DNA from: an uncultured Opitutia bacterium
GTDB taxonomy: Bacteria; Verrucomicrobiota; Verrucomicrobiia; Opitutales; Opitutaceae
Length of the DNA: 64,000 nucleotides
Assembly (NCBI GenBank): GCA_903862955.1
Contig: CAIPAH010000030.1
Coordinates: forward strand, 228,748-292,747
Direction of reading: 5' to 3'
Made by a program: the position numbers and the translations under genes. The notes under the pieces were generated by a model, which worked only from the letters and a program-made list of their open reading frames with translations, did not search any database and had not been told where the DNA came from. Positions 1 through 64,000 of this stretch are shown here, one piece after another; positions within the stretch are counted from its first letter, which is position 1; each line of letters opens with the position of its first letter.

Positions 1-739
1 GCGCGAAGTAGCGCCGCGCGAATTCCTGCGACCAGCGCGCATCATCGCGGACATAGCCGCGCGTCGCGATGCCTCGGTCCGCCCGCGTGAGTTCGCGGAC
101 GACTTCCTTGTTCTTGATCCCCGGCTGCGCCCACGCGCGCGCGAGCGTCTCGAGCCGCCCCGCGTGCAGCGCGAGCACAAACTCCCACGCCGCGTGATAC
201 GCCGCGAACGCTGGTTCCAGGCTCAGGCAAATTTGCAACAAACCCGGCCGGCCCGAGGGTCCGGGCTGCGCCCAGCCGGGCTGGTCATCCGTAAGCCAAC
301 CGATGAGTTCGCGCCGCTCGCACCACGGCAGGCAGGCCTCGCCCGCGCGCGCCGCGGCCATCTTCGGCCAGTCCGGATCAAACACGTCGGGCAACCGCGC
401 CCCGTTTGAGTGGATCAACGCCCCCGCCGCGCAAAAATCCACGGTGCCCACCCAGGGCAGGCCTTCCTCGTGCAACGGCGCGCCCGCACCGGCCCCCAGC
501 GCATTGAATCCCCAACCGCGCAGCCGCGCCGCGGGATCATGCGGCGAACCCTCCACGCCTCGCACCTCGTTCACCGCGCACAGGAAAAACGGCCGACCGG
601 ACGGGTCGAGCAGGCGCCACATGCCGGACGTCGACTGGCCCACTCGAAAGAAGCCCTCCGCGCCGCGGGTGGTGCCGGGACGGATTTCCAGATCCTGCGG
701 GGCGTCGCTGGTTTGCGCCATCGCGGCGAGGCTGGGCAT
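1..739 (-). CDS. partial CDS (C-terminal part lies left of the window): hypothetical protein, possibly TIM-barrel glycoside-hydrolase-like
   Basis: Manual minus-strand translation from ATG 739 (alternative ATG 721) gives MPSLAAMAQTSDAPQDLEIRPGTTRGAEGFFRVGQSTSGMWRLLDPSGRPFFLCAVNEV...LRGWGFNALG... The frame stays open to position 1; I checked every in-frame triplet and found no stop. Third codon positions are mostly G/C. It is absent from the ORF track because it has no stop in the window. The competing + ORFs 303..794 and 410..811 are Arg/Pro/Ala-rich junk. The function guess is weak. Confidence 0.5.
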   Translation of the reverse strand, partial: MPSLAAMAQTSDAPQDLEIRPGTTRGAEGFFRVGQSTSGMWRLLDPSGRPFFLCAVNEVRGVEGSPHDPAARLRGWGFNALGAGAGAPLHEEGLPWVGTVDFCAAGALIHSNGARLPDVFDPDWPKMAAARAGEACLPWCERRELIGWLTDDQPGWAQPGPSGRPGLLQICLSLEPAFAAYHAAWEFVLALHAGRLETLARAWAQPGIKNKEVVRELTRADRGIATRGYVRDDARWSQEFARRYFA

Positions 740-800
740 CCGACGCGCAAATGCAAAGCGCGATTGCCGCGCGGCGGCGGATGGGTTTGCGTGAACCGCC

Positions 801-1862
801 ATGACCCCTGAGCGCCTCGCCGCCCTGACCGCTGGATTTGCCCGCTTGCGCGTCGGCGTCGTCGGCGATTTCTCGCTCGATCGCTACTTCGACATCGATC
901 CGGCCCGCGCCGAGACCTCGATCGAGACCGGCCTGCCCGTGCACAACGTGACGAGCGTCCGCTGCTCGCCCGGCGCGGCGGGCAACATTGTGCAGAATCT
1001 CGGCGCGCTCGGCGCCGGCACGCTCTGGCCTCTCGGCTACTGCGGCGAGGACGGCGAGGGCTTCGAGCTGCTCCGCGCGCTGCGCGCCGTGCCCGGCGTG
1101 TCGCTGGACAATTTCCTGCGCACCCCCGAACGCCGCACGTTCACCTACACCAAGCCGCTCGTGCACACGCCCGGCCAGTCGCCGGTGGAGCTCTCGCGTC
1201 TCGACCTCAAGAACTGGGTGCCCATGCCCGGCGACGTGGAGGGCGAACTCTGCTCGGCGCTGCACGACCTGGCGCCGGATTTGGACGCGCTCATCGTCAT
1301 GGACCAGGCCGGCGTGCCGGGAACGGGCGTGATTTCACGCTCCGTGCTGAAGACGGTGCGGGAGCTCTCCCTCGCTTATCCGCGCCTCGTGATCCTCGCG
1401 GACAGCCGGCACGGGCTCGGGCATTTTCCCCCGCTGGTCTTCAAGATGAACGCGGCCGAGTTCACGCAGCTTGCGGGCGCGCCCGGCAAAACCAGCCAGC
1501 GTGTCGGTGACATCGATCCCAAGAGCGCCGCGCTGCCCCTCGCGGAAATCAAGGTGGGCGCTGAGCGCCTCGCCGGGGCGAGCAAGCACGCAGTCTTCAT
1601 CACCCTCGCCGAGCGCGGCATCATCGGCGCGGCGCCCGGCCAGCATGCGGTGCACGTGCCGGCGCTGCCGCTCCGCGGCGCGATCGACATCGTCGGCGCG
1701 GGCGATGCCGTGACCGCCGCACTCACGCTCGCCCTCGCGGCCGGCGCGACGCTGGACGAGGCGATGCAGCTGGCCCAGGCCGCCGCGTCACTTGTGATTC
1801 ACCAGCTCGGCACGACCGGCCTGGCCCGCGTGTCGGACGTGCGGAAACTCCTGTTCCCATGA
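801..1862 (+). CDS. PfkB-family carbohydrate kinase (candidate heptose-7-phosphate kinase, RfaE domain-I-like)
   Basis: 353-aa ORF. It has an N-terminal VGVVGDFSLDRY and a C-terminal DIVGAGDAVTAAL PfkB-type motif. Its stop overlaps the next start (ATGA at 1859-1862). The downstream gene is a GT9 heptosyltransferase. Confidence 0.75.
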   Translation: MTPERLAALTAGFARLRVGVVGDFSLDRYFDIDPARAETSIETGLPVHNVTSVRCSPGAAGNIVQNLGALGAGTLWPLGYCGEDGEGFELLRALRAVPGVSLDNFLRTPERRTFTYTKPLVHTPGQSPVELSRLDLKNWVPMPGDVEGELCSALHDLAPDLDALIVMDQAGVPGTGVISRSVLKTVRELSLAYPRLVILADSRHGLGHFPPLVFKMNAAEFTQLAGAPGKTSQRVGDIDPKSAALPLAEIKVGAERLAGASKHAVFITLAERGIIGAAPGQHAVHVPALPLRGAIDIVGAGDAVTAALTLALAAGATLDEAMQLAQAAASLVIHQLGTTGLARVSDVRKLLFP

Positions 1863-2902
1863 GCGCCGTCGCCGAGCCCGTCGTGTTCACCCCACCCGTG
1901 CACCGCACGCGCCCGGGCGCGCGGCCCGCGCTGCTGGTGGCGGAGTTTCGGGGCATCGGCGACATCGCCATCCTCATTCCTTTCCTGCGCGTGGCGGTGC
2001 AGCACTACGACGTGACACTGCTGGCCGTGCCGAACGCGAGCGGGCTGCTGCGGCGGTTTGTCCCCGAGGTGGAACTGATTCCCTGCGTCGCGCCGTGGGC
2101 GCTGTTCTCGGGCGGGCGCAACCTGCCCCGCTGGCCCTGGCGCCCGCTCGCGCGAATTCTGCGGGAATTGCGCGGGCGCCGGTATGCCGCGGCCGTCTCG
2201 ATCTGGCCGCTGGCCTCCGATCATCTATTCCTGCGACTGGCCCGCCCGCGCCGCCTGCTCGGTTACGGCCGCCGCGGCGCCGGCTGGCTGCTCGATGAAA
2301 ATCTTGCCGACGGCGGCCACCTGCACCGGCCCGAGGCCTGGCGCCGGCTGGCCGCCGAGCTCGGCCTGCCCGCGCTTCCGGCCGCGTCATCGCGCCTGCG
2401 AGCGCCCGCCGCCCCGCGCCGCCTGGTGTTGCACTCGGGTGCGTCCCAGCCGCTGCGCGTCTGGCCGCTGCCCCGCTACGCCGAATTGCTGCGCCGGCTG
2501 CGCACGCAGGGCTGGGACCCCGTCGTGCTCTGCGACCGCCCACAAGTGGCCGCCTGGCAAAAACTCGGCGAGGCGCAGGCGCACGCGGTGGACAACATGG
2601 ACGAACTCGTCGACACGATTGCCAGCGCCGTGGCGTTCTTCGGCAACGATTCAGGTCCCGGCCACATCGCTGCGTTCTGCGGCGTGCCCACGTTCACCAT
2701 CTTCGGCCCGCAAGTGCCGGAACTCTTCGCGCCGTCGCATCCCGATGCCGAGTGGATTGAGGGTCGTCCCTGCCGTTACAAACCCTGCTACGACCGCTGC
2801 CGGTTTGCCGAGCCGTTCTGCCTCACCGGCATCGACGTCGAGACCGTGTGGACCAAGCTCGTCGACTGGCTGGCGAAGTGTCGCCAGCCGGGGCAGAGTT
2901 GA
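1859..2902 (+). CDS. glycosyltransferase family 9 (LPS heptosyltransferase-like)
   Basis: 347-aa ORF. The GNDSGPGHIAAFCGVPTFTIFGP motif is typical of GT9 enzymes. It is translationally coupled to the upstream PfkB kinase. Confidence 0.75.
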   Translation: MSAVAEPVVFTPPVHRTRPGARPALLVAEFRGIGDIAILIPFLRVAVQHYDVTLLAVPNASGLLRRFVPEVELIPCVAPWALFSGGRNLPRWPWRPLARILRELRGRRYAAAVSIWPLASDHLFLRLARPRRLLGYGRRGAGWLLDENLADGGHLHRPEAWRRLAAELGLPALPAASSRLRAPAAPRRLVLHSGASQPLRVWPLPRYAELLRRLRTQGWDPVVLCDRPQVAAWQKLGEAQAHAVDNMDELVDTIASAVAFFGNDSGPGHIAAFCGVPTFTIFGPQVPELFAPSHPDAEWIEGRPCRYKPCYDRCRFAEPFCLTGIDVETVWTKLVDWLAKCRQPGQS

Positions 2903-2917
2903 ATTTCTTCCCACCCC

Positions 2918-3700
2918 ATGCTCAAAAACAAATCCGCCCTCGTGACGGGCTCCACCAGCGGCATCGGCCTGGGGCTTGCGCGCGCGCTGGCGCGGGCCGG
3001 CGCCAACGTGATGCTCAACGGCTTTGGCGACGCCGCGGCGATCGAGCTGCTGCGCCGCGAACTCGCCACGGCGACTGGCGTGCAGGTGCTTCATCACCCC
3101 GCCGATGTCAGCAAACCCGCCGAGGTGGCGGCGATGGTCGCGGCGACGGAACAGGCGTTCGGCGGCGTGGACGTTCTCATCAATAATGCCGGGATCCAGT
3201 TCGTCTCGCCGGTGGAGGACTTTCCCCTCGAGCGCTGGGCGGCGATCCAGGACGTCATCCTCAACGCCAGTTTCTACTCCATCCGCGCCGCCCTGCCCGG
3301 CATGAAGCGCCGCAACTGGGGCCGCATCATCAACCTCGTCTCGACCCACGGCCTCGTCGCCTCGCCGTTCAAGTCCGCCTACGTCGCCGCCAAGCATGGC
3401 CAGGTCGGCCTCACCAAGTCCGTCGCGCTCGAGGTCGCCGAGGTCGGCATCACGTGCAACGCGATCTGTCCCGGCTATGTGCTGACTCCGCTGGTGCAGG
3501 GGCAGATCGAAAGCCAGGCCAGGGTGAACAACCTGCCGCCGGAGCGGGTGATCAAGGAAGTGATCCTCGCCGTCCAGCCGACGAAGCGCTTCGTCGAGAT
3601 CGAGGACATCGCCGCCCTCGCCGTTTTCCTCTGCAGCGACGCCGCCAAATCGATCACCGGCGCCGCCATCCCCATCGACGGCGGCTGGACCGCGCGGTGA
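2918..3700 (+). CDS. bdhA: 3-hydroxybutyrate dehydrogenase (SDR family)
   Basis: 260 aa. It has the TGSTSGIGLGLA dinucleotide-binding motif, NNAG, and the Y-x3-K catalytic pair (YVAAKHG). Length and overall sequence look BdhA-like. Confidence 0.8.
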   Translation: MLKNKSALVTGSTSGIGLGLARALARAGANVMLNGFGDAAAIELLRRELATATGVQVLHHPADVSKPAEVAAMVAATEQAFGGVDVLINNAGIQFVSPVEDFPLERWAAIQDVILNASFYSIRAALPGMKRRNWGRIINLVSTHGLVASPFKSAYVAAKHGQVGLTKSVALEVAEVGITCNAICPGYVLTPLVQGQIESQARVNNLPPERVIKEVILAVQPTKRFVEIEDIAALAVFLCSDAAKSITGAAIPIDGGWTAR

Positions 3701-3728
3701 GACGACGAAACCCACGAACACTGATTTA

Positions 3729-3798
3729 GCCCACGGAACACACCGAGGACACGGAAGTAGAAGATCGGGTTTCCGTGTCCTCCGTGTGTTCCGTGGGC
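3729..3798. repeat. long inverted repeat (28-nt arms, 1 mismatch, 14-nt loop) between convergent genes; probable bidirectional terminator or REP-like element
   Basis: Left arm is gcccacggaacacaccgaggacacggaa (3729-3756). Right arm is ttccgtgtcctccgtgtgttccgtgggc (3771-3798). There is no U-tract on either side. Confidence 0.75.
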
Positions 3799-3802
3799 AG
3801 CT

Positions 3803-5308
3803 TCACCACAGCCCGAGGTTTACGCGGCGGACTTCGACCGGTTGATCGGTCTCGTTGCGCAGCTCGAGAGTGTTAGCCCCGGGCTGCAGCAGCGCGGAGT
3901 CAAACCGATACAACTGTGACTGGTCGCGCGTCGGGCGGTGGCTGCTGACGTTCGAAAAATTGTTCGGCGGCACGATGTATTCGAGGAACAGCTCCGGCGG
4001 GTGAATCGTCGGCACCCGCTCCAGGGCGCGGCCATCGATCGCCACCGCGAGCGGCGCGTCCGTGTTGAGGAGAATCCGCGCCCGCCAAGCCGGCAGGGCC
4101 AGCGGCGGAATGTTCAAAGCCAGCGTCACCGCGCTGTGTGCCGGGATCTGCACCGGCAGCACCGCCGGCTGGTCCATTTCCTTGCGGTATTTGTTCACCG
4201 GCAGCGAAAACAGCAGTGGCTTCCGCGCGGCCGTGGAGGGCGACTCGAGCCCGGCGATCCATTCGTAGGGCACGACGCCGAAGTCGGCATGGCCGACAAA
4301 ATTGAAGAGGCTGATGCCGTCCGCTCCGCACGCATACAGGCCCGTCGCCGCTGCGCGCAGCGACTCCGCGTTGTGATGCTGCCAGCCGTGCTCGATCTCG
4401 ACCGACGCGTAGATTGGCATCGCCGACCCGAACATTTTCCGGAACTCGCCAATCGGCATGCTGAAATCCGTGTCGAGGAACTCCGACACCGTCACGAAGT
4501 CCACCAGCCCGCGTTTCACCCAGTCCTCGACGTCCACGCCCAGCACCCGGCAGCCGCGCGGCGTGCTCGGCACACGCACCGACAGCTTCAGGCCGTGTTT
4601 CTGGGTCAGCTGGCGCGCGAACTCCACGATGCGGGTGAGATATTCCCGCTTCGCCCACACCTCGTCGCCCACGCCGGACAGGTGCCGGGGAAAACGCATC
4701 CAGTCGAGCTGCAGGCCGTCCATGGACTTCGCATATCGCTCCACGACCTCCGTCAGCATCGCGCGGAGATAGTGGTCCGCCTCCGGCTGTGAGAAATCGA
4801 GGCTCCAGTTCATCCACTCCGGGTCGCCCCGCGCCGCCGCCTCGGGCCGCGCGATGACATCGGGGTGCTGCTCGCGCACCAGCGGCATGTTCCAGTGATC
4901 CGCGTCGGTGGGATTGTGCACGTCGTTCATGCGATAGGTGATGAACGTCTCGCGGCCCGACGCGTGGAGTTTCTCCAGGAAGTAGCCAAATGGGTCGTTG
5001 CCCTTGGCATGCTCTGCGTTGAGTTGCTTCAATCGTGGATCCACCAGGCCAATCTTCGTCGGGAAATAAAACCGGCCCGCGCCGCAGCAGAGCAGGAACG
5101 TGGTGACGTTCGGCGGGATTTCGCGGATGCGCTCGTCGATGTCGGCGCGAAAGTCCGTCGTCAGCGTGGAGAATTGCGCGTGGCCGTCATGGTCGAGGAT
5201 CAACCGGTGCGGCCGGGCCGGGGGTTCGGCCGCCGCCAGCGGGAGCGCCAGCGCCAGCAACATCGCGCACGCGGCGCCGCGCCGCGAGACAGGGGTAAGG
5301 GGGTGCAT
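3803..5308 (-). CDS. exported hypothetical protein (possible glycoside-hydrolase-like TIM barrel)
   Basis: The start was moved to ATG 5308 (MHPLTPVSRRGAACAMLLALALPLAAAEPP is a signal-peptide-like N-terminus). The tracked start at 5419 would add 37 aa and overlap the divergent gene. The function guess comes only from general composition (DWMRFP, alternating hydrophobic strands). Confidence 0.6.
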   Translation of the reverse strand: MHPLTPVSRRGAACAMLLALALPLAAAEPPARPHRLILDHDGHAQFSTLTTDFRADIDERIREIPPNVTTFLLCCGAGRFYFPTKIGLVDPRLKQLNAEHAKGNDPFGYFLEKLHASGRETFITYRMNDVHNPTDADHWNMPLVREQHPDVIARPEAAARGDPEWMNWSLDFSQPEADHYLRAMLTEVVERYAKSMDGLQLDWMRFPRHLSGVGDEVWAKREYLTRIVEFARQLTQKHGLKLSVRVPSTPRGCRVLGVDVEDWVKRGLVDFVTVSEFLDTDFSMPIGEFRKMFGSAMPIYASVEIEHGWQHHNAESLRAAATGLYACGADGISLFNFVGHADFGVVPYEWIAGLESPSTAARKPLLFSLPVNKYRKEMDQPAVLPVQIPAHSAVTLALNIPPLALPAWRARILLNTDAPLAVAIDGRALERVPTIHPPELFLEYIVPPNNFSNVSSHRPTRDQSQLYRFDSALLQPGANTLELRNETDQPVEVRRVNLGLW

Positions 5309-5417
5309 CGCAGCCCGACGCTGGCCCGCACGCGCGGCGTTGTCTAGTCCCACGGTTGCGCGGCTCTTGCCAAGCTCTGCCGTGCCCTTCAGAGATGAAG
5401 CCGGTCCGCGCCCCACC

Positions 5418-8400
5418 ATGGAAGCCTTCTTCGTCTTGTTGGCCCTCTACTTGATCGCGGCGGTCGTCGTCCTGCCCATCTGGACGATCATCAAGATCAC
5501 CCAGCAGCGGCGCGACCAGGAGATCCTGCAACAGCAGCTCACTTTCCTAGAAAAGGAAATCCAGGCCCTGCGCGCCGAGCTGAAATCGTCCCCCGTCGCC
5601 CCCGCACCCGCGCCCGCGGTTGCTCCCGCGCCCCAATCGGTCACCCCACCGCCGGCGCCCGCGCCGGCCAAGCCGGTCGTCGTCTCCGCCCCGCCCGTCG
5701 TCAGCATTCCCCTGCCCGCGCCTGCACCTCAGTCCGTCCCGGCGGACCTGCCGCCGGTGTTGCCGCCGGTGATCGCGGCGTCCCGGCCAGTGTATGTTCC
5801 GCCGGCACCCGCGCCTTCCGGCATCAACTGGGAGCAATTCATGGGCGCCAAGCTCTTCGCGTGGCTCGGCGGTTTCGCGCTGTTTCTCGGCGTCGCGTTC
5901 TTCGTCAAATACTCCTTCGAGCACGACCTGATCCCGCCCGAAGTGCGCGTCGCCCTCGGCTTCCTGCTGGGCGCGGGGCTGATCGTGGGCGGGTTGAAGA
6001 TCACGTCGGATCGGCTCCGCGTCACGTCGCAGACGCTCATCGCGAGCGGCGTCGTGTCGCTTTACGCCGTCACGTTCGCCTGCAACTCGATCTACCACTT
6101 CGCGTTCTTTGGCCCGGTGCCGAGCTTCGTACTGATGTCGCTGATCACGGCGACGGCCTTCGTCATCGCGGTGCGCCTCGGGGCGCCCGTCGTGGCCATC
6201 CTCGGCATCCTCGGCGGTTTCCTCACGCCGAGGCTGATCAGCACCGACCAAGACAATCCCCCGGGGTTGTTCAGCTACCTGGCGCTGTTGGACGTGGGGC
6301 TGATCTCGGTGGCGCTGCGACGCCGCTGGTTCTATCTCGTGCCGTTGGGTGCCGGCGGAACCGCGCTGCTGATGATCGGCTGGGCCGCTAAGTTCTACGC
6401 GCCGGAAAAGACCTCCACGGCCATGATTGTCTGCCTGGGTTTCTCGGCCTTGTTTATCATCGCCAACGACCTCGCCCGCCGATGGGACTGGCATGACCGC
6501 CTGCTCTCGCTGTCCGCGGCGGTGATACCGCTGGTGGCGTTCGGCTTCGCGTTTGCGTTCCTCGACTACCCCACCGTCGCGGCGCGGGGCGGACTTTACC
6601 TGGGCTTTGTGCTGCTGGTGGACGCGGCGCTGATGATCCAGTGCTGGCGGGACGACACGCTGCCGCGCCTTCATCTCGTGGGTGGATTCGTGTCGTTCGC
6701 GCTGCTGGCGTTCTGGACCGGCGGACACTTGACCGACGATCTGCTTCCCATCGCCCTGGCTGCGTTCCTCGTGTTCGCCGCCCTGCATTCCGCCTTCCCG
6801 TTGTTGCTGGAACGCCAGCGGCCCGCCAGCACGCCAACGTGGTGGAGCCAGCTCTTTCCGCCGCTCACGCTGCTCCTGATGCTCGGGCCGATCTTCAAGC
6901 TCGAGGCGGTGTCACTGCTGATCTGGCCTGCCATCCTGCTCGTGGACGTGCTCGCCATCGGGCTCGCCGTGCTGAGCGCGTCGCTCGCCGCCGTCGCGGC
7001 CGTGCTCGTCCTCACGCTGATCGCCACCGGCCTGTGTATTTTCCGCCTGCCGGTGACCGCCGCCCTCGACTCATCCCTGTTGCTGGTGATCGCCGGCTTC
7101 GCCGTGTTCTTCTTCGTCACGAGCCTGTGGTTGGTGCGCAAGCTCGGCGCGAAACTTCCCGCCGACGGCGGGCCGCTCGCCGGGGTTTTCGGCGACGCCC
7201 GCGCGCAACTGCCCGCGTTCGCGTCGCTCCTGCCGTTCGTCCTCCTCATCATGGCGTGCGAGCGGCTCTGGATCCCTGATCCGTCGGCCGTGTTCGGCCT
7301 CGGGCTGCTGCTGGTCGTGCTCACGCTCGGGCTGGCCCGGTTGCTTGTCATCGAATGGCTGCCCGTCTGCGCCCTCGTCGGCATGGCCGCGCTCGAGTTT
7401 GCGTGGCACAACCATTATCGCGCGCTGTCCCGCGCGGAGCTCCCGCTCGGCTGGTATCTTCTCTTCTATGCGATCTTCGCGGTGTATCCGTTCCTCTTCC
7501 GCGGGGTTTTCCAACGGCTCACCGGGCCGTGGGCCGTGGCCGCGCTGAGCGGGCTCGCCCATTTCTGGATGGTTTACCAGGCGCTGAAGCCGGACTGGTC
7601 CGCCGATTTGCTCGGTGCGATCCCGGCCCTCTTCGCGCTCGCGCCACTGCTCAGCCTCTTTGTCGTCCTGCGGCTCACGCCGCCGGAACAACCCGCGCGA
7701 CTCAACCAGCTCGCGTGGTTCGGCGGCGTGACGCTGTTCTTCATCACGCTCATCTTCCCCATCCAGTTCGAACGCCAGTGGCTCACCGTCGCGTGGGCGC
7801 TCGAGGGCGCGGCGTTGCTTTGGCTGTTTCACCGCGTGCCGCACCCGGGCCTGCGCGCCACCGGCGCCGTCTTGCTGGTCACGGCTTTCGTGCGGCTCGC
7901 GCTCAATCCCGCCGTTTTCGCCTACCACCCGCGGAGTGACGTCGCGATTTTCAACTGGTATCTCTACGCCTATGGCCTCGCAATCGCCGCGCTGTTCGTG
8001 GGTGCCCGGCTGGCTGCGCCGCCGCGCGAACGCATCCTCGGTGTGAACGCCCCGCCGCTGTTCCAAACCCTCGGCGTCATCCTCGCGTTCGTCCTGCTTA
8101 ACGTCGAGATCGCCGACTACTTCACCCCAGTCGGCGCGCGCGCCCTCACGTGGCAATTCTCCGGCAGCTTCGCCCGCGACATGACCTACACGATCGCGTG
8201 GTCCCTCTTCGCCCTCGGCCTGCTGGTCGCCGGCATCTGGAAGGAAGCCCGCCTCGCGCGCTACGCCGCCATCGCGCTGCTCAGCGTCGCCCTGCTGAAG
8301 CTCTTCTTCCACGACCTCGCCCAGCTCGCCCAACTCTACCGCGTCGGCGCGCTCTTTGCCGTCGCCGCCGTCGCCATCCTCGCCTCCTTCGCCTACCAAC

Positions 8401-8438
8401 GCTTCCTGCCGAGCAATGAAAAGACGCCCCGGACTTGA
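5418..8438 (+). CDS. DUF2339-like giant polytopic membrane protein
   Basis: The start was moved to ATG 5418 (MEAFFVLLALYLIAAVVVLPIWTII...). The protein has an N-terminal TM segment and a coiled-coil-like stretch (QQRRDQEILQQQLTFLEKEIQALRAELK). A roughly 90-aa Pro/Ala/Val-rich linker follows, then more than 20 hydrophobic segments to the C-terminus. The upstream 106 codons of tracked ORF 5100.. are antisense to the neighbouring gene. Confidence 0.8.
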   Translation: MEAFFVLLALYLIAAVVVLPIWTIIKITQQRRDQEILQQQLTFLEKEIQALRAELKSSPVAPAPAPAVAPAPQSVTPPPAPAPAKPVVVSAPPVVSIPLPAPAPQSVPADLPPVLPPVIAASRPVYVPPAPAPSGINWEQFMGAKLFAWLGGFALFLGVAFFVKYSFEHDLIPPEVRVALGFLLGAGLIVGGLKITSDRLRVTSQTLIASGVVSLYAVTFACNSIYHFAFFGPVPSFVLMSLITATAFVIAVRLGAPVVAILGILGGFLTPRLISTDQDNPPGLFSYLALLDVGLISVALRRRWFYLVPLGAGGTALLMIGWAAKFYAPEKTSTAMIVCLGFSALFIIANDLARRWDWHDRLLSLSAAVIPLVAFGFAFAFLDYPTVAARGGLYLGFVLLVDAALMIQCWRDDTLPRLHLVGGFVSFALLAFWTGGHLTDDLLPIALAAFLVFAALHSAFPLLLERQRPASTPTWWSQLFPPLTLLLMLGPIFKLEAVSLLIWPAILLVDVLAIGLAVLSASLAAVAAVLVLTLIATGLCIFRLPVTAALDSSLLLVIAGFAVFFFVTSLWLVRKLGAKLPADGGPLAGVFGDARAQLPAFASLLPFVLLIMACERLWIPDPSAVFGLGLLLVVLTLGLARLLVIEWLPVCALVGMAALEFAWHNHYRALSRAELPLGWYLLFYAIFAVYPFLFRGVFQRLTGPWAVAALSGLAHFWMVYQALKPDWSADLLGAIPALFALAPLLSLFVVLRLTPPEQPARLNQLAWFGGVTLFFITLIFPIQFERQWLTVAWALEGAALLWLFHRVPHPGLRATGAVLLVTAFVRLALNPAVFAYHPRSDVAIFNWYLYAYGLAIAALFVGARLAAPPRERILGVNAPPLFQTLGVILAFVLLNVEIADYFTPVGARALTWQFSGSFARDMTYTIAWSLFALGLLVAGIWKEARLARYAAIALLSVALLKLFFHDLAQLAQLYRVGALFAVAAVAILASFAYQRFLPSNEKTPRT

Positions 8439-10410
8439 CCGCCTCGCCCTGCTGCTCGCCCTCGCCGCCGCCACGCCACTCGGCGCCGTGCTGGTGCCGA
8501 CGGAGTGGTCACATCGGCAGGAACTCCTGATCTCCTCCCCGGGACTCATCCGCGTGGACTTGACCGCGGCCTCCTTCGACGCCGCCGGCCCGCGCCAGGA
8601 AGACCTCCGCGTCATCGATGCGACCGGCCGCGAAATTCCTTCCCTGCTGGACCGCCCACCCGTGCCACTCGCGCAAACGGTCCGGCCGTCGGCCTTCGGC
8701 GTGAAACTGGAGGGCAGCACGACCGTCCTCACGCTCACCACCGGCACGACAGACGCGCTGGCCGCCGTCACGCTGGAAACGCCGCATCCGTTCTTCCTGC
8801 GCTCCGCGCGTGTGGAGCTTTCGGACGACGGCGTGCAGTGGACCCAGCTCGACTCGGGCCTCCCGCTTTTCCGCCAGTGGGGCGCCGAGAAACTCACCCT
8901 GCCGCTTGGCCAGCGCACCGCCGCTTTCGTGCGCATCGCGGTGTCCGGCGACCGCGCCGGCGCGATGCCGTTCACCGGCGCGTGGCTCAGCCTCGCCGCC
9001 GCACCCGCGCCGGCCCTCCTGCCCGTGGAGGCACAGATCACCCGGCGTGAGGAATTCGCCGGTGAAACCGTGCTTACGCTGGCTCTCGCCGGCCGTCACT
9101 TGCCGCTGGCCGCACTCACCTTCGATACCAAGGAGCCGCTGTTCATGCGGCGCGTGAGCGTCACCGTCCGCGAAGTCCGCGAGGCCGTGCCCGGCGAGCG
9201 CACCGTCGGGGCGGGCACGATTTACCGTGTCGCCCTCGACGGCGCGCCGGCGCGCGCGCAGCTCGAGGTGCCGTTGAATTTCACCGCCCCGACGCGCGAG
9301 GTCCTCGTGCACATCTTCAACGGCGACTCACCCCCGCTGGCGCTGGACGGCGTGCGGCTGCAACGCTGGCCGGTCAATCTCCTCTTCATGGCGCCCGCCT
9401 TCGGCCGTTTCGCGCTGCTCTCGGGCAATCCCCAGGCCGGCTCGCCGCACTACGACCTCGCCGGTTTCGCGGACCAGCTGCGCGCCGCGGGCGCCACCGT
9501 CGTCGTCCCGGGTGCGATGGAAGCCATGCCCAACTACCACCCGCGCGAGTCCCTCGCCGAGGCCCCGCTGCCCGATGTGCCCCTCGCCGGCGCCCCGCTC
9601 GACGCCGCGGACTGGCCCGACCGCCGCCCAGTCGGCATTCAACACGCCGGCGTGCAGGAGCTGGAGCTGGACCTCGAGGCCCTCGCCCGGTCCCGCGCGG
9701 ACTTCGGCGACCTGCGGCTGCTCCGCGAGGGCAACCAGATCCCCTACGTCCTCGAGCTGCCCGGCCTCGCGCGCTCGCTGAATCTTTCCCCGGCCGCCGC
9801 GCCCGACCCGAAGCGCCGCTCCGTTAGCGTGTGGCAATTGCAGCTGCCCCACGCCGGCGCCCCGCTGCGCCGGCTCGTGCTGTCGTCGCGCACGCCGCTC
9901 TTCTCGCGCGAATTCCGCATCTACGAAAAAGTCAGCACGCCGGAGGGTCGCACCTACGAAAACCTCCTCGCCAGCGGCGCTTGGAGCCGGACGCCCGAGC
10001 CGGGCGTGCCGTTGACGCGCGTCTTTGACCTCCTCGACCGGATGCGGACGGACACACTTTGGATCGAGACCGACAACGGCGACAATCCCGCGATCTCCCT
10101 CGACAGCGTGCAGGTCGTGTATCCGGTGGCGCGCCTGATCTTCAAAGTCGCGGACACCGATGGTTTCTCGCTGATCTACGGCAACAAGGACGCCACCACG
10201 CCGCGCTACGATCTTCGCCTGGTCGCCGAAAAGCTGCTCACCTCCAGTCGCAACATCGCCACCCTCGGCGCGGGCGAAACAAACTACGCCGCACACAACA
10301 CATTCGCCGGCCTCAAGGGCGGTTACGTCTTCTGGGGCGCCCTCGCGCTGGTCGTCATCGTCCTGCTCACCGTCGTTTCGAAGCTCCTGCCCAAGCCGCC
10401 GCTGATCTAG
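8416..10410 (+). CDS. DUF3999-like exported protein with C-terminal membrane anchor
   Basis: The start was moved to ATG 8416 (MKRRPGLDRLALLLALAAATPLGA signal peptide). It overlaps the upstream stop by 23 nt. The protein has two similar halves and a terminal TM segment (YVFWGALALVVIVLLTVVSKLL). Confidence 0.75.
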   Translation: MKRRPGLDRLALLLALAAATPLGAVLVPTEWSHRQELLISSPGLIRVDLTAASFDAAGPRQEDLRVIDATGREIPSLLDRPPVPLAQTVRPSAFGVKLEGSTTVLTLTTGTTDALAAVTLETPHPFFLRSARVELSDDGVQWTQLDSGLPLFRQWGAEKLTLPLGQRTAAFVRIAVSGDRAGAMPFTGAWLSLAAAPAPALLPVEAQITRREEFAGETVLTLALAGRHLPLAALTFDTKEPLFMRRVSVTVREVREAVPGERTVGAGTIYRVALDGAPARAQLEVPLNFTAPTREVLVHIFNGDSPPLALDGVRLQRWPVNLLFMAPAFGRFALLSGNPQAGSPHYDLAGFADQLRAAGATVVVPGAMEAMPNYHPRESLAEAPLPDVPLAGAPLDAADWPDRRPVGIQHAGVQELELDLEALARSRADFGDLRLLREGNQIPYVLELPGLARSLNLSPAAAPDPKRRSVSVWQLQLPHAGAPLRRLVLSSRTPLFSREFRIYEKVSTPEGRTYENLLASGAWSRTPEPGVPLTRVFDLLDRMRTDTLWIETDNGDNPAISLDSVQVVYPVARLIFKVADTDGFSLIYGNKDATTPRYDLRLVAEKLLTSSRNIATLGAGETNYAAHNTFAGLKGGYVFWGALALVVIVLLTVVSKLLPKPPLI

Positions 10411-10413
10411 ACG

Positions 10414-12567
10414 TCACCGCAGCGTGCGCAGTCCCAGCAGCGCGGATTCCACGCGGTCGAACACCGCCAGCCCAACTTCGCCAAACGCCGAGCGATAACC
10501 GTCGTAGTCCGGCCCAGCGTCCACCGCGACGGCGACCGGCTTGCCGTGTTTTGCCGCCAGCTTGGCCAGCGCCGCGGCGAACGGCGCAGCGTCCGGCCGG
10601 GCGGTGTTAAGCCGGCGCGTGAACGGCACCAGCCCCACGATCAGCAACGCCGCAGAGCCAAGCACCAGGTCCACCGCGGCGAGAAAGGCGTCTTCACTGG
10701 CCATCGGGGTCAGGTCGAGTGGCAGCTGGGGATTCACGAGGGTGTTGAGCTGGTGACGCACCAGCAGCGCGGCCAGTTCTTCCTTCGCCGCAGGTGTCAG
10801 CACGGCGGCATCAAGTCCCTGGGCGAGCAGGTCGCTCGCGTTCACGCTTTCGAATCCGGCGTTGGTGACCAACGCCACCGGGCCGGGCGGAGTCGCGGGA
10901 TACGTGCCCAGCCATTCGAGGGCGGCGTCGAACGCGGCAATCGACGCCGAAAGTTTCACGCCCGCGCGCTGTAGCAACGTCTGCTCGAGGTCCCAGTCCC
11001 CCGCCATCGCGCCCGTGTGGCTCGCCGCCGCCGCGTGTCCCGCCGGCGTGCGCCCCGCCCGGTGCATCAGCACCGGGATTCCCCGTTCGTGCAGCCGTTG
11101 CGCGGCCTTCGCCGTCGCCAGCAGCTGGCCCGGCCCAAATCCTTCGACGTAGGCCGCCACGGCACCGCACTCGGACTCTCGCGCCAGCGCCCGCAGAAAA
11201 TCCGGCAGCGCCGCGTCCATCTGGTTGCCCAGCGCCACCCCTAGGCCGAAACGTAGCCGCAGCGCGCGCGAGCGCCGGCACAGCAGGAACGCGCCGCTCT
11301 GGCTGAGCAGCACCAAGTCGCCTCCGGTAGACCTCGGTGGGGTGAGTTTCTCCGCCGGGATGAAGGACGTGTCGAGTTGGAGCGCGGGCACCCAATGCCC
11401 CAGAAAATTCGGCCCGAGCACCGTTGGCGTCCACCGCCCCGCCGCGCGTGCCTCCTGCAGCTGTTCCTCCAGTTGACGTCCGAGTCCCGTCACATCCGCC
11501 CCATCGCCAAGGCCACCCGAAACGAGCGCGACCACGCTCGCCCCGCCTCCCTGTCCGATAAGGGCTGTCAGCACCGCCGCCGCCGCGGGCGCGGGCAACG
11601 CGAGCACCAGCAGGTCCACGGGCGCGGCTCGCAGCGCCAGGACGTCCGGCACGCATGGCAGGCCCAGCAATTCAGCCTGGCCGGGCTTGATGAGGGTGAT
11701 GGCGCCCGCCAGCGCGGGACACCGGCAGAGATTTTCCAGGATGACGCGGCCCACGCCGCCGGGCTTTTCCGACACACCGGCGAGCGCGACACGGCGGGGA
11801 TGACGCAGCGCCGGCAGAAATGCACCCGGAGGCGGCAAACGCCGTTTTGGCATCGCTCCCCGGCGGCCCACCGCGTCCACCGGCCGCGGTTGCCCGATCT
11901 CATCGAGCACGACGGGATTCATTTCCAGCAGGTTGATTCCGTCCGTCTCGGCGAGCGCTGCCAGCCGCCACACCGCCTCGATGAATTCGGCCAGTTGGGG
12001 CTCGGTGGTCAGCGGCGTCGTGCCGCGCAGCCGGCCCAGCCAGATCCGGCCGAGCAAATGCGCCTTCAGTTCCGCGAGGGCGTCCGCCGGTTGGACGAGC
12101 GCCAGCGGCCAGCGCAACGGCGGAGCCGCGGCGGCGAGCGCGTCGGCCTGCAGTCCGCCAAAGCCGCACAGCACCACCCAGCCCGCCTCGCCGCGGGCGA
12201 GGGACACAAAACCTTCCGACGGCAATCCATCCGCGTGCGCCACGGCGATGCGTTCGCAGACCAGCGCTCCGATCCAGCGGTGGCCGGCGTCCTCGACCCG
12301 GCGGGCCATCATGTGCGCTGCGGTGATGACGGGCGTGACCGCAAACGTCATGAACTCGACCGCGCCCGCTTCCGACTTGTGCCAGAGTTCCTCACCCAGC
12401 CCCTTGAGCACCACCGGTTCGCCGGCTGCGAACGGCAGCGGCTTGCCGATCACCGCGTGCCGCGGCGGCTCGAGTCCGGAGCGGAGGATCAACTCATAGG
12501 CCTCGGCCTCGCCGACAAAGCTGCCTCGGACCGCCGGTTCCGGAAGGACTGCGGCGTCGGAGTTCAT
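10414..12567 (-). CDS. ADP-forming acyl-CoA synthetase (acetate--CoA ligase family), fused with ATP-grasp domain first
   Basis: 717 aa. The N-terminal part is ATP-grasp-like (VVLKGLGEELWHKSEAGAV, LLEMNPVVL). A CoA-binding part follows (RRVALAGVSEKPGGVGRVILENL, GPNFLG, LLSQSGAF), with the phosphohistidine motif AASHTGAMAG. The start overlaps the upstream stop (ATGA at 12564-12567). Confidence 0.8.
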   Translation of the reverse strand: MNSDAAVLPEPAVRGSFVGEAEAYELILRSGLEPPRHAVIGKPLPFAAGEPVVLKGLGEELWHKSEAGAVEFMTFAVTPVITAAHMMARRVEDAGHRWIGALVCERIAVAHADGLPSEGFVSLARGEAGWVVLCGFGGLQADALAAAAPPLRWPLALVQPADALAELKAHLLGRIWLGRLRGTTPLTTEPQLAEFIEAVWRLAALAETDGINLLEMNPVVLDEIGQPRPVDAVGRRGAMPKRRLPPPGAFLPALRHPRRVALAGVSEKPGGVGRVILENLCRCPALAGAITLIKPGQAELLGLPCVPDVLALRAAPVDLLVLALPAPAAAAVLTALIGQGGGASVVALVSGGLGDGADVTGLGRQLEEQLQEARAAGRWTPTVLGPNFLGHWVPALQLDTSFIPAEKLTPPRSTGGDLVLLSQSGAFLLCRRSRALRLRFGLGVALGNQMDAALPDFLRALARESECGAVAAYVEGFGPGQLLATAKAAQRLHERGIPVLMHRAGRTPAGHAAAASHTGAMAGDWDLEQTLLQRAGVKLSASIAAFDAALEWLGTYPATPPGPVALVTNAGFESVNASDLLAQGLDAAVLTPAAKEELAALLVRHQLNTLVNPQLPLDLTPMASEDAFLAAVDLVLGSAALLIVGLVPFTRRLNTARPDAAPFAAALAKLAAKHGKPVAVAVDAGPDYDGYRSAFGEVGLAVFDRVESALLGLRTLR

Positions 12568-13997
12568 GCGGGCAGGAGCAGCGCCTCCACTGCGTCACGA
12601 CCCGCGGCGAACGCCGCCTCGTTGAGGGGCAGGACGGCCGGCTTGTCGTGCAACACATGCCGCAGCGTGTCGACCACGCTGTCCTCGGGCAAAATCTGCA
12701 GCGCAGCCTGCAGGGCGCCGAGCGCGACGACGTTCTTGACCACGGGCCGGCCGAGTTCGGTCGCGATGCGCGTGAAGGGAACCGGATAAACCCGCAGGTG
12801 CGCGGGCAGCAGCGGCGGCGCGGTGATGATGGTGCTGTCGTAGAGGATCACGCCGCCCTTTTTCACCATGGCGGCAAATTTGGACAGGCTCGGCGCGTTG
12901 AAGGCGACGAGCACATGCGGCATGGGAGCTGCCGGGTTCAACACCTCGTGCTCGGCAAGGTGCACGTCGGCATACGACGTGCCGCCGCGGCTCTCGGGGC
13001 CGTAACTCGGGATGTCGGTGGCGTCGTAGCCCTGCGCGATCGCCGCGCGGGTGAGCAGCAGCGCCGCCGTCTGCGCGCCGTCGCCGCCGGAACCCGCGAG
13101 CTTGATGGCGATGTCCCGGGCGGGGAGATGCGCGGGCCAGGCCGGCGGAGCGTGCGCGTCCACGTCGGCGCTGGGCTCGGCGCCGATGAGTTCCAGGAGT
13201 GGCGTGGGCTCGAACACCGGCGCGCCAGGCTTGAACCACGGCTCGACCGTCAAGTCCTTCTTCACGCCGAGCGGATAAACCGGAGCCATCTTCGTCTTCA
13301 CCCACTCCTCCGCCTCCTGCGGCGTCATCTTCAGGTGCGTCGGGCACTCGGCGATGATTTCGACAAAGGAATAACCGCGGCCCTCGATCTGGTTCGTAAG
13401 CGCCTTGCGGATGGCCTTGCGGGCCTTCACGCGTTCGCGGGCGTCGAACAGTGCGACGCGTTCGACATAAACCGGCCCATCCAGCTGGGCGATGAGCTCC
13501 GCCATCTTCAGCGGCTGGCCCATCGCGGGACCGCGGCCCTCGGGCGTGGTCGTGGTTTTCTGGCCCATCAGCGAAGTCGGCGCGAGCTGGCCGCCGGTCA
13601 TGCCATAGACGGCGTTGTTGATGAAGATGACCGTGATCGGCACGCCCATCTGCGCGATCGAGATGGTCTCGGCGAGGCCGATCGACGCGAGGTCACCGTC
13701 GCCCTGGTAGCTGATGACGACCGCCTCGGGATGCGCGAGCTTGTGCCCCAACGCGACCGCGGGCGCGCGGCCGTGGGCGGCCTGCGAGTTGCCGACGTCG
13801 AAGTAGTAATGCGCGAACACCGCGCAGCCGACGGGGCTGATCAGCACCGTCTGGTCCTGGATGCCCAGCTCGTCGATGGCAGCGGCAAGGTCGCGGTGAA
13901 CCACGCCGTGGCCGCAGCCGGGGCAGTAGTGCGTGCTGTGGGCCTTGAGCCCCTCGCCGTGGGAGTGACGTTGAAAATTTTCGTAGAACGCGTTCAT
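12564..13997 (-). CDS. 2-oxoacid:ferredoxin oxidoreductase, fused beta (TPP-binding) + gamma subunit
   Basis: 477 aa. It has a TPP-binding region (GCGHGV..., GDGDLASIGL...NNAVYGMTGGQ). The C-terminal half resembles the gamma/catalytic domain (IKLAGSGGDGAQTAA). There are ATGA overlaps at both ends. Confidence 0.8.
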   Translation of the reverse strand: MNAFYENFQRHSHGEGLKAHSTHYCPGCGHGVVHRDLAAAIDELGIQDQTVLISPVGCAVFAHYYFDVGNSQAAHGRAPAVALGHKLAHPEAVVISYQGDGDLASIGLAETISIAQMGVPITVIFINNAVYGMTGGQLAPTSLMGQKTTTTPEGRGPAMGQPLKMAELIAQLDGPVYVERVALFDARERVKARKAIRKALTNQIEGRGYSFVEIIAECPTHLKMTPQEAEEWVKTKMAPVYPLGVKKDLTVEPWFKPGAPVFEPTPLLELIGAEPSADVDAHAPPAWPAHLPARDIAIKLAGSGGDGAQTAALLLTRAAIAQGYDATDIPSYGPESRGGTSYADVHLAEHEVLNPAAPMPHVLVAFNAPSLSKFAAMVKKGGVILYDSTIITAPPLLPAHLRVYPVPFTRIATELGRPVVKNVVALGALQAALQILPEDSVVDTLRHVLHDKPAVLPLNEAAFAAGRDAVEALLLPA

Positions 13998-15400
13998 GAC
14001 AGCACCTCCTCGCGGGCGAGCAGCGTCGCCAGGATTTCGTCCTGCGCCGGCAGGTTGCCGCCGCAGCGTCGCACGTGGTCAATCGGCGGCGGCGCGATGT
14101 TGGCGTGGCTGAGGGCCAGCCGGAGTTCGTCCTCGAGCTGCCCTGGGCCAGCCTCGACCACCACGATGCGCCGGACTCCCGGCATGATTTCCGCGAGCGC
14201 ATCGATTGGGAAGGGCCACAGCGTAATCGGGCGGAAGAGGCCGGCCTTCACACCGTTCTCCCGCGCGGTTTCGACCGCGCCCTTGGCCATGCGGGCGGGC
14301 GTATTGCAGGCGACGACCAACACCTCGGCATCGCGGCAGCGGTAGCAGTCCACGCGCTGCTCGCAGGCAGTGATGGCGGCATACTTGCGGTTGAGATGCT
14401 CGTTGTGGTCCTCGAGGTCGGCCTCGGCGAGGGCGATGGAGCTGATGAGATTGTGCCGGTGCGCGCGGTCGCCCCACACGGCCCACGCGGGCAGGCCGGG
14501 CCGGATCATTGACGCCGGCAGCCGCACCTTGCCGGTCATCTGGCCGAGGTAGCCGTCGCCGAGGAGGATGACGGGATTGCGGTAACGAAAGGCCAGGGCG
14601 AACGCGTCGATCGCGAGGTCGAGCATCTCCTGCGGCGTGCTCGGCGTGAGGACGATCGCGTGGGTGTTGCCATGGCCGAGGCCGCGGCAGGCCAGCTTGA
14701 TGTCGGTCTGCTCGGGCGCGATGTTCCCGAGGCCGGGTCCGCCGCGCATCATGTTGACGAACACGCCAGGCACTTCCGCGCCGATCATGTAGCTGACGCC
14801 CTCGAGCATGAGGCTGAAGCCCGGGCTGCTCGTGAAGGTCATGCACGGCAGCCCGGCGCCCCCGGCGCCATACATCATGTTCACTGCGGCGACCTCGCTC
14901 ACGGCGTGAACGAAGTGTCCGTTGAGCTTCGGCAGGATGCGCGCCATGAGCTCCGCGCCCTCGGTGCTGGGCGTGATCGGGTAGCCAAAAACGTGGCGGC
15001 AACCCGCCAGCAGCGCGCCGATGGCGGTGGCGTAAGTGCCTTTCAGCACCAGCGGCTCACAGTCCGGCAGCGCGCGCCGGTCGTCAGGCAGGTCGCCCTC
15101 CGAGTGGTTCGGCACGCACTTCTCGCCGAACAGCTTGGCCGGGTCCTCGAGCACGAACTCGCCCTCGAGTCCCGCCCGGTCGGTCTCCAGCCGCAGGCCA
15201 TACGGTTCGGGACAAGCCTGCAGGCAAAGCGTGCAGCCGTTGCAATTTTCCAGGTGCAGCTCAACCGGCACGAGGCCGGTGGCGGGATTGATGGCGGAGC
15301 CCGGCGTGATGCAATCGCGTGGGCAGGCCTCGATGCAACGGAGGCAGCCCTTGCAATATTGGGGCTCGAGGTAGGGTTTGGGACGGACGGAAGCGGACAT
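13994..15400 (-). CDS. 2-oxoacid:ferredoxin oxidoreductase, fused delta (2x[4Fe-4S] ferredoxin) + alpha subunit
   Basis: 468 aa. The N-terminus has two Cys clusters (CKGCLRCIEACP and CNGCTLCLQACP), followed by an alpha-subunit-like body. It is the first gene of a three-gene translationally coupled unit. Confidence 0.8.
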   Translation of the reverse strand: MSASVRPKPYLEPQYCKGCLRCIEACPRDCITPGSAINPATGLVPVELHLENCNGCTLCLQACPEPYGLRLETDRAGLEGEFVLEDPAKLFGEKCVPNHSEGDLPDDRRALPDCEPLVLKGTYATAIGALLAGCRHVFGYPITPSTEGAELMARILPKLNGHFVHAVSEVAAVNMMYGAGGAGLPCMTFTSSPGFSLMLEGVSYMIGAEVPGVFVNMMRGGPGLGNIAPEQTDIKLACRGLGHGNTHAIVLTPSTPQEMLDLAIDAFALAFRYRNPVILLGDGYLGQMTGKVRLPASMIRPGLPAWAVWGDRAHRHNLISSIALAEADLEDHNEHLNRKYAAITACEQRVDCYRCRDAEVLVVACNTPARMAKGAVETARENGVKAGLFRPITLWPFPIDALAEIMPGVRRIVVVEAGPGQLEDELRLALSHANIAPPPIDHVRRCGGNLPAQDEILATLLAREEVLS

Positions 15401-15509
15401 GGCGCGGGGGCCCGGAGACCGGGCGTTGGGGTTGGCCCATGATAGCCCAACCGCCGCCCGGAACTGTGCATGTCTTGGCGGAGACTGCGCAGGACTTGGG
15501 GCGCCTGTT

Positions 15510-15525
15510 TACTCCAAACGGAGTA
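15510..15525. promoter_or_regulatory. perfect 6-4-6 palindrome TACTCCaaacGGAGTA upstream of the oxidoreductase operon (candidate operator)
   Basis: Read directly from the sequence. It lies about 110 nt upstream of the ATG at 15400, in the 162-nt gap after the acyl-CoA synthetase gene. Confidence 0.3.
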
Positions 15526-15535
15526 GGCCGATTTT

Positions 15536-15560
15536 GACCGCGGCAGGCACACCCGCGGTC
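15536..15560 (-). terminator. GC-rich hairpin (8-bp stem gaccgcgg/ccgcggtc) directly after the acyl-CoA synthetase stop
   Basis: The stem is perfect with a 9-nt loop. There is no U-tract, so terminator function is uncertain. Confidence 0.3.
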
Positions 15561-15562
15561 GG

Positions 15563-17494
15563 CTATTTCCCCGCCAGCGCCGCGATCGGCTCGAACGCCG
15601 CCGGGTTGTCGATGCTGGTGATGTCGCCCGGCGGCTGGCCGAGGAAGACGCGCAGCATCGCCGCGCGCACAATCTTGCCGCTGCGGGTCTTGGGCAGCGC
15701 GGGGATGACAAAGACGTGTTTCGGCGCCAGCGGTTTGCCGAGTTGCTTGGCCACCTGCGCAATCAACTCAGCTTCCGTTGGAGCCGCGGCGCCCCCGCCG
15801 TGGCTTGGCTTCAACACCACGAAGCACACCAGTGCCGTGCCCTTGATGTCGTCTGGCACGCCGATCACCGCCGCCTCGCTCACCGCAGGATGCGTCGCGA
15901 GCGCGCCCTCGACTTCGCCCGGCCCCACTCGCTTGCCGGCGACCTTCATCGTGTCGTCCGTGCGGCCGAACAGGAACCACTGGCCGTCCTCGTCCACTTT
16001 CGCCCAGTCGCCGTGATACCACACGCCCGGGAAGCGTTGGAAATACGTCTCCAGGTAGCGCGCGTCGTCGTGGAGAAAGCTGCGCGTCATCGATGGCGCG
16101 GGCTGGCGGCAGACCAGATGCCCCATCGTGCCGGCGGGCGCGGGCTTCCCCTCGTCGGTGAACGCCGCCACATCCATACCGAGGCTCGGCCCGCCCACCG
16201 AGCAGGGCTTGAGCGGCGTGAGCGGCGTGGGCGAGACGTGGCACCCGAGGATCTCGGTGCCGCCGGAGATGTTGATCACCGGGCAGCGCTTCATGCCGAC
16301 GTGCTCAAAATACCACAGGTAACTCGCCTCGTCCCAGACCTCGCCGGTGGAACCGAGCACCCGCAGCTTCGAAAGATCGTGGCCGCCCGGCCCGCGGCCA
16401 TCGTGGCTGCGCATCAGCAGGCGGATCAACGTGGGCGAACAACCGAGCGTGACGACGCCCAGCTTCGCGCAGATTTCCCAGATGCGGTCGCCCGTCGGGT
16501 AATTCGGCGCGCCGTCGAACAACACGATCGGCGTGCGATAGAGCAGGCAGCCGATGATTTCCCACGGTCCCATCATCCAGCCAATGTCCGTGACCCAGAA
16601 GAACGGCTCGCCGGGCTGCACGTTGAAGGCGTAGCGTAGTTCCTTCCCCGTCTGCGCGAGGCAGCCCGCGTGCGTGTGCACCGTGCCCTTCGGCCGCCCC
16701 GTCGTGCCGCTCGTGTAGATGATCAGGCATGGATCCTCGGCCGCCCTGGGCGCGCTCGCGATCACCGGCCTACCCGTCCCGAGAAATGCGTCCCAATCCA
16801 GCGTGTCCACCCAGACGGTGCGCGTGAGCGACGGCACCTTCGCCGCAGCGGCGCGCGCGATGGCGGCCGTGTCGGTGGGCTTGCCGCGCCGCGTGAGCGT
16901 GCCGCAGGCGAAGAGCAGCTTCGCCTCGCACGATGCCAGCCGCTCGCGCAGCGCCTCCTCGCCGTAGCCGCAGAAAATCGGGACGAAACGCGCGCCAATC
17001 TTCATTGTCGCGAACAGCGCCACCACCGTCGGCACCTGCATCGGCGCATACAGCCCAACGCTGTCGCCCGCCTTCACGCCCGCCGCGCGCAACGCCCCGG
17101 CACAGCGGTTCACCAGCTCAGCCAGCTCGGCAAAGGTGACGCGCCGCGCCTCCTCCGGGCGGCCCGAGTCGGACTCATAGAACAGCGCCGTCTCTCCGCC
17201 GTGGCCGTCGCGCACGTGGCGGTCGACGCAGTTGTGCGCGACGTTGACCTGTCCCTCGAGAAACCAGCGCGTCCACGCAATCCCGCGCGAATCGTCCCTC
17301 ACCTGGGAGTAGGGCCGCGTCCACTCGACGCCCATGTCCTTCATCGCCGCGTCCCAAAACCACGCCGTGTCCCGCACCGACGCCGCGTGCAGCTCGCCCA
17401 GCGTCGCCAAGCCATGCGCGCGCATGAACCGCGCGACATGCGAGTCGCGGGTCCAGGCATGATCCTCGGGGCGCCAGATGAAGGAGGAAGTCAT
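15563..17494 (-). CDS. AMP-forming acyl-CoA synthetase (acetyl-/acetoacetyl-CoA synthetase-like)
   Basis: 643 aa. It has the AMP-binding signature IIYTSGTTGRPKG, an Acs-like N-terminal domain (NVAHNCVDRHV) and a C-terminal lysine region (PKTRSGKIVR). The context (thiolase, bdhA, homogentisate genes) favours acetoacetate as substrate, but that is an inference. Confidence 0.8.
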   Translation of the reverse strand: MTSSFIWRPEDHAWTRDSHVARFMRAHGLATLGELHAASVRDTAWFWDAAMKDMGVEWTRPYSQVRDDSRGIAWTRWFLEGQVNVAHNCVDRHVRDGHGGETALFYESDSGRPEEARRVTFAELAELVNRCAGALRAAGVKAGDSVGLYAPMQVPTVVALFATMKIGARFVPIFCGYGEEALRERLASCEAKLLFACGTLTRRGKPTDTAAIARAAAAKVPSLTRTVWVDTLDWDAFLGTGRPVIASAPRAAEDPCLIIYTSGTTGRPKGTVHTHAGCLAQTGKELRYAFNVQPGEPFFWVTDIGWMMGPWEIIGCLLYRTPIVLFDGAPNYPTGDRIWEICAKLGVVTLGCSPTLIRLLMRSHDGRGPGGHDLSKLRVLGSTGEVWDEASYLWYFEHVGMKRCPVINISGGTEILGCHVSPTPLTPLKPCSVGGPSLGMDVAAFTDEGKPAPAGTMGHLVCRQPAPSMTRSFLHDDARYLETYFQRFPGVWYHGDWAKVDEDGQWFLFGRTDDTMKVAGKRVGPGEVEGALATHPAVSEAAVIGVPDDIKGTALVCFVVLKPSHGGGAAAPTEAELIAQVAKQLGKPLAPKHVFVIPALPKTRSGKIVRAAMLRVFLGQPPGDITSIDNPAAFEPIAALAGK

Positions 17495-17500
17495 GGTTTA

Positions 17501-17589
17501 ACCGCGAATGGACGCGAATGAACGCGAACCTCCGGCGCAGTGCTCCAGGTCGAAATCAATTCGCGTCTATTCGCGTCCATTCGCGGTTC
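17501..17589. repeat. long inverted repeat (29-nt arms, 2 mismatches, 31-nt loop); arms built of 10-nt tandem units (cgcgaatgRa)
   Basis: Left arm is aaccgcgaatggacgcgaatgaacgcgaa (17501-17529). Right arm is ttcgcgtctattcgcgtccattcgcggtt (17561-17589). It fills the whole gap between the thiolase stop and the synthetase start. Confidence 0.8.
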
Positions 17590-17594
17590 CAAAA

Positions 17595-18779
17595 TCAGGC
17601 CAGCTCCACGCACACCGCCAAACCCTCGCCGCCGCCGATGCAGATGGCGGCGACGCCGCGCTTCAGTCCGCGCTCCTTCAGCGCCGCCAGCAGGGTGACC
17701 ACGATCCTGGCGCCACTCGCACCGATGGGATGGCCGAGCGAGATCGCACCGCCGCGCACGTTGAGCTTTTCGTGCGGTACTCCGAGTTCCTGCATGAACG
17801 CCATGGGCACGACCGCGAAGGCTTCGTTTACTTCCCAGAGCTCGACGTCGCCCACCTTCCAACCCGCGCGTGCCAGTGCGTTCTGCGTCGCCTGCACAGG
17901 GGCGGTGGTGAACCAAAGCGGGTCCTGGGCGTGTCCGCCGAAAGCCACGATGCGTGCGAGGGGCCTGAGTTTCTTCGCCTGCGCGCTGGCCGACGTCGCC
18001 AGCACCACGGCCGCCGCACCGTCGTTGATCGTGGACGCGTTCGCTGGGGTGATCGTGCCGGCTTTGTCAAAGGCGGGGCGCAGCGTCGGGACCTTGTCGT
18101 ATTTTACCTTCGCCGGGCCCTCGTCCTGCTCGACTTTAGTGACGCCGCCCTTCGCGTCGGTGATTTCGACCGGTGTGATTTCCGCCGCAAACCGCCCATC
18201 TTTCTGCGCCGCGTTGGCGCGCTGGAACGAGGCGATGGCGTAGGCGTCCTGCTGCTCGCGCGTGAAGCCGTATTTGGCCGCGCACTTTTCCGCACAGTTG
18301 CCCATGTGGAGGTTGTTGTAGGGATCCCACAGCCCATCGAGGATCAGCGAGTCGACCACCTGCTGGTTGCCGAGCCGGTAGCCGTCGCGCGCTTTCGGCA
18401 GCAGGTAGGGCGCGGCGCTCATGTTCTCCATGCCGCCCGCCACGACCAGCGTCGCCGCATCGAGCGCCAGTGCGTGCACGCCCTGCATGATCGACTGCAG
18501 GCCCGACCCGCAGACCTTGTGAATCGTGACCGCGCGCGCCGAAGTCGGCAGGCCAGCCGCCAGCGCCGCCTGCCGGGCGGGCGCCTGGCCCTGGCCAGCC
18601 TGGAGCACATTGCCCATCAGCACGTCGGACACCTCTGCCGGCGCGACGCCGACCTGCGCAAGCGCGCCCATGATTGCGGCCGCACCGAGCTTCGACGCCG
18701 GCACGCCTGCGAGGGCGCCCTGAAACGAGCCAAGCGGCGTGCGCGTGGCGGAAAGAATGACGATGTCGGGTTGGGACAT
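17595..18779 (-). CDS. acetyl-CoA C-acetyltransferase (thiolase II)
   Basis: ATG 18779 (MSQPDIVILSATRTPLGSF) is preferred over the tracked GTG at 18800. It has the active-site regions VCGSGLQSI, NVRGGAISLGHPIGASG and CIGGGEG. Confidence 0.9.
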   Translation of the reverse strand: MSQPDIVILSATRTPLGSFQGALAGVPASKLGAAAIMGALAQVGVAPAEVSDVLMGNVLQAGQGQAPARQAALAAGLPTSARAVTIHKVCGSGLQSIMQGVHALALDAATLVVAGGMENMSAAPYLLPKARDGYRLGNQQVVDSLILDGLWDPYNNLHMGNCAEKCAAKYGFTREQQDAYAIASFQRANAAQKDGRFAAEITPVEITDAKGGVTKVEQDEGPAKVKYDKVPTLRPAFDKAGTITPANASTINDGAAAVVLATSASAQAKKLRPLARIVAFGGHAQDPLWFTTAPVQATQNALARAGWKVGDVELWEVNEAFAVVPMAFMQELGVPHEKLNVRGGAISLGHPIGASGARIVVTLLAALKERGLKRGVAAICIGGGEGLAVCVELA

Positions 18780-18804
18780 GGGGTGAGCTTTATCTGACAC
18801 TATC

Positions 18805-18886
18805 TGTCATTCGGAGCGAAGCGAAGAATCCAGTGGGAGTTCGTCTGCCGTGTCCAAGGGGATTCTTCGCTTCGCTCCGAATGACA
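18805..18886. repeat. perfect 27-bp inverted repeat with 28-nt loop (tgtcattcggagcgaagcgaagaatcc / ggattcttcgcttcgctccgaatgaca)
   Basis: Arms are 18805-18831 and 18860-18886. It lies between the flavin reductase stop and the thiolase start. Confidence 0.85.
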
Positions 18887-18890
18887 AACG

Positions 18891-19499
18891 TTAATCCGGA
18901 CGTTCGATGGAAAATGTGTCGCGCGTCGTGCTGTAAGCCTCGCCGCCGAGACGGCCAACGAGGTCGAGCTTGGCCACGTCGGGCTTGCCGTTCGGGCCGA
19001 GCACGTCGTCGCGGACATGCGCGACCAGGATGCTCCCGAAGATGACGTGCGCCGCCAGCGGGCCCTCGCCGATGTTCACCACCCGGAGCAGCCGGCACTC
19101 GTAAGCGACGGGGGCCGCAGCGACGCGCGGCGGGCGAACCAGCTCGGATTTCGCCGCGGCAATGCCGAATTTTTCAAATTCGCTCTCACCGTAGGGCAGC
19201 AGCGCCGAGCAGGCGTTCATCTGCTCCGCGAGGGCGCGCGGCACGAGGTTCACGACGAACTCCGGCACGGCCTCGATGTTGCGCACGGTGTCCTTCTTCT
19301 GCCCCTGGCGGTTGTTGACGGGGACAAACATGAGCGTCGGCGGGTTGGCGCAGACGCCCTGAAAGAAACTGAACGGCGCGAGGTTGGTCTTCCCGTCGGC
19401 CGAGATCGTCGAGACCCACGCGATGGGCCGCGGCAGGATTGTGCTGATCATCCATTGGTAGGCATCGCGCGGGGCGAGCTGGGAAAAGTCGAGGCGCAT
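18891..19499 (-). CDS. flavin reductase-like FMN-binding protein
   Basis: 202 aa. PRPIAWVSTISADGKTNLAPFSFF is typical of the flavin reductase split-barrel family. Confidence 0.7.
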   Translation of the reverse strand: MRLDFSQLAPRDAYQWMISTILPRPIAWVSTISADGKTNLAPFSFFQGVCANPPTLMFVPVNNRQGQKKDTVRNIEAVPEFVVNLVPRALAEQMNACSALLPYGESEFEKFGIAAAKSELVRPPRVAAAPVAYECRLLRVVNIGEGPLAAHVIFGSILVAHVRDDVLGPNGKPDVAKLDLVGRLGGEAYSTTRDTFSIERPD

Positions 19500-19541
19500 G
19501 GGAAAGAGGATCAGCCGGGGTCAACTCAAGTTCAACAGAAT

Positions 19542-19616
19542 GGTTAAGCCGGAAGCCATGAAGCCAGGAGAGACCAAGGCCCTCTGGTTCCTAGCTTCAT
19601 GGCTTCCGGCTTAACC
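19542..19616. repeat. perfect 23-bp inverted repeat with 29-nt loop (ggttaagccggaagccatgaagc / gcttcatggcttccggcttaacc)
   Basis: Arms are 19542-19564 and 19594-19616. It lies between the hmgA stop and the flavin reductase start. A 12-nt core, agccggaagcca, recurs as a solo copy at 32163-32174. Confidence 0.85.
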
Positions 19617-19628
19617 CATTCAGGCCGG

Positions 19629-20810
19629 TCACCCCAGCCAGCTCAGCGGGTAGTTCGGGTCGTCGATCGCGAGCGCCTCCTCGGTCAGCTGCAGCGGGTA
19701 TTGCGTGTCGAACATCACCGCCAGCTCCTCGGTGCGGGTGGCGTCGAAGCTCTTCAGGGTCGTTCCCGGGTGCGGCCCGTGCGGGATGCCCTGCGGGTGC
19801 AGCGTGAACGACCCCGGCTCCACGCCCTTGCGCGAGCCGAACTGCCCGCGCACGTAGAACAGCACTTCGTCCGCCTCCGTGTTGTCGTGTGCCCACGGCA
19901 CTTTCACGGCCTCGGGATGATGATCGAGCCAGCGCGGCGCGAAGGTACACACAACGTAGCCGCGGATCTCGAACGTCTGGTGAATCGGCGGCGGCAGGTG
20001 CACCGTGCCCGTGATCGGCTCAAAATCATTCGCGTTGAACGTGAACGGATAGAGGTAGCCGTCCCAGCCCACGACATCGAACGGGTGGCTCGCCATCACG
20101 ACCTTCGTCAGCCGCGCGCGGTCCTTGAGCAGGATTGCGAAGTCCCCCTCCGTCTCGTTCGGCACCAGCTCGCTCGGACCGTGAAAGTCGCGCTCGCTGT
20201 AGGGCGCGCCCATCCGGATCTGGCCCTCGGGGTGCAGGTAGCGCGCGGGAATCCGCACCGGGTGCGCCGACTCGAGGATCAGGTAGTCCTCCTTGGCAAC
20301 GTCGTCCGGCACCAGCCGGTAGATCGTGCCGCGCGGGATGACGATGTAGTCGTCCTGCCGGTAGCGCAGCCGCCCGAAGTTCGTCTCCAGCCAGCCGCCG
20401 CCGCCCCACACGAAGATGATGTCGTCACTCTGGCCGTTGCGGTAGAAATCGTAGCCCGCCGCCATCGCCGTCGCCGGCCGGCAGCGGGAGCAGGTCATGT
20501 CCTGGTTGAACATCAGCGGCACGCGGCCCGTGTAAGGATCGCCGCGGCGCGGCAGTTGAAACGACTTCAGGTGGTGATGTCGCAAAGGCAGGGGCGCGGC
20601 CGCCCGCGGCGCGAGTTCGCGTATCAGCTCGACGCTCTTCACGCGCGTGGGCGGCTTCTGGTGATACAGGATCGAATACGCCCGATCGAACCCCTCGGTC
20701 GTGACGACGTGTTCGTAGTGCAGCCCCTCGCCCTTGAAGCTCTCAGCCGCGGGCCGGGAAAATTTCAGGTGATGCTTCCGCGGCATCGAACCGAGTTTGA
20801 GGTAGGGCAT
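19629..20810 (-). CDS. hmgA: homogentisate 1,2-dioxygenase
   Basis: 393 aa. The overall sequence is recognised as HmgA-like (MPYLKLGSMPRKHH...YHQKPPTRV...). It is adjacent to hppD. Confidence 0.8.
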   Translation of the reverse strand: MPYLKLGSMPRKHHLKFSRPAAESFKGEGLHYEHVVTTEGFDRAYSILYHQKPPTRVKSVELIRELAPRAAAPLPLRHHHLKSFQLPRRGDPYTGRVPLMFNQDMTCSRCRPATAMAAGYDFYRNGQSDDIIFVWGGGGWLETNFGRLRYRQDDYIVIPRGTIYRLVPDDVAKEDYLILESAHPVRIPARYLHPEGQIRMGAPYSERDFHGPSELVPNETEGDFAILLKDRARLTKVVMASHPFDVVGWDGYLYPFTFNANDFEPITGTVHLPPPIHQTFEIRGYVVCTFAPRWLDHHPEAVKVPWAHDNTEADEVLFYVRGQFGSRKGVEPGSFTLHPQGIPHGPHPGTTLKSFDATRTEELAVMFDTQYPLQLTEEALAIDDPNYPLSWLG

Positions 20811-20813
20811 GGG

Positions 20814-20924
20814 AAATTTTCGAATTTCGATTTCCGAATTTCGAATGGCAGGCGGCTGGGGGTGATTTGGGCGGGGCTGGTGGTTGGGCTCCGGGCAGAA
20901 ATCGAAATTAGAAAATCGAAAATT
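20814..20924. repeat. AT-rich inverted arrays of heptamer AATTTCG (about 4 direct copies on the left, reverse-complement copies on the right) around a 51-nt GC-rich spacer
   Basis: The left array (20814-20846) is aattttcg aatttcg atttccg aatttcg. The reverse complement of the right array (20898-20924) is aattttcg attttct aatttcg atttc. The right array contains the hppD stop codon. The left array abuts the hmgA start. Confidence 0.7.
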
Positions 20925-22041
20925 ACAGCGTTCCCCGCTTCGCCTGCTCCCGCTCGATCGCCTCGAACAGCGCGCGGAAGTTGCCTTCGCCGAAGCCCCG
21001 CGCGCGACCGCGGCGCTGGATCACCTCGAAGAACAGCGTCGGGCGCGCGAAGACGCACTTGGTGAACAGCTGCAGCAGGTAGCCGTCGTCACCTTCGTCG
21101 CGGTCCACCAGGATGCGCAGCTCCTTCAGCCGTTCCTTGTCCTCCGCAATCTCGCCCACACGCTGGTCAAATTCCGCGTCGTAGTACGTCTCCGGCACGT
21201 CGAGGAAATCCTGGCCCATCCGGCGCATCTCCGCGACGGTCGCGACGATGTCGGGCGTGAGCAGCGCGATGTGCTGGACGCCAGGGCCGTTGTAGCGGTC
21301 GAGAAATTCCCGGATCTGCGAGTTCGCCGAGGAGGGCTCGTTGATCGGCATCTTCACCCAGCCGTCCGTCGAGCTGACGACCTTCGACATCAGCGCGCTG
21401 CGGCCGGTGTTGATGTCGAAGTGCATGAAGAGGTCGAAGCCGAAGATGTCCGCGTAATATTTCACCCACGGCTCCATGTGCTCCACGTTGGCCACGACGT
21501 GGTCGATCATCGCGAAGTTGATGTCCCCGTCCTCGACCACACCCGGCACGGGCGAGTAGCCGGGCGCGAAATTCGTGTGGGGCTTGCGCTCGATGAAGGT
21601 GTGAACCGTGTCGCCGTAGGCCGCGATCGTGCCGCCGATGAAGACCTCGTGCTCGTCCAGCGGACGCACGACCGACGCCCCCCGGCGCGCCGCCTCGGCC
21701 AGCGCGTGGGCCGCGTCCTTCACGCGGAACGCCACGTCGCGCACGCCGCAGCCGTGTTTTTCCAAGTGCCACCGCATGAAGTCCGCTTCCGGGCCCGTGC
21801 CCTGCGGCTCGGCGACAATGAAATTGATCCGTCCCTGCCCCACCACGTGCGCACGCCGGCCGCGCACGCCGGTCTTTTCGTCGGCATAGAACCGCGCCGC
21901 CATGCCGTATTTCCCGAGGAAGAAGTCCCGCCACTGGTCGGCGTTGTCGACGATGAACTCGATGTGGTCGATGCCCTTCACGCCCAGGGGATTGAAGGCC
22001 GCTTTCGCCCCGGCGGATTTCTCGAAGAAAGTGGTGCTCAT
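20923..22041 (-). CDS. hppD: 4-hydroxyphenylpyruvate dioxygenase
   Basis: The start was set to ATG 22041 (MSTTFFEKSAGAKAAFNPLGVKGIDHIEFIV), giving 372 aa. The C-terminal hallmark is FFEVIQRRG...GFGEGNFRALFEAIEREQ. The tracked 615-aa ORF carries a spurious 243-aa N-terminal extension. Confidence 0.9.
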   Translation of the reverse strand: MSTTFFEKSAGAKAAFNPLGVKGIDHIEFIVDNADQWRDFFLGKYGMAARFYADEKTGVRGRRAHVVGQGRINFIVAEPQGTGPEADFMRWHLEKHGCGVRDVAFRVKDAAHALAEAARRGASVVRPLDEHEVFIGGTIAAYGDTVHTFIERKPHTNFAPGYSPVPGVVEDGDINFAMIDHVVANVEHMEPWVKYYADIFGFDLFMHFDINTGRSALMSKVVSSTDGWVKMPINEPSSANSQIREFLDRYNGPGVQHIALLTPDIVATVAEMRRMGQDFLDVPETYYDAEFDQRVGEIAEDKERLKELRILVDRDEGDDGYLLQLFTKCVFARPTLFFEVIQRRGRARGFGEGNFRALFEAIEREQAKRGTL

Positions 22042-22149
22042 GGGGTGGACGGGGTGCGGGCAATCTAACCTCACCTTCCGCCGGGGTCCATCGGCCAAAT
22101 GGAGTAATCCGCCGCTTGCGCCGCCCGCGCTTCCCCGCCAGCTTCCGGC

Positions 22150-22758
22150 ATGGCTGGCCGGCTCCCCGTTTCCCCTTCCAACGAGTCCGCGCTGCTGGCG
22201 CACACCTTGGCCATGCTCGAGGAAGTGCCCGTCGGCCTGCTGCTCCTCGACTTGGACCTGCGGCCCCTGTGGTTCAACGTGGAGGCCGCCCGCGCGTGCG
22301 CCGTCTGGAACCACGGCGAGCGCCGCGCCGCGGCCTTGCGCGTGCGGAGCGCGTTTCGCGTGCCGGGACCCCTGCTCGAGGCGTGCCGCGCGCTCCACGA
22401 CGCGGGGCCTTCCGCCGCGCCTGCCGTGGTGAGTGACCATGCCCGCGGCCTGCACGCGCGCATCCGCCTCCACACTCCAGCCGCCGGCCAGCCGCCGGCT
22501 TTCCACCTGCAGCTGGACTATCGCCGTCCCCGCGGCGACCGCCACCGGCCGTTGTCGCCCGGTGCCGTCGCCCTGCTCGCCCGGCTGTCGGAGCGCGAAC
22601 GCGAGGTCGCCATGCGCGTCCGCGAGGGCCTGCGCACCGTCGAAATCGCCGCCGAACTTCGGCGCAGCCCGCTCACGATCAAGACCCAGCTCGCCGCCAT
22701 CTTCGCCAAACTCGACGTGCGCGGGCGCACCCGCGTGGCGGCCTTGCTCAGCCGCTAA
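22150..22758 (+). CDS. LuxR-family transcriptional regulator with PAS-like N-terminal domain
   Basis: 202 aa. It has a C-terminal LuxR HTH (LSEREREVAMRVREGLRTVEIAAELRRSPLTIKTQLAAIFAKLDV). It is divergent from hppD. Confidence 0.75.
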   Translation: MAGRLPVSPSNESALLAHTLAMLEEVPVGLLLLDLDLRPLWFNVEAARACAVWNHGERRAAALRVRSAFRVPGPLLEACRALHDAGPSAAPAVVSDHARGLHARIRLHTPAAGQPPAFHLQLDYRRPRGDRHRPLSPGAVALLARLSEREREVAMRVREGLRTVEIAAELRRSPLTIKTQLAAIFAKLDVRGRTRVAALLSR

Positions 22759-22876
22759 AGTTGACCACAATCCCTTGGAAACCAGCTAGGTATTCCCCCC
22801 GATATCATTGTTCGCCGCGGGATTGCGTCCGCCCGCGTTCCATGCATTCTCCTGCCCCGTCCCCGCCCTTCTGACC

Positions 22877-23308
22877 ATGGCCCGTATTTTGATTATCGAC
22901 GATGACGACACGCTCCGTGGCATCATTGCCAAGAGCCTGACCCATGCGGGCCACACGGTCTCGCAGGCCAACAACGGCCGCAAGGGCGTCGCCCTCTATC
23001 GCTCGGCGCCGACCGACCTTGTCATCACCGATCTCGTGATGCCGGAGCAGGAGGGCATGGAGACGATCAAAATTCTCCACCAGAGTTTCCCCACGCTGCC
23101 CATCATCGCGATGTCCGGCGGGTTGGATGGCTCGCCACTTTACCTCGACCTCACTCGCCGGCTCGGCGCGATGATCACGCTGACCAAGCCGTTCACGCTC
23201 CAACAGCTCAAGGTGGCGATCGACGAGATCTTCGCGAAGAATCCGCCCCCGCCTTCCGCGCCTCCGCCCGCTGCGGGGGCCGAGGAAAAGCCGGCCGCCG
23301 GCAGCTGA
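22877..23308 (+). CDS. stand-alone response-regulator receiver protein (CheY-like) with Pro-rich tail
   Basis: The start was set to ATG 22877 (MARILIIDDDDTLRG). It has the receiver landmarks DD, DLVMP and TKPF. There is no output domain. Confidence 0.8.
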   Translation: MARILIIDDDDTLRGIIAKSLTHAGHTVSQANNGRKGVALYRSAPTDLVITDLVMPEQEGMETIKILHQSFPTLPIIAMSGGLDGSPLYLDLTRRLGAMITLTKPFTLQQLKVAIDEIFAKNPPPPSAPPPAAGAEEKPAAGS

Positions 23309-23434
23309 GGTCCGGGCGCATCTCGCGCCGTCTGCAGTTTACGCCGTTTGGGGTATGGCTCCGCGCTGCACCGACTGCTAGCATCAGAGGTCAACCCCCC
23401 TCCGACGGCGCGCTCGCTTGGCCGCCTCAATCCC

Positions 23435-24244
23435 ATGCGCCCCACTCCCACCGCGGTTCATCCGGCAGCCCGTCCGCCCGATGGCAGTGACCCGCGCTGC
23501 GTGCCCCACAAGCTGGCCGGCCCGCTGCCGGTCGGGGACGCATGCGGCTATCCCGATTACACCGCCGAGGAACATGACGTCTGGCGCACGCTTTACGCGC
23601 GCATGGCGCAGCTGCTGCCCGGGCGCGCCGCGGATGAATTTCTCACAGGGCTCGACGCGCTCGGGCTCAACCACGAGCGCATCCCCGCGCTCGCCGCCGT
23701 GTCGCGGCGCCTGCAGGAGACCACCGGCTGGCAGATCGCCCGCACGCCCGGGTTGCTCGACGCGCACGATTTCTTCTCCCATCTCGCGCGCCGCATTTTT
23801 CCGTGCACCGACTACATCCGCGGCCGGTCGGAACTCGACTACACGCCCGCGCCCGACTGTTTCCACGACATCTTCGGCCACACGCCGATGATCATGCACC
23901 CGCGCTTCGCCGACTTTTACCAGAAGATCGGCCAGTCAGCCCTGGCCTGCCGCGATCCCGCCATCGCAGAAGGGCTCACGCGCATTTACTGGTTCACGGT
24001 CGAGTTCGGTCTCGTGCAAAATCCCGGCGGTCTGCGCATCTACGGCAACGGCATCATCTCCAGTTCCGGCGAGACGTTGCACTCGCTCACCGCGGCGGTG
24101 GAAAAACGGCCCTTCGTGCCGGAGCAAACCGCGCGGCAGCCCTACGACATCTGGCATTTTCAGGATGTGCTATGGGTCGTGGAGTCCTTCGACCAACTCG
24201 AGGCGCAGTTCGTCCGCTGGTCGAAAGCACACGGCCTGCTCTAG
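23435..24244 (+). CDS. phhA: phenylalanine 4-hydroxylase (biopterin-dependent aromatic amino acid hydroxylase)
   Basis: The first ATG, at 23435, is preferred over the tracked TTG at 23348. It has the iron-ligand region PDCFHDIFGHTPM and the motifs YWFTVEFGL and GNGIISSSGE. Confidence 0.85.
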   Translation: MRPTPTAVHPAARPPDGSDPRCVPHKLAGPLPVGDACGYPDYTAEEHDVWRTLYARMAQLLPGRAADEFLTGLDALGLNHERIPALAAVSRRLQETTGWQIARTPGLLDAHDFFSHLARRIFPCTDYIRGRSELDYTPAPDCFHDIFGHTPMIMHPRFADFYQKIGQSALACRDPAIAEGLTRIYWFTVEFGLVQNPGGLRIYGNGIISSSGETLHSLTAAVEKRPFVPEQTARQPYDIWHFQDVLWVVESFDQLEAQFVRWSKAHGLL

Positions 24245-24317
24245 GTTTCTGCCCCGGCTTCAGTGGCCATTTGATTTCCAGCCCGGGACTGTTACCCATG
24301 CTCGGCCGCAACCGATC

Positions 24318-25082
24318 ATGAACCCAACTGCGAAGCAAAATTTGAGCAAGGTTCCCGAGGTAACCTTCATCTTCTGGATCATCAAAATTGCCGCGACCAC
24401 GCTGGGCGAAACCGGCGGGGATGCGGTGTCCATGTCGATGGAGCTGGGATACCTGGTGGGCACCGGGATTTTTGCGGCGGTGTTTGTCGGGGCCGTCGTG
24501 GCGCAGATCAAGGCGCCGCGATTTTATCCCTTTCTCTATTGGGCTACGATCATCGCCTCGACCACGGTCGGGACGACCTTGGCCGACTATGCCGACCGTT
24601 CACTCGGCATCGGCTACGCCGGTGGCGCTTCGCTGCTCTTCATTCTGCTCATGGCCTCCCTTGCCACCTGGCATTGGGCGCTCGGTTCCGTCTCCGTCAA
24701 CACGGTCAGCTCCCCCAAGGCCGAGATGTTCTATTGGGTCACGATCATGTTTTCCCAAACGCTGGGCACGGCTGTGGGAGATTGGACGGCCGACTCGGCC
24801 GGGCTGGGCTATACCGGGGGCGTGATCATCTTTGGTTCCCTACTCGCGCTGGTGGTGGCGGCGTATCTTTGGACCAACCTCTCCCGCACGGCGCTCTTCT
24901 GGTCGGCTTTCATCCTGACGCGGCCGCTGGGTGCGGTAGTCGGCGATTTCCTCGACAAGCCGACCGATTCCGGCGGCCTGGCCTTGAGCCGATATACGGC
25001 TTCAGCCGCGCTCCTGGGGTTCATTGTCGCCTGCATCCTGATATTTCCCCAGCGACCCGCCAAGGGCGCAGCGCACGGCTGA
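24318..25082 (+). CDS. polytopic membrane protein with four internal repeats (COG4705-like, function unknown)
   Basis: The start was set to ATG 24318 (MNPTAKQNLSKVPEVTFIFWIIKIAATTLGETGGD). It has four repeats of a [ST]xxLG/VGxxxGD motif: TTLGETGGDAVS, TTVGTTLADYADRS, QTLGTAVGDWTADS and RPLGAVVGDFLDKP. Confidence 0.65.
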   Translation: MNPTAKQNLSKVPEVTFIFWIIKIAATTLGETGGDAVSMSMELGYLVGTGIFAAVFVGAVVAQIKAPRFYPFLYWATIIASTTVGTTLADYADRSLGIGYAGGASLLFILLMASLATWHWALGSVSVNTVSSPKAEMFYWVTIMFSQTLGTAVGDWTADSAGLGYTGGVIIFGSLLALVVAAYLWTNLSRTALFWSAFILTRPLGAVVGDFLDKPTDSGGLALSRYTASAALLGFIVACILIFPQRPAKGAAHG

Positions 25083-25121
25083 CCTTGCCCGGAGCCGAAC
25101 CCGGCGTGGCCAGCCCACGGG

Positions 25122-26147
25122 TTAGCTTTTCAGGCCGTAAACGAGGACCTTGAAGGTGCCCGGCACCATCTTGGGGCGCTTGGTGTCGCCCGGCTTCTTG
25201 GGCTCAAACTGTGCGGAAGGCAGATAGATCTTATGGGACGCCGGATCCAACGCGATCGTGCGCGCGCTGCGCTCGGTATTGAGCGTTTGTACGATGATGA
25301 ATTTGTCCGGGGAATCCTCATGCACCACGGTCAGGGTGCCATCGGCGCCATTGGGGACAAAGGCCAGCTGGGTGGCGGGGTCAAAGGCCGCGCCATCGAT
25401 CCCGTTGCCGACCGGCAGCGCGGTCACGACGTGCCCGTCTTCGCTATCGAGGATCACCAGCTTGGCGTTGCCGCAGCCGAGAAAGAGCCGGTGGTGCGCC
25501 CGGTCGATCGCCATGCCCGTGGCCTCCTCCCCGGGCGCTATCGGCCAGCGGTGCGTCACGGCATGGGTCTTGGCGTCGAGCACGGCCACCTCGTTCTTGT
25601 CCTCGAGATTGACGAACACCCGGCCGCCGTCCGCTTGGGCGAATTCCGGTTTTCCGCCAAGCGGGATGGTCGCGGTCACCTTGCCGGAGCCGGGGGAGAT
25701 GACCGTGGCCGACTGGGCGCGGCCGTTGAAGGCGTAGACCTCCTCCTGCGTCGGCTCGAACAGCATGATATCCGGATTCTGGCCGGTCGAAATCTTTGCG
25801 AGCGTTTGCAGATGGCCGAGGTCAATCATGTTCACGGTGTTGTCGCGGCCGCTGCTGGCGAAACCCCGGCTCGATTTTGGCGCCACGGCGAAGTCATGCG
25901 CGCCGTTCAGACCGTTGATCTCGCCGACCACTGCGTCATTCACGGTGTCGATCACGACGATCTTTGTCGCATGGGTCACATACAGGCGGTGCGAGGCGGC
26001 ATCCGTCGAGAGACAGTCCCAACCACCTTCGCCACCCACGGGAATTTCCTTGAGGAACTGATAGCGTTCCTCGGCCTGGGCGAGGACGACAAAACCAGCA
26101 CAGAGCAAACTCCACAGACAAAACCGGCCTAACGAGCGGGATTTCAT
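25122..26147 (-). CDS. exported beta-propeller repeat protein (YncE/YVTN-like)
   Basis: 341 aa. It has a signal peptide (MKSRSLGRFCLWSLLCAGFVVLAQA) and repeated ...RLYV/RVFV/RLFL... blade-like segments. Confidence 0.6.
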   Translation of the reverse strand: MKSRSLGRFCLWSLLCAGFVVLAQAEERYQFLKEIPVGGEGGWDCLSTDAASHRLYVTHATKIVVIDTVNDAVVGEINGLNGAHDFAVAPKSSRGFASSGRDNTVNMIDLGHLQTLAKISTGQNPDIMLFEPTQEEVYAFNGRAQSATVISPGSGKVTATIPLGGKPEFAQADGGRVFVNLEDKNEVAVLDAKTHAVTHRWPIAPGEEATGMAIDRAHHRLFLGCGNAKLVILDSEDGHVVTALPVGNGIDGAAFDPATQLAFVPNGADGTLTVVHEDSPDKFIIVQTLNTERSARTIALDPASHKIYLPSAQFEPKKPGDTKRPKMVPGTFKVLVYGLKS

Positions 26148-26272
26148 GACTCGAAGGGGGCGTAATTTTGACGGGAAGGCAAAATAGTTGTGAACTATCC
26201 CCGAATGGCATGACTCGAACTACGACACCACCCATGCGCCCTCGCTCCGAGATTGTTGATCTCTTTCCGTTG

Positions 26273-27043
26273 ATGGGCAGACGGCCACCTTGGTTCCTCC
26301 CATTTTGGTCCCTGGTCGTCGCGTTGACTACACCCGCGTCCGTCTTGGCCCAAGGTGGCCCGCCCATGCTCACCGATGACCCTGGCACTCCCGATTACCG
26401 GCATTGGGAAATCAATTTCGCCTTGGTCACCCAACATTCGCGGGACGGCACCCGAAGCTCCGACCTGCCTCTGCTGGACATCAACTACGGCGCGACGGAG
26501 CGCCTCCAGATCAAATACGAGATTCCGTGGGTCATTGCCGGTGAGCCCGGCCAGTCCAGCCGCGCCGGACTGGGCAATTCCAATTTTGGGCTGAAGTGGC
26601 GCTTTTTCGACGACGCGGCGGATGGCGGGTTGGCGATTTCCACGTTTCCGCAGCTGGAATTCAACAATCCCACCTCGTCCCGCCGCCGCGGCCTGGTGGA
26701 CAGCGGGAGCACGTTGCTGCTTCCCGTCGAAGTTCAGGGCAAACTTGGCGGCCTCGAATGGAATGCTGAGCTGGGCCGCAACTTTGCCGCGCAGGGCGAC
26801 GACGACTGGATCTACGGCTTGGTGCTCGGTCGGGAGATTAACGAGCGGCTCGAGCTCATGGTCGAGTTGCACGGCGAGGGACATTTTTCGCGCACGGCGG
26901 ACGAGTGGGTGGCGAATGTCGGCGCGCGGGTGAAGCTCACCCCGCACGAGACACTGCTGGTTTCTGCTGGGCGCAGCGTGAACCACCTGCACGGCGCGGA
27001 GCTGACGTTCATCGGCTACCTGGGCCTGCAAACTACATTTTGA
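26273..27043 (+). CDS. putative outer-membrane beta-barrel protein
   Basis: The start is chosen at ATG 26273 (MGRRPPWFLPFWSLVVALTTPASVLAQ signal peptide); the tracked start at 26168 is a TTG. It has alternating-hydrophobic strands and a C-terminal ...GYLGLQTTF ending in Phe, as in many OMPs. Confidence 0.55.
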   Translation: MGRRPPWFLPFWSLVVALTTPASVLAQGGPPMLTDDPGTPDYRHWEINFALVTQHSRDGTRSSDLPLLDINYGATERLQIKYEIPWVIAGEPGQSSRAGLGNSNFGLKWRFFDDAADGGLAISTFPQLEFNNPTSSRRRGLVDSGSTLLLPVEVQGKLGGLEWNAELGRNFAAQGDDDWIYGLVLGREINERLELMVELHGEGHFSRTADEWVANVGARVKLTPHETLLVSAGRSVNHLHGAELTFIGYLGLQTTF

Positions 27044-27100
27044 GCCGGCCGGGCGCAGGCTTGCGCGGCGCCGGACCCTCTGGCTTGTTCGGGCGCCCCG

Positions 27101-28366
27101 ATGTCCGACCCCGCCATCCCCGCCCGTGCTCCGCTGGTCGATGCGGGCCGCTCGCTTCGCCTGACGCTCGCCGCCGCATTTTTGGGCTGGATGTTTGACG
27201 GGCTCGAAATGGGCCTCTTTCCCCTCGTGGCGCGGCCGGCGCTGCTGCAAATGCGGGGCGGCGCGGTCAACGACGCCTTCGTCGGCCACTGGATGGGCAT
27301 CATCACCGCCGCCTTTCTCCTCGGCGCTGCCGTGGGCGGGCTCGCGTTCGGCTGGCTCGGCGACCGCGTGGGCCGCGTGCGCGCGCTGAGTTTGAGCGTG
27401 CTCACCTACTCGATCTTTACCGGGCTCGCCTACTTTGCGCAGACGCCGGAATACCTCGCCGTCACGCGCTTCTGCGCGGCGCTCGGCATGGGCGGTGAAT
27501 GGTCGCTCGGCGTCGCGCTCGTGATGGAAGTCTGGCCGGAAAAGTCCCGCCCGATGCTCTCCGGCATTATCGGTGCCGCGGCCAACGTCGGCTTCTCCCT
27601 CATTGCCATCATCGGGCTGTTTTTCTCGGTCACGGTGCATTCCTGGCGCTGGGTCGTCTTGGTGGGCGCGCTGCCCGCCCTGCTGACGTTCTTCATCCGC
27701 CAGTTCGTGCCGGAGTCGGAAAAATGGCGGCACGCTGCCGAGGGCGCGCCGGCGAAGCCCGTGAGGGAAATCTTCGCCCCCGGGCTCCGGCGTGTGACGC
27801 TGCTCGCCACGGGGCTCACGGCCATCGTGCTCATCGGCACCTGGGGAACGGTGCAATGGATCCCGCTCTGGGCCGACCAACTCACGGGCGGCGCGCAACC
27901 CCAGGCCAAGGCCTGGACCGGCTTGGTCGCCGGACTCGGCGCCATCTCGGGTTGCCTGGCGGGCGCGTGGGCCGGCGGACGGTTTGGCCGGCGCTTCACC
28001 TATTTCGGCATGTGCCTGGGATCGCTGGTGAGCTGCGCCGTGCTGTTCCGCGGCGGCATCGGCTACGGCGCGGGATTTCTGCTGCTGACGTTTATCGTCG
28101 GCGCGATGACGGCGTCATTTTTCGGCTGGCTCCCGCTGTATCTGCCGGAGCTGTTTCCCACGCGGGTGCGCGCGACCGCGCAAGGTCTTGCCTACAACGC
28201 CGGTCGCGTGCTCGCCGCTGCGGGCGCGCTGCAAATGGGCGCGCTCATGCGCCAGTTCAACGGCAGCTATGCGCAGGCCGGCGCGGTCATCACGCTGGTG
28301 TATGCGATCGGTCTGGGCCTGATCTGGCTCGCCCCGGAAACCAAGGGGCGCGTCCTTCCGGACTGA
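27101..28366 (+). CDS. MFS transporter
   Basis: 421 aa with about 12 hydrophobic segments. It has MFS loop motifs (GWLGDRVGRVR and GGRFGRR). Confidence 0.8.
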   Translation: MSDPAIPARAPLVDAGRSLRLTLAAAFLGWMFDGLEMGLFPLVARPALLQMRGGAVNDAFVGHWMGIITAAFLLGAAVGGLAFGWLGDRVGRVRALSLSVLTYSIFTGLAYFAQTPEYLAVTRFCAALGMGGEWSLGVALVMEVWPEKSRPMLSGIIGAAANVGFSLIAIIGLFFSVTVHSWRWVVLVGALPALLTFFIRQFVPESEKWRHAAEGAPAKPVREIFAPGLRRVTLLATGLTAIVLIGTWGTVQWIPLWADQLTGGAQPQAKAWTGLVAGLGAISGCLAGAWAGGRFGRRFTYFGMCLGSLVSCAVLFRGGIGYGAGFLLLTFIVGAMTASFFGWLPLYLPELFPTRVRATAQGLAYNAGRVLAAAGALQMGALMRQFNGSYAQAGAVITLVYAIGLGLIWLAPETKGRVLPD

Positions 28367-28448
28367 GTACTGCGGCCTGAGCCCCACTCGCGCCGCCCAA
28401 TCCCCCGAATCTCTGCCCGACCGACCCGGATCGGGAGATGAACTTTGT

Positions 28449-28462
28449 TTGACCTGCATCAA
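28449..28462. promoter_or_regulatory. FNR/Dnr-type box TTGACctgcATCAA upstream of nirK
   Basis: It matches the TTGAT-N4-ATCAA consensus at 9 of 10 positions. Its centre is about 58 nt upstream of the nirK ATG (28514). The flank (ATCAAGG) is identical to that of the box at 36301. Confidence 0.7.
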
Positions 28463-28513
28463 GGCGCGTTCCGCCCGCTTGCGTTAACCTGTGCCCATCA
28501 TCCCGTCCTCCGC

Positions 28514-30031
28514 ATGAAGATCCTCCGCTCACCCACTCCCGCACTCGCCCTCTTGTTCATGTTGGTCTCGATCGCGCCACCCGCCCGCGCCGACGAGGGT
28601 CCTCAGGACGCCAAAGGCCTTGTCGCACTCCCCGCCGAGGTCGAAGCCCTGCCCGTCGAGCAAGCCATCCTCACCAGCGCGCCCAACGTCCCGCCGCCCT
28701 TCAAGCGCAAGTATTCCGCGCGTGTCATCGTGAACCTCGAGGTCCGCGAGGTCGTCAAGAAGCTGGCCGATGGCGTCGAGTATACCTTCTGGACCTACGG
28801 CGGCAGCGTTCCCGGCAAGTTCATTCGCGTCCGCGAGGGCGACGTCATCGAGTTCCACCTCAACAACCACCCGTCGTCCAAGCTTCCGCACAACATCGAC
28901 CTCCACGCCGTCACCGGCCCCGGCGGCGGCGCGGCGTCGACGTTCACCGCTCCCGGCCACAGCTCGCAGTTCACCTTCCAGGCGCTCAATCCCGGCCTCT
29001 TCGTTTATCACTGCGCCACCGCGCCCGTGCCGATGCACATCGGCAACGGCATGTATGGCCTGATCCTCGTCGAGCCCAAGGAGGGCCTGCCGCCCGTGGA
29101 CCACGAATACTACGTGATGCAGGGCGAGTTCTACACGACGGGCCGCTACGGCGAGGAGGGTCTGCAGTCCTTCGACATGGCCAAGGCCATCGACGAGCGC
29201 CCGCCCTACGTCGTCTTCAACGGCGCGGTCGGTTCCCTCGTCGGCGACAAAGCCCTCACCGCCAAGGTCGGCGAGACTGTCCGCATCTACTTCGGCGTCG
29301 GTGGCCCCAACCTCACGTCGTCCTTCCATGTGATCGGCGAGATCTTCGACAAGGTCTACCCGGAGGCCGGTCTCAGCCTGCCCAATCGCAACGTGCAGAC
29401 GACCCTCGTCCCCTCGGGCGGTGCCACGGCGGTGGAGTTCAAGGTCGACGTGCCCGGCACGTTCATCCTCGTCGACCACTCACTGACCCGCGCGTTCAAC
29501 AAGGGCGCGCTCGGCATGCTCAAGGTCAGCGGCCCCGAAAACCGCGTCATCTACTCCGGCAAGGAAATCGACGCCGTTTACCTCGGCGCGCAGGCCGAGG
29601 AAGGCTCCGAGTCCGCCAAGCGTGAGGCCGAGCTCAAGGGCCGCATCGCCGAGGAGATCAAATCCAACCCCGCCATCGCCGGCCTCACCAAGGAAATGCA
29701 GGCCGAGAAGGGCAAGCAGGTCTTCATGGGCCTGTGCTTCGCCTGCCACCAACCGGACGGCAAGGGCCTGCCCGGCGCCTTCCCGCCCCTCGCCGGTTCC
29801 GACTTCCTGCTCGCCGACCAGGAGCGCGCCATCCGCATCGTGCTGAAGGGCCTCAACGGTCCCGTCACCGTCAACGGCACCACGATCAACAGCGTCATGC
29901 CCCCGCAGGAGGCCGTGCTGACCGACACGCAAATCGCGGACGTCCTGACCTACGTTTACAACGCGTGGGGCAACAAGGGCGACGCCATCAGCATCAGCCG
30001 GGTCCGCGCGATCCGCAACGAAACGCACTGA
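28514..30031 (+). CDS. nirK: copper-containing nitrite reductase with C-terminal class I cytochrome c domain
   Basis: The start was set to ATG 28514 ([26 protein letters not shown] signal). It has the Cu-ligand motifs HNIDLHAV and [18 protein letters not shown]. The C-terminal haem site is CFACHQ, with a distal Met region (NSVMPPQ). Confidence 0.9.
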
Positions 30032-30042
30032 GTTTCACTCCC

Positions 30043-30861
30043 GTGAACCTGCCGCTCGGACTTCTCCGTTTCCTGCTCCTCCTGCCGGCCTTGCCGGCGG
30101 GGGCCGCAGGCGGAGCCGCCGGCGTGTCCGAGTCCGGCATGATTCACGTGCCCGCGGGAAACTACGCCCCGCTGCTCCGCACGCCCAAGGACCCCGCCAC
30201 CGTCAGCGTGGCCGCCTTCCTGCTCGATGAGCGGCCCGTCACCAACGCGGAGTTTCTCACGTTCGTCACCGCCGAGCCGAAATGGCGGCGCTCCGCGATC
30301 AGCCCGCTGTTCGCCGATGCCTCCTACCTCGGACACTGGGCGGGCGACCTCGCTCCCGGTCCCAACGCCCCGGCCGACGCACCCGTCGTTCGCGTCTCCT
30401 GGTTCGCCGCGCGCGCCTACGCCCGCTGGGCCGGCAAGCGCCTGCCCACCACCGCCGAATGGGAGTTCACCGCCGGCGCGGGCTACACGCGGCCTGATGG
30501 CAAAAACGACGAGCAGCTCAACCGCGATCTCTACGCCTGGCTGGCGCGGCCCGTGCCCGCGGTGTTGCCGGCGGCCGGACGCGGCCGGCCCAATTTCTAC
30601 GGCGTGCGCGACCTCCACGGCCTCGTCTGGGAATGGGTCGAGGATTTCAACACCGCGATGGTCACCGGCGAATCCCGCGGCGACACCGGCCTCGAGCGTG
30701 ATCTGTTTTGCGGCGCCGGTTCCATTGGGGCCAAGGACACCACCGACTACGCAGCCTTCATGCGCCAGGCGCTGCGCTCCTCACTCAAGGCCAACAACAC
30801 CACCACGTCGCTCGGCTTTCGCTGCGCCCGCGATCTCCCCCAAAAACCGTTCCAGCCATGA
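30043..30861 (+). CDS. nirV: formylglycine-generating-enzyme (SUMF1) family protein, NirV-like
   Basis: A GTG start at 30043 gives a signal-like N-terminus (VNLPLGLLRFLLLLPALPAGAAG). It has FGE-sulfatase-like motifs (VSWFAARAYARWAGKRLPTTAEWEF, GLVWEWVEDF, LGFRCARD). It lies immediately downstream of nirK, as nirV does in other denitrifiers. Confidence 0.7.
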   Translation: MNLPLGLLRFLLLLPALPAGAAGGAAGVSESGMIHVPAGNYAPLLRTPKDPATVSVAAFLLDERPVTNAEFLTFVTAEPKWRRSAISPLFADASYLGHWAGDLAPGPNAPADAPVVRVSWFAARAYARWAGKRLPTTAEWEFTAGAGYTRPDGKNDEQLNRDLYAWLARPVPAVLPAAGRGRPNFYGVRDLHGLVWEWVEDFNTAMVTGESRGDTGLERDLFCGAGSIGAKDTTDYAAFMRQALRSSLKANNTTTSLGFRCARDLPQKPFQP

Positions 30862-31490
30862 AAGCCCAACTCGTCCTCTTTCTGTTCTCCGCGGCGTTCC
30901 TCGCTGCCGCCGAGAATACCCCCGTCCCGCCCGCCACTCCCGTCGCCTGCCCGCATTGCGCAGCCGCGGCGGCGGCTTCGGCGCCGGCCGCGTCGGCGTT
31001 TACCCGCGAGTCGATTTACCAACTCGACGCGAAGTTCACCGACGACTCCGGCCGGACGTTCACCCTCGGGGAACTCCGCGGCCGCCCCGTCGTGCTGGAC
31101 ATGTTCTTCGCCTCCTGCGGCTACGCCTGCCCGCTGCTCGTCACCGACATGCAGGCCATCCGAGGACGCCTGCCGGCTGCGCTGCGCGACCGCGCTGTGT
31201 TCGTTCTGGTGTCCTTCGACGTCACCCGCGACACGCCCGTCGCCCTCGCGCAGTATCGCGCGCAGCGCGCCCTCGATGGGCAGTGGCGGCTGTTGCACGG
31301 GGACGATGACTCAGTCCGCGAACTCGCCGCGTTGCTCGGCGTGAAATACCGGCAGGACTCCGACGGCATGTTTTCCCATTCCAACGTCATCACTATCCTT
31401 AACGCGCAGGGTGAGATCGTGCACCAGCGCATCGGCCTCAAGGGCGGACTCGATGAAGCCGCCGCCGCGCTCGCCGCCGCAACGAGGTGA
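30858..31490 (+). CDS. senC: SCO1/SenC family copper chaperone
   Basis: The start was set to ATG 30858 (MKAQLVLFLFSAAFLAAA), overlapping the nirV stop (ATGA). It has the C-x3-C-P motif CGYACP and a downstream His (FSHSNVI). Confidence 0.8.
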   Translation: MKAQLVLFLFSAAFLAAAENTPVPPATPVACPHCAAAAAASAPAASAFTRESIYQLDAKFTDDSGRTFTLGELRGRPVVLDMFFASCGYACPLLVTDMQAIRGRLPAALRDRAVFVLVSFDVTRDTPVALAQYRAQRALDGQWRLLHGDDDSVRELAALLGVKYRQDSDGMFSHSNVITILNAQGEIVHQRIGLKGGLDEAAAALAAATR

Positions 31491-31512
31491 GTCCACTCTC
31501 GGCCCCACTCCC

Positions 31513-31746
31513 ATGACCCCGACCAAATTTAAAACCTTCGACGTCCGCCCGCTGCTCGCCAAGGGCGAGGAACCCATCGCCTTGATCCGCGTCAAGGTGG
31601 ATGCGCTCACCACCGGCCACGGTCTCATCGTCGTCGCGCCGTTCATGCCGGCGCCGCTCATTGAGCTGCTCAAGAGCGAGGGCTTCCAGTCCACGTTGGA
31701 GCGCGGCGTGGACGGGAGCTGGGCCGTCAAATTTTGGAAGGAATAA
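31513..31746 (+). CDS. DUF2249 domain protein
   Basis: The start was set to ATG 31513, giving 77 aa (MTPTKFKTFDVRPLLAKGEEPIALIRVKVDAL...). Size and sequence resemble the DUF2249 family found in NO-stress and denitrification clusters. Confidence 0.6.
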   Translation: MTPTKFKTFDVRPLLAKGEEPIALIRVKVDALTTGHGLIVVAPFMPAPLIELLKSEGFQSTLERGVDGSWAVKFWKE

Positions 31747-31761
31747 CCCCGCCCCCTCGCC

Positions 31762-32115
31762 ATGAAGAAAAACACCCTGCTCTCGCCCACCGAAGCCGCC
31801 ACCTGCTCCCTGCTGGCGCCGGTCGAAAATGTCGCCCACGGCATCGTCAGCCGCGCGGTGCTCACGACGCCGGGGCTGCGCGTCACGCTCTTTCATTTCG
31901 CTCCGGGCCAGGAACTGTCCGAGCACACCAGCAAGGCCCGTGCGCTGATCCAGGCGCTGGCGGGCACCTGCGTTTTCACCGTCGGCACCACGATCCACAC
32001 GCTCAAGCCCGGCGACCTGCTGCATCTCCCGCCCGGCGCCCCGCACGCCATGACCGCGCCCGAGGGCTGCAGCATGCTGCTCACGCAGGTAACGGAAGCC
32101 GGAGCTGCAGGTTAA
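31762..32115 (+). CDS. cupin domain protein
   Basis: 117 aa. It has cupin motif-like segments (FHFAPGQELSEHT and GDLLHLPPGAPHAM). Confidence 0.7.
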   Translation: MKKNTLLSPTEAATCSLLAPVENVAHGIVSRAVLTTPGLRVTLFHFAPGQELSEHTSKARALIQALAGTCVFTVGTTIHTLKPGDLLHLPPGAPHAMTAPEGCSMLLTQVTEAGAAG

Positions 32116-32190
32116 TCGCGGAAACGCGAAAGACCGGAAGCGCGGAAGACAGATCTCTCTTTAGCCGGAAGCCAGGAAAGCAGGAATTCT

Positions 32191-32220
32191 GTAGGGCGGG
32201 GTCGCCGAACCCCGCCCTGA
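32191..32220. terminator. GC hairpin (agggcgggg / ccccgccct, 8-nt loop) between convergent cupin and pdxH genes
   Basis: It has a 9-bp perfect stem at 32193-32201 and 32210-32218 and no U-tract. It sits in a 164-nt gap that also holds relic repeat fragments. Confidence 0.45.
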
Positions 32221-32279
32221 GGTTCTCGAACTCCCGGAGGCCCAAATCTCCGTGGCTTTGCGCCTTTGCGTGACCACCC

Positions 32280-32876
32280 TCAGGGAAAAATCCGCTGCGA
32301 GGCCCAGCCGGCGCCCGTCCACGTGTAGAGCACGCGCTCGTGGAGCCGAAACGGCTTCTCGTGCCAGAATTCAATGCTCTCCGGCGCGAGCCGGAAGCCG
32401 GACCAGTGCGGCGGCCGGGGAATCTTGCCCACCCCGAAACGCAGCGCCTCCGCAGCGCAATTTTTCTCCAGCTCGAACCGGTCTGCCATCGGACGCGACT
32501 GGTGCGACGCCCATGCGCCGAGCTGGCTGAGCCGAGCGCGCGACGCGAAATAAGCGTCGGCCTCGGCGTCGCTCACGGGCTTGACGGGACCCGTGACGCG
32601 CACCTGCCGCTTGATCTGGTTCCAGTAAAAGCACAGCGCCGCGCGCGGCCGGGCCGCGAGTTCGTGCGCCTTCGGGCTCTCCAGGTTCGTGTAGAATACG
32701 AAACCGCGCTCGTCGACGCCCTTGAGCAGCAGCATCCGCACGTTCGGGGCGCCGGACGCGTCCGCCGTCGCCACCGCCATGGCCGTGGGCTCCGGCACGC
32801 CGCCCTTTTCAGCCTCCGCGAACCAGGCGCTAAACTGCGCGATCGGATCCTCGCCGGTGCATGGGGGCGTGCTCAT
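32280..32876 (-). CDS. pdxH: pyridoxamine 5'-phosphate oxidase
   Basis: ATG 32876 ([15 protein letters not shown]) is preferred over the tracked TTG at 32894. It has RMLLLKG, FVFYTN and the C-terminal [14 protein letters not shown] motif typical of PdxH. Confidence 0.85.
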
Positions 32877-32918
32877 GGCTGGATGATGGCGCAAATCCGC
32901 GCCCGAGGGAAGCGTGGG

Positions 32919-35432
32919 TTAGGGCAGCTCGCAGGCGCCGCCGGCGCACGCGACGACGTCCTTGAGCTTCGTCTCGTCGGTGTGCTCCACGAGCGACGTG
33001 TAGTTCACCGGCACGTATTTCAGGCGGTTCCACTTCGCCACGTCGTCCTCCGTCGCCACGGCCTCGCGCGGCGCCTGGGGATAGTGCTTGTCGCCCTCGT
33101 AGCCGAGCAACGCCACGCCAGTGAAATGCTCGCGGTGTTCCCAGATGAACTCGCCCACGCGGTCCCACTCGCCCGGCTTGACCGTGCAGGTGTTGGACAC
33201 GTTGTGATGCAGCCCCGGCGAACGGTTGTGCTCCGCCTCGCCGCCCAGCACCCAGTGCTGCTGGACGAGTTGCACCGCCTGCAGGAATTCCACGGCTCCG
33301 ACCTCATCGCGCAGGATCGCGTGCGGTGGCGCCTCGACGGCAAACGTGATGACGTCGTCCGTGTCGGGCCGGTAAACCGAGGCCTCCGTGAGCTGCGAGT
33401 TGCTCTGCTTGAAATGCCGGTAGATCGGGTCGTGCCGGCTCGCCTGCACGCGGCGGAAATAATGCCGCGCGTGGTGCGGGTGGATGCCGGAGGCGGCGCC
33501 GAGCAGCAGCGATGCCGTGCCCTCAGGTTTCACACACGTGACACGCGTCGCCGGCCGGATGCCAAGCGCGCGGGCGACGATCTGGTTGGCGGCCCGGCAC
33601 AGGCGGGCGCCGCGCTCAAGGACGTCGGGGTTGAACAGGATCTCGGGGTTGTCCATGAAGCCGCAAATTGAGACGCCCAGCAGCGCGTCGCGCTCGTTGA
33701 GGTAGCGCGTGACGGGCCCGAGATACGCGATGTCGGTGTAGGCCGCCTGGAGCGTGCCGATGACGGCCGCGTGGATGCAGGCGACGAGGAAATCATCCGC
33801 GGTCTGCAGCACGGCGCCGTTGATCGTGCTGAGATTGCACATTTGCCAGCCGCTGAGGCGCGTTTCGGGGCCCAGCGGTCCCTCGTAGCCGAGGGCACGG
33901 AGGCGGGCGGTCTCGACCTCGTCGAGCGGGCCCTCGATGACAGGATGCAGCCCGATCTCGCAGCAGGGGTTGCAGCCATAATCGGGATGGTCGGCAAAAT
34001 AGAAACCGGGCTCGCCAAACTCCTTCTGCGCCGCAAACAGCCGGCGGAAGAGCGTGTCATCCGGCCGCGAGCGCGGCAGCACGGCGGAGTTATTGGACGC
34101 CGAGCGCTGCGGGTTCTTCTCGAACCAATTGCCGGTCTTGGCGCCCATCATTTCCTCGTCGTCGGGGGAAAACAGGCAGATCGTCGCCGAACGCCGGATG
34201 CCGCCGCTGAGCACGGAGCGCGCGGCATACATGCAGATGTCGTAGACCTCGATCGGGCGGAGTCGCCGGCCGGAAGCGCCGGCGAGGACGCCCTCGATAT
34301 CGAGCAGCGCCTGCTTCAGTGGCAGGTGGCCGGGAGCCTTGCCGCCAGAGGTTACCAGCGCGCGGCCGCGGGGGCGGACTTGGGAAAAATTGAACTCCGC
34401 CTTGAAGTGCTCGTAGTGGCTCAGCATCAGCACGTGGAGCGCGCCGGCCCAGCCCTCGATCGTGTCGCCGACGGTGTGATGCACGACGACGAGATCCATT
34501 TCCTCGCCGCGCACGGGCAGCACGGGCAGCCGGTCGGTGTGGTGCCGCTGCACGGAAAAGCCGCAGCCCGTGCCGGCCAACAGCAGGAACAGGTATTCGC
34601 GGAAAAACTCGAGGCGGTCCACCGGGCTGAACGCGCAATTGAACAGCCGGGCGTGGTTGCGGAGGATGGCTTCCCCGCCGAACTGCAGCGAGCGCATCGA
34701 CGGCAGCACGCGCTTCTGACCCACTGCGCCGTAAGCGCGATGAATCGCGTCGCCCAGTGTCCCGCCCGTCAGCCATTCGGACAGCAGCCGGCGGTCCGAG
34801 GGCCGCGCCGGTGAATCGTCGCCGGGCGGGGGCAGGCGCTGCGCGAGCAGCGGGTGAAAATGCTCCAGGTGCATCTCGAGCACGCGGCGCGCGGCCTCGA
34901 CGAACGTCTCACGCCGGCCGAGGTCGCGGCGGTAGCGGGCGTATTTGGCGCAGGCGATGTAGTCGCTCAGGCCGTTCTCCGGATAATGTGCCAGGCGATG
35001 CTGCGCCTTAAGCCCGCGGTAAATGATATAGGCGCGTGCCACCTCCCACTCGCCCTCGGCGGCGATCGCCTTCTCCACGTTGTCCTGGATCTGCTCGATC
35101 GTCGGGTGCCGGCCCGAGCGATAGTAAAGCTCGAGCATCCGCGCCACGCGCGAGGTGATCAGCTGGACCTTGTGGAATGAATCCCCGTCCAGGCCGAAGC
35201 AAGCCGTCGCGTCCTCCCGGTTGGGATTCGGCGCGGCATCGTGTGTCACCTCGTAGTAGGCGAGGGCGACGGCGCGGGTGATCTTGCTGGCGTCCCACGG
35301 CACCAAGGTGCCGTCCCGCTTGACGACGCAGCGGTCGGCGGGGGCGATGGCGGTGGTGGGAGTGGCGCGGGGGTTGAGGCGGGCGAGAAGGGAGGAGGTG
35401 GCGGAGGTCATGCGGAAAGGAGCGGAGAGCAT
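32919..35432 (-). CDS. nrdJ: adenosylcobalamin-dependent (class II) ribonucleotide reductase, RTPR-like, with N-terminal ATP-cone
   Basis: 837 aa (alternative ATG at 35411). It has an ATP-cone-like VVKRDGTLVPWDASKITRAV and an active-site-like GCNPCCEIGL. The C-terminal redox pair CAGGACELP resembles the C-x4-C tail of the Lactobacillus-type triphosphate reductase. The subclass assignment is from memory, not from a search. Confidence 0.75.
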   Translation of the reverse strand: MLSAPFRMTSATSSLLARLNPRATPTTAIAPADRCVVKRDGTLVPWDASKITRAVALAYYEVTHDAAPNPNREDATACFGLDGDSFHKVQLITSRVARMLELYYRSGRHPTIEQIQDNVEKAIAAEGEWEVARAYIIYRGLKAQHRLAHYPENGLSDYIACAKYARYRRDLGRRETFVEAARRVLEMHLEHFHPLLAQRLPPPGDDSPARPSDRRLLSEWLTGGTLGDAIHRAYGAVGQKRVLPSMRSLQFGGEAILRNHARLFNCAFSPVDRLEFFREYLFLLLAGTGCGFSVQRHHTDRLPVLPVRGEEMDLVVVHHTVGDTIEGWAGALHVLMLSHYEHFKAEFNFSQVRPRGRALVTSGGKAPGHLPLKQALLDIEGVLAGASGRRLRPIEVYDICMYAARSVLSGGIRRSATICLFSPDDEEMMGAKTGNWFEKNPQRSASNNSAVLPRSRPDDTLFRRLFAAQKEFGEPGFYFADHPDYGCNPCCEIGLHPVIEGPLDEVETARLRALGYEGPLGPETRLSGWQMCNLSTINGAVLQTADDFLVACIHAAVIGTLQAAYTDIAYLGPVTRYLNERDALLGVSICGFMDNPEILFNPDVLERGARLCRAANQIVARALGIRPATRVTCVKPEGTASLLLGAASGIHPHHARHYFRRVQASRHDPIYRHFKQSNSQLTEASVYRPDTDDVITFAVEAPPHAILRDEVGAVEFLQAVQLVQQHWVLGGEAEHNRSPGLHHNVSNTCTVKPGEWDRVGEFIWEHREHFTGVALLGYEGDKHYPQAPREAVATEDDVAKWNRLKYVPVNYTSLVEHTDETKLKDVVACAGGACELP

Positions 35433-35515
35433 AGTCCGCCCGCACCCACGCCGCTAACCATTCCTTGCTAAAGGATGGAAATCTTTGCGCATAATTTGTG
35501 ACGCACCGCGCGAAA

Positions 35516-36253
35516 TCAGTTTCGCCCGCTCAACGCGAGCGCGCGCGGGAAGAGAATGTTGTTTTCCTTGTGCACGTGGCGGTGCAGGTCCGCCTCGAAC
35601 TCGGCCAGCCCGGCCAGCAGCGCGCGGTGCGTGTTGCACGCGTCCGCGCCCGGCGTGAAGCCGTCGGTCAGCTCCCGCAGCTCCGCCGTCACCTGGCCCG
35701 CGGACTCGTGCTCGGCTTCCATCACGCGGATCGGATTGGCAATGGAACCGCAGTGAAAACCGCCGTCCGCCGCCCCGGCTTCGAGCTCCCGCACGAGCGG
35801 GAAGAGGATGCCCTCCTCCTTCTGCATGTGACTCAGCATCTCATTCGCCAGCGCCACGACGCGCTCATTCACGAGGGGCAGACGGGCGTCGCGCCACTCG
35901 TGCTTGCGGGCGACGCGCCCGGCCATCTCGACCAGACGCGGGAGCTCCGACTTGAGGTAAGTGTGGTGCGTCTGCTCGATGTGGTCCGCCAGCTGCGTCA
36001 GGGTCAGCGCCGTCACATCCACGTCGAGCGGCCCCGCCTCGATGACGGCTGCCGCCGCTTCCAACATGGCTTGCACGATGTGCGGTTCGAGATCCTTGGC
36101 GCGGCAGGCGGTGGCGAGGGACTGTTTGCCGCCGCAGCAGTAGTCGAGGCCGAGTTTCTCAAAAACGCGGGCAAAAGCCGGGCGGGCGGCGACGATGGCG
36201 CCGAGGGTGGTGTCCGCGCTGAAGCGCGGCGTGGAGGGGGAGTCGGTGATCAT
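35516..36253 (-). CDS. ytfE: iron-sulfur cluster repair di-iron protein (RIC/YtfE/ScdA/DnrN family)
   Basis: 245 aa. It has the N-terminal ScdA_N-like LDYCCGG motif and hemerythrin-like His/Glu-rich repeats (HHTYLKSELP, HVHKENNILFP). Confidence 0.85.
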   Translation of the reverse strand: MITDSPSTPRFSADTTLGAIVAARPAFARVFEKLGLDYCCGGKQSLATACRAKDLEPHIVQAMLEAAAAVIEAGPLDVDVTALTLTQLADHIEQTHHTYLKSELPRLVEMAGRVARKHEWRDARLPLVNERVVALANEMLSHMQKEEGILFPLVRELEAGAADGGFHCGSIANPIRVMEAEHESAGQVTAELRELTDGFTPGADACNTHRALLAGLAEFEADLHRHVHKENNILFPRALALSGRN

Positions 36254-36300
36254 GGTGGGGTGGTTCGCGCTGACTTTGCCACGAACCGCCGCGGGTCGCC

Positions 36301-36314
36301 TTGTCCTGGATCAA
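36301..36314. promoter_or_regulatory. FNR/Dnr-type box TTGTCctggATCAA in the divergent ytfE / dnr-like promoter region
   Basis: It matches TTGAT-N4-ATCAA at 8 of 10 positions. Its centre is about 54 nt upstream of the ytfE ATG (36253). The tracked ORF start at 36301 is the TTG of this box, so the regulator gene must start downstream. Confidence 0.7.
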
Positions 36315-36345
36315 GGAATTCCCCGGCGGCATTTTCGGCGGGACT

Positions 36346-37098
36346 ATGCCCCGGGCGGCCCCTTCACTGTCGCCTGCGATGCCGACCCGTCCGCGCCCCG
36401 CCGATCTCAAGCTCACCGGCCTCACCGGCACACTGCGCTGCTGCCAACTTTTCACCGGGTTGTCGGCGGAGGATCTGGGCATCATCGCCGGCTTCACCAT
36501 CGTCCAAAAGCTCGCCAAGGACGACTACCTGTTTCGCGAGGGCGAGCAGTCGCGGGGGCTCTATCTCGTGCAAAGTGGCGCCATCAACGTCCACCGCGTC
36601 AACGTGGCCGGCAAGGAGCAGGTGATTCACATCTTCCGCGCCGGCGAATCGTTTGCCGAGGCCGCCCTCGCCTCCCCCACGGGCTATCCCGCCGACGCCC
36701 GCGCTGTCGAGCCGAGCACCGTTCTCGTCATTCCCAAGGCGCCCATCCTCGAGCTGATCGGCCGCCGCCCGGACCTGGCCCTGCGCATGCTCGGCTCGAT
36801 GAGCAGTCACCTGCGAGTGCTCGTGGGCATGCTGGACGACCTCACGCTGAAGGATGTGGAGACGCGGATGCTCAACTGGCTGGTGAAGCACAGCCGGGCC
36901 GCCCGAGGGGGCTCCATTCACCTGCCTGGCACGAAGCGCGTGCTGGCCGCCGAGTTGGGCACGAGCAGCGAGACCCTCTCGCGCACCCTCGGCCGGCTGC
37001 GGGACAGGAAGCTGATTTCAGTCTCGGGCAAAGTCATTGCGATCCACGACCTGCCCGCCCTGCAGGCCATGCTCCGCCGTAATCTCGGGGAAACCTGA
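36346..37098 (+). CDS. Crp/Fnr-family transcriptional regulator, Dnr/NnrR-like
   Basis: The start is at ATG 36346, or possibly 36379. It has a cNMP-binding-like fold (YLFREGEQSRGLYLVQSGAINVH). The recognition helix ELGTSSETLSRTLGRL carries the E--SR motif that reads TTGAT half-sites. There is no FNR-type N-terminal Cys cluster. Confidence 0.8.
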   Translation: MPRAAPSLSPAMPTRPRPADLKLTGLTGTLRCCQLFTGLSAEDLGIIAGFTIVQKLAKDDYLFREGEQSRGLYLVQSGAINVHRVNVAGKEQVIHIFRAGESFAEAALASPTGYPADARAVEPSTVLVIPKAPILELIGRRPDLALRMLGSMSSHLRVLVGMLDDLTLKDVETRMLNWLVKHSRAARGGSIHLPGTKRVLAAELGTSSETLSRTLGRLRDRKLISVSGKVIAIHDLPALQAMLRRNLGET

Positions 37099-37102
37099 CC
37101 TG

Positions 37103-37130
37103 GCTGTCAGCGATCAGCTGTCAGCGATGA
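37103..37130. repeat. 14-nt tandem direct repeat x2 (gctgtcagcgatca gctgtcagcgatga)
   Basis: Read directly from the sequence, 13/14 identity. It lies immediately after the regulator stop (37096-37098). Confidence 0.7.
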
Positions 37131-37186
37131 GTAGCTGCGAGCGTGAGCGAGTGGATCAGCCTCCGCTCGCTCACGCTCGCAGCTAC
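37131..37186. repeat. perfect 21-bp inverted repeat with 14-nt loop (gtagctgcgagcgtgagcgag / ctcgctcacgctcgcagctac); probable terminator or REP-like element
   Basis: Arms are 37131-37151 and 37166-37186. There is no U-tract. Confidence 0.8.
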
Positions 37187-37215
37187 AAAGCTCCCGCCCG
37201 CCCGCGGTCACACGA

Positions 37216-37229
37216 TTGAACCAAATCAC
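37216..37229. promoter_or_regulatory. FNR/Dnr-like box TTGAAccaaATCAC upstream of the membrane-protein gene
   Basis: It matches TTGAT-N4-ATCAA at 8 of 10 positions. Its centre is about 47 nt upstream of ATG 37270. The tracked ORF start at 37216 is the TTG of this motif. Confidence 0.5.
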
Positions 37230-37269
37230 GCTCGCGCGAGCCGGGACGGACAGCCATGCTGTCGGGTTC

Positions 37270-37968
37270 ATGTCAGCAGATCCGTCCCTTTCCTCCCCGC
37301 CCGAAGCCCCGTGGCATGCCGGCCTGCGCGCTGCGCGCGCCAACCTGCTGCCCGGCCTCCTCCTGCAGGCCGTCGCCCTGGCCTTGGTGCTGGCCTATTA
37401 CTGGCACCCGCCGACGCGCGCGTTGTTCGAGCAGCTGATCACGCTGCGCCAGCGGACCGGCGTGCTCTTTTCAATCATCGCGACCTCGCTCTGCGGCGGG
37501 GTGCTGCCGTTCATTTACATGCGGTCGCAGCCCGAAACGGGTTCCCGCTTCACGTGGGCCAGCGGGCTGTTTTTCACGCTCTTCTGGGCCTACAAGGGCG
37601 TCGAAGTGGATCTCTGGCAGCGCGCCCTCGCCCATTTCGTCGGGAATGACACCCGCGTCACCACCGTCGCACTCAAGGTTTTCCTCGACCAGTTCGTCTA
37701 CTGCCCGATTTGGGCCGTCTTCGTGACGGTCATCGCCTACAACTGGCAGAGCGCCGGCTTCCGGTGGGCGCCGTTGATGGCGGATTTCCGGGCCGGCCAA
37801 TGGTATCAGCGGCAGATCCTGCCCGCGTTGGTCGCCAACCTCGGGCTCTGGGTGCCGCTCACCGTCCTCATCTTCGCCCTGCCGTTGCCGCTGCAACTTC
37901 CGCTGTTCGATCTCGCGCTGGTGTTTTACACGCTTTTGATCGCGCATATCACGCGCCGGAAGGTCTAA
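37270..37968 (+). CDS. integral membrane protein (Mpv17/PMP22-like, function unknown)
   Basis: The start is at ATG 37270 (MSADPSLSS...). It has several hydrophobic segments. The weak family resemblance (LDQFVYCPIWAVFV, LWVPLTVLIF) is recalled only. Confidence 0.55.
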   Translation: MSADPSLSSPPEAPWHAGLRAARANLLPGLLLQAVALALVLAYYWHPPTRALFEQLITLRQRTGVLFSIIATSLCGGVLPFIYMRSQPETGSRFTWASGLFFTLFWAYKGVEVDLWQRALAHFVGNDTRVTTVALKVFLDQFVYCPIWAVFVTVIAYNWQSAGFRWAPLMADFRAGQWYQRQILPALVANLGLWVPLTVLIFALPLPLQLPLFDLALVFYTLLIAHITRRKV

Positions 37969-38059
37969 CTATCTTCGCCGCGTCCGGGGGGCGGGCTGAA
38001 CCGTAGGATTTTGGGGAATCTTTGCCTTCCCGCTGGCCTCCCACACAATCCCTCCACCC

Positions 38060-40261
38060 ATGAAGCTGCCCCGTTTCATCCTGCGCTGGCCGCGCGGGCT
38101 CCTCAGCGCCTGCACCCTCTTCCTGGCGGCCGCGCTGCCTTCCGCCCAAGCCGTCGAAAGCCACGTGCACGCGTCGCTCGTCGCCGCCGACGCCTCCATC
38201 CAACCCGGCAAGCCCTTCACCGTCGCGTTGCGCTTCCAGCACGACCCGCATTGGCACACCTACTGGTTGAATCCCGGCACCGGCCTGCCGACATCACTCG
38301 CCTGGCATCTGCCCCCCGGTTTCACCGCCGGCGAAATCCAGTGGCCCGCACCGAAGCTGCTCATCGACAACTCCGGCGGCATCATCGGCAACGGTTACGA
38401 GGGCGAACTCTTCCTCCCCGTCACGATCACCCCACCCGCCGACCTGAAACCTGGCACCACTGTCGAACTCGTCGCCGACGCCGACTGGCTGATGTGCGAG
38501 GAAATCTGCGTGCCGGGGAAGGCCACGGTAAAACTGTCGCTGCCGGTTTCCCCAGACGCGCCGCAGACCGACTCCACGTGGGGCGCAAAGATCCGCGCCA
38601 CCCTCGCCGGCCTGCCGCGCGCTGATGCCGAGTGGAAGGTCGCGGCCGCGCGCGATGCCAAGAACGTCACCCTCAGTGTGAATTTCACCGGTGTTGTCGC
38701 CGGCAAGCGCGCGTGGCCGTCCCATCTCCATTTCTTTTCAGACGACAGCCTCGTGGCCTTCGACCAGCCCCAAACCGTCGTCGAAAAAGATTACGTCGGC
38801 CGCTACGTGATCGCTCTGCCCATTTCCCCGGATGGCCCGAAGGATGCCGCTAAGCTGCTCGGCGTGCTCACCTCCGACACCGGCTGGCTCGCCGACGGCT
38901 CGTCTCGTGGCCTCCGGGTCGAAGTTCCGTTGGGCGCTCCCAGCAGTCAGTCGTCAGCGACCGAAGCGCCGCGTTTTGCTGCAACCAAAGCGGGCGAAAG
39001 CGGCACACCGATCGCCTCCCCGCCCCCTACCAGCGGGCTTGGCGGCACCCTCCTTCTCGCCCTCGTCGGCGGCATGATCCTGAACCTCATGCCCTGCGTC
39101 TTCCCCGTGCTCGGGATCAAGATTCTCGGATTCGTGAACCAGGCCGGCCACGAGCGCGGCAAGGTCGTCGCCCACGGCCTGACGTTCGCCTCGGGCGTGC
39201 TGCTGTCCTTCTGGACACTCGCCGCCGTGCTCGCCGTGCTGCGGGCCGGCGGCAGCCACCTGGGCTGGGGCTTCCAACTGCAGTCGCCCGCGTTCGTCTT
39301 CGTCCTCGCCGCGGCCATGCTCATTTTCGGCCTGAACATGAGCGGCCTGTTTGAAATCGGGCTCAGCGCCACGTCGGTCGGCGGCGACTTGCAGACAAAG
39401 ACCGGTTTCGCCGGCTCGTTCTTCACCGGCGTGCTCGCCACCGTCGTCGCCACGCCCTGCTCCGCGCCCTTCCTCGCCCCGGCACTCGGTGCGGCGCTGG
39501 CGCTCTCGACGGCGCAGTCGTTCGCCATCTTCACCGCCATCGCGATCGGACTCGCGCTGCCCTACCTGCTGCTCTCGATCTTTCCCGCCGCCGTGAAGGT
39601 GCTGCCGCGACCCGGCGCGTGGATGGAAACGTTCAAGCAGTTCATGGCCTTCCCGCTCTATGCGACCGTTGGCTACCTCGTGTGGGTGCTGGCCGGACAG
39701 ACCAGTGACGAAGGCCTGCAGAACGTCCTCTTCGGCCTCGTGCTCGTCGCGATGGGCATCTGGGTTTACGGCCGCTGGAACGCCCCCGGCGCGTCCGTCG
39801 GCCGCACGCGCTTCGGCGTGGCCGGGCTCGTCGTGCTCGGAGCCGCCGGCCTGTGGCTGGGCTGGCCGCAGAGCGCCGCGGCCAAGGCCGCCGCCGCGCA
39901 ATCCTCCACCGCGCCCGAGGTGGTCTGGGACAAATGGAGCCCCGAGGCCGTGGCGAAGTTGCGCAGCGAGAACCGGATTATCTACGTCGACTTTACCGCG
40001 CGCTGGTGCGCCACGTGCCAGGCCAACAAGAAACTCGTGTTCCACAACGACGAGGTCCTGAAGTATTTCCACGATCACCAGATCGCCACGCTGCGCGGTG
40101 ACTGGACCAACCAGGACCCGGCCATCACGGCCGAGCTGGCGAAATACCAGCGCAGCGCCGTGCCGTTCAACTTGATCTGGATGCCCGGCAAAGACGCGCC
40201 GATCCTGCTCCCCGAACTGCTCACGCCCGGCACGGTGCTCGGCGCGCTGCGGGGGAAGTAA
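38060..40261 (+). CDS. dsbD: DsbD/ScsB-like thiol:disulfide interchange protein (N-terminal periplasmic domain, CcdA-like membrane core, C-terminal thioredoxin)
   Basis: 733 aa. It has a signal peptide, the CEEICVPG motif, membrane-core cysteines (LMPCVFPVLG and ATPCSAPFLAP) and a C-terminal thioredoxin WCATC. Confidence 0.8.
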   Translation: MKLPRFILRWPRGLLSACTLFLAAALPSAQAVESHVHASLVAADASIQPGKPFTVALRFQHDPHWHTYWLNPGTGLPTSLAWHLPPGFTAGEIQWPAPKLLIDNSGGIIGNGYEGELFLPVTITPPADLKPGTTVELVADADWLMCEEICVPGKATVKLSLPVSPDAPQTDSTWGAKIRATLAGLPRADAEWKVAAARDAKNVTLSVNFTGVVAGKRAWPSHLHFFSDDSLVAFDQPQTVVEKDYVGRYVIALPISPDGPKDAAKLLGVLTSDTGWLADGSSRGLRVEVPLGAPSSQSSATEAPRFAATKAGESGTPIASPPPTSGLGGTLLLALVGGMILNLMPCVFPVLGIKILGFVNQAGHERGKVVAHGLTFASGVLLSFWTLAAVLAVLRAGGSHLGWGFQLQSPAFVFVLAAAMLIFGLNMSGLFEIGLSATSVGGDLQTKTGFAGSFFTGVLATVVATPCSAPFLAPALGAALALSTAQSFAIFTAIAIGLALPYLLLSIFPAAVKVLPRPGAWMETFKQFMAFPLYATVGYLVWVLAGQTSDEGLQNVLFGLVLVAMGIWVYGRWNAPGASVGRTRFGVAGLVVLGAAGLWLGWPQSAAAKAAAAQSSTAPEVVWDKWSPEAVAKLRSENRIIYVDFTARWCATCQANKKLVFHNDEVLKYFHDHQIATLRGDWTNQDPAITAELAKYQRSAVPFNLIWMPGKDAPILLPELLTPGTVLGALRGK

Positions 40262-40270
40262 GCCCGAGCC

Positions 40271-40591
40271 ATGCCTTGGTTCTACCTCACGTTCGGGATC
40301 GCGGTGCTCCTCTGCATCTTCTTCCTGAACATGCGGCGAACCTCCCGCAAGGATTCCAGCCGGGAGAAAATCGCCCGGACGATTGGCGATTTCATCGAGG
40401 GCAAGGGACTGCCCGATGACTGGGATGATTTCACTTCAATCCCGCTGAAGGACCCTGAACTCGACCGGATCAGGGAGGCCTGCGTCGAAGTCGGGTTCTC
40501 CTTCCCGGCCAAGAAGTCGAATGCCTGGTGCAGCCCGGAAGGAATCGCCGAGCTGCGAAAAATCCAAACTCGCTGCCTTGCGCAGCCCTAG
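40271..40591 (+). CDS. small membrane-anchored hypothetical protein
   Basis: 106 aa with an N-terminal TM segment (WFYLTFGIAVLLCIFFL). G+C is visibly lower than in the neighbours. I recognise no family. Confidence 0.45.
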   Translation: MPWFYLTFGIAVLLCIFFLNMRRTSRKDSSREKIARTIGDFIEGKGLPDDWDDFTSIPLKDPELDRIREACVEVGFSFPAKKSNAWCSPEGIAELRKIQTRCLAQP

Positions 40592-40643
40592 GCACACCCG
40601 GCCTTTTCGGGGCCCGGGCAGCCTCATCACCGGCCGACCTCGA

Positions 40644-40673
40644 CCGCTCCGCCGCCCAGTGGCGGCAGAGCGG
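40644..40673. terminator. GC-rich hairpin between convergent genes (12 bp plus 1 mismatch, 4-nt loop)
   Basis: The sequence is ccgctccgccgcc cagt ggcggcagagcgg. There is no U-tract. Confidence 0.4.
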
Positions 40674-40698
40674 CGACTATGGCAAAAGGCCGGGCGGT

Positions 40699-41040
40699 TT
40701 ACTTCGCCGGGACGGCGAATCCGCGGATTTGCTTCACGAGGGCGGTGATCTCGTCGGGCGAGAGCTTGTCGCTGAAGCCCTTCATCTTCTCCTTGCCGTT
40801 GTCCTTCACGCCTTGGGCGGTGGCCTTGGCGAGGTCGGCGTCGGTGAACTTGGCGAGCGAGGCGGGATTCGAGTAATCCTTCAGCTTCAGCTTCGTGCCG
40901 AGCTTGGTCTGGGCCTTGCCATCCGGGCCGTGGCATTTGGCGCAGTGGGTATCCCAATTTTCTCCGGCGGTGGCCGCCAGGGCCGAAGTCGCACCGAGCG
41001 CGAGGACGACAGTGAGTGAGGCAATCAGTTTATTCTTCAT
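40699..41040 (-). CDS. small soluble class I cytochrome c
   Basis: The start was set to ATG 41040 (MKNKLIASLTVVLALGATSALA signal). It has the haem site CAKCH and a distal Met (KEKMKGF); 113 aa. It is only the C-terminal end of a spurious 756-aa tracked ORF. Confidence 0.8.
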   Translation of the reverse strand: MKNKLIASLTVVLALGATSALAATAGENWDTHCAKCHGPDGKAQTKLGTKLKLKDYSNPASLAKFTDADLAKATAQGVKDNGKEKMKGFSDKLSPDEITALVKQIRGFAVPAK

Positions 41041-41280
41041 AAGGCCCGCATGGGCGGGTGCCATGGATGCTAGCGGTTGACCGCACCGAATCAAGGAACC
41101 CCCCGCCCCGATCCCACATCGCAGGCAATTGAATGCAGGGTATGAAAAACCCTGTCGACGGTCGCGGCGGTCTGCGGCATCGGCTTCGGCGCCCCTTTTC
41201 CAGGTCCGGCCCGATCGCATTGCCAGTGTCCTGGCTTTTTTTCGTGCGTCCGCGCGCTTCTGCCGCCATCCGCTTGCGCA

Positions 41281-42126
41281 GTGAAAAATCCCGATCACGC
41301 GCGCGCCGTCGGCCAGCTGCTCATCGCGGCCCTGCTGTGGAGTCTCGCCGGCGTCCTGATCAAGGGCCTGGCGTGGCCCGCCCTCGCGGTCGCGGGCGGG
41401 CGCGGGCTGATTGCGGCGCTCTTCCTCCTCGCCACCACGCGCGGGCTCAAATTCACGTGGTCCCGCGTCCAGCTTGGCGGCGCAGTCGCCTACGCGGCGT
41501 GCACCGTCACCTTCGTCATCGCCAACAAGCTCACCACCGCCGCCAACGCGATTCTCCTCCAATACACGGCGCCGGTCTGGGTCGCTCTGCTGGGCGCGTG
41601 GCTGCTCCATGAGCGTCCCGCCAAGGCCGACTGGTGGGCCATGGTCGTGGCGTTGGGCGGCATGGGGCTGTTTTTCGCCGACGAACTCCGCTGGATCAGC
41701 GTGATCGGCAATCTCGTCGGTGTCCTCAGCGGCGTGTGCTTCGCGTTGCTCGTGATCCTGCTGCGCATGCAAAAGGACAGCTCCGCCGTGGAATCGATCA
41801 TCCTCGGCAACTTCCTCGCCTTCGCGATCGGCCTGCCTGCCATTGCCACCGCGCCCGCGCTGCCCGCCCGGGGTTGGATCGGCCTGCTCGCACTCGGCGT
41901 GGTGCAGCTCGGGCTCTCGTATCGTTTTTACGCTCAGGCCATCAAACACGTAACCGCACTCGAAGCCGTGATCATCCCGGTGGTCGAGCCCATTTTCAAC
42001 CCGCTCTGGGTGCTGTTCTTCTTCGGCGAACGCCCCGGCCCCCTCGCTCTCGCCGGCGGCATCCTGGTGCTCGGCGCCGTCACCGCCCGCGCCCTCGCCG
42101 CCATCCGGGCGCCGGCGCCGCGCTGA
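41281..42126 (+). CDS. EamA/DMT-family transporter
   Basis: 281 aa with a GTG start and about ten hydrophobic segments. It shows the typical duplicated EamA pattern. Confidence 0.75.
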   Translation: MKNPDHARAVGQLLIAALLWSLAGVLIKGLAWPALAVAGGRGLIAALFLLATTRGLKFTWSRVQLGGAVAYAACTVTFVIANKLTTAANAILLQYTAPVWVALLGAWLLHERPAKADWWAMVVALGGMGLFFADELRWISVIGNLVGVLSGVCFALLVILLRMQKDSSAVESIILGNFLAFAIGLPAIATAPALPARGWIGLLALGVVQLGLSYRFYAQAIKHVTALEAVIIPVVEPIFNPLWVLFFFGERPGPLALAGGILVLGAVTARALAAIRAPAPR

Positions 42127-42140
42127 GCGCGGCGGGCCGG

Positions 42141-43106
42141 CTATTTTTCCTGCGGCCAGAATTGGATCAGGGCGTTGGCGCCGAGGATCAATCCGCCTCC
42201 CACCAGCAGCGTCAGCGACAGCGGCTGGTTGGCGTAGTCGATGCCGACCCAGCGCGAGAACACCGCGGGCAGAAACACTTCGCTGAGCGCCGCCACGACC
42301 GGCGAGAAACTGTAGAGTAGCGCCGCCTCCGTCGTCGGGATGAAGCGCTGCCAATGGTTCATCACCACGAAGGGCGTCACCGTGCCGAAGACCGTCGCCA
42401 GCACCACGAGCGCCAGCCAGGAGGGCGACGTGTAGGGCTGGAACAGGTGCACCGGGTCGCGGCATGCCGCCACGCTCACCACCGCGAACAGCCCGCCTTC
42501 GAGCAGGAACATGCCCGTCGAGGTCCGCTCCGCGCGGTTGGCGGCGAACGCCGGCCAGTTGAGCGAACAGAGCAGCAGCGAGAAAAATATCGTCGAGAAC
42601 AGCACCTCCGCCTCGCCCCGCCCGATGCGGAACGTGTGCCAGTTCACCCGCGCCAGCACGGCCACGCCCGCCAGCACCAGCAACCCGGCCAGCAGCACCG
42701 TGCCCGTCGGTCGCTTGCGGTGCGCCAGGGCCCACCAGAGCGGGACCAGGATCACATAGAATTGGGTCAGGAAGCCCGTCGTCGCCGCCGTCGTGTATTG
42801 CAGCCCGTCCGTCTGGAACATGCAGCCCGCGAATGACGTGACCGCCATGAACACCGCCTGCGTCCACTCCGTCCGCGTCAGCCGCAGCGCCGCGCCGCCA
42901 TAAATCGCCACCAGGCCGACCACGCCCAGCCAGAACCGCGGCAGCAGGTTGTGCGCGGCGATGAACCACGTGCTCTCCCCCTCGGCGAACGGTTGCTGCG
43001 CCAGGACCGAGGCCTTGAACAGCACGAAGCTCGCCCCCGAGACGACCGTCACGACGGCCAGCGCAACCAAAGCGCGGACATGCTGCGCAACCGGCGGCGG
43101 GTTCAT
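42141..43106 (-). CDS. EamA/DMT-family transporter (paralog 2)
   Basis: The start was set to ATG 43106 (MNPPPVAQHVRALVALAVV...), giving 321 aa. It is similar to the upstream paralog (for example FQTDGLQYTTAATTGFLTQFYV versus FQNDGLQFTSASTSAFLTQLYA). Confidence 0.75.
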   Translation of the reverse strand: MNPPPVAQHVRALVALAVVTVVSGASFVLFKASVLAQQPFAEGESTWFIAAHNLLPRFWLGVVGLVAIYGGAALRLTRTEWTQAVFMAVTSFAGCMFQTDGLQYTTAATTGFLTQFYVILVPLWWALAHRKRPTGTVLLAGLLVLAGVAVLARVNWHTFRIGRGEAEVLFSTIFFSLLLCSLNWPAFAANRAERTSTGMFLLEGGLFAVVSVAACRDPVHLFQPYTSPSWLALVVLATVFGTVTPFVVMNHWQRFIPTTEAALLYSFSPVVAALSEVFLPAVFSRWVGIDYANQPLSLTLLVGGGLILGANALIQFWPQEK

Positions 43107-44080
43107 GCGGGCGCGACCGGTCGGCGCGGATTCATCTGGATGAGCACGTTGGCCGCCGTGATCAGCCCGCCGCCGAGCAGCAGGTTGGCGCCGAGCGTTT
43201 CGTTGGCGTAATTCAGGCTGCCCCAGAGCGAAAACCACGCGGGCAGGAACAGCGCCAGCATCGCGGTAAACACCGGCTCGGAACAGTAAAGCAGCCCCGC
43301 CTCCGTCGTCGTGATGAAGGGCTGCCACTTGTTCATGATCGTGAACGCCGCGAGTGTGCAGACGGTCGTCAGGATCAGCGTGAAGCCCAGCCACGCCCCG
43401 TTCGTCCACATCGCCAGCATGTTCACGCCGGGCGGAGCTAGCGCGACCGACATTACGCCCGAGCCCAACGCCAGCACGACGAACATCAACGTCGTCACCG
43501 GCAGCGCGCGGTTGCCCGCAAACTCCGCTCGGCCCAGCCACAAAATCTGGCCCATGTAGAACACGGAGCTGATCAACGTCTCGAGTTCGCCGCGCCCGAG
43601 CCGGAGGTCGCGCCAGTCGAGTCGCGCGAGCACCGCCATCCCCGCCAGCGCCATCGCGCCGCTCACCCACACCGTCCACGGCGGGCTGCGCCGCAGCCGC
43701 AGTGCGAGGTAGGTCGGGATCATGATCGCGTAGAGTTGCGTGAGGAAGGCGGAGGTGGAGGCCGACGTGAACTGCAGGCCGTCGTTTTGGAAAATCATCC
43801 CCGCCGTCACGAACACGCCGAGCCCAAGGCCCTGTTTCCACTCGCTGCGCGTCAGCGTGCGCATCGCGCCAAAGCAAATGATGCCGAGCACCAGCGCCCC
43901 GAGCGTGAACCGCGGCAGCAGCGTGGAGGCGGTGATGAACCAGGTGCTGCTGCCCGGCAGGAGGCGGGCCTGCAACAGCACCAGCGACTTGATGAGCGGG
44001 AAACTCACGCCCCACAGCAGGTTGCCAAGCAGCAGCATCCAGATGGCCTTGCGGTGCTGCGCCGGGTTCGTCGGGTTCAT
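43103..44080 (-). CDS. EamA/DMT-family transporter (paralog 1)
   Basis: The start was set to ATG 44080 (MNPTNPAQHRKAIWMLLLGNLLWG). Its stop overlaps the start of paralog 2 (ATGA at 43103-43106). Confidence 0.75.
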   Translation of the reverse strand: MNPTNPAQHRKAIWMLLLGNLLWGVSFPLIKSLVLLQARLLPGSSTWFITASTLLPRFTLGALVLGIICFGAMRTLTRSEWKQGLGLGVFVTAGMIFQNDGLQFTSASTSAFLTQLYAIMIPTYLALRLRRSPPWTVWVSGAMALAGMAVLARLDWRDLRLGRGELETLISSVFYMGQILWLGRAEFAGNRALPVTTLMFVVLALGSGVMSVALAPPGVNMLAMWTNGAWLGFTLILTTVCTLAAFTIMNKWQPFITTTEAGLLYCSEPVFTAMLALFLPAWFSLWGSLNYANETLGANLLLGGGLITAANVLIQMNPRRPVAPA

Positions 44081-44166
44081 GGAAAAGCCGCGCAGCGTGA
44101 AGCGCGCGCCGCCAGCCGCCAAGCGAATTGGCCGGGCCAGAGGGAAAATTCAGCCTCGGCCTCGAT

Positions 44167-46296
44167 TCAGACCTGCCTGACTTGCCGGGCGGCCCGGGCG
44201 GCCGAGAACTTGCTCAGTGCGATGCGCAGTTCCGGCATCGTCACCGGCTTGACGAGGTAGTCGTTCGCCCCGATCGCGAGCGCCTGTTCCTTCAACGTCA
44301 GGCGCGCATCGGCCGTCAGCGCGGCGATCCAGACGTCCTGCCGCGCGGCACCGGCGCCACCGGCACGGATCTGGCGGATGGCGGTGACGCCGTCCACGTC
44401 CGGCATGTGGAGGTCCATCAGCACGAAATCAAACGCCGTGCGCGCCAGTTCCAGCATGGCCACCCGGCTATTTTCCGCCTTGGTCCAGCGGCAGCCGAGG
44501 TTGTCGAGCTGCTTCTGCATCAGCAGGAGGTTGACCGGGTCGTCGTCGATCAGGAGCACGTTCAGGTTGACCGGCTCGCGGCGGGGTTCGGTCAGGGCGG
44601 ACGCGTCGCTCAACGCCGTCAGCATGCCGCGCAGCGCGTCCTGGTGCACGGGCTTGTTGAGCAGCAGGCGAAAATGCGTGCGCAGCGCGGCGCGCTGGGC
44701 GCTGGGCAGCGAAAGTGGCACGAGACCCAGCATCCGCTCCGGCGGCAAGCCCGGCTGCGGCTCCGGGCGCGACGCCAGCTGGGCGGCCAGCGCGGGGCTC
44801 ACATCCACCAGCGCCACATCCCAGCCCGTCGTCGCACCGAGCGTCTCGGGTGTCGCCGTCACGAGGCGCGCGCCGAAGCGCTTGCCGAGTCGCAGCAGCT
44901 CGCCGCGCAGTGAACTCGTGGAAACCGCGACGGCGAGGCTCAGCTTGTCCAGCGGAGGCGCCACGCGTAGCTCCCGGACGAGGCCCTGCGCCGGCACGGG
45001 CAGCGTGAAGGAAAACGTGGAGCCCTGGCCGAGCGTGCTCTTGAGCTGCATCTGCCCGCCCATCAGCTCGACGATGTTTTTGCAGATCGCGAGGCCGAGG
45101 CCCGTGCCGCCGTGGCGCCGGGTCAGCGCGTTGTCGAGCTGGCTGAACGGCCGGAAGAGTTGCGCCTGCTGCTCCGGCGCGATGCCGATGCCGGTGTCGC
45201 GAACGGTGAAAATGAGCGCCAGGCCGGCCCCATCCGGCAACGCCCGCTCCGTCGCCACCCGCACCTCGACTTCGCCCTGGGCGGTGAACGTCACGGCATT
45301 GTTCAACAGGTTCACCAGCACCTGGCGCAGGCGGTTGCCGTCGGTCACGATCACGGCGGGCACGGAGTCGTCGACCCAGTGCAGGAGTTCCACGCCCTTC
45401 GTCGCGGCCTTGGCGGCGATGATGTCCAGCGCATCCTCGACGCACTCGCGTGGCGCGCAGGGCGCCGGGTCGAGGTCGAATTTGCCGGACTCCATGCGGG
45501 CAAAATCGAGGATGCTGTCCGTCAGCTGGATCAGCGCCTGGCCGCTGAGCTGGATCGTCTCGACGTATTCGGCCTGGTCGGACGTGAGCGGAGTTTCGCG
45601 CAGCAGGCTGGTGAAGCCGAGGATGCCGTTGAGCGGCGTGCGCACCTCATGGCTCATTGTCGCGAGGAACTGGCGCTTGGCCTCCTCGCCCGCCTCGGCG
45701 CGCCGCTGCGCGTCGCGCAGCATTACGTCCGTCCGCTGGACCTCGGTCAAATCGTCGAACGTCGCGACATAGCAGGCCAGCGCGCCGTCTTCGCGCATGA
45801 TGGGGGCAAAGGTGCCGCGCAGCGGATACGCGCTGCCGTCGGGACGGTGCGCCTCCCACTCGCCCGACCAGCCGCGGCCGGCGCGGACCGCGGTCATCAT
45901 CTCGTCCACCAACTGCGGCGGCGTGTCGGGACCCGTCGGGGAAATCGTGCGCCAGTTGCGGCCCAGCAGTTCGCTCCGTCCGAAACGGAGCAGTTCGCAG
46001 CCGCCCTGGTTGACCTGCTCGATGATCCCGTCCGCATTGAAAATCACCACCGCGGCCCGCGTCTGCTCCACCGCGCCGGCGAGATGGCGGAGCGTTTCGC
46101 GCAGCTGCGCCTGGCGACGCAGCAGGTGATAACCCACGAACGGCACGCCCAGCACCAGCCAGACCGCCACCCCCGGGCCGGCGTCCGCCCAGCCGTGGTG
46201 GGACCGCGCGTGGTTCACCGCCGCGGTGATGAGACCGGCAAGCAGGATGAGCCCGGAGCCGAGGACAATGGGATGGCTTTTCAAACGCAGCGACAT
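44167..46296 (-). CDS. hybrid sensor histidine kinase (2 TM, PAS, HisKA, HATPase, degenerate receiver, canonical receiver)
   Basis: ATG 46296 is preferred over the tracked TTG at 46338. It has the H-box MSHEVRTPLNGILGF and the G-boxes RDTGIGI and GGTGLGLAI. The C-terminal receiver is LLIDDDPVN...LMDLHMPDVDG...KPV. A receiver-like segment without the acidic pair precedes it. Confidence 0.85.
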   Translation of the reverse strand: MSLRLKSHPIVLGSGLILLAGLITAAVNHARSHHGWADAGPGVAVWLVLGVPFVGYHLLRRQAQLRETLRHLAGAVEQTRAAVVIFNADGIIEQVNQGGCELLRFGRSELLGRNWRTISPTGPDTPPQLVDEMMTAVRAGRGWSGEWEAHRPDGSAYPLRGTFAPIMREDGALACYVATFDDLTEVQRTDVMLRDAQRRAEAGEEAKRQFLATMSHEVRTPLNGILGFTSLLRETPLTSDQAEYVETIQLSGQALIQLTDSILDFARMESGKFDLDPAPCAPRECVEDALDIIAAKAATKGVELLHWVDDSVPAVIVTDGNRLRQVLVNLLNNAVTFTAQGEVEVRVATERALPDGAGLALIFTVRDTGIGIAPEQQAQLFRPFSQLDNALTRRHGGTGLGLAICKNIVELMGGQMQLKSTLGQGSTFSFTLPVPAQGLVRELRVAPPLDKLSLAVAVSTSSLRGELLRLGKRFGARLVTATPETLGATTGWDVALVDVSPALAAQLASRPEPQPGLPPERMLGLVPLSLPSAQRAALRTHFRLLLNKPVHQDALRGMLTALSDASALTEPRREPVNLNVLLIDDDPVNLLLMQKQLDNLGCRWTKAENSRVAMLELARTAFDFVLMDLHMPDVDGVTAIRQIRAGGAGAARQDVWIAALTADARLTLKEQALAIGANDYLVKPVTMPELRIALSKFSAARAARQVRQV

Positions 46297-46370
46297 GGGC
46301 GGCGCGTCCACTAGACGGCGCCGGTTCGCCCCGCGCAACCGAGAAGAATCGCTCCCGGGGATCCGGACAC

Positions 46371-46403
46371 AAAAAAGCCGCCTCCAGCAAGCTGGGGGCG
46401 GCT
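46371..46403 (-). terminator. intrinsic terminator of the SWIB gene
   Basis: On the minus strand it reads agccgccccc agcttgct ggaggcggct followed by TTTTTT. The stem is 10 bp (one G-U) with a U-tract, and it lies 22 nt after the stop. Confidence 0.75.
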
Positions 46404-46424
46404 CCGAAAGACAGGGACGTCCGG

Positions 46425-46694
46425 TTAGGAAACGTGGCCCGAGACGAGCTTGGTCATCTCGAACATGCTGACCTTGGTCTTGCCACCGAAGACGGCCTTG
46501 AGGGCGTCGTCGGCATTGATCTGCGTGCGGACCTTCTTGTCCTGCAGGCCATTCTTCTTGATGTAAGCCCAGAGCTTCTTGGTGAGCTCCGTGCGGGGCA
46601 ACGGGGTCGAGCCAACGACGGCGGCGAGCTTGGCGTCGGGCGTGACCGGTTTCATGAACGCGGCGTTCGGTTTACGAGCTGATTTTTTAGCCAT
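46425..46694 (-). CDS. SWIB/MDM2 domain protein
   Basis: 89 aa. LPRTELTKKLWAYIKKNGLQDKKVRTQINADDALKAVFG is a typical SWIB fold sequence. It has its own AT-richer upstream region and its own terminator. Confidence 0.85.
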   Translation of the reverse strand: MAKKSARKPNAAFMKPVTPDAKLAAVVGSTPLPRTELTKKLWAYIKKNGLQDKKVRTQINADDALKAVFGGKTKVSMFEMTKLVSGHVS

Positions 46695-46800
46695 AGTGAT
46701 TGTGGGTTTAGGGTGCTGAACTGTGATAGCAACGCATTTCTAGAGGTAAAACGGGGTGTTTGCCTAGGAGAATTTTGAAAAATCTCCGGCGCGCCGCGAC

Positions 46801-48660
46801 TCACGCCTGCTCGTCCACCTGCACGAATTGCTCATACAACGCCGCGTAGCGGCCGTGTTGCGCGAGCAATTCCGGGTGCGTGCCGCGCTCGATGATGCGC
46901 CCCTGGTCGAGCACGAGCACAATGTCCGCATGCCGGATCGTGCTCAGCCGGTGCGCCACGACAAAGCTCGTGCGCCCGCGCAGCAGTTCGACCAGCGCCT
47001 TCTGCAATCGCGCCTCGGTGAGCGCGTCGATCGCGCTCGTCGCCTCGTCGAGGATCACCAGCCGCGGGTCCGCCAGCAGCGCGCGCGTGAAACATACGAG
47101 CTGGCGCTGGCCGACCGACAGGCCCGCGCCCCGCTCGCCAATCTCCGTCTCGAGGCCGTGCGGCAGTGCCTCGAGCAGGTCGAGGCAGTCGAGCCGGCGC
47201 GCGGCGTCACGCACCTCCGCCACCGTCGCCTCGGGTTTGCTCAGCCGGATGTTTTGCAGGACCGTGCCGGTGAAGAGGAAATTCTGCTGCTGGACCATAC
47301 CCATCTGCCGGTGCAGCGAGTGGCTCGTGACCGTGCGGATCTCGCGGCCGTCGAGGAGCAACTCGCCGGCGGTTGGCAGGTAGAACTTCGAAACGAGGTT
47401 GATGATCGAGCTCTTCCCGCTGCCGGTGTGCCCCACCAGCGCCACGGTCTGGCCGGGCAACACATTGAAGTTCACGTCGTGCAACACCGGTCGCGCCGGA
47501 TCGTAGCCGAAGGTGATGTGCCGGAACTCCACGTGCAGGCCCGTGCCCGGCACCGCGGGCAGCGGCGTCGCCTTCGGGTCGTCCTCCCAGTCCGGCTTCG
47601 CGTCGATCAGGTGAAAGACCCGCTCCGCCCCCGCCATCGCGATCAACGCCTGGTTGTATTGGTTGCCGATCGTGGCGATCGGCGAGAAGAACAGGTTCGC
47701 GAGGAAGAAGAACTGGATCAGGTCGCCGATGGTCATGAACCCGTGGAACGTCCGCCAGCCGCCCAGCATCAGCAGCACCGCGATGAAGAACTGGCTGTTC
47801 AGCTCGAGCAGCGGCGTGAGGATCGCGGACGTCCGCGCCTGCTCGATGTTGTAGCGCGAATGGTCGGCCAGCAGGCTCCGGAACAGCCCGAGGTTCGTCT
47901 CCTGGCGCACGAAGCCCTGCGTCACCCGCATGCCATTGACCGACTCCGCCAGCGTGGACGTCACCCGGCTGAAGCTCTCCTGCGCCGCGCGTGAGAGCCG
48001 GCTCAGCCGCATGCGGAAGTGGTTGTTCACCACCCACAGCACGGGCGCCATCGCGATGACGACGAGGAACAGCACCCAGTCGCACCACGCCATCACCACG
48101 GCGGCGAAGACCATCTGGCCGAACTGGATCACGCTGACGAAAAACACATCTTGGATGCCCGCGCGCAGCGTTTCCACGTCCGTGGTCACGCGGCCGATGA
48201 TGCGCCCGAGCTTCGTGCGGTGGAAAAAACTCATCGGCATGCTCTGCATCCGGGCGAAGATCGCGGAGCGCAGCGCGTTCACGACCTTCTCGCCCAGCTC
48301 CAGCGCGTAACGCTGGCGGAAGTGGAACATCGCGTCCGTCACCACCGCCAGCACGCCGTAGCCGAGAATCGCCCACGGGAGGATTTCCCGGTCGTGACTC
48401 GCCGTCGCGTCGGTGCCCGCCAGCCGCGCGATCGGGCCAGCGATGATGCGGCTCATCGCCCACGTGATCGCCGGGATCTGCATCGCGCGGATGAGGGTCA
48501 GGACGACCAGCGCGTTTCGTTTCGCCGCGAACGGCACCGTGTAGGTGAACAGGCGCCGCATCAGGCTCCATTCGAGCGGCTTGAACTGCTCCTCATCCTC
48601 GTCGTCGTCCGGGACGCGGCGGACAAGCCCGACGGAGCGGATGGGCGGGGCCGGCTTCAT
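46801..48660 (-). CDS. ABC exporter, fused permease/ATPase (half-transporter B)
   Basis: 619 aa with six TM segments. It has Walker A GHTGSGKSS, the signature LSVGQRQLV and Walker B LVILDEATSAID. Confidence 0.85.
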   Translation of the reverse strand: MKPAPPIRSVGLVRRVPDDDEDEEQFKPLEWSLMRRLFTYTVPFAAKRNALVVLTLIRAMQIPAITWAMSRIIAGPIARLAGTDATASHDREILPWAILGYGVLAVVTDAMFHFRQRYALELGEKVVNALRSAIFARMQSMPMSFFHRTKLGRIIGRVTTDVETLRAGIQDVFFVSVIQFGQMVFAAVVMAWCDWVLFLVVIAMAPVLWVVNNHFRMRLSRLSRAAQESFSRVTSTLAESVNGMRVTQGFVRQETNLGLFRSLLADHSRYNIEQARTSAILTPLLELNSQFFIAVLLMLGGWRTFHGFMTIGDLIQFFFLANLFFSPIATIGNQYNQALIAMAGAERVFHLIDAKPDWEDDPKATPLPAVPGTGLHVEFRHITFGYDPARPVLHDVNFNVLPGQTVALVGHTGSGKSSIINLVSKFYLPTAGELLLDGREIRTVTSHSLHRQMGMVQQQNFLFTGTVLQNIRLSKPEATVAEVRDAARRLDCLDLLEALPHGLETEIGERGAGLSVGQRQLVCFTRALLADPRLVILDEATSAIDALTEARLQKALVELLRGRTSFVVAHRLSTIRHADIVLVLDQGRIIERGTHPELLAQHGRYAALYEQFVQVDEQA

Positions 48661-50588
48661 GGCGCGTCCCCCTTCGGCTCGAGTTGCTCCAGCTCGCGGC
48701 CGTCCACCAACTGCAGGCTGGCGACGTGGCGGTAAGGTCCCGGCACGCGCATCAGGTCCTCGTGGCGGCCTTGCTGCACGATCCGGCCGTTTTCCATCAC
48801 GATGATGAAGTCCGCGCGGCGCAGCGTGCTGAGCCGATGCGCCACGATGAACGTCGTCCGGCCGGCGATGGCGCTGTCCAGCGCGTCGAAAATTTCGTGC
48901 TCCGTCTCGCTGTCGATCGCGGCCGTCGGGTCGTCGAGCAGCAGGATCGCCGGCTCCAGCAGCACGGCGCGCGCGATCGCGAGCCGCTGGCGCTGGCCGC
49001 CGGAGAGTGTGTTGCCGCTTTCGCCGAGCACGGTGTCGTAGCCCTTCGGCAGTTGCAGGATGAAGTCGTGCGCGGCGGCAATGCGCGCGGCCTTCTCGAT
49101 TTGTGCGGGCGTCGCATCGGGATGGCCGAAGGCAATGTTGGCCGCCACCGTGTTCGAGAACAAGAAACTCTCCTGGAACACCAGGCCGATGTTGCGGCGC
49201 AGGTCATCGAGGCGCAGGTGGCGGATGTCGATTCCGTCCACCAGCAGCCGGCCCGCGGTGACATCGTAGAAGCGCGGGATGAGGCTCATCAACACGCTCT
49301 TCCCCGCGCCGGTGGCGCCGAGGATGGCCACGCACTGGCCGGGCTCGACGGCGAGGTTGATGCCGCGCAGCACGGGATCGATGCCGCTGTAGGAGAACTC
49401 CACGCGCTCGAATTTCACCGCACCCTTCAGCTTCGGGCAGGGCATGGCGTCGGGCGCGCTTTTCACCTCGACGGGCGCGTCCATCACCTCAAACACGCGG
49501 CGCGCGCCGATCAGCGACTGCTGCACGGAGTTCACGACGCCGGCGATGTTGTTCACCTGCCCGGAGAACTGCTCAAGCAGGCCCGCAAACACGACCAAGC
49601 CGGTGCCCAGCGGAAGCTGCCCGTGGATCACCAGCCAGCCGCCGTAGCTCAGCAGCACGACCATGTTGATGCGCGTCACGATGCCGACCGCCGGCGTGAA
49701 GAGGCTCAACCGCCAGAAGATGCCGAGCTGCTGCTCGTAAACGCGGCGGTTCTCCGCCTCGAATTTCGCCCGGTTCTCCGCCTCGCGGGCGAAACCCTTT
49801 GTCACCGCGATGCCCTGGATGCTCTCCGCGAGGTATTGCACGAGATTTTCCGCCAGCGTGCGGCTCTCCGCGTAGGCCGGCTGGATCTTCTTGGAGAACC
49901 ACATCGACATGACGATGAGCAGCGGGGTGGTCGCGAGGCAGGCCAGGGTCAGGCCCGGGCTGAGGCTCGCCATGTAAATGACGTAAACCGTGAGCGAGAC
50001 AGCCATGATCACGCTCTGGAACAGCACCTGGTCGAGGAACATGCGCACGGACTGCACGTCGCCCGTCACGCGCGTGATGATCGAGCCGGTGGAGTTGGCA
50101 TCAAAGAAGCGAAAGCTGAGCGACTGCAGCTTGTCGTAGATCACTGCGCGCAGGTCGGGCACGAGCTCCTGCTGCAGGAGGATGTTGCTGCTGATCAGAT
50201 AGGAGTAATTCAGCAGCGCGCGGCACAGGGCCAGCAGGAGAATGCTGCCGGCCAGCAGCGCGATCACCTGCATCGGCGGCCAGTCATGTGGCAGGCGGGA
50301 AATGTCGATGAGCCCGGGCTTCGCCGCCGGGACTGGCGGAGCAGACTGCGCCTGCGCCCCCACCGCGGCGGGGTGCGGCGGCCCGCTCGCCGGCGTGATC
50401 ACCTGATGCCGGATGTAGTCGATGCCCAGGCCGGTCAGGCTCAGGCCGGCCAGCCCCATCGTCAGGAGCACGAGCTGGATGCTCAGGACCTTGATGCAGC
50501 CTGCCCGGTAGCGCCAGGTGAGCCCGAGCAATCGCCGGATCAGGGCCGCGTTGGATGGAGCGGCGGAGGTCGGCGGCGGTGCGGACAT
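48657..50588 (-). CDS. ABC exporter, fused permease/ATPase (half-transporter A)
   Basis: 643 aa. It has Walker A GATGAGKSV, the signature LSGGQRQRLAIARA and Walker B LLLLDDPTAAID. A 4-nt overlap with partner B suggests a heterodimer. Confidence 0.85.
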   Translation of the reverse strand: MSAPPPTSAAPSNAALIRRLLGLTWRYRAGCIKVLSIQLVLLTMGLAGLSLTGLGIDYIRHQVITPASGPPHPAAVGAQAQSAPPVPAAKPGLIDISRLPHDWPPMQVIALLAGSILLLALCRALLNYSYLISSNILLQQELVPDLRAVIYDKLQSLSFRFFDANSTGSIITRVTGDVQSVRMFLDQVLFQSVIMAVSLTVYVIYMASLSPGLTLACLATTPLLIVMSMWFSKKIQPAYAESRTLAENLVQYLAESIQGIAVTKGFAREAENRAKFEAENRRVYEQQLGIFWRLSLFTPAVGIVTRINMVVLLSYGGWLVIHGQLPLGTGLVVFAGLLEQFSGQVNNIAGVVNSVQQSLIGARRVFEVMDAPVEVKSAPDAMPCPKLKGAVKFERVEFSYSGIDPVLRGINLAVEPGQCVAILGATGAGKSVLMSLIPRFYDVTAGRLLVDGIDIRHLRLDDLRRNIGLVFQESFLFSNTVAANIAFGHPDATPAQIEKAARIAAAHDFILQLPKGYDTVLGESGNTLSGGQRQRLAIARAVLLEPAILLLDDPTAAIDSETEHEIFDALDSAIAGRTTFIVAHRLSTLRRADFIIVMENGRIVQQGRHEDLMRVPGPYRHVASLQLVDGRELEQLEPKGDAP

Positions 50589-50659
50589 ACGGTCCTCAAT
50601 TTAGGACCGGGGGACGCAAACACACGAAATTTATTTTTTCCCGGACGGGAACCCGCGCG

Positions 50660-51211
50660 TCATTTCGGCGGCGGCGGCATGCCCTGCTCGCGGGCCGCGC
50701 GGCGGCGGTTGATTTCCTCGACCGCCCGGTTGAAACGCGCGGCATCCTCGGGCGTCGATGGTTTGGGCATTGGGCCCACGCCCGGCCCACCACCCATGGG
50801 TCGCGGACCGGCCGAGTACTGGACCCCTCCCCCGATAACGGTGGCCGCCGCAGGACTCAGCGCGGTGACCTTCGCCGAATGCAGGGGCAGCGTCAGCACC
50901 CGGCCCTGAAAATCGAGGGTGACCGTGTCGTGCGCCAGGTCGTGCGTCTTGACGACGAAATCGTGGCCGGGCTCGTTGAGTTTGACCCACTGGCCGGATT
51001 TCTTCGCGGGGTCGAAGATGCTGAACCGGTAGCCGTCGCCATCCCGCAGGATGCCCCGCAGTTCGAGCGGCGTGTTTTCCGCCCCGGCGGCCGCCGCGGC
51101 TCCGTCCGGCGGCAGGAACGGCGAGGTTGCGGCCAGCTTCGTGTCCGCCCGCGCGCCCACGGCGAGCAAAAGGCCGGCGCAAAGGCCGAGGGAGCGGGCA
51201 AATGGGGTCAT
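50660..51211 (-). CDS. exported hypothetical protein with Gly/Pro-rich C-terminal tail
   Basis: The start was set to ATG 51211 (MTPFARSLGLCAGLLLAVGARA signal), giving 183 aa. I recognise no family. The tracked 311-aa ORF extends spuriously into mgtE. Confidence 0.5.
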   Translation of the reverse strand: MTPFARSLGLCAGLLLAVGARADTKLAATSPFLPPDGAAAAAGAENTPLELRGILRDGDGYRFSIFDPAKKSGQWVKLNEPGHDFVVKTHDLAHDTVTLDFQGRVLTLPLHSAKVTALSPAAATVIGGGVQYSAGPRPMGGGPGVGPMPKPSTPEDAARFNRAVEEINRRRAAREQGMPPPPK

Positions 51212-51258
51212 GGCAGGAGCAGATATGACGGCGGCGAACCGCGTCAAGTAACGCGGTT

Positions 51259-52644
51259 TCAGAGCATCGTCCCGCGCATGATCAGGAAGGCGACGGTGAA
51301 ATAGATGATTAGGCCCGTCACGTCCACCAGCGTGGCAATGAACGGCGCGCTCGACGTCGCGGGGTCGAAGCCCGCCCGCTTGATGATCAGCGGCAGCATG
51401 GAGCCCATCAGCGAGCCCCACATCACGATGCCCACCAGCGCCGTGCTGACGGTGGCGGCGACGAGGACCCAGTGCTCGCCGTAGGTGTTGGGGAAAAGCA
51501 GCGACCACACGGAGATGCGCACAAAGCCGATGGCGCCGAGGATGCAGCCGAGCGCAAAGCCGGCCACCAGTTCGCGCCGCATGATGAGCCACCACTGGCG
51601 CAGCTTGAACTCGCCCAGCGCCAGCGCGCGGATGACAAGCGTCGCCGCCTGCGAGCCCGCGTTGCCGCCGGAGCTGACGACCAGCGGCAGGAAGAGCGAC
51701 AGCACGATGGCCTTGGCCAGCTCACCCTCGTAATATTTCAACGCGGTGGCCGTGAGCATTTCGCCGAGAAACAGGATCACCAGCCAGCTGGCGCGCTTTT
51801 TCACCATCCGCGCGAGCGAGATGGTGGTGTAGGGCTCGTCGAGGGCCTCGGTACCACCCATCTTCTGGATGTCCTCGGTCGCCTCTTCTTCCGCGACGTC
51901 GAGCATGTCATCCACCGTCACGATGCCGATGAGCTTCTTGGTCTCGTCGACCACGGGCAGCGCCACGCGGTCAAATTGCTTGAACAACCCGAGCGCCTTC
52001 TCGCGGTCGTCCGTGGGCGACAGCATCGTGAAGTTGCCGTCGAGCAGTGCGCTCACCGGCCGGTCCAACGGCGAAAGCAGCAGGCGCCGCACCCGGAAGT
52101 CGTCCACAAGGTGGCCGCGCTCATCCACCACGAAGATCATGTTGAGCGTTTCGCGGTCGTAGCCGTGCTCGCGGATGTAATCGAGGGCCTCGCGGACGGT
52201 CCACTCGGGGCGCACCGCCACGTAGTCGAGCGTCATCATCCGGCCGACGCTGTGTTCCGGGTAGGCCAGCAGGGATTGCGCCACCTGCCGCTCGTCCGGC
52301 GTCAGCATCGAGAGCAACTGCATCGCCACGTCGAGGGGCAGCTCGTTAAGGAAGGCGGTGCGATCGTCGGGCGGCAGCGCGTTGAGCAGCGCGGCGGCCT
52401 GCTCCTGGTTGAGCAGCTTGAGCAGCTTCTTCTGCGCCTCCAGCGGCACATAGGTGAAGGTCGTCGCCGCCAGCTCGCGCGTGCTCACGCGGAACAGCGC
52501 CGCCAGCTCCTCCACCGGCAGGTCCGCGATGATCGGGGCGAGGTCGGCTGCCACCCAGGGCTCGAGATATTTTTTCAGGGCCCCCAGGTCCTTGCGCTCG
52601 ATGAGCGCGGAGACGTCCGCTTTGATCCTAGCTTGTTCGGGCAT
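51259..52644 (-). CDS. mgtE: magnesium transporter MgtE
   Basis: 461 aa. It has an N-terminal MgtE_N-like domain, a tandem CBS region and a C-terminal five-TM channel domain (PLVVSSGGNAGSQA, GFDPATSSAPFIATLVDVTG). Confidence 0.9.
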   Translation of the reverse strand: MPEQARIKADVSALIERKDLGALKKYLEPWVAADLAPIIADLPVEELAALFRVSTRELAATTFTYVPLEAQKKLLKLLNQEQAAALLNALPPDDRTAFLNELPLDVAMQLLSMLTPDERQVAQSLLAYPEHSVGRMMTLDYVAVRPEWTVREALDYIREHGYDRETLNMIFVVDERGHLVDDFRVRRLLLSPLDRPVSALLDGNFTMLSPTDDREKALGLFKQFDRVALPVVDETKKLIGIVTVDDMLDVAEEEATEDIQKMGGTEALDEPYTTISLARMVKKRASWLVILFLGEMLTATALKYYEGELAKAIVLSLFLPLVVSSGGNAGSQAATLVIRALALGEFKLRQWWLIMRRELVAGFALGCILGAIGFVRISVWSLLFPNTYGEHWVLVAATVSTALVGIVMWGSLMGSMLPLIIKRAGFDPATSSAPFIATLVDVTGLIIYFTVAFLIMRGTML

Positions 52645-52736
52645 TGCGGCAGCGAGTCACGTTACGGTGCCGCCGGCAATCCTTGGCACGTGAATTTCCC
52701 GCGACAGGCCTTCTATCCGCTTGATGCAAATTGAGG

Positions 52737-52760
52737 GGAAGGCGAAGCTGCACGCCTTCC
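52737..52760 (+). promoter_or_regulatory. perfect 8-bp hairpin (ggaaggcg aagctgca cgccttcc) ending 1 nt before the mgtA GTG start; sequesters the purine-rich putative RBS
   Basis: Read directly from the sequence. The left arm overlaps gaggggaagg, the only Shine-Dalgarno-like stretch upstream of 52762. Confidence 0.4.
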
Positions 52761-52761
52761 G

Positions 52762-55371
52762 GTGCCATTCGACCCCACACCTCTAACTTCCCCTGAGAGC
52801 GAGTTGTTCGCGCGCCTCGGCAGCTCGCCTGGCGGCCATGGCACCGACTCCGCGGCCGAGGCCCTGAGCCAGGCGGGGCCCAACACCGTGACGGCCGGCG
52901 GGCGGCATTCGTTTGTGCGCGACCTGCTCGAACGCTGCCGCAATCCGCTCGTCATCCAGCTGCTGGTCATCGCCACGGTCTGCTACCTGACCGGGGACAT
53001 CCCCTCGACCGTCATCGTCGGCGGCATGGTGTTTCTCAGCGTCTTCCTCTCCTACATCCAGGAAGCACGGTCCACCCGCGCCGTCGAGAAGCTGCAGAAG
53101 CTCGTCAAGACCACGGTGAACGTATTGCGCGACGGCAAGGAAACCGACCTGCCGCTGGAGCAGGTCGTGCCGGGCGACGTCGTCGTGCTCGCGGCCGGCA
53201 GCCTGATCCCCGCCGACCTGCGCATCATTGCGTCCAAGGACTTCTTCGTCACCCAGTCCGCCCTGACCGGCGAGTCCATGCCGGTGGAAAAGAACGCGGA
53301 TGTGAACCAACCCGCGGGCCGCGCGCCGTTTGATTTCACGAACGCCTGCTTCATGGGCAGCAACGTGCTCAGCGGTTCGGCGCGGGGCGTCGTCCTGGTG
53401 ACAGGTTCCCGCACCTATTTTGGCTCGCTCGCGGAAAAACTGGGGTCGAAGCGCGCCCTCACGAGTTTTGACCAGGGCGTCAAGAGCTTCACGTGGCTGA
53501 TGATCCGGTTCATGGTGGTCATGGTCTCGATCACCTTCCTGATCCGCGGCCTCCGCACGCAGGAATGGCTGGAGGCCCTGCTCTTCGGCCTGGCCGTGGC
53601 CGTCGGCCTGACGCCGGAAATGCTGCCGATGATCATGACCGTCTGCCTGTCGAAGGGCGCGCTCATGATGTCGCGCAAGAAGGTCATCGTGAAGCATCTT
53701 CACGCGATCCAGAACTTCGGCGCGATGGACGTGCTGTGCACGGACAAGACCGGCACGCTCACCCAGGACCACGTCGTGCTCGAGCGTTACGTCGACGTGA
53801 CCAACCGCCAGAGCGAGGACGTGCTGCGCTACGCGTACATGAACAGCTTTTACCAGACGGGGCTGCGCAACCTCCTCGACCGCGCCATCCTAGCGCACAC
53901 CGATCTCGACGTGGAGCGCAACTGCCGGAAGGTCGATGAGATCCCGTTCGACTTCAAACGCCGGCGCATGTCAGTGGTGATCGACCACGAGGACCGCCAC
54001 GTGCTCATCTGCAAGGGCGCCGTCGAGGAGGTCACCGCCGTCTGCGAAAACTACCAGGTCGACGAGGACATCAACCCGCTGATTCGGCTCATCCGCGACG
54101 ACCTGATGGACGAATACCGCAACCTCAGCGCCGATGGCTACCGCGTCCTCGCCATCGCCTACCGCGAGTTTGACCGTACCAAGCAGGTCTTTTCCGTCGC
54201 TGATGAGACCGAGATGACGCTCCTCGGCTACATCGCGTTCTTCGATCCCGCCAAGGAAACCTCGGCCAAGGCGATCGAGGCGCTTACCCGCTCGGGCGTC
54301 GCCGTGAAGATCCTCACCGGCGACAACGAACTCGTGACGCGCAAGGTCTGCACCGACGTCCGGATGCCAATCACCCGGATTGTCACCGGGCCCCAGCTGG
54401 CCGCCCTCGACGACGCGGGCTTCATTCGCGAGGTCAGCGAGGCCAACGTCCTCGCCCGTCTCACCCCCGACCAGAAGGAAAAGGTCATCAAGACGCTCCG
54501 GGCGGCGGGTCACGTCGTTGGCTTCATGGGCGACGGGATCAACGACGTGCTGGCGATGAAGGCCGCCGACGTGGGCATCTCGGTCGACACGGCCGTGGAT
54601 GTCGCGAAGGAATCGGCCGATATCATCCTGCTGGAGAAAAGCCTGCTCGTGCTCGAGGACGGCATCATCGAGGGGCGGAAGGTCTTCGGAAATATCATCA
54701 AATACATCAAAATGGGCGCGAGCTCGAACTACGGGAACATGTTCAGCGTCGTCGGCGCGGCGTGCTTCCTGCCGTTCCAGCCCATGCTGCCCATCCAGAT
54801 CCTGGTGAACAACCTCCTTTACGATTTTTCGCAGACGGGAATCCCGCTCGACCACGTCGACCAGGAGTATCTCGACAAGCCGCGTCGCTGGAACATCAAG
54901 AGCATCCAGAAATTCATGGTCTACATCGGGCCGATCAGCTCGATCTTCGATTACGCCACGTTCTTCCTGATGCTCTATTTCTTCAACTGCCGGGTGTTGG
55001 ACCTGGCGTCGCCGGCGGGCTTCGTCGCCCGCTTCGCCCACCCCAAGGATCCCGATGGAACCTACGCCGCCGCGCTGTTCCATTCCGCGTGGTTTGTCGA
55101 ATCGCTCCTCACCCAGACGATGATCGTCCACATCATCCGCACGAACCGGATTCCTTTCATCCAAAGCCGGGCGAGCCGGGCCATGATGCTGACCACCGTC
55201 GTGGTCATGGCCGTCGGTTGCTGGCTGCCATTTTCACCGTTCGCCGCCCTGCTGGGGCTCGTGCCCCTGCCCGGGATCTTTTTCCTCTGGCTTGCCCTCT
55301 TCCTCGTTAGTTACAGCGTGCTCACCCATGGGGTGAAAACCTGGTTCACCCGCCGCTTCGGCACCGACTGA
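52762..55371 (+). CDS. mgtA: magnesium-translocating P-type ATPase
   Basis: 869 aa with a GTG start (no in-frame ATG nearby). It has the phosphorylation site CTDKTGTLT, plus TGDN and MGDGINDVLAMKAADVGISV. The overall organisation is MgtA/MgtB-like. Confidence 0.9.
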   Translation: MPFDPTPLTSPESELFARLGSSPGGHGTDSAAEALSQAGPNTVTAGGRHSFVRDLLERCRNPLVIQLLVIATVCYLTGDIPSTVIVGGMVFLSVFLSYIQEARSTRAVEKLQKLVKTTVNVLRDGKETDLPLEQVVPGDVVVLAAGSLIPADLRIIASKDFFVTQSALTGESMPVEKNADVNQPAGRAPFDFTNACFMGSNVLSGSARGVVLVTGSRTYFGSLAEKLGSKRALTSFDQGVKSFTWLMIRFMVVMVSITFLIRGLRTQEWLEALLFGLAVAVGLTPEMLPMIMTVCLSKGALMMSRKKVIVKHLHAIQNFGAMDVLCTDKTGTLTQDHVVLERYVDVTNRQSEDVLRYAYMNSFYQTGLRNLLDRAILAHTDLDVERNCRKVDEIPFDFKRRRMSVVIDHEDRHVLICKGAVEEVTAVCENYQVDEDINPLIRLIRDDLMDEYRNLSADGYRVLAIAYREFDRTKQVFSVADETEMTLLGYIAFFDPAKETSAKAIEALTRSGVAVKILTGDNELVTRKVCTDVRMPITRIVTGPQLAALDDAGFIREVSEANVLARLTPDQKEKVIKTLRAAGHVVGFMGDGINDVLAMKAADVGISVDTAVDVAKESADIILLEKSLLVLEDGIIEGRKVFGNIIKYIKMGASSNYGNMFSVVGAACFLPFQPMLPIQILVNNLLYDFSQTGIPLDHVDQEYLDKPRRWNIKSIQKFMVYIGPISSIFDYATFFLMLYFFNCRVLDLASPAGFVARFAHPKDPDGTYAAALFHSAWFVESLLTQTMIVHIIRTNRIPFIQSRASRAMMLTTVVVMAVGCWLPFSPFAALLGLVPLPGIFFLWLALFLVSYSVLTHGVKTWFTRRFGTD

Positions 55372-55373
55372 CC

Positions 55374-56174
55374 ATGCGCAGCATCCTCACCGCCCTGCAG
55401 GAAGGCCGGCTCTTTGAGCTCCCCGACGCCGGCAAGGACCGCGCGCTTGAATTCCTCGCGCGCATCCTCGACGCCAACCCCGACATCGAGGTCGGCACCG
55501 ACACGATCGAGGAGGTCAAGAAGCGCGAGCTCGAGTGCAACACCGGCATCGGCATGGGCGTCGGCGTGCCCCACATCCGCGCGCGCCGCGAGGAGGGCGA
55601 TTTGTTTTGCGCCATCGGCTGGTCGCCTCAGGGCATCGATTACGGCTCGCCCGATGGGGAGCACGTTCACCTCGTCGTGATGTACTACATTCCCGGCGCG
55701 CAGAAGAACGTCTATCTCAAGGAAATTTCCACGTTGGTGAAGGCGATGCGCAAGAGCGGGGGCATCGAGCCCATCGCCCACGCCACCGACCTCAACGATG
55801 TCCGCAACCTCCTGCTCGACTGGGTCAGCACCGTCCTCGGTGACACCGGTCCCGAGGCCGTCGCGCGCATGATCAAGCTCGACGTCAAGCAGACCCAGGC
55901 CGCGCCGGCAGCGGAAACCGCACCCGCAGCCGCGGCAGGTGCCAATGCCAGCGCCATGGCCTTTCAAGTCCTCACCGGCCCGCTCGCCACGGTGGTGCTT
56001 TCGGACGACGCCGGCTGGGTGACCGCTTTGGAAAAGGAGGACAACCTGGCCCAACGCCTCGCCGCCGGGCCCTCGTTCGTCGCCGCCGGCCGGCGGGTCT
56101 TCGTGCTTAGCTCCCACGCTTTCGCCGCCGGTCGGATCCTTTACCATTGCGCAACCGTGGGACCAGGCGCGTAG
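55374..56174 (+). CDS. PTS EIIA(Ntr)-type (PtsN-like) domain protein with an unknown ~110-aa C-terminal domain
   Basis: 266 aa. The EIIA_2-like region has an active-site-like GIGMGVGVPHIRA. It starts 2 nt after the mgtA stop. I recognise no family for the C-terminal part. Confidence 0.65.
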   Translation: MRSILTALQEGRLFELPDAGKDRALEFLARILDANPDIEVGTDTIEEVKKRELECNTGIGMGVGVPHIRARREEGDLFCAIGWSPQGIDYGSPDGEHVHLVVMYYIPGAQKNVYLKEISTLVKAMRKSGGIEPIAHATDLNDVRNLLLDWVSTVLGDTGPEAVARMIKLDVKQTQAAPAAETAPAAAAGANASAMAFQVLTGPLATVVLSDDAGWVTALEKEDNLAQRLAAGPSFVAAGRRVFVLSSHAFAAGRILYHCATVGPGA

Positions 56175-56244
56175 GCCGGTCTGCTCGCGCGGTCTCGTCG
56201 TTTTCGTTCTTGGACGCCTTCGCCTGCGGTCCCAGAGTAGGCCA

Positions 56245-57192
56245 ATGCGCCTCCTCGCCCTGCTTGCCCTGACCGTTCTTGTGCTGGCCGGCTGCTCCCG
56301 GCCCGCCCCGGCCGGATACCAAGGCTACCTCGAGGGCGAATTTGTCTATGTGGGCTCCCCGCTCGCCGGGCGGTTGGAATCGCTGGCCGTCCAAAAGGGT
56401 GCGCGCGTCACAGCCGGCACTCCCCTGTTCACACTGGAGCGCAACGCCGAGCTGGCCGCCCAGCGCCAGGCCGCCGACCAGCTTCGCGCGGCCCAAGCCC
56501 GCCTCGAGGACCTCAAGAAGGGCTCGCGGCCCAGCGAGCTCGCCAACCTCGTCGCCCGCCGCGACCAGGCCCGCGCCGCGGCCGAGCTCTCCCGGCTCGA
56601 CCTGGCCCGGCAGGAAAATCTCTTCGCCACCAAGGTCGTCGCCGTCAGCGACCTCGACCGCGCGCGGCTGACTCACGAGCAGAACCTCCACGCCGTGGAC
56701 CAACTCACCGCCCAGCTGGAAACCGCCACGCTGGGCGCGCGCACCGACGCCATCGCCGCCGCCGAGGCCGACGTGAGCGCCGCCGCCGCCGCGAAGGAGC
56801 ACGCCGACTGGAGCGTGGAGCAGAAATCCCAAGCCGCGCCGAAAGCCGGGCTCGTCTTCGACACGCTTTACCGGGAGGGCGAGTTCGTCGCCGCCGGCCT
56901 GCCCGTCGTGTCACTGCTGCCGCCGTCCAACCTCAAGGTGCGTTTCTTCGTGCCCGAGGGGCAATTCGCCGCACTGCGCGCCGGCGCGGCCATCCGCGTC
57001 GCCATCAACGGCCACCCCGCCCCACTGGCCGCCCACATTTCCTACCTGTCGCCGCAACCGGAGTTCACGCCGCCCGTCCTCTACAACCGCGAAAACCGCG
57101 CCAAGCTCATGTTCATGGTCGAGGCCGTGTTCGACGATGACCCCAGCGACCTCCACCCCGGCCAGCCGGTCGACGTCACGCTGGCCAACTAA
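56245..57192 (+). CDS. HlyD-family membrane fusion protein
   Basis: 315 aa. It has a lipoprotein-like signal (LTVLVLAGCS), a long coiled-coil region and barrel-sandwich ends. Confidence 0.8.
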   Translation: MRLLALLALTVLVLAGCSRPAPAGYQGYLEGEFVYVGSPLAGRLESLAVQKGARVTAGTPLFTLERNAELAAQRQAADQLRAAQARLEDLKKGSRPSELANLVARRDQARAAAELSRLDLARQENLFATKVVAVSDLDRARLTHEQNLHAVDQLTAQLETATLGARTDAIAAAEADVSAAAAAKEHADWSVEQKSQAAPKAGLVFDTLYREGEFVAAGLPVVSLLPPSNLKVRFFVPEGQFAALRAGAAIRVAINGHPAPLAAHISYLSPQPEFTPPVLYNRENRAKLMFMVEAVFDDDPSDLHPGQPVDVTLAN

Positions 57193-57198
57193 GCCCGC

Positions 57199-58125
57199 AT
57201 GAGCGCGACGGACTTGGTCATCGACGTTACCGGCGTCACGAAGATCTTCGACGGCAAGAAGGTCGTCGACTCGATCGACCTGTCCGTCCGCCGCGGCGAG
57301 ATCTACGGCTTCCTCGGCCCGAACGGCTCGGGCAAGACGACCTTCATCCGCATGCTGTGCGGACTGCTCACGCCCGACGCTGGGAGCGGCACCTGCCTGG
57401 GCTATGATGTGCGCACGCAGCAGGCGCAGATCAAGGCTCACGTCGGCTACATGACGCAGCGGTTCAGCTACTACGAGGACCTGAGCATCCGCGAGAACCT
57501 CGATTTCATTGCGCGCATCTACGACGTCCCCGACCGCGGCGCGGCCGTGGACCGCAGCCTCGAGCGGCTCGGCCTCCAGAACCGCAGCAAGCAGCTCGCC
57601 GGTCAGCTCTCGGGCGGCTGGAAGCAGCGCCTCGCGCTCGCCGCCTGCCTCATTCACTCACCGCAGCTCCTGCTCCTCGACGAGCCCACCGCAGGCGTCG
57701 ACCCGAAGGCCCGGCGCGAGTTCTGGGACGAAATTCACCAGCTCGCCGCCGACGGGCTCACGGTACTGATCACCACGCATTACATGGACGAGGCGGAGCG
57801 CTGCCACCGGCTCGCCTACCTCGCCTACGGCCGGATGCTCGCGCGCGGCACCTTGGCTGAAGTGCTTTCCACCGTGAACCTCACCACGTGGACCGTCTCC
57901 GGGCCGAATCTCCGCACCCTCGCCGCCACGCTGCGCGGCCGGCCGGGCGTGGAGCAGGTGGTCGCGTTCGGCAACATGCTGCACGTGAGCGGCCGCGACG
58001 CCGCGCAGCTCGAGCAGGCCATCGCCGCCGTGCGCGATGGCAGCCACGAGTGGACACGCGTGCGCTCCGGCCTCGAGGACGTGTTCATCAGCCTGATGGC
58101 GGGCGCCAAGGACAACTTCGCATGA
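57199..58125 (+). CDS. ABC transporter ATP-binding protein (ABC-2 type)
   Basis: It has Walker A GPNGSGKTT, the signature LSGGWKQRLALA and Walker B LLLLDEPTAGVD. Confidence 0.9.
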   Translation: MSATDLVIDVTGVTKIFDGKKVVDSIDLSVRRGEIYGFLGPNGSGKTTFIRMLCGLLTPDAGSGTCLGYDVRTQQAQIKAHVGYMTQRFSYYEDLSIRENLDFIARIYDVPDRGAAVDRSLERLGLQNRSKQLAGQLSGGWKQRLALAACLIHSPQLLLLDEPTAGVDPKARREFWDEIHQLAADGLTVLITTHYMDEAERCHRLAYLAYGRMLARGTLAEVLSTVNLTTWTVSGPNLRTLAATLRGRPGVEQVVAFGNMLHVSGRDAAQLEQAIAAVRDGSHEWTRVRSGLEDVFISLMAGAKDNFA

Positions 58126-59270
58126 GCGCCGAGACCCCGCGCCGCCTGAGCGCCCACCGCCTCTGGGCGATCGTGCTCAAGGAATTCATCCAGATGAAGC
58201 GCGACCGCGTGACGTTCGCGATGATGATCGGCATCCCGCTGATGCAGCTGATGCTGTTCGGCTTCGCGATCAACTCGGACCCGAAGCACCTGCCCACCGC
58301 GATCCGCGCCGCCGACCAGGGACCGTTTGCCCGCACGCTCGTGGCGGCGCTCCGGCAGAGCGACTACTTCGCCCTCACGCGCGAGACCGCCAGCGAGGCG
58401 GAGGCGGAGCGGCTGCTGCAGGTCGGCGACGTGCAGTTCATTATCAACATCCCCGAGGATTTCTCCCGCAAGCTCCTGCGCGGCGAACAACCGACGGTGC
58501 TCATCGAGGCCGACGCCACCGATCCCGCCGCGACGGGGCCCGCCATTTCCGCCACGCGCGCCATTGCGGATACCGTGCTGGACCGCGACCTGACTGGTCC
58601 CCTCGCCCGCCTGCGGGCCAAGGCCGGGCCCATCGACTTCCAGATCCACGCGCACTACAACCCCGAGAACATCACGCAGTATAACGTCGTCCCCGGCCTC
58701 ATGGGCGTGGTGCTCACGATGACGATGGTCGTCATCACCGCGCTCGCCATCACGCGCGAGCGCGAGCGCGGCACGATGGAAAACCTGCTGGCCACGCCGG
58801 TGCGCCCCGTCGAGGTGATGGTCGGGAAAATCCTGCCCTACATCGTGGTGGGCTACATCCAGGCGTCGCTGATCCTGCTCGCCGCGCGGTTCATCTTCGG
58901 CGTGCCGATGATCGGCAATCTCTTCCTGCTTTACGGCGTATCCCTGCTCTTCATCGCGGCCAACCTGGCGGTCGGCATCACGTTCTCCACGCTCGCGACC
59001 AACCAGCTGCAGGCCGTGCAGATGGCGTTCTTCTTCTTCCTGCCGTCGATCCTGCTCTCGGGCTTCATGTTCCCCTTCCGCGGCATGCCGGAGTGGGCGC
59101 AATGGATCGGCACGTGCCTGCCCAACACGCATTTCCTCCGCATCGTGCGCGGCATCCTCCTCAAGGGCAACGGCCTCTCCGAGATCGCCCCGGAGATCTG
59201 GCCGCTGCTGCTCTTCCTCGCCGTGGCCATGACCATTGGCGTGAAGCGCTACCGGCAGACGCTGGACTAG
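58122..59270 (+). CDS. ABC-2 type transporter permease
   Basis: The start was set to ATG 58122 (MSAETPRRLSAHRLWAIVLKEFIQMKRDR), overlapping the ATPase stop (ATGA). It has six hydrophobic segments. Confidence 0.85.
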   Translation: MSAETPRRLSAHRLWAIVLKEFIQMKRDRVTFAMMIGIPLMQLMLFGFAINSDPKHLPTAIRAADQGPFARTLVAALRQSDYFALTRETASEAEAERLLQVGDVQFIINIPEDFSRKLLRGEQPTVLIEADATDPAATGPAISATRAIADTVLDRDLTGPLARLRAKAGPIDFQIHAHYNPENITQYNVVPGLMGVVLTMTMVVITALAITRERERGTMENLLATPVRPVEVMVGKILPYIVVGYIQASLILLAARFIFGVPMIGNLFLLYGVSLLFIAANLAVGITFSTLATNQLQAVQMAFFFFLPSILLSGFMFPFRGMPEWAQWIGTCLPNTHFLRIVRGILLKGNGLSEIAPEIWPLLLFLAVAMTIGVKRYRQTLD

Positions 59271-60511
59271 GCCCCCGTGCGGACTTTCGCCGCCGCCGCG
59301 ACGGTGCCCTCAAGCTGCACCGTCTGCGTGGGATACGCAAAGGCGAGCCCGCGCGCCGCCACCAGGCGCAGGAACGCGAGGTTCAGCCGCTCCTTGAGTT
59401 TCAAGTGCGCGGCGAAGTCGGGGCTGGTCGTCGCATACACGACCAGGATGTCGAGCGAGGAGGCACTGAGCTGGGTGAACGCCACCACAACCGAGGCCGG
59501 GTCGACTTCCTTCTCCGCGAGGATCAGCTGGCGCAGTTCCACAAGGATTGCCTCCATTTGCTCCGGCTTCGTGGCGTAGGTGAGCCCCAGCGTCTGCTCG
59601 ACGCGGCGCGCCGTGAACTTCGAGAGGTTAATCACCGCCTCGGCGGCGACCATCTTGTTGGGCATGACCACCAGCGAGCGGTCCACCAGGCGAATGCGCG
59701 TGGAGCGGAGGCCGATGTCCTCGACGGTGCCGGCCTGCGTGCCGATCTTCACCACCTCGCCGACCTTGAACGGCTGGTCCATCACCACGACGAACGAGCC
59801 GAAGAGGTTGGCAATCGTGTCCTGCGCGGCGAAGGCAAACGCCAAACCGCCGATGCCGAGGCCGGCGAGCACCGCACCCACGTCGACGCCGAGGCTCTTC
59901 ACCACCATCAGCACGCCAAAGATGATCACGAACGCCGCGAGCGTCCGCTTGATCAGCGGCATGAAGTGCGCGATGTTCAACTTGCGCTCGTGACCGAGCT
60001 CCTCGAGGTGGTCGAGCACCGCGCCGCCCGCGCGCAGGATACCCCAGAACACCACCGTGATGAGCGAGACCTTGGCGCCGTAGACGATCATGCGATCCAC
60101 CGCCGGGGTGAGCTTGAGCACCGTCAGCGCGGCAAAGATGCCGCCGACCATCACCAGCGTGGCGACGGGACCCTCGAGCGCGGGGAACAGCTTGTCGTCG
60201 AGCGTCGTCTCCGTCTTTTCCGCCAGCCGTTTCAGCCAGCTGAAGATGATGTTGGTGATGAACCGCCGCAGCAGGATCGCAGCGAGCAGGAGCACGCCAC
60301 ACGCCAGCCAGTGCACGAGGTCGCCGTGCGAGCCGTCCGGGAAAATCCGCAGCTGCAGCCAGTCCACGAAGTGCTCGAGCAGGTCGGTCGCCGCCGCTTC
60401 CGCGGCGCCGGGCGCAGGCGGCACCGCCGGGGCGGGCGCCGCCGGCGCAGCAGCGACGGCCAGGGCGGGAAGCAGGGTGAAGCTGGACAGGAACAGGAAG
60501 AAGCGGTGCAT
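59267..60511 (-). CDS. MscS-family mechanosensitive channel
   Basis: The start was set to ATG 60511 (MHRFFLFLSSFTLLPALAVAAA signal-like). It has the MscS core GGLAFAFAAQDTIANLFGSFVVVMDQPFKVGEVVKIG...GTVEDIGLRSTRIR. Its stop overlaps the convergent permease stop (CTAG at 59267-59270). Confidence 0.85.
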   Translation of the reverse strand: MHRFFLFLSSFTLLPALAVAAAPAAPAPAVPPAPGAAEAAATDLLEHFVDWLQLRIFPDGSHGDLVHWLACGVLLLAAILLRRFITNIIFSWLKRLAEKTETTLDDKLFPALEGPVATLVMVGGIFAALTVLKLTPAVDRMIVYGAKVSLITVVFWGILRAGGAVLDHLEELGHERKLNIAHFMPLIKRTLAAFVIIFGVLMVVKSLGVDVGAVLAGLGIGGLAFAFAAQDTIANLFGSFVVVMDQPFKVGEVVKIGTQAGTVEDIGLRSTRIRLVDRSLVVMPNKMVAAEAVINLSKFTARRVEQTLGLTYATKPEQMEAILVELRQLILAEKEVDPASVVVAFTQLSASSLDILVVYATTSPDFAAHLKLKERLNLAFLRLVAARGLAFAYPTQTVQLEGTVAAAAKVRTGA

Positions 60512-60656
60512 GCGGGTGGCGTTTCCAACGCCGGGGCGGCGCGAAGTCAAAAAGTTATTCCAGCGGGAGCCGTTCCGGCTGGAAATCCCGGCTCCGTTTC
60601 CATCGCCGCACTCCCCGCTTGCCCGCGGCGCGCCGGCCCCACCATGCTCGCCCGCG
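60512..60656. promoter_or_regulatory. 145-nt structured divergent leader/promoter region between mscS and terC (nested imperfect palindromes; weak yybP-ykoY-like resemblance on the minus strand)
   Basis: It contains the nested stems ggagccg...cggctcc (60567-60597) and gcggcg/cgccgc, plus the small hairpin ggcgtttccaacgcc (60519-60533). See the findings for details. Confidence 0.4.
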
Positions 60657-61619
60657 ATGACGCTGCCGCTCGCCCTTTTTGAATCCATGCCGCTGTGGGC
60701 GTGGGGGGGATTTTTCGCCTTCATCATCGCGATGCTCGCCCTCGACCTCGGGCTGCTCCAGCGCAACCCGCACGCGGTCGGAATGAAGGAGGCGCTGGTG
60801 TGGTGCACGGTCTGGATCACCCTCGCGCTGGGTTTCAACTTCCTGCTGCTGCACTGGCGCGGCCCGGAACTCGCGCAGCAGTTCCTCGCCGCCTACCTCG
60901 TCGAACTCTGCCTCAGCGTCGATAACGTCTTCATCTTCATCCTCGTCTTTGCGTTCTTCCAGGTCGACGCACGCTACCAGCACCGCGTGCTCTTCTGGGG
61001 CATCATCGGCGCCGTCGTGATGCGCGCGGTCTTCATCCTCGTTGGCGTGGGCGTCATCCACCGCTTCCACTGGGTGCTCTACCTGTTCGGCGCGTTCCTC
61101 GTCTACACCGGCATCAAGATGGCGCGGCCGAAAAAGCCGGAGGAGGAGGAAATTCACCCCGACCAGAACATCGCCGTGCGCCTGTTCCGGCGCTTCTTCC
61201 GCGTCTCCGAGCAGGTCGACGCGGGCACCTTCTTTGTCGAGGAGGACGGCCGGCGCATCGCCACGCGGCTGTTCATCGTGCTGTTGGTGATCGAGACGAC
61301 CGACCTGGTCTTCGCGCTGGATTCGCTGCCCGCCGTGCTCGCCATCACGAAGGACGGCTTTGTCGCGCTCACCTCCAACATCTTCGCCATCCTCGGGCTG
61401 CGGTCGCTCTATTTTGCGCTCAACGGCGTCATGCAGCTGTTCCGCTACCTCAAGGTCGGCCTCGCTATCATCCTCGTCTTCATCGGCGTGAAGATGCTGA
61501 TCGAACCCTGGCTCGCCATCTCCACCACGACTTCGCTCGCGGTGATTGGCAGCGTGCTGACGATGGCCATCCTGCTCTCCGTGCTCATCAAGGAGCCGGG
61601 CGCGGAGACGGTCCGCTGA
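60657..61619 (+). CDS. TerC-family integral membrane protein (Alx/YkoY-like)
   Basis: The start was set to ATG 60657 (MTLPLALFESMPLWAWGGFFAFIIAML). It has the TerC motifs ELCLSVDNVFIF and FALDSLPAVLAIT. Confidence 0.85.
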   Translation: MTLPLALFESMPLWAWGGFFAFIIAMLALDLGLLQRNPHAVGMKEALVWCTVWITLALGFNFLLLHWRGPELAQQFLAAYLVELCLSVDNVFIFILVFAFFQVDARYQHRVLFWGIIGAVVMRAVFILVGVGVIHRFHWVLYLFGAFLVYTGIKMARPKKPEEEEIHPDQNIAVRLFRRFFRVSEQVDAGTFFVEEDGRRIATRLFIVLLVIETTDLVFALDSLPAVLAITKDGFVALTSNIFAILGLRSLYFALNGVMQLFRYLKVGLAIILVFIGVKMLIEPWLAISTTTSLAVIGSVLTMAILLSVLIKEPGAETVR

Positions 61620-61661
61620 CATCCGCCCCGCATCTGGCACGCCGCCTGCACCTTTGGGTGC

Positions 61662-62249
61662 ATGCGCTCCCTTCTTCTCGCCGGTTGCCTGGCCCTCACC
61701 GCGGTTTTTTCTGCCCGGGCCGCCAGCCCGGCACCACTACCCGATGACCCGGCCTGCAACGCGGACGACCGCAAGTTCATGTTGCGCGCCCTCGAACTCG
61801 TCCGCGAGTCCGTGGCGCATGGGTTGCATCCGTTCAGCGCCGTGCTCGTGAAGGACGGCAAGGTGCTCGCCGAATACGTGAACCGCTCGGACACCACCCA
61901 CGACGTCACCCAACACGCCGAGACGGGCCTGATCTCAATGTATTCGCCCAAATTCGACCGGGCCACCCTCGCCGCCTGCACGCTCTACGCGAGCTCCGAG
62001 CCCTGCACGATGTGCTGCGGCTCCATCCGTTTTTCCGGCATCAAGCGCGTCGTCTACGGCGTCACCGAGACGCAATTCCTCCGGGTGTGGGGCTATCCCG
62101 TCAGCCCGCATCCGCTGGAGATCCGCGAGATCATGGCGCGCACCGCGCCGGAGATCCAGGTCATCGGCCCGTTGATGGAAGCGGAAGGTCTCCAACTCCA
62201 CGCCGATTACACGGAGAAATACGGCGCGGCGCACCACCAGGTCCACTGA
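61662..62249 (+). CDS. CMP/dCMP-type zinc deaminase (TadA/guanine-deaminase-like) with an N-terminal signal or lipoprotein signal peptide
   Basis: 195 aa. It has the zinc motifs HAE (VTQHAETGLI) and PCxxC (SEPCTMCCGS). The N-terminus MRSLLLAGCLALTAVFSARAAS has a lipobox-like LAGC. The only alternative in-frame ATG is at codon 40 (MLRALELV). Confidence 0.7.
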   Translation: MRSLLLAGCLALTAVFSARAASPAPLPDDPACNADDRKFMLRALELVRESVAHGLHPFSAVLVKDGKVLAEYVNRSDTTHDVTQHAETGLISMYSPKFDRATLAACTLYASSEPCTMCCGSIRFSGIKRVVYGVTETQFLRVWGYPVSPHPLEIREIMARTAPEIQVIGPLMEAEGLQLHADYTEKYGAAHHQVH

Positions 62250-62262
62250 AGCGGACGCGCTG

Positions 62263-62706
62263 TCAGTCGATAAACCGCGCCGCCCACTCGGGTCGCGCCA
62301 GTGGGCGGGATTTCCACTCGCCGAAAATCCGGTAGCGCCAGCGCGCCACCAACCGGTAGCCCGCATCGCGCCACGCTGCGGGAAACACCGCCAGCACCGC
62401 GGCAAATACGGTCCCCGACCCGCCACAGCCGCGCAGCGCGGCAATCACGCCGTCCGTGCGCAAAAGAAATTCCCCCGCCGGCTGGCGCGTCCAGTCGGGC
62501 ACCAAGACCAAGCTGTCGAAATCCTCCACCGGAAGTCCGTGGGAGCGGAGATACGCCTGCCCGGCGTCGCTTTGCAGTCGCGCAAACCGCAACCGCCCGG
62601 CGCGATCCAGCCGCAGGAGCAGCCGCACGACCCGGTTGCACAGGCCGCAGTTGCCGTCGTAGAGCAACACGGCGTCGACCAAGGGAAAATTCTTCGGCGC
62701 AGTCAT
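62263..62706 (-). CDS. DCC-family thiol-disulfide oxidoreductase (DUF393)
   Basis: The start was set to ATG 62706 (MTAPKNFPLVDAVLLYDGNCGLCNRVVRLL). It has the CxxC motif in the typical DCC context. Confidence 0.75.
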   Translation of the reverse strand: MTAPKNFPLVDAVLLYDGNCGLCNRVVRLLLRLDRAGRLRFARLQSDAGQAYLRSHGLPVEDFDSLVLVPDWTRQPAGEFLLRTDGVIAALRGCGGSGTVFAAVLAVFPAAWRDAGYRLVARWRYRIFGEWKSRPLARPEWAARFID

Positions 62707-62711
62707 GGCGG

Positions 62712-63368
62712 TCAGCGCTTCTCCTCGCCAGCGACCTCGGCGACTTCCGCGAGATCGCACACGATGCCCACCGCTCGCTGGCAGCGGTTGCAGGAGTCCC
62801 CATTGGTAAAACCGCCCATCTCCGCATAACGGACGATCCCGGCCTCGAGCTTGAACTCCATGCCGCGCGCCTGCACCCCGAGCTCGCGCACGAACGCCGT
62901 GATCTTGGCCCGCAATTCCGGCAGCAGCGCCGCGGCGAAAAACTCCGGCTGGTTGGTCTGGATGAACCAGTCCGCGTCAAACTCCGCATCGCCCACCTGG
63001 ATTTCGCGCGCGCCGAACAGCTCCATGAACTTCGTGCCGAAGCCCTGCCGCCGCAGGTGAAACGTCAGGCCGTCGCCGGCGGACACCGCTGCCGACACCC
63101 CGCACCACTGCACGCGCGACTTCCCCGCGCCGGTCGCAAACGGAAAAATTTCGACGAGCCGCCCGCGGATTTGCCCCCGCGCTCGCGGCTCGGTGTAAAA
63201 CAGGCCCCACACCGGCGGCTTGGTGACAAATTCCAGCCCCAGCGCCTCCGCCAGGCGCTGCACGTGATCCGCGGCCAACTTGCTCTGTCGCGCCGCCAGC
63301 CGCGCGACCGTGCCGACAACGAACAGTGAAAAGCCGATCATCAGCAAGGGAAGCACGGCCGGACTCAT
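62712..63368 (-). CDS. membrane-anchored hypothetical protein
   Basis: The start was set to ATG 63368 (MSPAVLPLLMIGFSLFVVGTVARLAA), giving 218 aa. I recognise no family. The tracked 322-aa ORF has a low-complexity N-terminal extension. Confidence 0.5.
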   Translation of the reverse strand: MSPAVLPLLMIGFSLFVVGTVARLAARQSKLAADHVQRLAEALGLEFVTKPPVWGLFYTEPRARGQIRGRLVEIFPFATGAGKSRVQWCGVSAAVSAGDGLTFHLRRQGFGTKFMELFGAREIQVGDAEFDADWFIQTNQPEFFAAALLPELRAKITAFVRELGVQARGMEFKLEAGIVRYAEMGGFTNGDSCNRCQRAVGIVCDLAEVAEVAGEEKR

Positions 63369-63493
63369 GCCGGCACGTTCGCAGGCCGCATGGCCCACGG
63401 CAAAAGCAAAAGAGGCGTCGCCGCTGGACGCAAAAAGGCCGGGCCCCGCTGGGGAGCCCGGCCTGATGACTGACCCGGTAACCGGGGACAGGA

Positions 63494-63889
63494 TTAGCTG
63501 ACGGTGATCTTGCGGGGCTTCAGCGCCTCGGCCTTCGGCAGCGACGCGCGGAGCACGCCGTCCTTCAGCTCGGCTGCAATCTTGTCGGCGTCGATCGCGT
63601 TGTCGTGCGTGAGCACGAGCACGAAGGGCGCGTCCGCGGACTCGCGATAAACCGTGGTCCAGCCCGCCGGGGACGTCCACGTGCGGCGGCCCACGATGCG
63701 CAGTTCCTGGTTCTCGATGGTGAGCTCCAGGCTGTCCTTGGCGACGCCAGGCAGGAAGACCGTCAGGCCGTAAGCCTCATCGGTCTCCTTGATTTCATAG
63801 ACGGGTTTCAGCGACGGGCCGACGTCTTCGGTTGCCGGGCGGCTGGCTTCGCGCGAGCGCGAGGGAATGAGTGAATTGAACAGTGACAT
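63494..63889 (-). CDS. Hsp20/alpha-crystallin small heat-shock protein
   Basis: 131 aa. It has the alpha-crystallin core (DEAYGLTVFLPGVAKDSLELTIENQELRIVG...KDGVLRASLPKAE). Confidence 0.85.
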   Translation of the reverse strand: MSLFNSLIPSRSREASRPATEDVGPSLKPVYEIKETDEAYGLTVFLPGVAKDSLELTIENQELRIVGRRTWTSPAGWTTVYRESADAPFVLVLTHDNAIDADKIAAELKDGVLRASLPKAEALKPRKITVS

Positions 63890-63939
63890 GGTAATTTTTC
63901 TCCGGTGGTGGGTTGATGGATGGGTGGTGCCGCGGCGGA

Positions 63940-64000
63940 TTATTTGACGGCCACGGTGACCTTCTTCGGCTTGGCCTCCTCGCGCTTGGGCAGCGTGACG
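63940..64000 (-). CDS. partial CDS, C-terminal end of a second Hsp20-like protein
   Basis: Reverse-complement translation gives ...VTLPKREEAKPKKVTVAVK-stop (stop at 63940-63942). This resembles the tail of the neighbouring Hsp20. Only about 19 codons are visible. Confidence 0.4.
   Translation of the reverse strand, partial: VTLPKREEAKPKKVTVAVK

What the first reader, a model, noticed from the sequence alone, without database searches (positions are those of the whole stretch)
5418..10410. Translationally coupled DUF2339-like / DUF3999-like envelope gene pair of unknown function
Seen in the sequence:
- A 1006-aa protein starts with one TM helix, then a heptad-like segment (QQRRDQEILQQQLTFLEKEIQALRAELK).
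- A roughly 90-aa Pro/Ala/Val low-complexity linker follows; the motif PAPAPQSV occurs twice in it.
- More than 20 hydrophobic segments then run to the C-terminus.
- The next gene starts 23 nt before that stop.
- Its product is a signal-peptide protein made of two similar halves. Compare LIRVDLTAASFDAAGPRQEDLRVIDATGREIPSLLD with VQELELDLEALARSRADFGDLRLLREGNQIPYVLE. It ends in a single TM anchor.

From memory these resemble Pfam DUF2339 and DUF3999. To my knowledge neither has an assigned function, and they are often neighbours.

Inference: a large membrane platform plus a tethered periplasmic two-module partner looks like a dedicated envelope machine for sensing, scaffolding or surface remodelling. 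This is the best candidate in the window for an undescribed system.
Basis: partly seen in the sequence, partly recalled or inferred. Interest (0 to 1): 0.7.

Follow-up and report, generated by a model that had tools for sequence, protein, structure and literature searches.

The report
Arc3A/Arc3B-type membrane defence gene pair
This overlapping gene pair is real, but it is a divergent verrucomicrobial relative of Arc3A/Arc3B, a pair shown in 2022 to protect Pseudomonas aeruginosa from phospholipase toxins injected by rival bacteria, so it is not an undescribed system.

Summary
Gene 1 (5418-8438, +) encodes a 1006-aa protein. It has an N-terminal TM helix, a short heptad coil, an ~80-aa Pro/Ala/Val linker and about 24-30 further membrane helices (Pfam DUF2339, 258 bits). 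Gene 2 (8416-10410, +) starts 23 nt before gene 1's stop. It encodes a 664-aa signal-peptide protein with three beta-sandwich domains and a C-terminal TM anchor (Pfam DUF3999, 39 bits; cutoff 30).

The reading as an undescribed system does not hold. Adjacent PF10101 + PF13163 genes are how Ting et al. 2022 (eLife, PMC8926400) define relatives of Arc3A/Arc3B (PA5114/PA5113). There, Arc3A defends against T6SS phospholipase toxins and prevents lysophospholipid build-up, and Arc3A and Arc3B co-purify. Gene 1 is clearly homologous to the B. cenocepacia Arc3A homologue tested in that paper (E 7e-19).

What differs here:
- The partner is highly divergent.
- It has no lipoprotein signal.
- It carries an extra C-terminal module that is a condensed internal duplicate.

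This form is common in Opitutaceae-like metagenome sequences. Function here is inferred by homology only, and the mechanism is unsolved even in Pseudomonas. Verdict: a new, architecturally variant member of a known kind; low to moderate interest.

The parts
5418..8438 (+). Gene 1: a 1006-aa DUF2339 (Arc3A-family) polytopic inner-membrane protein.
   Evidence: ORF and start codon. Pfam PF10101 at 258 bits. Homology to the Enterobacter DUF2339 protein (blastp E 6e-20; hhalign 99%) and to the B. cenocepacia Arc3A homologue (blastp E 7e-19).
5424..5480 (+). N-terminal TM helix, residues 3-21.
   Evidence: Hydropathy 2.88. Part of the continuous helix 2-56 in the AF2 model. The Enterobacter and B. 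cenocepacia proteins also start with a hydrophobic helix. The primer-encoded first 6-7 residues of the Pseudomonas and C. rodentium homologues are mostly hydrophobic too.
5499..5585 (+). Short heptad-like coiled-coil segment, residues 28-56.
   Evidence: Hydrophobic residues at 37/41/44/48/51/55 (read from the sequence). Helical in the model. Equivalent segments are present in the Enterobacter and B. cenocepacia proteins.
5586..5825 (+). Disordered Pro/Ala/Val-rich linker, residues 57-136. The 7-mer APAPQSV occurs at residues 69 and 101.
   Evidence: Composition 72% P/A/V. pLDDT below 50. Linker length varies among relatives, whose proteins run from 1000 to 1290 aa.
5829..8405 (+). Polytopic membrane domain, residues 138-996, about 30 predicted helices. 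Contains the conserved motifs GGFLTP (residue 266), AWALEGAALLWL (792) and LKLFFHDL (960).
   Evidence: AF2 secondary structure, hydropathy, and motif comparison with the Enterobacter and B. cenocepacia proteins.
8416..8438 (+). 23-nt overlap between the end of gene 1 and the start of gene 2, which makes translational coupling likely.
   Evidence: Read directly from the sequence. An overlap is conserved in relatives: 29 nt in L024; 4 nt in L026, Enterobacter and B. cenocepacia; and an ATGA overlap in PA5114/PA5113, deduced from published primers.
8416..10410 (+). Gene 2: a 664-aa divergent DUF3999 (Arc3B-family) periplasmic partner.
   Evidence: ORF. Pfam PF13163 at 39.1 bits on residues 107-358 only. 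More than 120 relatives of the same length.
8416..8490 (+). Signal peptide, about residues 1-24/25, of signal peptidase I type with no lipobox cysteine.
   Evidence: Sequence MKRRPGLDRLALLLALAAATPLGA|VLVPTEW. Only 2 of 120 relatives have a lipobox-like match. Residues P28, E30 and W31 of the mature N-terminus (TPTEW in most relatives, VPTEW here) are invariant.
8512..8994 (+). Beta-sandwich domain D1, residues 33-193, discoidin / galactose-binding-like.
   Evidence: AF2 model, pLDDT about 90. Foldseek matches to factor V C1-C2, DDR1 and neuropilin b1b2. A weak sub-threshold F5/8 type C echo.
9019..9525 (+). Beta-sandwich domain D2 plus a helix/strand tail, residues 202-370.
   Evidence: AF2 model. 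Together with D1, collinear with the canonical two-domain Enterobacter DUF3999 protein (hhalign 26-346 against 24-375, E 0.004; weak).
9526..9618 (+). Low-confidence interdomain linker, residues 371-401.
   Evidence: pLDDT falls to 52-61 across residues 371-390, and below 50 at residues 378-385.
9619..10281 (+). Extra module D3 plus tail, residues 402-622. It is a condensed internal duplicate: its start resembles the start of D1, and the rest resembles D2 plus its tail.
   Evidence: Self-comparison by blastp (E 3e-11) and hhalign (96.6% and 72%). AF2 model. No Pfam hit on its own.
10321..10386 (+). C-terminal TM anchor, residues 636-657, followed by a short basic tail.
   Evidence: Hydropathy 2.51. 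Helix 637-657 in the model. Aligns to the C-terminal anchor of the B. cenocepacia DUF3999 protein (hhalign 557-656 against 340-436, E 0.002; weak).

Best explanation
The two genes are the Opitutaceae-type version of the Arc3A/Arc3B system.

Gene 1 product (Arc3A family, DUF2339): a very large inner-membrane protein. By analogy with P. aeruginosa Arc3A, it protects the cell's own membrane against phospholipase-A-type attack by stopping detergent-like lysophospholipids from accumulating.

Gene 2 product (Arc3B family, DUF3999): made from the same transcript, probably by coupled translation. It is exported, held in the inner membrane by its C-terminal helix, and projects three discoidin-like beta-sandwich domains into the periplasm as an accessory partner of the membrane protein.

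Shown here:
- The gene anatomy.
- Family membership.
- Homology of gene 1 to an experimentally used Arc3A homologue.
- Conservation of the overlapping pair down to 34-44% identity.
- The three-domain fold and the internal duplication of the partner.

Inferred by homology only: the phospholipase or lysophospholipid protective function, and the physical association of the two proteins.

Unknown even for the type system: the molecular mechanism. Ting et al. suggest either sequestering lysophospholipids and facilitating their turnover, or recruiting and blocking the phospholipase.
For: - Pfam PF10101 (258 bits) and PF13163 (39 bits, cutoff 30) on adjacent co-oriented genes. This is exactly the criterion Ting et al. 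used to call Arc3A/Arc3B homologues (methods section).
- Experimental role of Arc3A/B in P. aeruginosa and P. protegens, complementation by distant homologues, co-immunoprecipitation, co-occurrence and fusions. Protection against further lipase effectors.
- Gene 1 matches the B. cenocepacia gene (blastp E 7e-19, 29% identity over 352 aa). Published cloning primers identify that gene as the I35_RS27920 homologue used in the complementation test.
- Gene 1 matches the Enterobacter DUF2339 protein (blastp E 6e-20; hhalign 99%, E 2e-18).
- The N-terminal TM helix, coil and Pro-rich linker, and three motifs, are shared across phyla.
- The overlapping A-then-B order is conserved in Enterobacter, B. 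cenocepacia, P. aeruginosa (from primers) and in relatives at 60% and 34% identity.
- Gene 2 has a signal peptide, beta-sandwich ectodomains and a C-terminal anchor, as in canonical DUF3999 proteins.
Against: - No experiment exists on any verrucomicrobial member.
- Gene 2 is at the very edge of DUF3999: 39 bits, against 302-355 bits for the proteobacterial partners. It gives no blastp hit to those partners, and hhalign reaches only E 0.002-0.004 at 8-12% probability.
- The predicted outer-membrane lipid anchor of P. aeruginosa Arc3B is absent here.
- The order and spacing of conserved motifs in gene 1 differ from the proteobacterial proteins. The AWALEG motif is at residue 792 of 1006, against 422 of 869 and 539 of 1155.
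- Gac/Rsm control cannot apply, because that pathway is restricted to Gammaproteobacteria.
- No aas/lplT, T6SS or phospholipase gene lies nearby; the neighbours are ordinary metabolic genes.
- In P. aeruginosa, Arc3B itself contributed little to defence.
Confidence: 0.6

Rival explanations
1. A housekeeping membrane-lipid homeostasis device rather than an antagonism defence. The pair would continuously buffer or clear endogenous or environmental lysophospholipids and other membrane-damaging amphiphiles, independent of attack by other bacteria.
For: - The pair sits among core metabolic genes, with partly conserved synteny (SDR upstream, acyl-CoA synthetase and oxidoreductase downstream) in relatives.
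- The pair is very widely conserved: 4945 representatives for the partner profile and 2134 hits for gene 1.
- Ting et al. note that environmental and endogenous lysophospholipids may be a constant threat.
- There is no Gac/Rsm pathway outside Gammaproteobacteria.
Against: In P. aeruginosa, no change in LPE stability was detected without antagonism, and Arc3A expression is low without Gac/Rsm activation. This rival overlaps mechanistically with the main explanation and differs mostly in the trigger.
Confidence: 0.25
2. One reading: a previously undescribed envelope machine for sensing, scaffolding or surface remodelling.
For: - The anatomy: a large membrane platform plus a tethered periplasmic multi-domain partner.
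- No solved structure and no known fold match for the membrane protein.
- Discoidin-like domains often bind ligands such as lipids or carbohydrates (plus general knowledge).
Against: - The family pair has been described and given a phenotype.
- There is no signalling output domain in either protein.
- No regulator or cell-surface biosynthesis gene is linked in a conserved way. The GT9 and PfkB genes upstream are separated from the pair by other genes, and no GT9 gene is seen in the stretch of the relative L024 that was examined.
Confidence: 0.07
3. A transporter or permease. The ~30-helix protein would move a substrate (lipid, polymer or glycan) that the beta-sandwich partner captures in the periplasm.
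For: - Many TM helices, with conserved polar motifs within them (GGFLTP, AWALEG, KLFxHDL).
- The partner's domains resemble carbohydrate- or lipid-binding modules.
Against: - No Foldseek match at E <= 1e-3 to any transporter fold; the top hits are generic helical repeats.
- No ATPase or energy-coupling gene in the operon.
- Ting et al. found that Arc3A did not contribute to LPE re-acylation or turnover in spheroplasts.
Confidence: 0.08

Closest known systems
Arc3A/Arc3B (PA5114/PA5113) of Pseudomonas aeruginosa, 'antagonism resistance cluster 3' (Ting et al. 2022, eLife 11:e74658)
   Same: - Adjacent, co-oriented, overlapping genes in the order DUF2339 then DUF3999.
- The A protein is a huge polytopic membrane protein that begins directly with a hydrophobic segment (PA5114 starts MQWIFML by primer; gene 1 starts MEAFFVLL).
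- The B protein has an N-terminal export signal and a single C-terminal TM helix.
- Both Pfam families are hit above the gathering threshold.
   Different: - No direct alignment to PA5114/PA5113 was possible, because the sequences could not be fetched.
- The partner here has no lipoprotein signal.
- At 664 aa it is about 200 aa longer than the canonical Enterobacter and B. cenocepacia partners (452-459 aa), owing to an extra duplicated module, and it barely passes the DUF3999 threshold.
- About 24-31 TM helices are predicted here, against the 35 reported for Arc3A.
- Gac/Rsm regulation and the neighbouring estA gene are absent.
B. cenocepacia I35_RS27920 homologue and its DUF3999 neighbour (locus L022, 5320-8694 and 8691-10049)
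   Same: - An Arc3A homologue that Ting et al. expressed in P. aeruginosa delta-arc3A; the gene was identified here by their primers.
- Shares with gene 1 the N-terminal TM helix, coiled coil and low-complexity linker, the first seven or so helices (29% identity, E 7e-19), and the GGFL(T/A)P, AWA(L/I)EG and KLFxxDL motifs.
- 4-nt overlap with its partner gene.
- Its partner also lacks a lipobox.
   Different: - 1124 aa, scoring 608 bits on PF10101, against 1006 aa and 258 bits here.
- Different spacing of the motifs.
- Its partner is a canonical 452-aa DUF3999 protein (355 bits).
Enterobacter hormaechei plasmid pRHBSTW-00844_2 pair HV295_RS21690/RS21695 (annotated as DUF2339 and DUF3999)
   Same: - Overlapping A-then-B pair.
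- hhalign 99% probability to gene 1 over residues 1-340.
- Its termini resemble those of the C. rodentium homologue that Ting et al. tested (MDELYIL against primer-encoded MDDLLIL).
   Different: - 869 aa and 459 aa.
- Its partner aligns only weakly, though collinearly, with D1-D2 of gene 2 (E 0.004).
LplT/Aas lysophospholipid transport and re-acylation pathway
   Same: The same physiological problem: removing lysophospholipids generated by phospholipase attack. Ting et al. report that aas genes neighbour arc3 genes in many bacteria.
   Different: - Unrelated proteins.
- Arc3 acts independently of Aas.
- No aas/lplT-like gene is adjacent here.

Membership tests
Pfam DUF2339 (PF10101) | Whole-protein HMM score at or above the gathering threshold of 33.6 bits. 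| tested here: met
   258.1 bits, E 2.9e-76, in three stretches, the best at residues 144-592. The B. cenocepacia reference scores 608 bits.
Pfam DUF3999 (PF13163) | Whole-protein HMM score at or above the gathering threshold of 30 bits. | tested here: met
   39.1 bits, E 7e-10, covering only residues 107-358 (profile positions 119-369 of 424). This is marginal: canonical partners score 302-355 bits, the C-terminal module alone gives no hit, and a 34%-identical relative (P0389) gives no hit at all.
Arc3 system (Ting et al. 2022) | PF10101 and PF13163 genes adjacent and in the same orientation. This is the paper's own operational definition of Arc3A/B homologues. | tested here: met
   Genes at 5418-8438 and 8416-10410, overlapping by 23 nt. 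Definition taken from the paper's methods section.
Arc3 system (Ting et al. 2022) | Arc3A: very large polytopic membrane protein with an unusually high number and density of TM helices and no evident catalytic residues. | tested here: met
   24 hydrophobic segments by hydropathy and about 31 helices in the AF2 model. There is no other Pfam or NCBIfam domain above its cutoff.
Arc3 system (Ting et al. 2022) | Sequence homology of the A protein to an experimentally tested Arc3A homologue. | tested here: met
   blastp E 7e-19 to the B. cenocepacia I35_RS27920 homologue, identified by primers. blastp E 6e-20 and hhalign 99% to the Enterobacter protein. Direct comparison with PA5114 was not possible.
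Arc3 system (Ting et al. 2022) | Arc3B: N-terminal lipoprotein signal, predicted to anchor it in the outer membrane. | tested here: not met
   There is no cysteine in the signal peptide. Only 2 of 120 relatives show a lipobox-like pattern. The B. cenocepacia and Enterobacter partners also lack one, so this feature may not define the family.
Arc3 system (Ting et al. 2022) | Arc3B: single C-terminal inner-membrane TM helix. | tested here: met
   Helix at residues 636-657. It aligns, weakly, to the B. cenocepacia partner's anchor.
Arc3 system (Ting et al. 2022) | Sequence homology of the B protein to canonical Arc3B/DUF3999 proteins. | tested here: inconclusive
   No blastp hit to either reference partner. 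hhalign gives collinear but weak alignments, E 0.002-0.004 at 8-12% probability. The only formal link is the marginal Pfam hit.
Arc3 system (Ting et al. 2022) | Stable physical association of the A and B proteins. | not testable with these tools
   Co-immunoprecipitation was shown only in P. aeruginosa. No multimer prediction tool was available. Indirect support comes from the conserved overlapping gene order down to 34-44% identity.
Arc3 system (Ting et al. 2022) | Protection against PLA-type toxins and prevention of LPE/MLCL accumulation. | not testable with these tools
   This is an experimental phenotype. Nothing is known for Verrucomicrobiota.
Arc3 system (Ting et al. 2022) | Gac/Rsm-dependent expression. 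| not testable with these tools
   The pathway is restricted to Gammaproteobacteria. Source names of the closest homologues place this window in Opitutaceae/Lacunisphaera-like bacteria.

The most novel reading that the evidence does not exclude
The roughly 660-aa partner has three modules, no lipid anchor, and arose by internal duplication. It is common in the public data: nearly all of the 150 best 50%-identity representatives share this length, and some members are invisible to Pfam DUF3999. Together with a DUF2339 protein whose membrane modules are rearranged, it could define a distinct subtype of the Arc3-like system. Such a subtype might use a different way of reaching across the periplasm, and possibly a different target (another membrane-damaging agent, or envelope lipid traffic) than the Pseudomonas phospholipase defence.
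Probability: 0.15. Interest if true: 0.5.

Novelty: new member of a known kind. Interest (0 to 1): 0.25.

Why it matters
It mainly matters as a correction. The best candidate for an undescribed system in this window belongs to a pair that already has a name and a phenotype, Arc3A/Arc3B, a defence against interbacterial phospholipase toxins.

The family is still mechanistically unsolved and has no experimental structure. Divergent members like this one therefore have comparative value:
- They show which features are conserved across phyla: the N-terminal TM helix, coil and Pro-rich linker; the GGFLTP, AWALEG and KLFxxDL motifs; the overlapping gene order; and the partner's C-terminal anchor.
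- They show which features are dispensable or variable: the lipid anchor of the partner, the number of beta-sandwich modules, and the number and order of TM modules.

This can guide mutagenesis and structural work on the type system.

Tried and rejected
- Fetching PA5114/PA5113 from the species-representative genomes with exact primer-derived patterns failed. The 24-mer found nothing. The 18-mer found 21 matches but none in P. aeruginosa; the only Pseudomonas hit (L001, P. koreensis) has no ORF long enough to be a DUF2339 gene and was not examined further. B. cenocepacia and Enterobacter pairs from the plasmid collection served as proxies instead.
- The Foldseek search of the gene 1 model against the PDB gave no hit at E <= 1e-3, only generic helical-repeat proteins. 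The model itself is only moderately confident (pLDDT 69).
- The Foldseek search of the whole gene 2 model gave only generic tandem discoidin or CBM-like matches with poor global TM-scores. Domain-wise searches were not possible.
- Sequence search of the PDB found nothing for gene 1, and only non-significant neuropilin echoes for gene 2.
- Self-comparison of the gene 1 family profile found no significant internal repeats.
- NCBIfam gave only a sub-threshold FtsL-like echo from the TM helix plus coil.
- Promoter and terminator scans were uninformative: no sigma-70-like site, and terminator-like sites at the chance rate.
- The neighbouring genes show no functional link to the pair.
- The cluster look-up of ten distant partner representatives returned no organism names, so the taxonomic breadth of the three-module form stays unknown beyond Opitutaceae/Lacunisphaera labels.
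- Other papers that mention DUF2339 (a Stenotrophomonas evolved mutant and a P. syringae transposon hit) give no mechanism.

Full report
**1. The observation**

The region holds two overlapping plus-strand genes.
- Gene 1 runs from ATG 5418 to the stop at 8438 (1006 aa).
- Gene 2 runs from ATG 8416 to the stop at 10410 (664 aa).
- Gene 2 therefore starts 23 nt before gene 1 ends.

Both frames have the high third-position GC (0.87-0.88) of the other real genes in this 67% GC window. Independent public gene calls on other contigs give the same two products, and an identical gene 1 protein is on record.

- A TM helix at residues 3-21.
- Hydrophobic residues at 37/41/44/48/51/55 with 4-3-4-3-4 spacing. 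AlphaFold models residues 2-56 as one continuous helix.
- An ~80-residue linker that is 72% Pro/Ala/Val and modelled as disordered.
- 23 more hydrophobic segments by hydropathy, or about 30 helices in the model.

One small error: PAPAPQSV occurs once. The repeated unit is APAPQSV, at residues 69 and 101.

Gene 2 has a signal peptide and a single C-terminal TM helix. Its internal similarity is statistically real. Residues 218-370 match 471-622 (blastp E 3e-11; hhalign 96.6%). Residues 23-133 match 392-502 (hhalign 72%, E 3.5e-5). Pfam confirms DUF2339 (258 bits) and DUF3999 (39.1 bits against a cutoff of 30).

**2. What it is**

A full-text search for the two DUF names led to Ting et al. 2022 (eLife 11:e74658, PMC8926400). 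That paper names the P. aeruginosa pair PA5114 (Pfam 10101) and PA5113 (Pfam 13163) Arc3A and Arc3B, for 'antagonism resistance cluster 3'. Its main findings:
- Arc3A is the single most important cellular factor for surviving the T6SS phospholipase Tle3 of Burkholderia thailandensis.
- Without Arc3A, lysophosphatidylethanolamine and monolysocardiolipin accumulate.
- Arc3A acts independently of the LplT/Aas re-acylation route.
- Distant Arc3A homologues complement the mutant.
- Arc3A and Arc3B co-immunoprecipitate.
- The two genes are neighbours across a very wide range of bacteria and are sometimes fused.

A 2025 preprint reports that arc3A also protects against the lipase effectors TseL of V. 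cholerae and Tle1 of A. baylyi. The paper's own criterion for homologues is a PF10101 protein with an adjacent PF13163 protein. The window's pair meets that criterion.

**3. Direct comparison with tested or canonical members**

I could not fetch PA5114/PA5113. Two exact-pattern scans built from the paper's primers found no P. aeruginosa locus.

A tblastn search of the plasmid collection gave two canonical pairs instead.

The first is in Enterobacter hormaechei. It is annotated as DUF2339 (869 aa) plus DUF3999 (459 aa), with a 4-nt overlap.

The second is on a B. cenocepacia 3.2-Mb replicon. The paper's cloning primers for i35_rs27920 match the B. cenocepacia gene at its start (0 mismatches) and at its stop (1 mismatch). 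It is therefore the same-species counterpart of a homologue used in the complementation experiment.

Gene 1 matches both proteins:
- Against B. cenocepacia: E 7e-19, 29% identity over 352 aa.
- Against Enterobacter: blastp E 6e-20; hhalign 99% probability over residues 1-340.

So are three motifs: GGFL(T/A)P, AWA(L/I)EG...W and KLFxxD(L/S).

The primers also show that PA5114 begins MQWIFML and that its TGA overlaps the ATG of PA5113. Overlapping, probably coupled, translation is thus a family trait.

**4. What is different here**

The partner is far from the canonical DUF3999 proteins.
- The B. cenocepacia and Enterobacter partners score 355 and 302 bits over the whole Pfam profile.
- Gene 2 scores 39 bits, on residues 107-358 only.
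- Its C-terminal module gives no hit, and a 34%-identical relative gives none at all.
- blastp finds nothing between gene 2 and the canonical partners.
- Profile comparison gives only weak alignments, E 0.002-0.004 at 8-12% probability. D1-D2 (26-346) aligns collinearly with Enterobacter 24-375. The tail plus anchor (557-656) aligns with B. cenocepacia 340-436.

The AlphaFold model is good (pLDDT 84, pTM 0.75). It shows three beta-sandwich domains (33-193, 202-336 and 402-588). The second and third are each followed by a short helix and strand. After the third comes the TM helix 637-657.

Foldseek finds only the generic discoidin / galactose-binding-like class: factor V C1-C2, DDR1, neuropilin b1b2 and Cry protoxin domains. 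Combined with the self-alignment, the extra roughly 230-residue module looks like a condensed duplicate of the ancestral two-domain ectodomain.

The signal peptide has no lipobox, and the same is true of 118 of 120 relatives. The outer-membrane lipid anchor predicted for P. aeruginosa Arc3B is therefore absent. It is also absent in the Burkholderia and Enterobacter partners, so it is probably not a family-defining feature.

In gene 1 the conserved motifs are spaced differently from the proteobacterial proteins. This fits the paper's remark that TM numbers vary across the family.

The gene 1 model is only moderately confident (pLDDT 69). It has no PDB fold match at E <= 1e-3, and neither family has a solved structure.

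**5. Distribution and context**

Source names of the closest homologues are Opitutaceae, Lacunisphaera and Opitutae MAGs, which belong to Verrucomicrobiota.
- More than 120 partner homologues at 57-94% identity are almost all about 660 aa long.
- A profile search of 1.84 billion representatives finds 4945 relatives. The 150 best are nearly all full-length three-module proteins.
- The overlapping pair is kept in a relative at about 60% identity (L024).
- It is also kept in one at 34% (partner) and 44% (membrane protein) identity (L026).

This is an inference from the tables.

Neighbours in the window are ordinary metabolism:
- PfkB kinase, GT9 and an SDR upstream.
- An ADP-forming acyl-CoA synthetase, a 2-oxoacid:ferredoxin oxidoreductase, an acetoacetyl-CoA-synthetase-like enzyme and a thiolase on the other strand downstream.

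There is no aas/lplT, T6SS or phospholipase gene anywhere in the window, and no RNA family or tRNA.

**6. How it most likely works**

Shown here: the homology, the architecture and the conserved pairing.

Inferred: the membrane protein limits lysophospholipid accumulation caused by phospholipase-A-type damage. Its periplasmic partner is anchored by its C-terminal helix and assists as a bound accessory subunit.

The molecular mechanism is unknown even in Pseudomonas. The authors suggest either lysophospholipid sequestration and turnover, or recruiting and blocking the phospholipase.

The main rival is a constitutive lipid-homeostasis role rather than antagonism defence. This is plausible given the housekeeping context and the absence of Gac/Rsm. 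A sensing or remodelling machine, or a transporter, has little support.

**7. Verdict**

The family guesses from memory were correct. The 'undescribed system' claim is not.

This is a new member of a known kind. It has a variant partner architecture (three modules, no lipid anchor, near the Pfam detection limit) that may be worth a line in a comparative study. Interest is low to moderate.

Noticed in passing
window 3803-5311 (-): A divergently transcribed gene for a roughly 500-aa protein with a signal-peptide-like start (MHPLTPVSRRGAACAMLLALALPLAAA) and no Pfam hit at E <= 1e-5. The long ORF's first ATG (5419) would overlap the start of gene 1, so the real start is probably the internal Met. 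The gene is present upstream of the pair on same-species contigs but not in the relative L024, so it is not part of the system.
   Followed up: partly
window 2918-3700 (+), 15563-17494 (-), 17595-18800 (-): An SDR (possibly 3-hydroxybutyrate-dehydrogenase-like; this is my guess, as Pfam gives only generic SDR families), an AMP-forming acetoacetyl/acetyl-CoA-synthetase-like enzyme and a thiolase flank the pair. This suggests a ketone-body or short-chain acyl-CoA metabolism neighbourhood. The SDR upstream of the pair is conserved in relatives.
   Followed up: partly
window 10414-15400 (-): Three genes with 4-nt overlaps between them: an ADP-forming acyl-CoA synthetase (717 aa), and the beta/gamma (477 aa) and ferredoxin-alpha (468 aa) subunits of a 2-oxoacid:ferredoxin oxidoreductase. 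This looks like a substrate-level phosphorylation module.
   Followed up: partly
window 19629-24244: An aromatic amino acid catabolism cluster: a homogentisate-dioxygenase-like gene, 4-hydroxyphenylpyruvate dioxygenase and a biopterin-dependent aromatic amino acid hydroxylase.
   Followed up: partly
window 24000-27100: A stretch with lower GC (0.63-0.65) and negative AT skew. It holds a small polytopic membrane protein, a secreted beta-propeller-like protein (25122-26147, -) and a possible outer-membrane protein (26168-27043, +). None passed my GC3 filter for typical genes.
   Followed up: no
L024 10048-10909 and L025 4694-5555: In a related genome (partner 60% identical), two small ORFs carrying the two IS110-family transposase domains (119 aa with DEDD_Tnp_IS110, 184 aa with Transposase_20) lie immediately downstream of the DUF3999 gene. 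They sit between it and the otherwise syntenic acyl-CoA synthetase.
   Followed up: no
gene 1 residue 792, against Enterobacter residue 422 and B. cenocepacia residue 539: The conserved AWA(L/I)EG...W motif sits much later in the Opitutaceae protein than in the proteobacterial ones. The GGFLTP and C-terminal KLFxxDL motifs keep their relative places. This suggests that blocks of TM helices were inserted or lost on either side of the motif.
   Followed up: partly
L022 (NZ_CP091013.1): A 3.2-Mb B. cenocepacia replicon is filed as a plasmid in the plasmid collection, with only 4 annotated features. Its DUF2339/DUF3999 pair is unannotated there and had to be read from ORFs.
   Followed up: yes
Genome-contig collection: Two exact patterns taken from published PAO1 primers (24 nt and 18 nt) found no P. 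aeruginosa contig. The representative genome may differ at both sites, or that stretch may not be searchable.
   Followed up: no

Follow-up and report, generated by a model that had tools for sequence, protein, structure and literature searches.

DNR, an NO-responsive activator of the Crp/Fnr family, governs in Pseudomonas aeruginosa, P. stutzeri and beta-proteobacteria a regulon whose targets, like those described below, include nirK and a repair protein of the dnrN/ytfE type (PMC1274295). The consensus published for beta-proteobacterial DNR is CTTGATnnnnATCAAG, and that for HcpR1 is wyTTGACnnnnGTCAArw; the two regulators group together in published trees and both lack the cysteines of FNR, and HcpR regulates dnrN (ytfE) in some species (PMC1274295). 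The class II promoters of Escherichia coli FNR carry TTGAT-N4-ATCAA at -41.5, with a -10 element at fixed spacing and no -35 element. The NnrR regulon of alpha-proteobacteria (nirK-nirV, nor, nnrS), compared here by description only, also includes a nirK-nirV type operon, and in Rhodobacter sphaeroides nirV comes after nirK; the half-sites of the NnrR box are different, being of the TTGCG type.

Here we describe a region within a window of 64 kb (the whole stretch of DNA that was analysed) from an uncultured Opitutaceae bacterium (Verrucomicrobiota). It is quite probable that the region as a whole is best explained as the core of a Dnr-type regulon; such a regulon is of an ordinary kind, but the phylum is little studied. 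The palindrome is the same as that of the DNR regulon, including the C/G flanks, and the regulator shares with DNR, its best solved relative, the domain architecture, the E--SR helix and the lack of Fe-S cysteines. Besides the host phylum, the differences from DNR are that nor and nos genes are absent from the window and that the regulon of this clade adds nrdJ, DUF2249/cupin, truncated globin, nrfH and a 480-aa membrane protein. To judge from the published consensus, the HcpR1 regulon of delta-proteobacteria (Geobacter, Desulfuromonas) is also similar, its half-site (TTGAC/GTCAA) being the commonest here, although neither hcp nor frdX was seen around the regulator. The box and the geometry are identical to those of E. 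coli FNR class II promoters, whereas the regulator has neither the N-terminal Cys cluster nor the internal Cys, which rules it out as an FNR-type [4Fe-4S] oxygen sensor.

The first-pass annotation had proposed a regulon of three boxes, at 28449, 36301 and 37216 (boxes 1, 2 and 3), upstream of nirK, ytfE and a membrane-protein gene. All three were found at these positions, with one, two and two mismatches to TTGAT-N4-ATCAA, respectively, and the distances from box centre to ATG, given there as 47-58 nt, were measured as 58.5, 54.5 and 47.5 nt; the nirK and ytfE boxes proved to be conserved in related loci, and the membrane-gene box did not. Window statistics alone do not put the boxes above chance. 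The core TTGA-N6-TCAA with at most one mismatch occurs 14 times in the window versus 8.9 expected, a count reached by 6 of 100 shuffles, and the full consensus with at most one mismatch occurs twice versus 0.49 expected. These weak numbers favour the view that every box is a chance match in a GC-rich genome and that there is no regulon; it is the comparative evidence that decides. We computed the sites, their conservation and their geometry, together with the gene identities and the family of the regulator, and for footprinting used 80 related loci, all from Opitutaceae or Verrucomicrobiota, with a regulator identity of 71-87%. All 46 orthologous ytfE loci keep the perfect TTGA-N6-TCAA core upstream of the gene, both where ytfE diverges from the regulator gene and where it lies downstream of it. 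Of 20 nirK loci, 16 have a box immediately upstream of nirK; three of the four exceptions have a strong box about 1 kb upstream, and in one locus (L014) the box precedes a YwiC-like gene located before nirK. In the control genes (nirV, dsbD, pdxH, senC and MFS), the best matches had three to five mismatches, except for one senC region with two.

A weight matrix was trained solely on the ytfE and nirK sites of the 80 related loci, with the window left out of training. In the window, its top scores were 26.4 bits (a fourth box, at 31582), 24.5 bits (box 1) and 20.8 bits (box 2), and the next best was only 9.5 bits. Simulated sequence yields about 0.6 sites scoring 17 bits or more per 1.28 Mb, versus 143 real ones. 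Furthermore, 118 of these 143 strong sites have an xAnnnT -10 hexamer whose first base is exactly 29.5 nt from the box centre, which places the box at -41.5 (class II); at other offsets, xAnnnT was found in about 8 (range 2-16) of 286 oriented sequences. Together, the ytfE conservation, the null model and the -10 geometry effectively refute the chance-only explanation, to which we give a vanishingly small probability.

A dimeric activator of the Crp/Fnr family is proposed to bind the palindrome cTTGA-yCyrGr-TCAAg, with the box centre of the target promoters 41.5 bp upstream of the transcription start. Each of these promoters has a recognisable -10 element (TAnnnT or extended TGn-xAnnnT) without a -35 element, and therefore its transcription should depend on the activator. 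In the related loci, this geometry is shared by further targets, namely DUF2249, cupin, nrdJ, truncated globin, nrfH, nitronate monooxygenase, CopD-like, YwiC-like, alginate-export-type porin, UbiA-family protein and the 480-aa membrane protein. The gene content, with nirK and the RIC/YtfE repair protein in the window and with globin, nrfH and nitronate monooxygenase in relatives, fits a response to NO or nitrite.

Box 1 (TTGACctgcATCAA, that is, TTGACCTGCATCAA; 28449-28462, plus strand) is, to judge from its conservation, a real activator site, predicted to serve the promoter of the nirK operon. The predicted -10 element is TAACCT (28485-28490, plus strand; TAnnnT in nirK orthologues at the same columns, 42-47, of the box-anchored alignment), and with a predicted transcription start near 28497 and the ATG at 28514 the leader would be about 17 nt. 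Box 1 would drive nirK-nirV-senC-DUF2249-cupin, all on the plus strand. The nirK gene (28514-30031; TIGR02376, 355.9 bits, cut-off 296.3) encodes a copper nitrite reductase fused to a C-terminal cytochrome c domain (Pfam Cu-oxidase and Cytochrom_C). It is followed by genes for a nirV-like protein with an FGE-sulfatase domain (30043-30861; PF03781, E 8.6e-34), which is syntenic after nirK in related loci, a SCO1/SenC copper chaperone (30860-31490; PF02630, E 1.8e-15), a 77-aa DUF2249 protein (31513-31746; PF10006, E 5.2e-13, full length) and a Cupin_2 protein (31762-32115; PF07883), which is a regulon member in sister lineages.

The fourth box (TTGATCCGCGTCAA; 31582-31595, plus strand), which has the highest score in the window and was overlooked in the first-pass annotation, lies inside the DUF2249 coding sequence, upstream of the cupin gene. 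At class II spacing from it is CACGGT (31618-31623), which is weak as a -10 element. The box is due to lineage-specific codon changes, and it is absent from all 55 orthologues compared. Cupin or DUF2249-cupin genes of other loci have a box and TAnnnT of their own, and the lineage-specific box at 31582 is probably an internal promoter site for the cupin gene.

Box 2 (TTGTCctggATCAA, that is, TTGTCCTGGATCAA; 36301-36314, no strand assigned) lies in the ytfE/regulator divergon and, judged in the same way, is a real, conserved site at which an activator of the ytfE promoter is predicted to bind. In the alignment of 47 ytfE promoters, window included, a tGTGc-xAxagT block is conserved at a fixed distance from the box; in the window the predicted extended -10 element is TGgCAAAGT (36273-36281, minus strand), with a predicted transcription start near 36266 and a leader of about 13 nt to the ATG at 36253 (minus strand). 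The -10 spacing at nirK and ytfE thus supports the short-leader class II model put forward in the earlier annotation. Box 2 alone among the 47 ytfE boxes has a core mismatch (TTGT), a variant that is identical in two independent assemblies, and it may be a weakened site. The ytfE/RIC gene (35516-36253, minus strand; TIGR03652, 220.7 bits, cut-off 204.7) encodes a di-iron protein for iron-sulfur cluster repair. Only 83 nt downstream of it, with no terminator-like site predicted between them, is nrdJ (32919-35432, minus strand; Pfam and NCBIfam matches), a B12-dependent (class II) ribonucleotide reductase gene with ATP-cone, followed by pdxH for pyridoxamine 5'-phosphate oxidase (32280-32894, minus strand; PF01243, PF10590). 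Box 2 would drive ytfE, and nrdJ is a possible read-through target, a link that had been overlooked, with transcription possibly continuing through nrdJ-pdxH. The nrdJ gene carries a box of its own in six loci, and in five of these a -10-like hexamer lies no more than 1 nt from the class II offset. A conserved element, AAATTATGCGCAAAGATTT ... GCAAGGAATGGTTAGCGG (35446-35500, minus strand), is kept upstream of nrdJ in most loci whatever the gene neighbours, and no Rfam match was found for it.

The most likely box-binding protein would be the 239-aa Crp/Fnr-family regulator encoded beside box 2 (36379-37098, plus strand; PF00027, cNMP_binding; PF13545, HTH_Crp_2). Its start, ATG 36379 (MPTRPRPADLKL), was missed in the first-pass annotation; it is conserved and is used by the public gene calls. 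The best PDB match is P. aeruginosa DNR (3dkw, E 1.2e-22), followed by FNR (about 3e-17) and CRP (about 1e-12), and the NCBIfam Fnr model gives 75 bits against a cut-off of 228. The E--SR recognition helix noted earlier was confirmed (SETLSR aligns with PETFSR of DNR), as was the absence of the FNR Cys cluster: the only two cysteines of the regulator are kept in 94% and 81% of orthologues. It had also been said to fit a Dnr/NnrR-type NO-responsive activator. The Dnr-like family assignment holds, but haem or NO sensing is not backed by conserved ligands, since the haem-ligand candidates of DNR, H139 and H187, are not conserved, the aligned residues of the regulator being Arg146 and Glu; histidines 72, 84 and 144 are invariant or nearly so. 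Because the DNR histidines do not align, the signal is a matter of inference, as are the binding of the boxes by the adjacent protein and activation by it; it would most likely be NO or nitrite-derived stress under low oxygen, sensed via a cofactor such as haem.

FNR, ANR and DNR boxes are nearly indistinguishable (PMC1274295; PMC8510549), and the box could also be used by an FNR/ANR-type protein whose gene lies elsewhere. It is unlikely, in our estimation, that the boxes are real but are read by such an oxygen-sensing protein or by a paralogue, the regulon being mainly anoxia-responsive. At least one genome has a second paralogue (L001 and L028, close paralogues in the same MAG), and the targets include the gene of an oxygen-independent reductase, nrdJ, and a UbiA-family haem O synthase-like gene, which fit a low-oxygen response. 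However, in 65 of 80 loci the regulator gene has at least one strong box within 10 kb despite many rearrangements, all three strong sites of the window are within 8 kb of it, its recognition helix is of the type that reads TTGA, and no protein with an FNR-type cysteine cluster was found within the window. On the side of box 2 that faces the regulator gene, there is no -10 element at class II spacing, and thus autoregulation is doubtful. A cATTTTc-N6-GACT element (36330-36347, plus strand), whose distance from the box varies but which is kept in both divergent arrangements, is probably the regulator gene's own box-independent promoter or operator.

Box 3 (TTGAAccaaATCAC, that is, TTGAACCAAATCAC; 37216-37229, plus strand), upstream of the membrane-gene ATG at 37270, was rejected as a regulator site and looks like a chance resemblance in sequence. 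With a score of 4.5 bits (rank 8), it is at a background level, at which 64 kb should yield about 2.4 sites. Its core is mismatched (TCAC), neither the c...g flanks nor the ggc flank is present, and the place of xAnnnT is taken by AGCCAT. Site turnover does occur, as the lineage-specific box at 31582 shows, the distance from box 3 to the ATG is plausible, and the membrane gene is downstream of the regulator gene, directly or with genes between, in 17 of 80 loci; a genuine weak site acquired recently, with the membrane gene in the regulon of this lineage only, could be imagined on these grounds. Against this highly improbable case, in addition to the features above, none of the 17 orthologous membrane-gene loci has the box, and alignment with the closest orthologues (73-75% identity) pairs the right half with another conserved element, CAAAACAC-nCTgGCGcG, and shows no left half. 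The idea that boxes 2 and 3 are buried in coding sequences was not borne out: the TTG starts at 36301 and 37216 occur only in a mechanical list of open reading frames, and the public gene calls for this exact sequence (ATG 36379, 239 aa; ATG 37270, 232 aa) leave both boxes intergenic. The membrane protein (37270-37968, plus strand; 232 aa, family uncertain) had been labelled Mpv17-like, a label that draws solely on sub-threshold Pfam matches (PF04117, E 0.056, 13.9 bits, cut-off 27; sub-threshold Mpv17/PMP22 matches also in 10 of 17 orthologues), and it is possibly a remote Mpv17/PMP22 relative. Between the regulator gene and the membrane gene, the 117-nt intergenic stretch (37099-37215) is predicted to fold strongly (MFE -74.3 kcal/mol, z -8.3) and holds a perfect 25-bp hairpin (37131-37186, plus strand), which is likely a terminator or insulator.

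The three FNR/Dnr-type boxes reported by the first-pass annotation match exactly in sequence and position. Box 1 (TTGACctgcATCAA, 28449-28462) is centred 58.5 nt from the nirK ATG at 28514, box 2 (TTGTCctggATCAA, 36301-36314) is centred 54.5 nt from the ytfE ATG at 36253 on the minus strand, and box 3 (TTGAAccaaATCAC, 37216-37229) is centred 47.5 nt from the ATG at 37270 of a membrane protein gene. Boxes 2 and 3 had been expected to be buried in coding sequences, but the TTG starts at 36301 and 37216 occur only in a mechanical ORF list; in the public annotation of the identical DNA, the products are 239 aa from ATG 36379 and 232 aa from ATG 37270, and in practice both boxes are intergenic. The core TTGA-N6-TCAA is perfect in box 1 and in a further site at 31582, and has one mismatch each in box 2 and box 3. 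In the window, TTGAT-N4-ATCAA was found 20 times with at most two mismatches (6.8 expected) and twice with at most one (0.49 expected), and the core with at most one mismatch 14 times (8.9 expected). These counts are too weak to separate the three boxes, and thus footprinting was used instead.

The gene map agrees with the labels "nirK operon" and "ytfE/regulator divergon". On the plus strand, a gene for an MFS transporter (27101-28366) is followed by nirK with a fused C-terminal cytochrome c domain (28514-30031; TIGR02376, 355.9 bits against a cut-off of 296.3), a nirV-like gene with an FGE-sulfatase domain (30043-30861), and the SCO1/SenC (30860-31490), DUF2249 (31513-31746) and cupin (31762-32115) genes. 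The minus strand carries pdxH (32280-32894), nrdJ for B12-dependent ribonucleotide reductase (32919-35432), and ytfE/RIC (35516-36253; TIGR03652, 220.7 bits against a cut-off of 204.7, with the domains PF04405 (ScdA_N) and PF01814 (hemerythrin)). The Crp/Fnr-family regulator (36379-37098), the 232-aa membrane protein (37270-37968) and DsbD (38060-40261) are again encoded on the plus strand.

A search with the regulator protein collected 80 related loci (71-87% identity), all from Opitutaceae or other Verrucomicrobiota, with Lacunisphaera, Oleiharenicola, Didemnitutus and Cephaloticoccus among the genera. The exact protein was also found on many metagenome contigs; in two assemblies obtained independently, a 2.7-kb stretch, in which box 2 has the same TTGTC variant, is identical to the window. 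Because gene order near the regulator is highly variable, these loci are well suited to footprinting. A perfect TTGA-N6-TCAA core lies upstream of ytfE in all 46 orthologous loci, and the box is kept whether ytfE is divergent from or downstream of the regulator gene. Box 2 of the window is the sole ytfE copy with a core mismatch in comparison with these loci, and despite the mismatch it is at the orthologous position. Among 20 nirK loci, 16 have the box directly before the gene, and three of the remaining four have a strong box about 1 kb farther upstream; in L014, one of the related loci, this distant box precedes a YwiC-like gene, which comes before nirK. For the control genes (nirV, dsbD, pdxH, senC and MFS), the best matches had three to five mismatches, apart from one senC region with two.

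A 22-nt weight matrix was trained on 58 distinct sites of ytfE and nirK without those of the window; it corresponds to a clade motif cTTGA-yCyrGr-TCAAg. The best score in the window was that of the 31582 site (26.4 bits), followed by box 1 (24.5 bits) and box 2 (20.8 bits); the next best site reached 9.5 bits, and box 3, with 4.5 bits, ranked eighth. Second-order Markov simulations gave about 0.6 sites per 1.28 Mb with 17 bits or more, as compared with 143 in the real loci, and about 2.4 sites per 64 kb with 4.5 bits or more. By this measure, boxes 1 and 2 greatly exceed chance expectation, and box 3 does not rise above background. Of the three-box regulon originally proposed, the nirK and ytfE boxes are conserved and appear functional but the membrane-gene box does not stand out, and the list of sites had missed the strongest box in the window, at 31582.

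Box-anchored alignments revealed a GGC flank after the box on the transcribed side and, at exactly 29.5 nt from the box centre, the start of a -10 hexamer. At this offset, the pattern xAnnnT occurs in 118 of the 143 strong sites, as compared with about 8 (2 to 16) of 286 oriented sequences at any other offset. The hexamer is TAnnnT for nirK, the cupin and DUF2249 genes, and those for porin, YwiC, globin, CopD, nitronate monooxygenase, a 480-aa membrane protein and a UbiA-family protein; ytfE has an extended form, tGTGc-xAxagT. Placing the hexamer at -12 to -7 puts the centre of the box at -41.5, that is, at the class II position. The 29.5-nt spacing, taken as a proxy for -41.5, is present at box 1, on the ytfE side of box 2 and at the 31582 site. 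The predicted -10 of nirK is TAACCT (28485-28490), with a predicted start at about 28497 and a leader of 17 nt, and that of ytfE is TGgCAAAGT (36281-36273), with a predicted start at about 36266 and a leader of 13 nt. The class II geometry with short leaders suggested in the first-pass annotation is therefore supported for boxes 1 and 2 by the predicted starts. A scan of 28000-38500 for sigma-70 -35/-10 consensus promoters gave none, which is uninformative on its own and fits activator-dependent promoters without a -35 element. In many loci with ytfE downstream of the regulator gene (within L014-L078), the ytfE ATG lies 5-7 nt past the hexamer, so that the ytfE mRNAs of this sub-clade may be leaderless.

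Box 3 can be set aside as a regulon member, since its score is at background and no -10 hexamer is found at the right spacing: AGCCAT occupies that position, and the box flanks are missing. Furthermore, none of the 17 orthologous regions has a box upstream of the membrane gene. The upstream DNA of the closest orthologues (73-75% identity) can be aligned with that of the window; the left half, TTGAA, is absent in them, and AAATCAC of the window aligns to a separate conserved element, CAAAACAC-nCTgGCGcG, which overlaps the right half of box 3. This element occurs at 37225-37240 in the window and in four related loci (L003, L004, L009 and L046), about 40-50 nt before the membrane-gene ATG. It is possibly the gene's actual promoter or operator. 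The label "Mpv17-like" for the membrane protein was likewise not borne out, with PF04117 at 13.9 bits (E = 0.056) against a gathering score of 27. This family was found below threshold in 10 of 17 orthologues (best E = 0.0039), and the protein is possibly a remote Mpv17/PMP22 relative.

The site at 31582-31595 (TTGATCCGCGTCAA) lies within the DUF2249 gene, at codons 23-28, with the cupin ATG 173 nt downstream and CACGGT at the class II offset (31618-31623). No box was found at the equivalent position in any of 55 DUF2249 orthologues. The orthologues read CTG ATC CGC GCG CGC GTC and the window reads TTG ATC CGC GTC AAG GTG; thus, the box was made by three codon changes, of which the first, to TTG, is synonymous and the others replace Ala with Val and Arg with Lys. 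Sister lineages carry a separate box with TAnnnT in the intergenic spacer before the cupin gene or before the DUF2249-cupin pair; the corresponding spacer in the window has only 15 nt. The simplest reading is that the site arose by turnover and probably provides an internal promoter for the cupin gene.

The start of the regulator gene at ATG 36379 is indicated by its orthologues, which conserve MPxxPRPADxKL. We rejected starts at ATG 36346 and TTG 36301, since the conserved N-terminus begins at 36379 and the public call is 239 aa; no 250-aa product is on public record. The protein contains PF00027 (cNMP_binding) and PF13545 (HTH_Crp_2). Among solved structures, the best match is Pseudomonas aeruginosa DNR (3dkw, E = 1.2e-22), followed by Aliivibrio FNR, NtcA, CRP and FixK2; DNR scored 84 bits, FNR 66 and FixK2 33. 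No NCBIfam model reached its cut-off, the Fnr model giving 75 bits against 228. The recognition helix SETLSR is aligned with PETFSR of DNR and is thus of the E--SR type, which reads TTGA boxes. The only cysteines are the adjacent C21 and C22, kept in 94% and 81% of the 80 orthologues, respectively. As these are only two and neither is invariant, an FNR-type cluster is excluded; the four cluster-ligating cysteines of FNR proper are absent. Both features of the co-located regulator noted earlier, the E--SR helix and the lack of the FNR cysteine cluster, were thus found, the former in the alignment with DNR and the latter in the 80 orthologues.

The earlier assignment of this protein as a Dnr-type NO-responsive activator is upheld in part. 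DNR is the closest solved relative and the predicted geometry is that of a class II regulon, but the haem ligands H139 and H187 of DNR are not matched, the residues aligned with them pairwise being Arg146 and a Glu; thus, the protein is Dnr-like and may fall outside the DNR subgroup in the strict sense. His72 and His144 are invariant and His84 is present in 79 of the 80 orthologues. H144 is two residues from the H139 position, and a shifted haem ligand is possible. It is the gene content that points to NO as the signal.

Box 2 was also considered as a class II site of the regulator gene and rejected, because GGCGGG occupies the -10 position and another conserved element is found there. This element, cATTTTc-N6-GACT (36330-36347), precedes the regulator gene in both divergent arrangements, and its distance from the box varies. 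It is likely to be a promoter belonging to this gene, or else the site of another factor, and the gene is probably transcribed from a promoter of its own. A second, close regulator paralogue, with 81% identity to the window protein, is present at L028, which belongs to the same MAG (CAYHEW01) as L001, and no strong box was found within 10 kb of it.

The nrdJ gene has its own box in six related loci, and in five of them a -10-like hexamer deviates from the class II offset by no more than 1 nt. In the window, nrdJ lies 83 nt downstream of ytfE and no terminator-like site is predicted between them, so co-transcription from box 2 would be possible. A conserved element of about 55 nt (AAATTATGCGCAAAGATTT ... 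GCAAGGAATGGTTAGCGG; 35446-35500, minus strand) is found upstream of nrdJ, in the gap that separates it from ytfE. It precedes nrdJ in most related loci regardless of the neighbouring gene, is unlike the FNR box, and could serve nrdJ specifically as a promoter, operator or leader. In Rfam, no credible match to a riboswitch or known RNA was obtained for the nrdJ upstream and intergenic regions.

In kind, the regulon described here is the familiar FNR/DNR scheme, found in Verrucomicrobiota. In the comparative work (PMC1274295), the DNR and HcpR1 groups cluster together and have dnrN (ytfE) and nirK as recurrent targets; the beta-proteobacterial DNR consensus is CTTGATnnnnATCAAG and that of HcpR1 is wyTTGACnnnnGTCAArw (PMC1274295). 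The clade motif is intermediate between the two. The literature searched contained nothing relevant to a Dnr regulon in Verrucomicrobia or Opitutaceae, and in it the control of NO production and detoxification in Opitutaceae is undescribed. The present results extend the range of the scheme and leave its understanding unchanged. Soils, lakes and wastewater harbour abundant Opitutaceae, many of which have nirK. The motif, promoter architecture and target list could aid annotation of their genomes, which are mostly uncultured, and the target list also flags candidate NO-handling genes. Among the findings, those with more novelty are a histidine pattern unlike that of DNR, the box born within a coding sequence, and the unclassifiable 480-aa protein that in related loci is under box control with a UbiA-family partner.

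The clade targets comprise nirK, ytfE, nrdJ, DUF2249/cupin, globin, nrfH, nitronate monooxygenase, porin, and the 480-aa protein with its partner. Homologues of the 480-aa protein, the UbiA-family protein, porin, YwiC, globin, CopD, nrfH and nitronate monooxygenase were not found in the window, and the stretches of nirK-bearing Verrucomicrobiota that were examined showed no nor gene. The 480-aa protein and its partner are encoded as a divergent pair outside the window, for example at L001 (6484-8970), L002 (6067-8699) and L003 (6627-9117). The former is a polytopic membrane protein with His-rich motifs and showed no similarity in Pfam, NCBIfam or PDB; the latter is a UbiA-family haem O synthase-like protein. 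Their boxes are at -41.5 by the predicted geometry, and several loci have two boxes, one per direction. The pair is a candidate for a novel haem enzyme of the NO response. A bolder combined proposal would be that the regulator is a distinct NO/redox sensor and not a true DNR, given that it lacks the haem histidines of DNR but has those at 72, 84 and 144, that the pair could be an unrecognised NO-handling haem enzyme of nirK-bearing Verrucomicrobiota, and that regulon sites turn over fast, the full-strength box at 31582 included; taken as a whole, we consider this improbable.

Two hairpins were also observed in the window. Between the regulator and membrane genes, 37131-37186 forms a perfect GC-rich hairpin of 25 bp, and for the surrounding 117-nt intergenic stretch, when folded, the MFE is -74 kcal/mol (z = -8.3). 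This hairpin is not followed by a U-tract, and a similar arm sequence occurs in L008; it could therefore be either a terminator or a REP-like repeat. The only Rfam matches were microRNA models on this hairpin and one weak sRNA model within the membrane gene. The convergent gap between the cupin gene and pdxH contains another, palindromic hairpin, GTAGGGCGGGGTC...GACCCCGCCC(TAC), at 32190-32225; a near-identical copy lies upstream of the L009 membrane gene, which suggests a REP-like repeat of these genomes.
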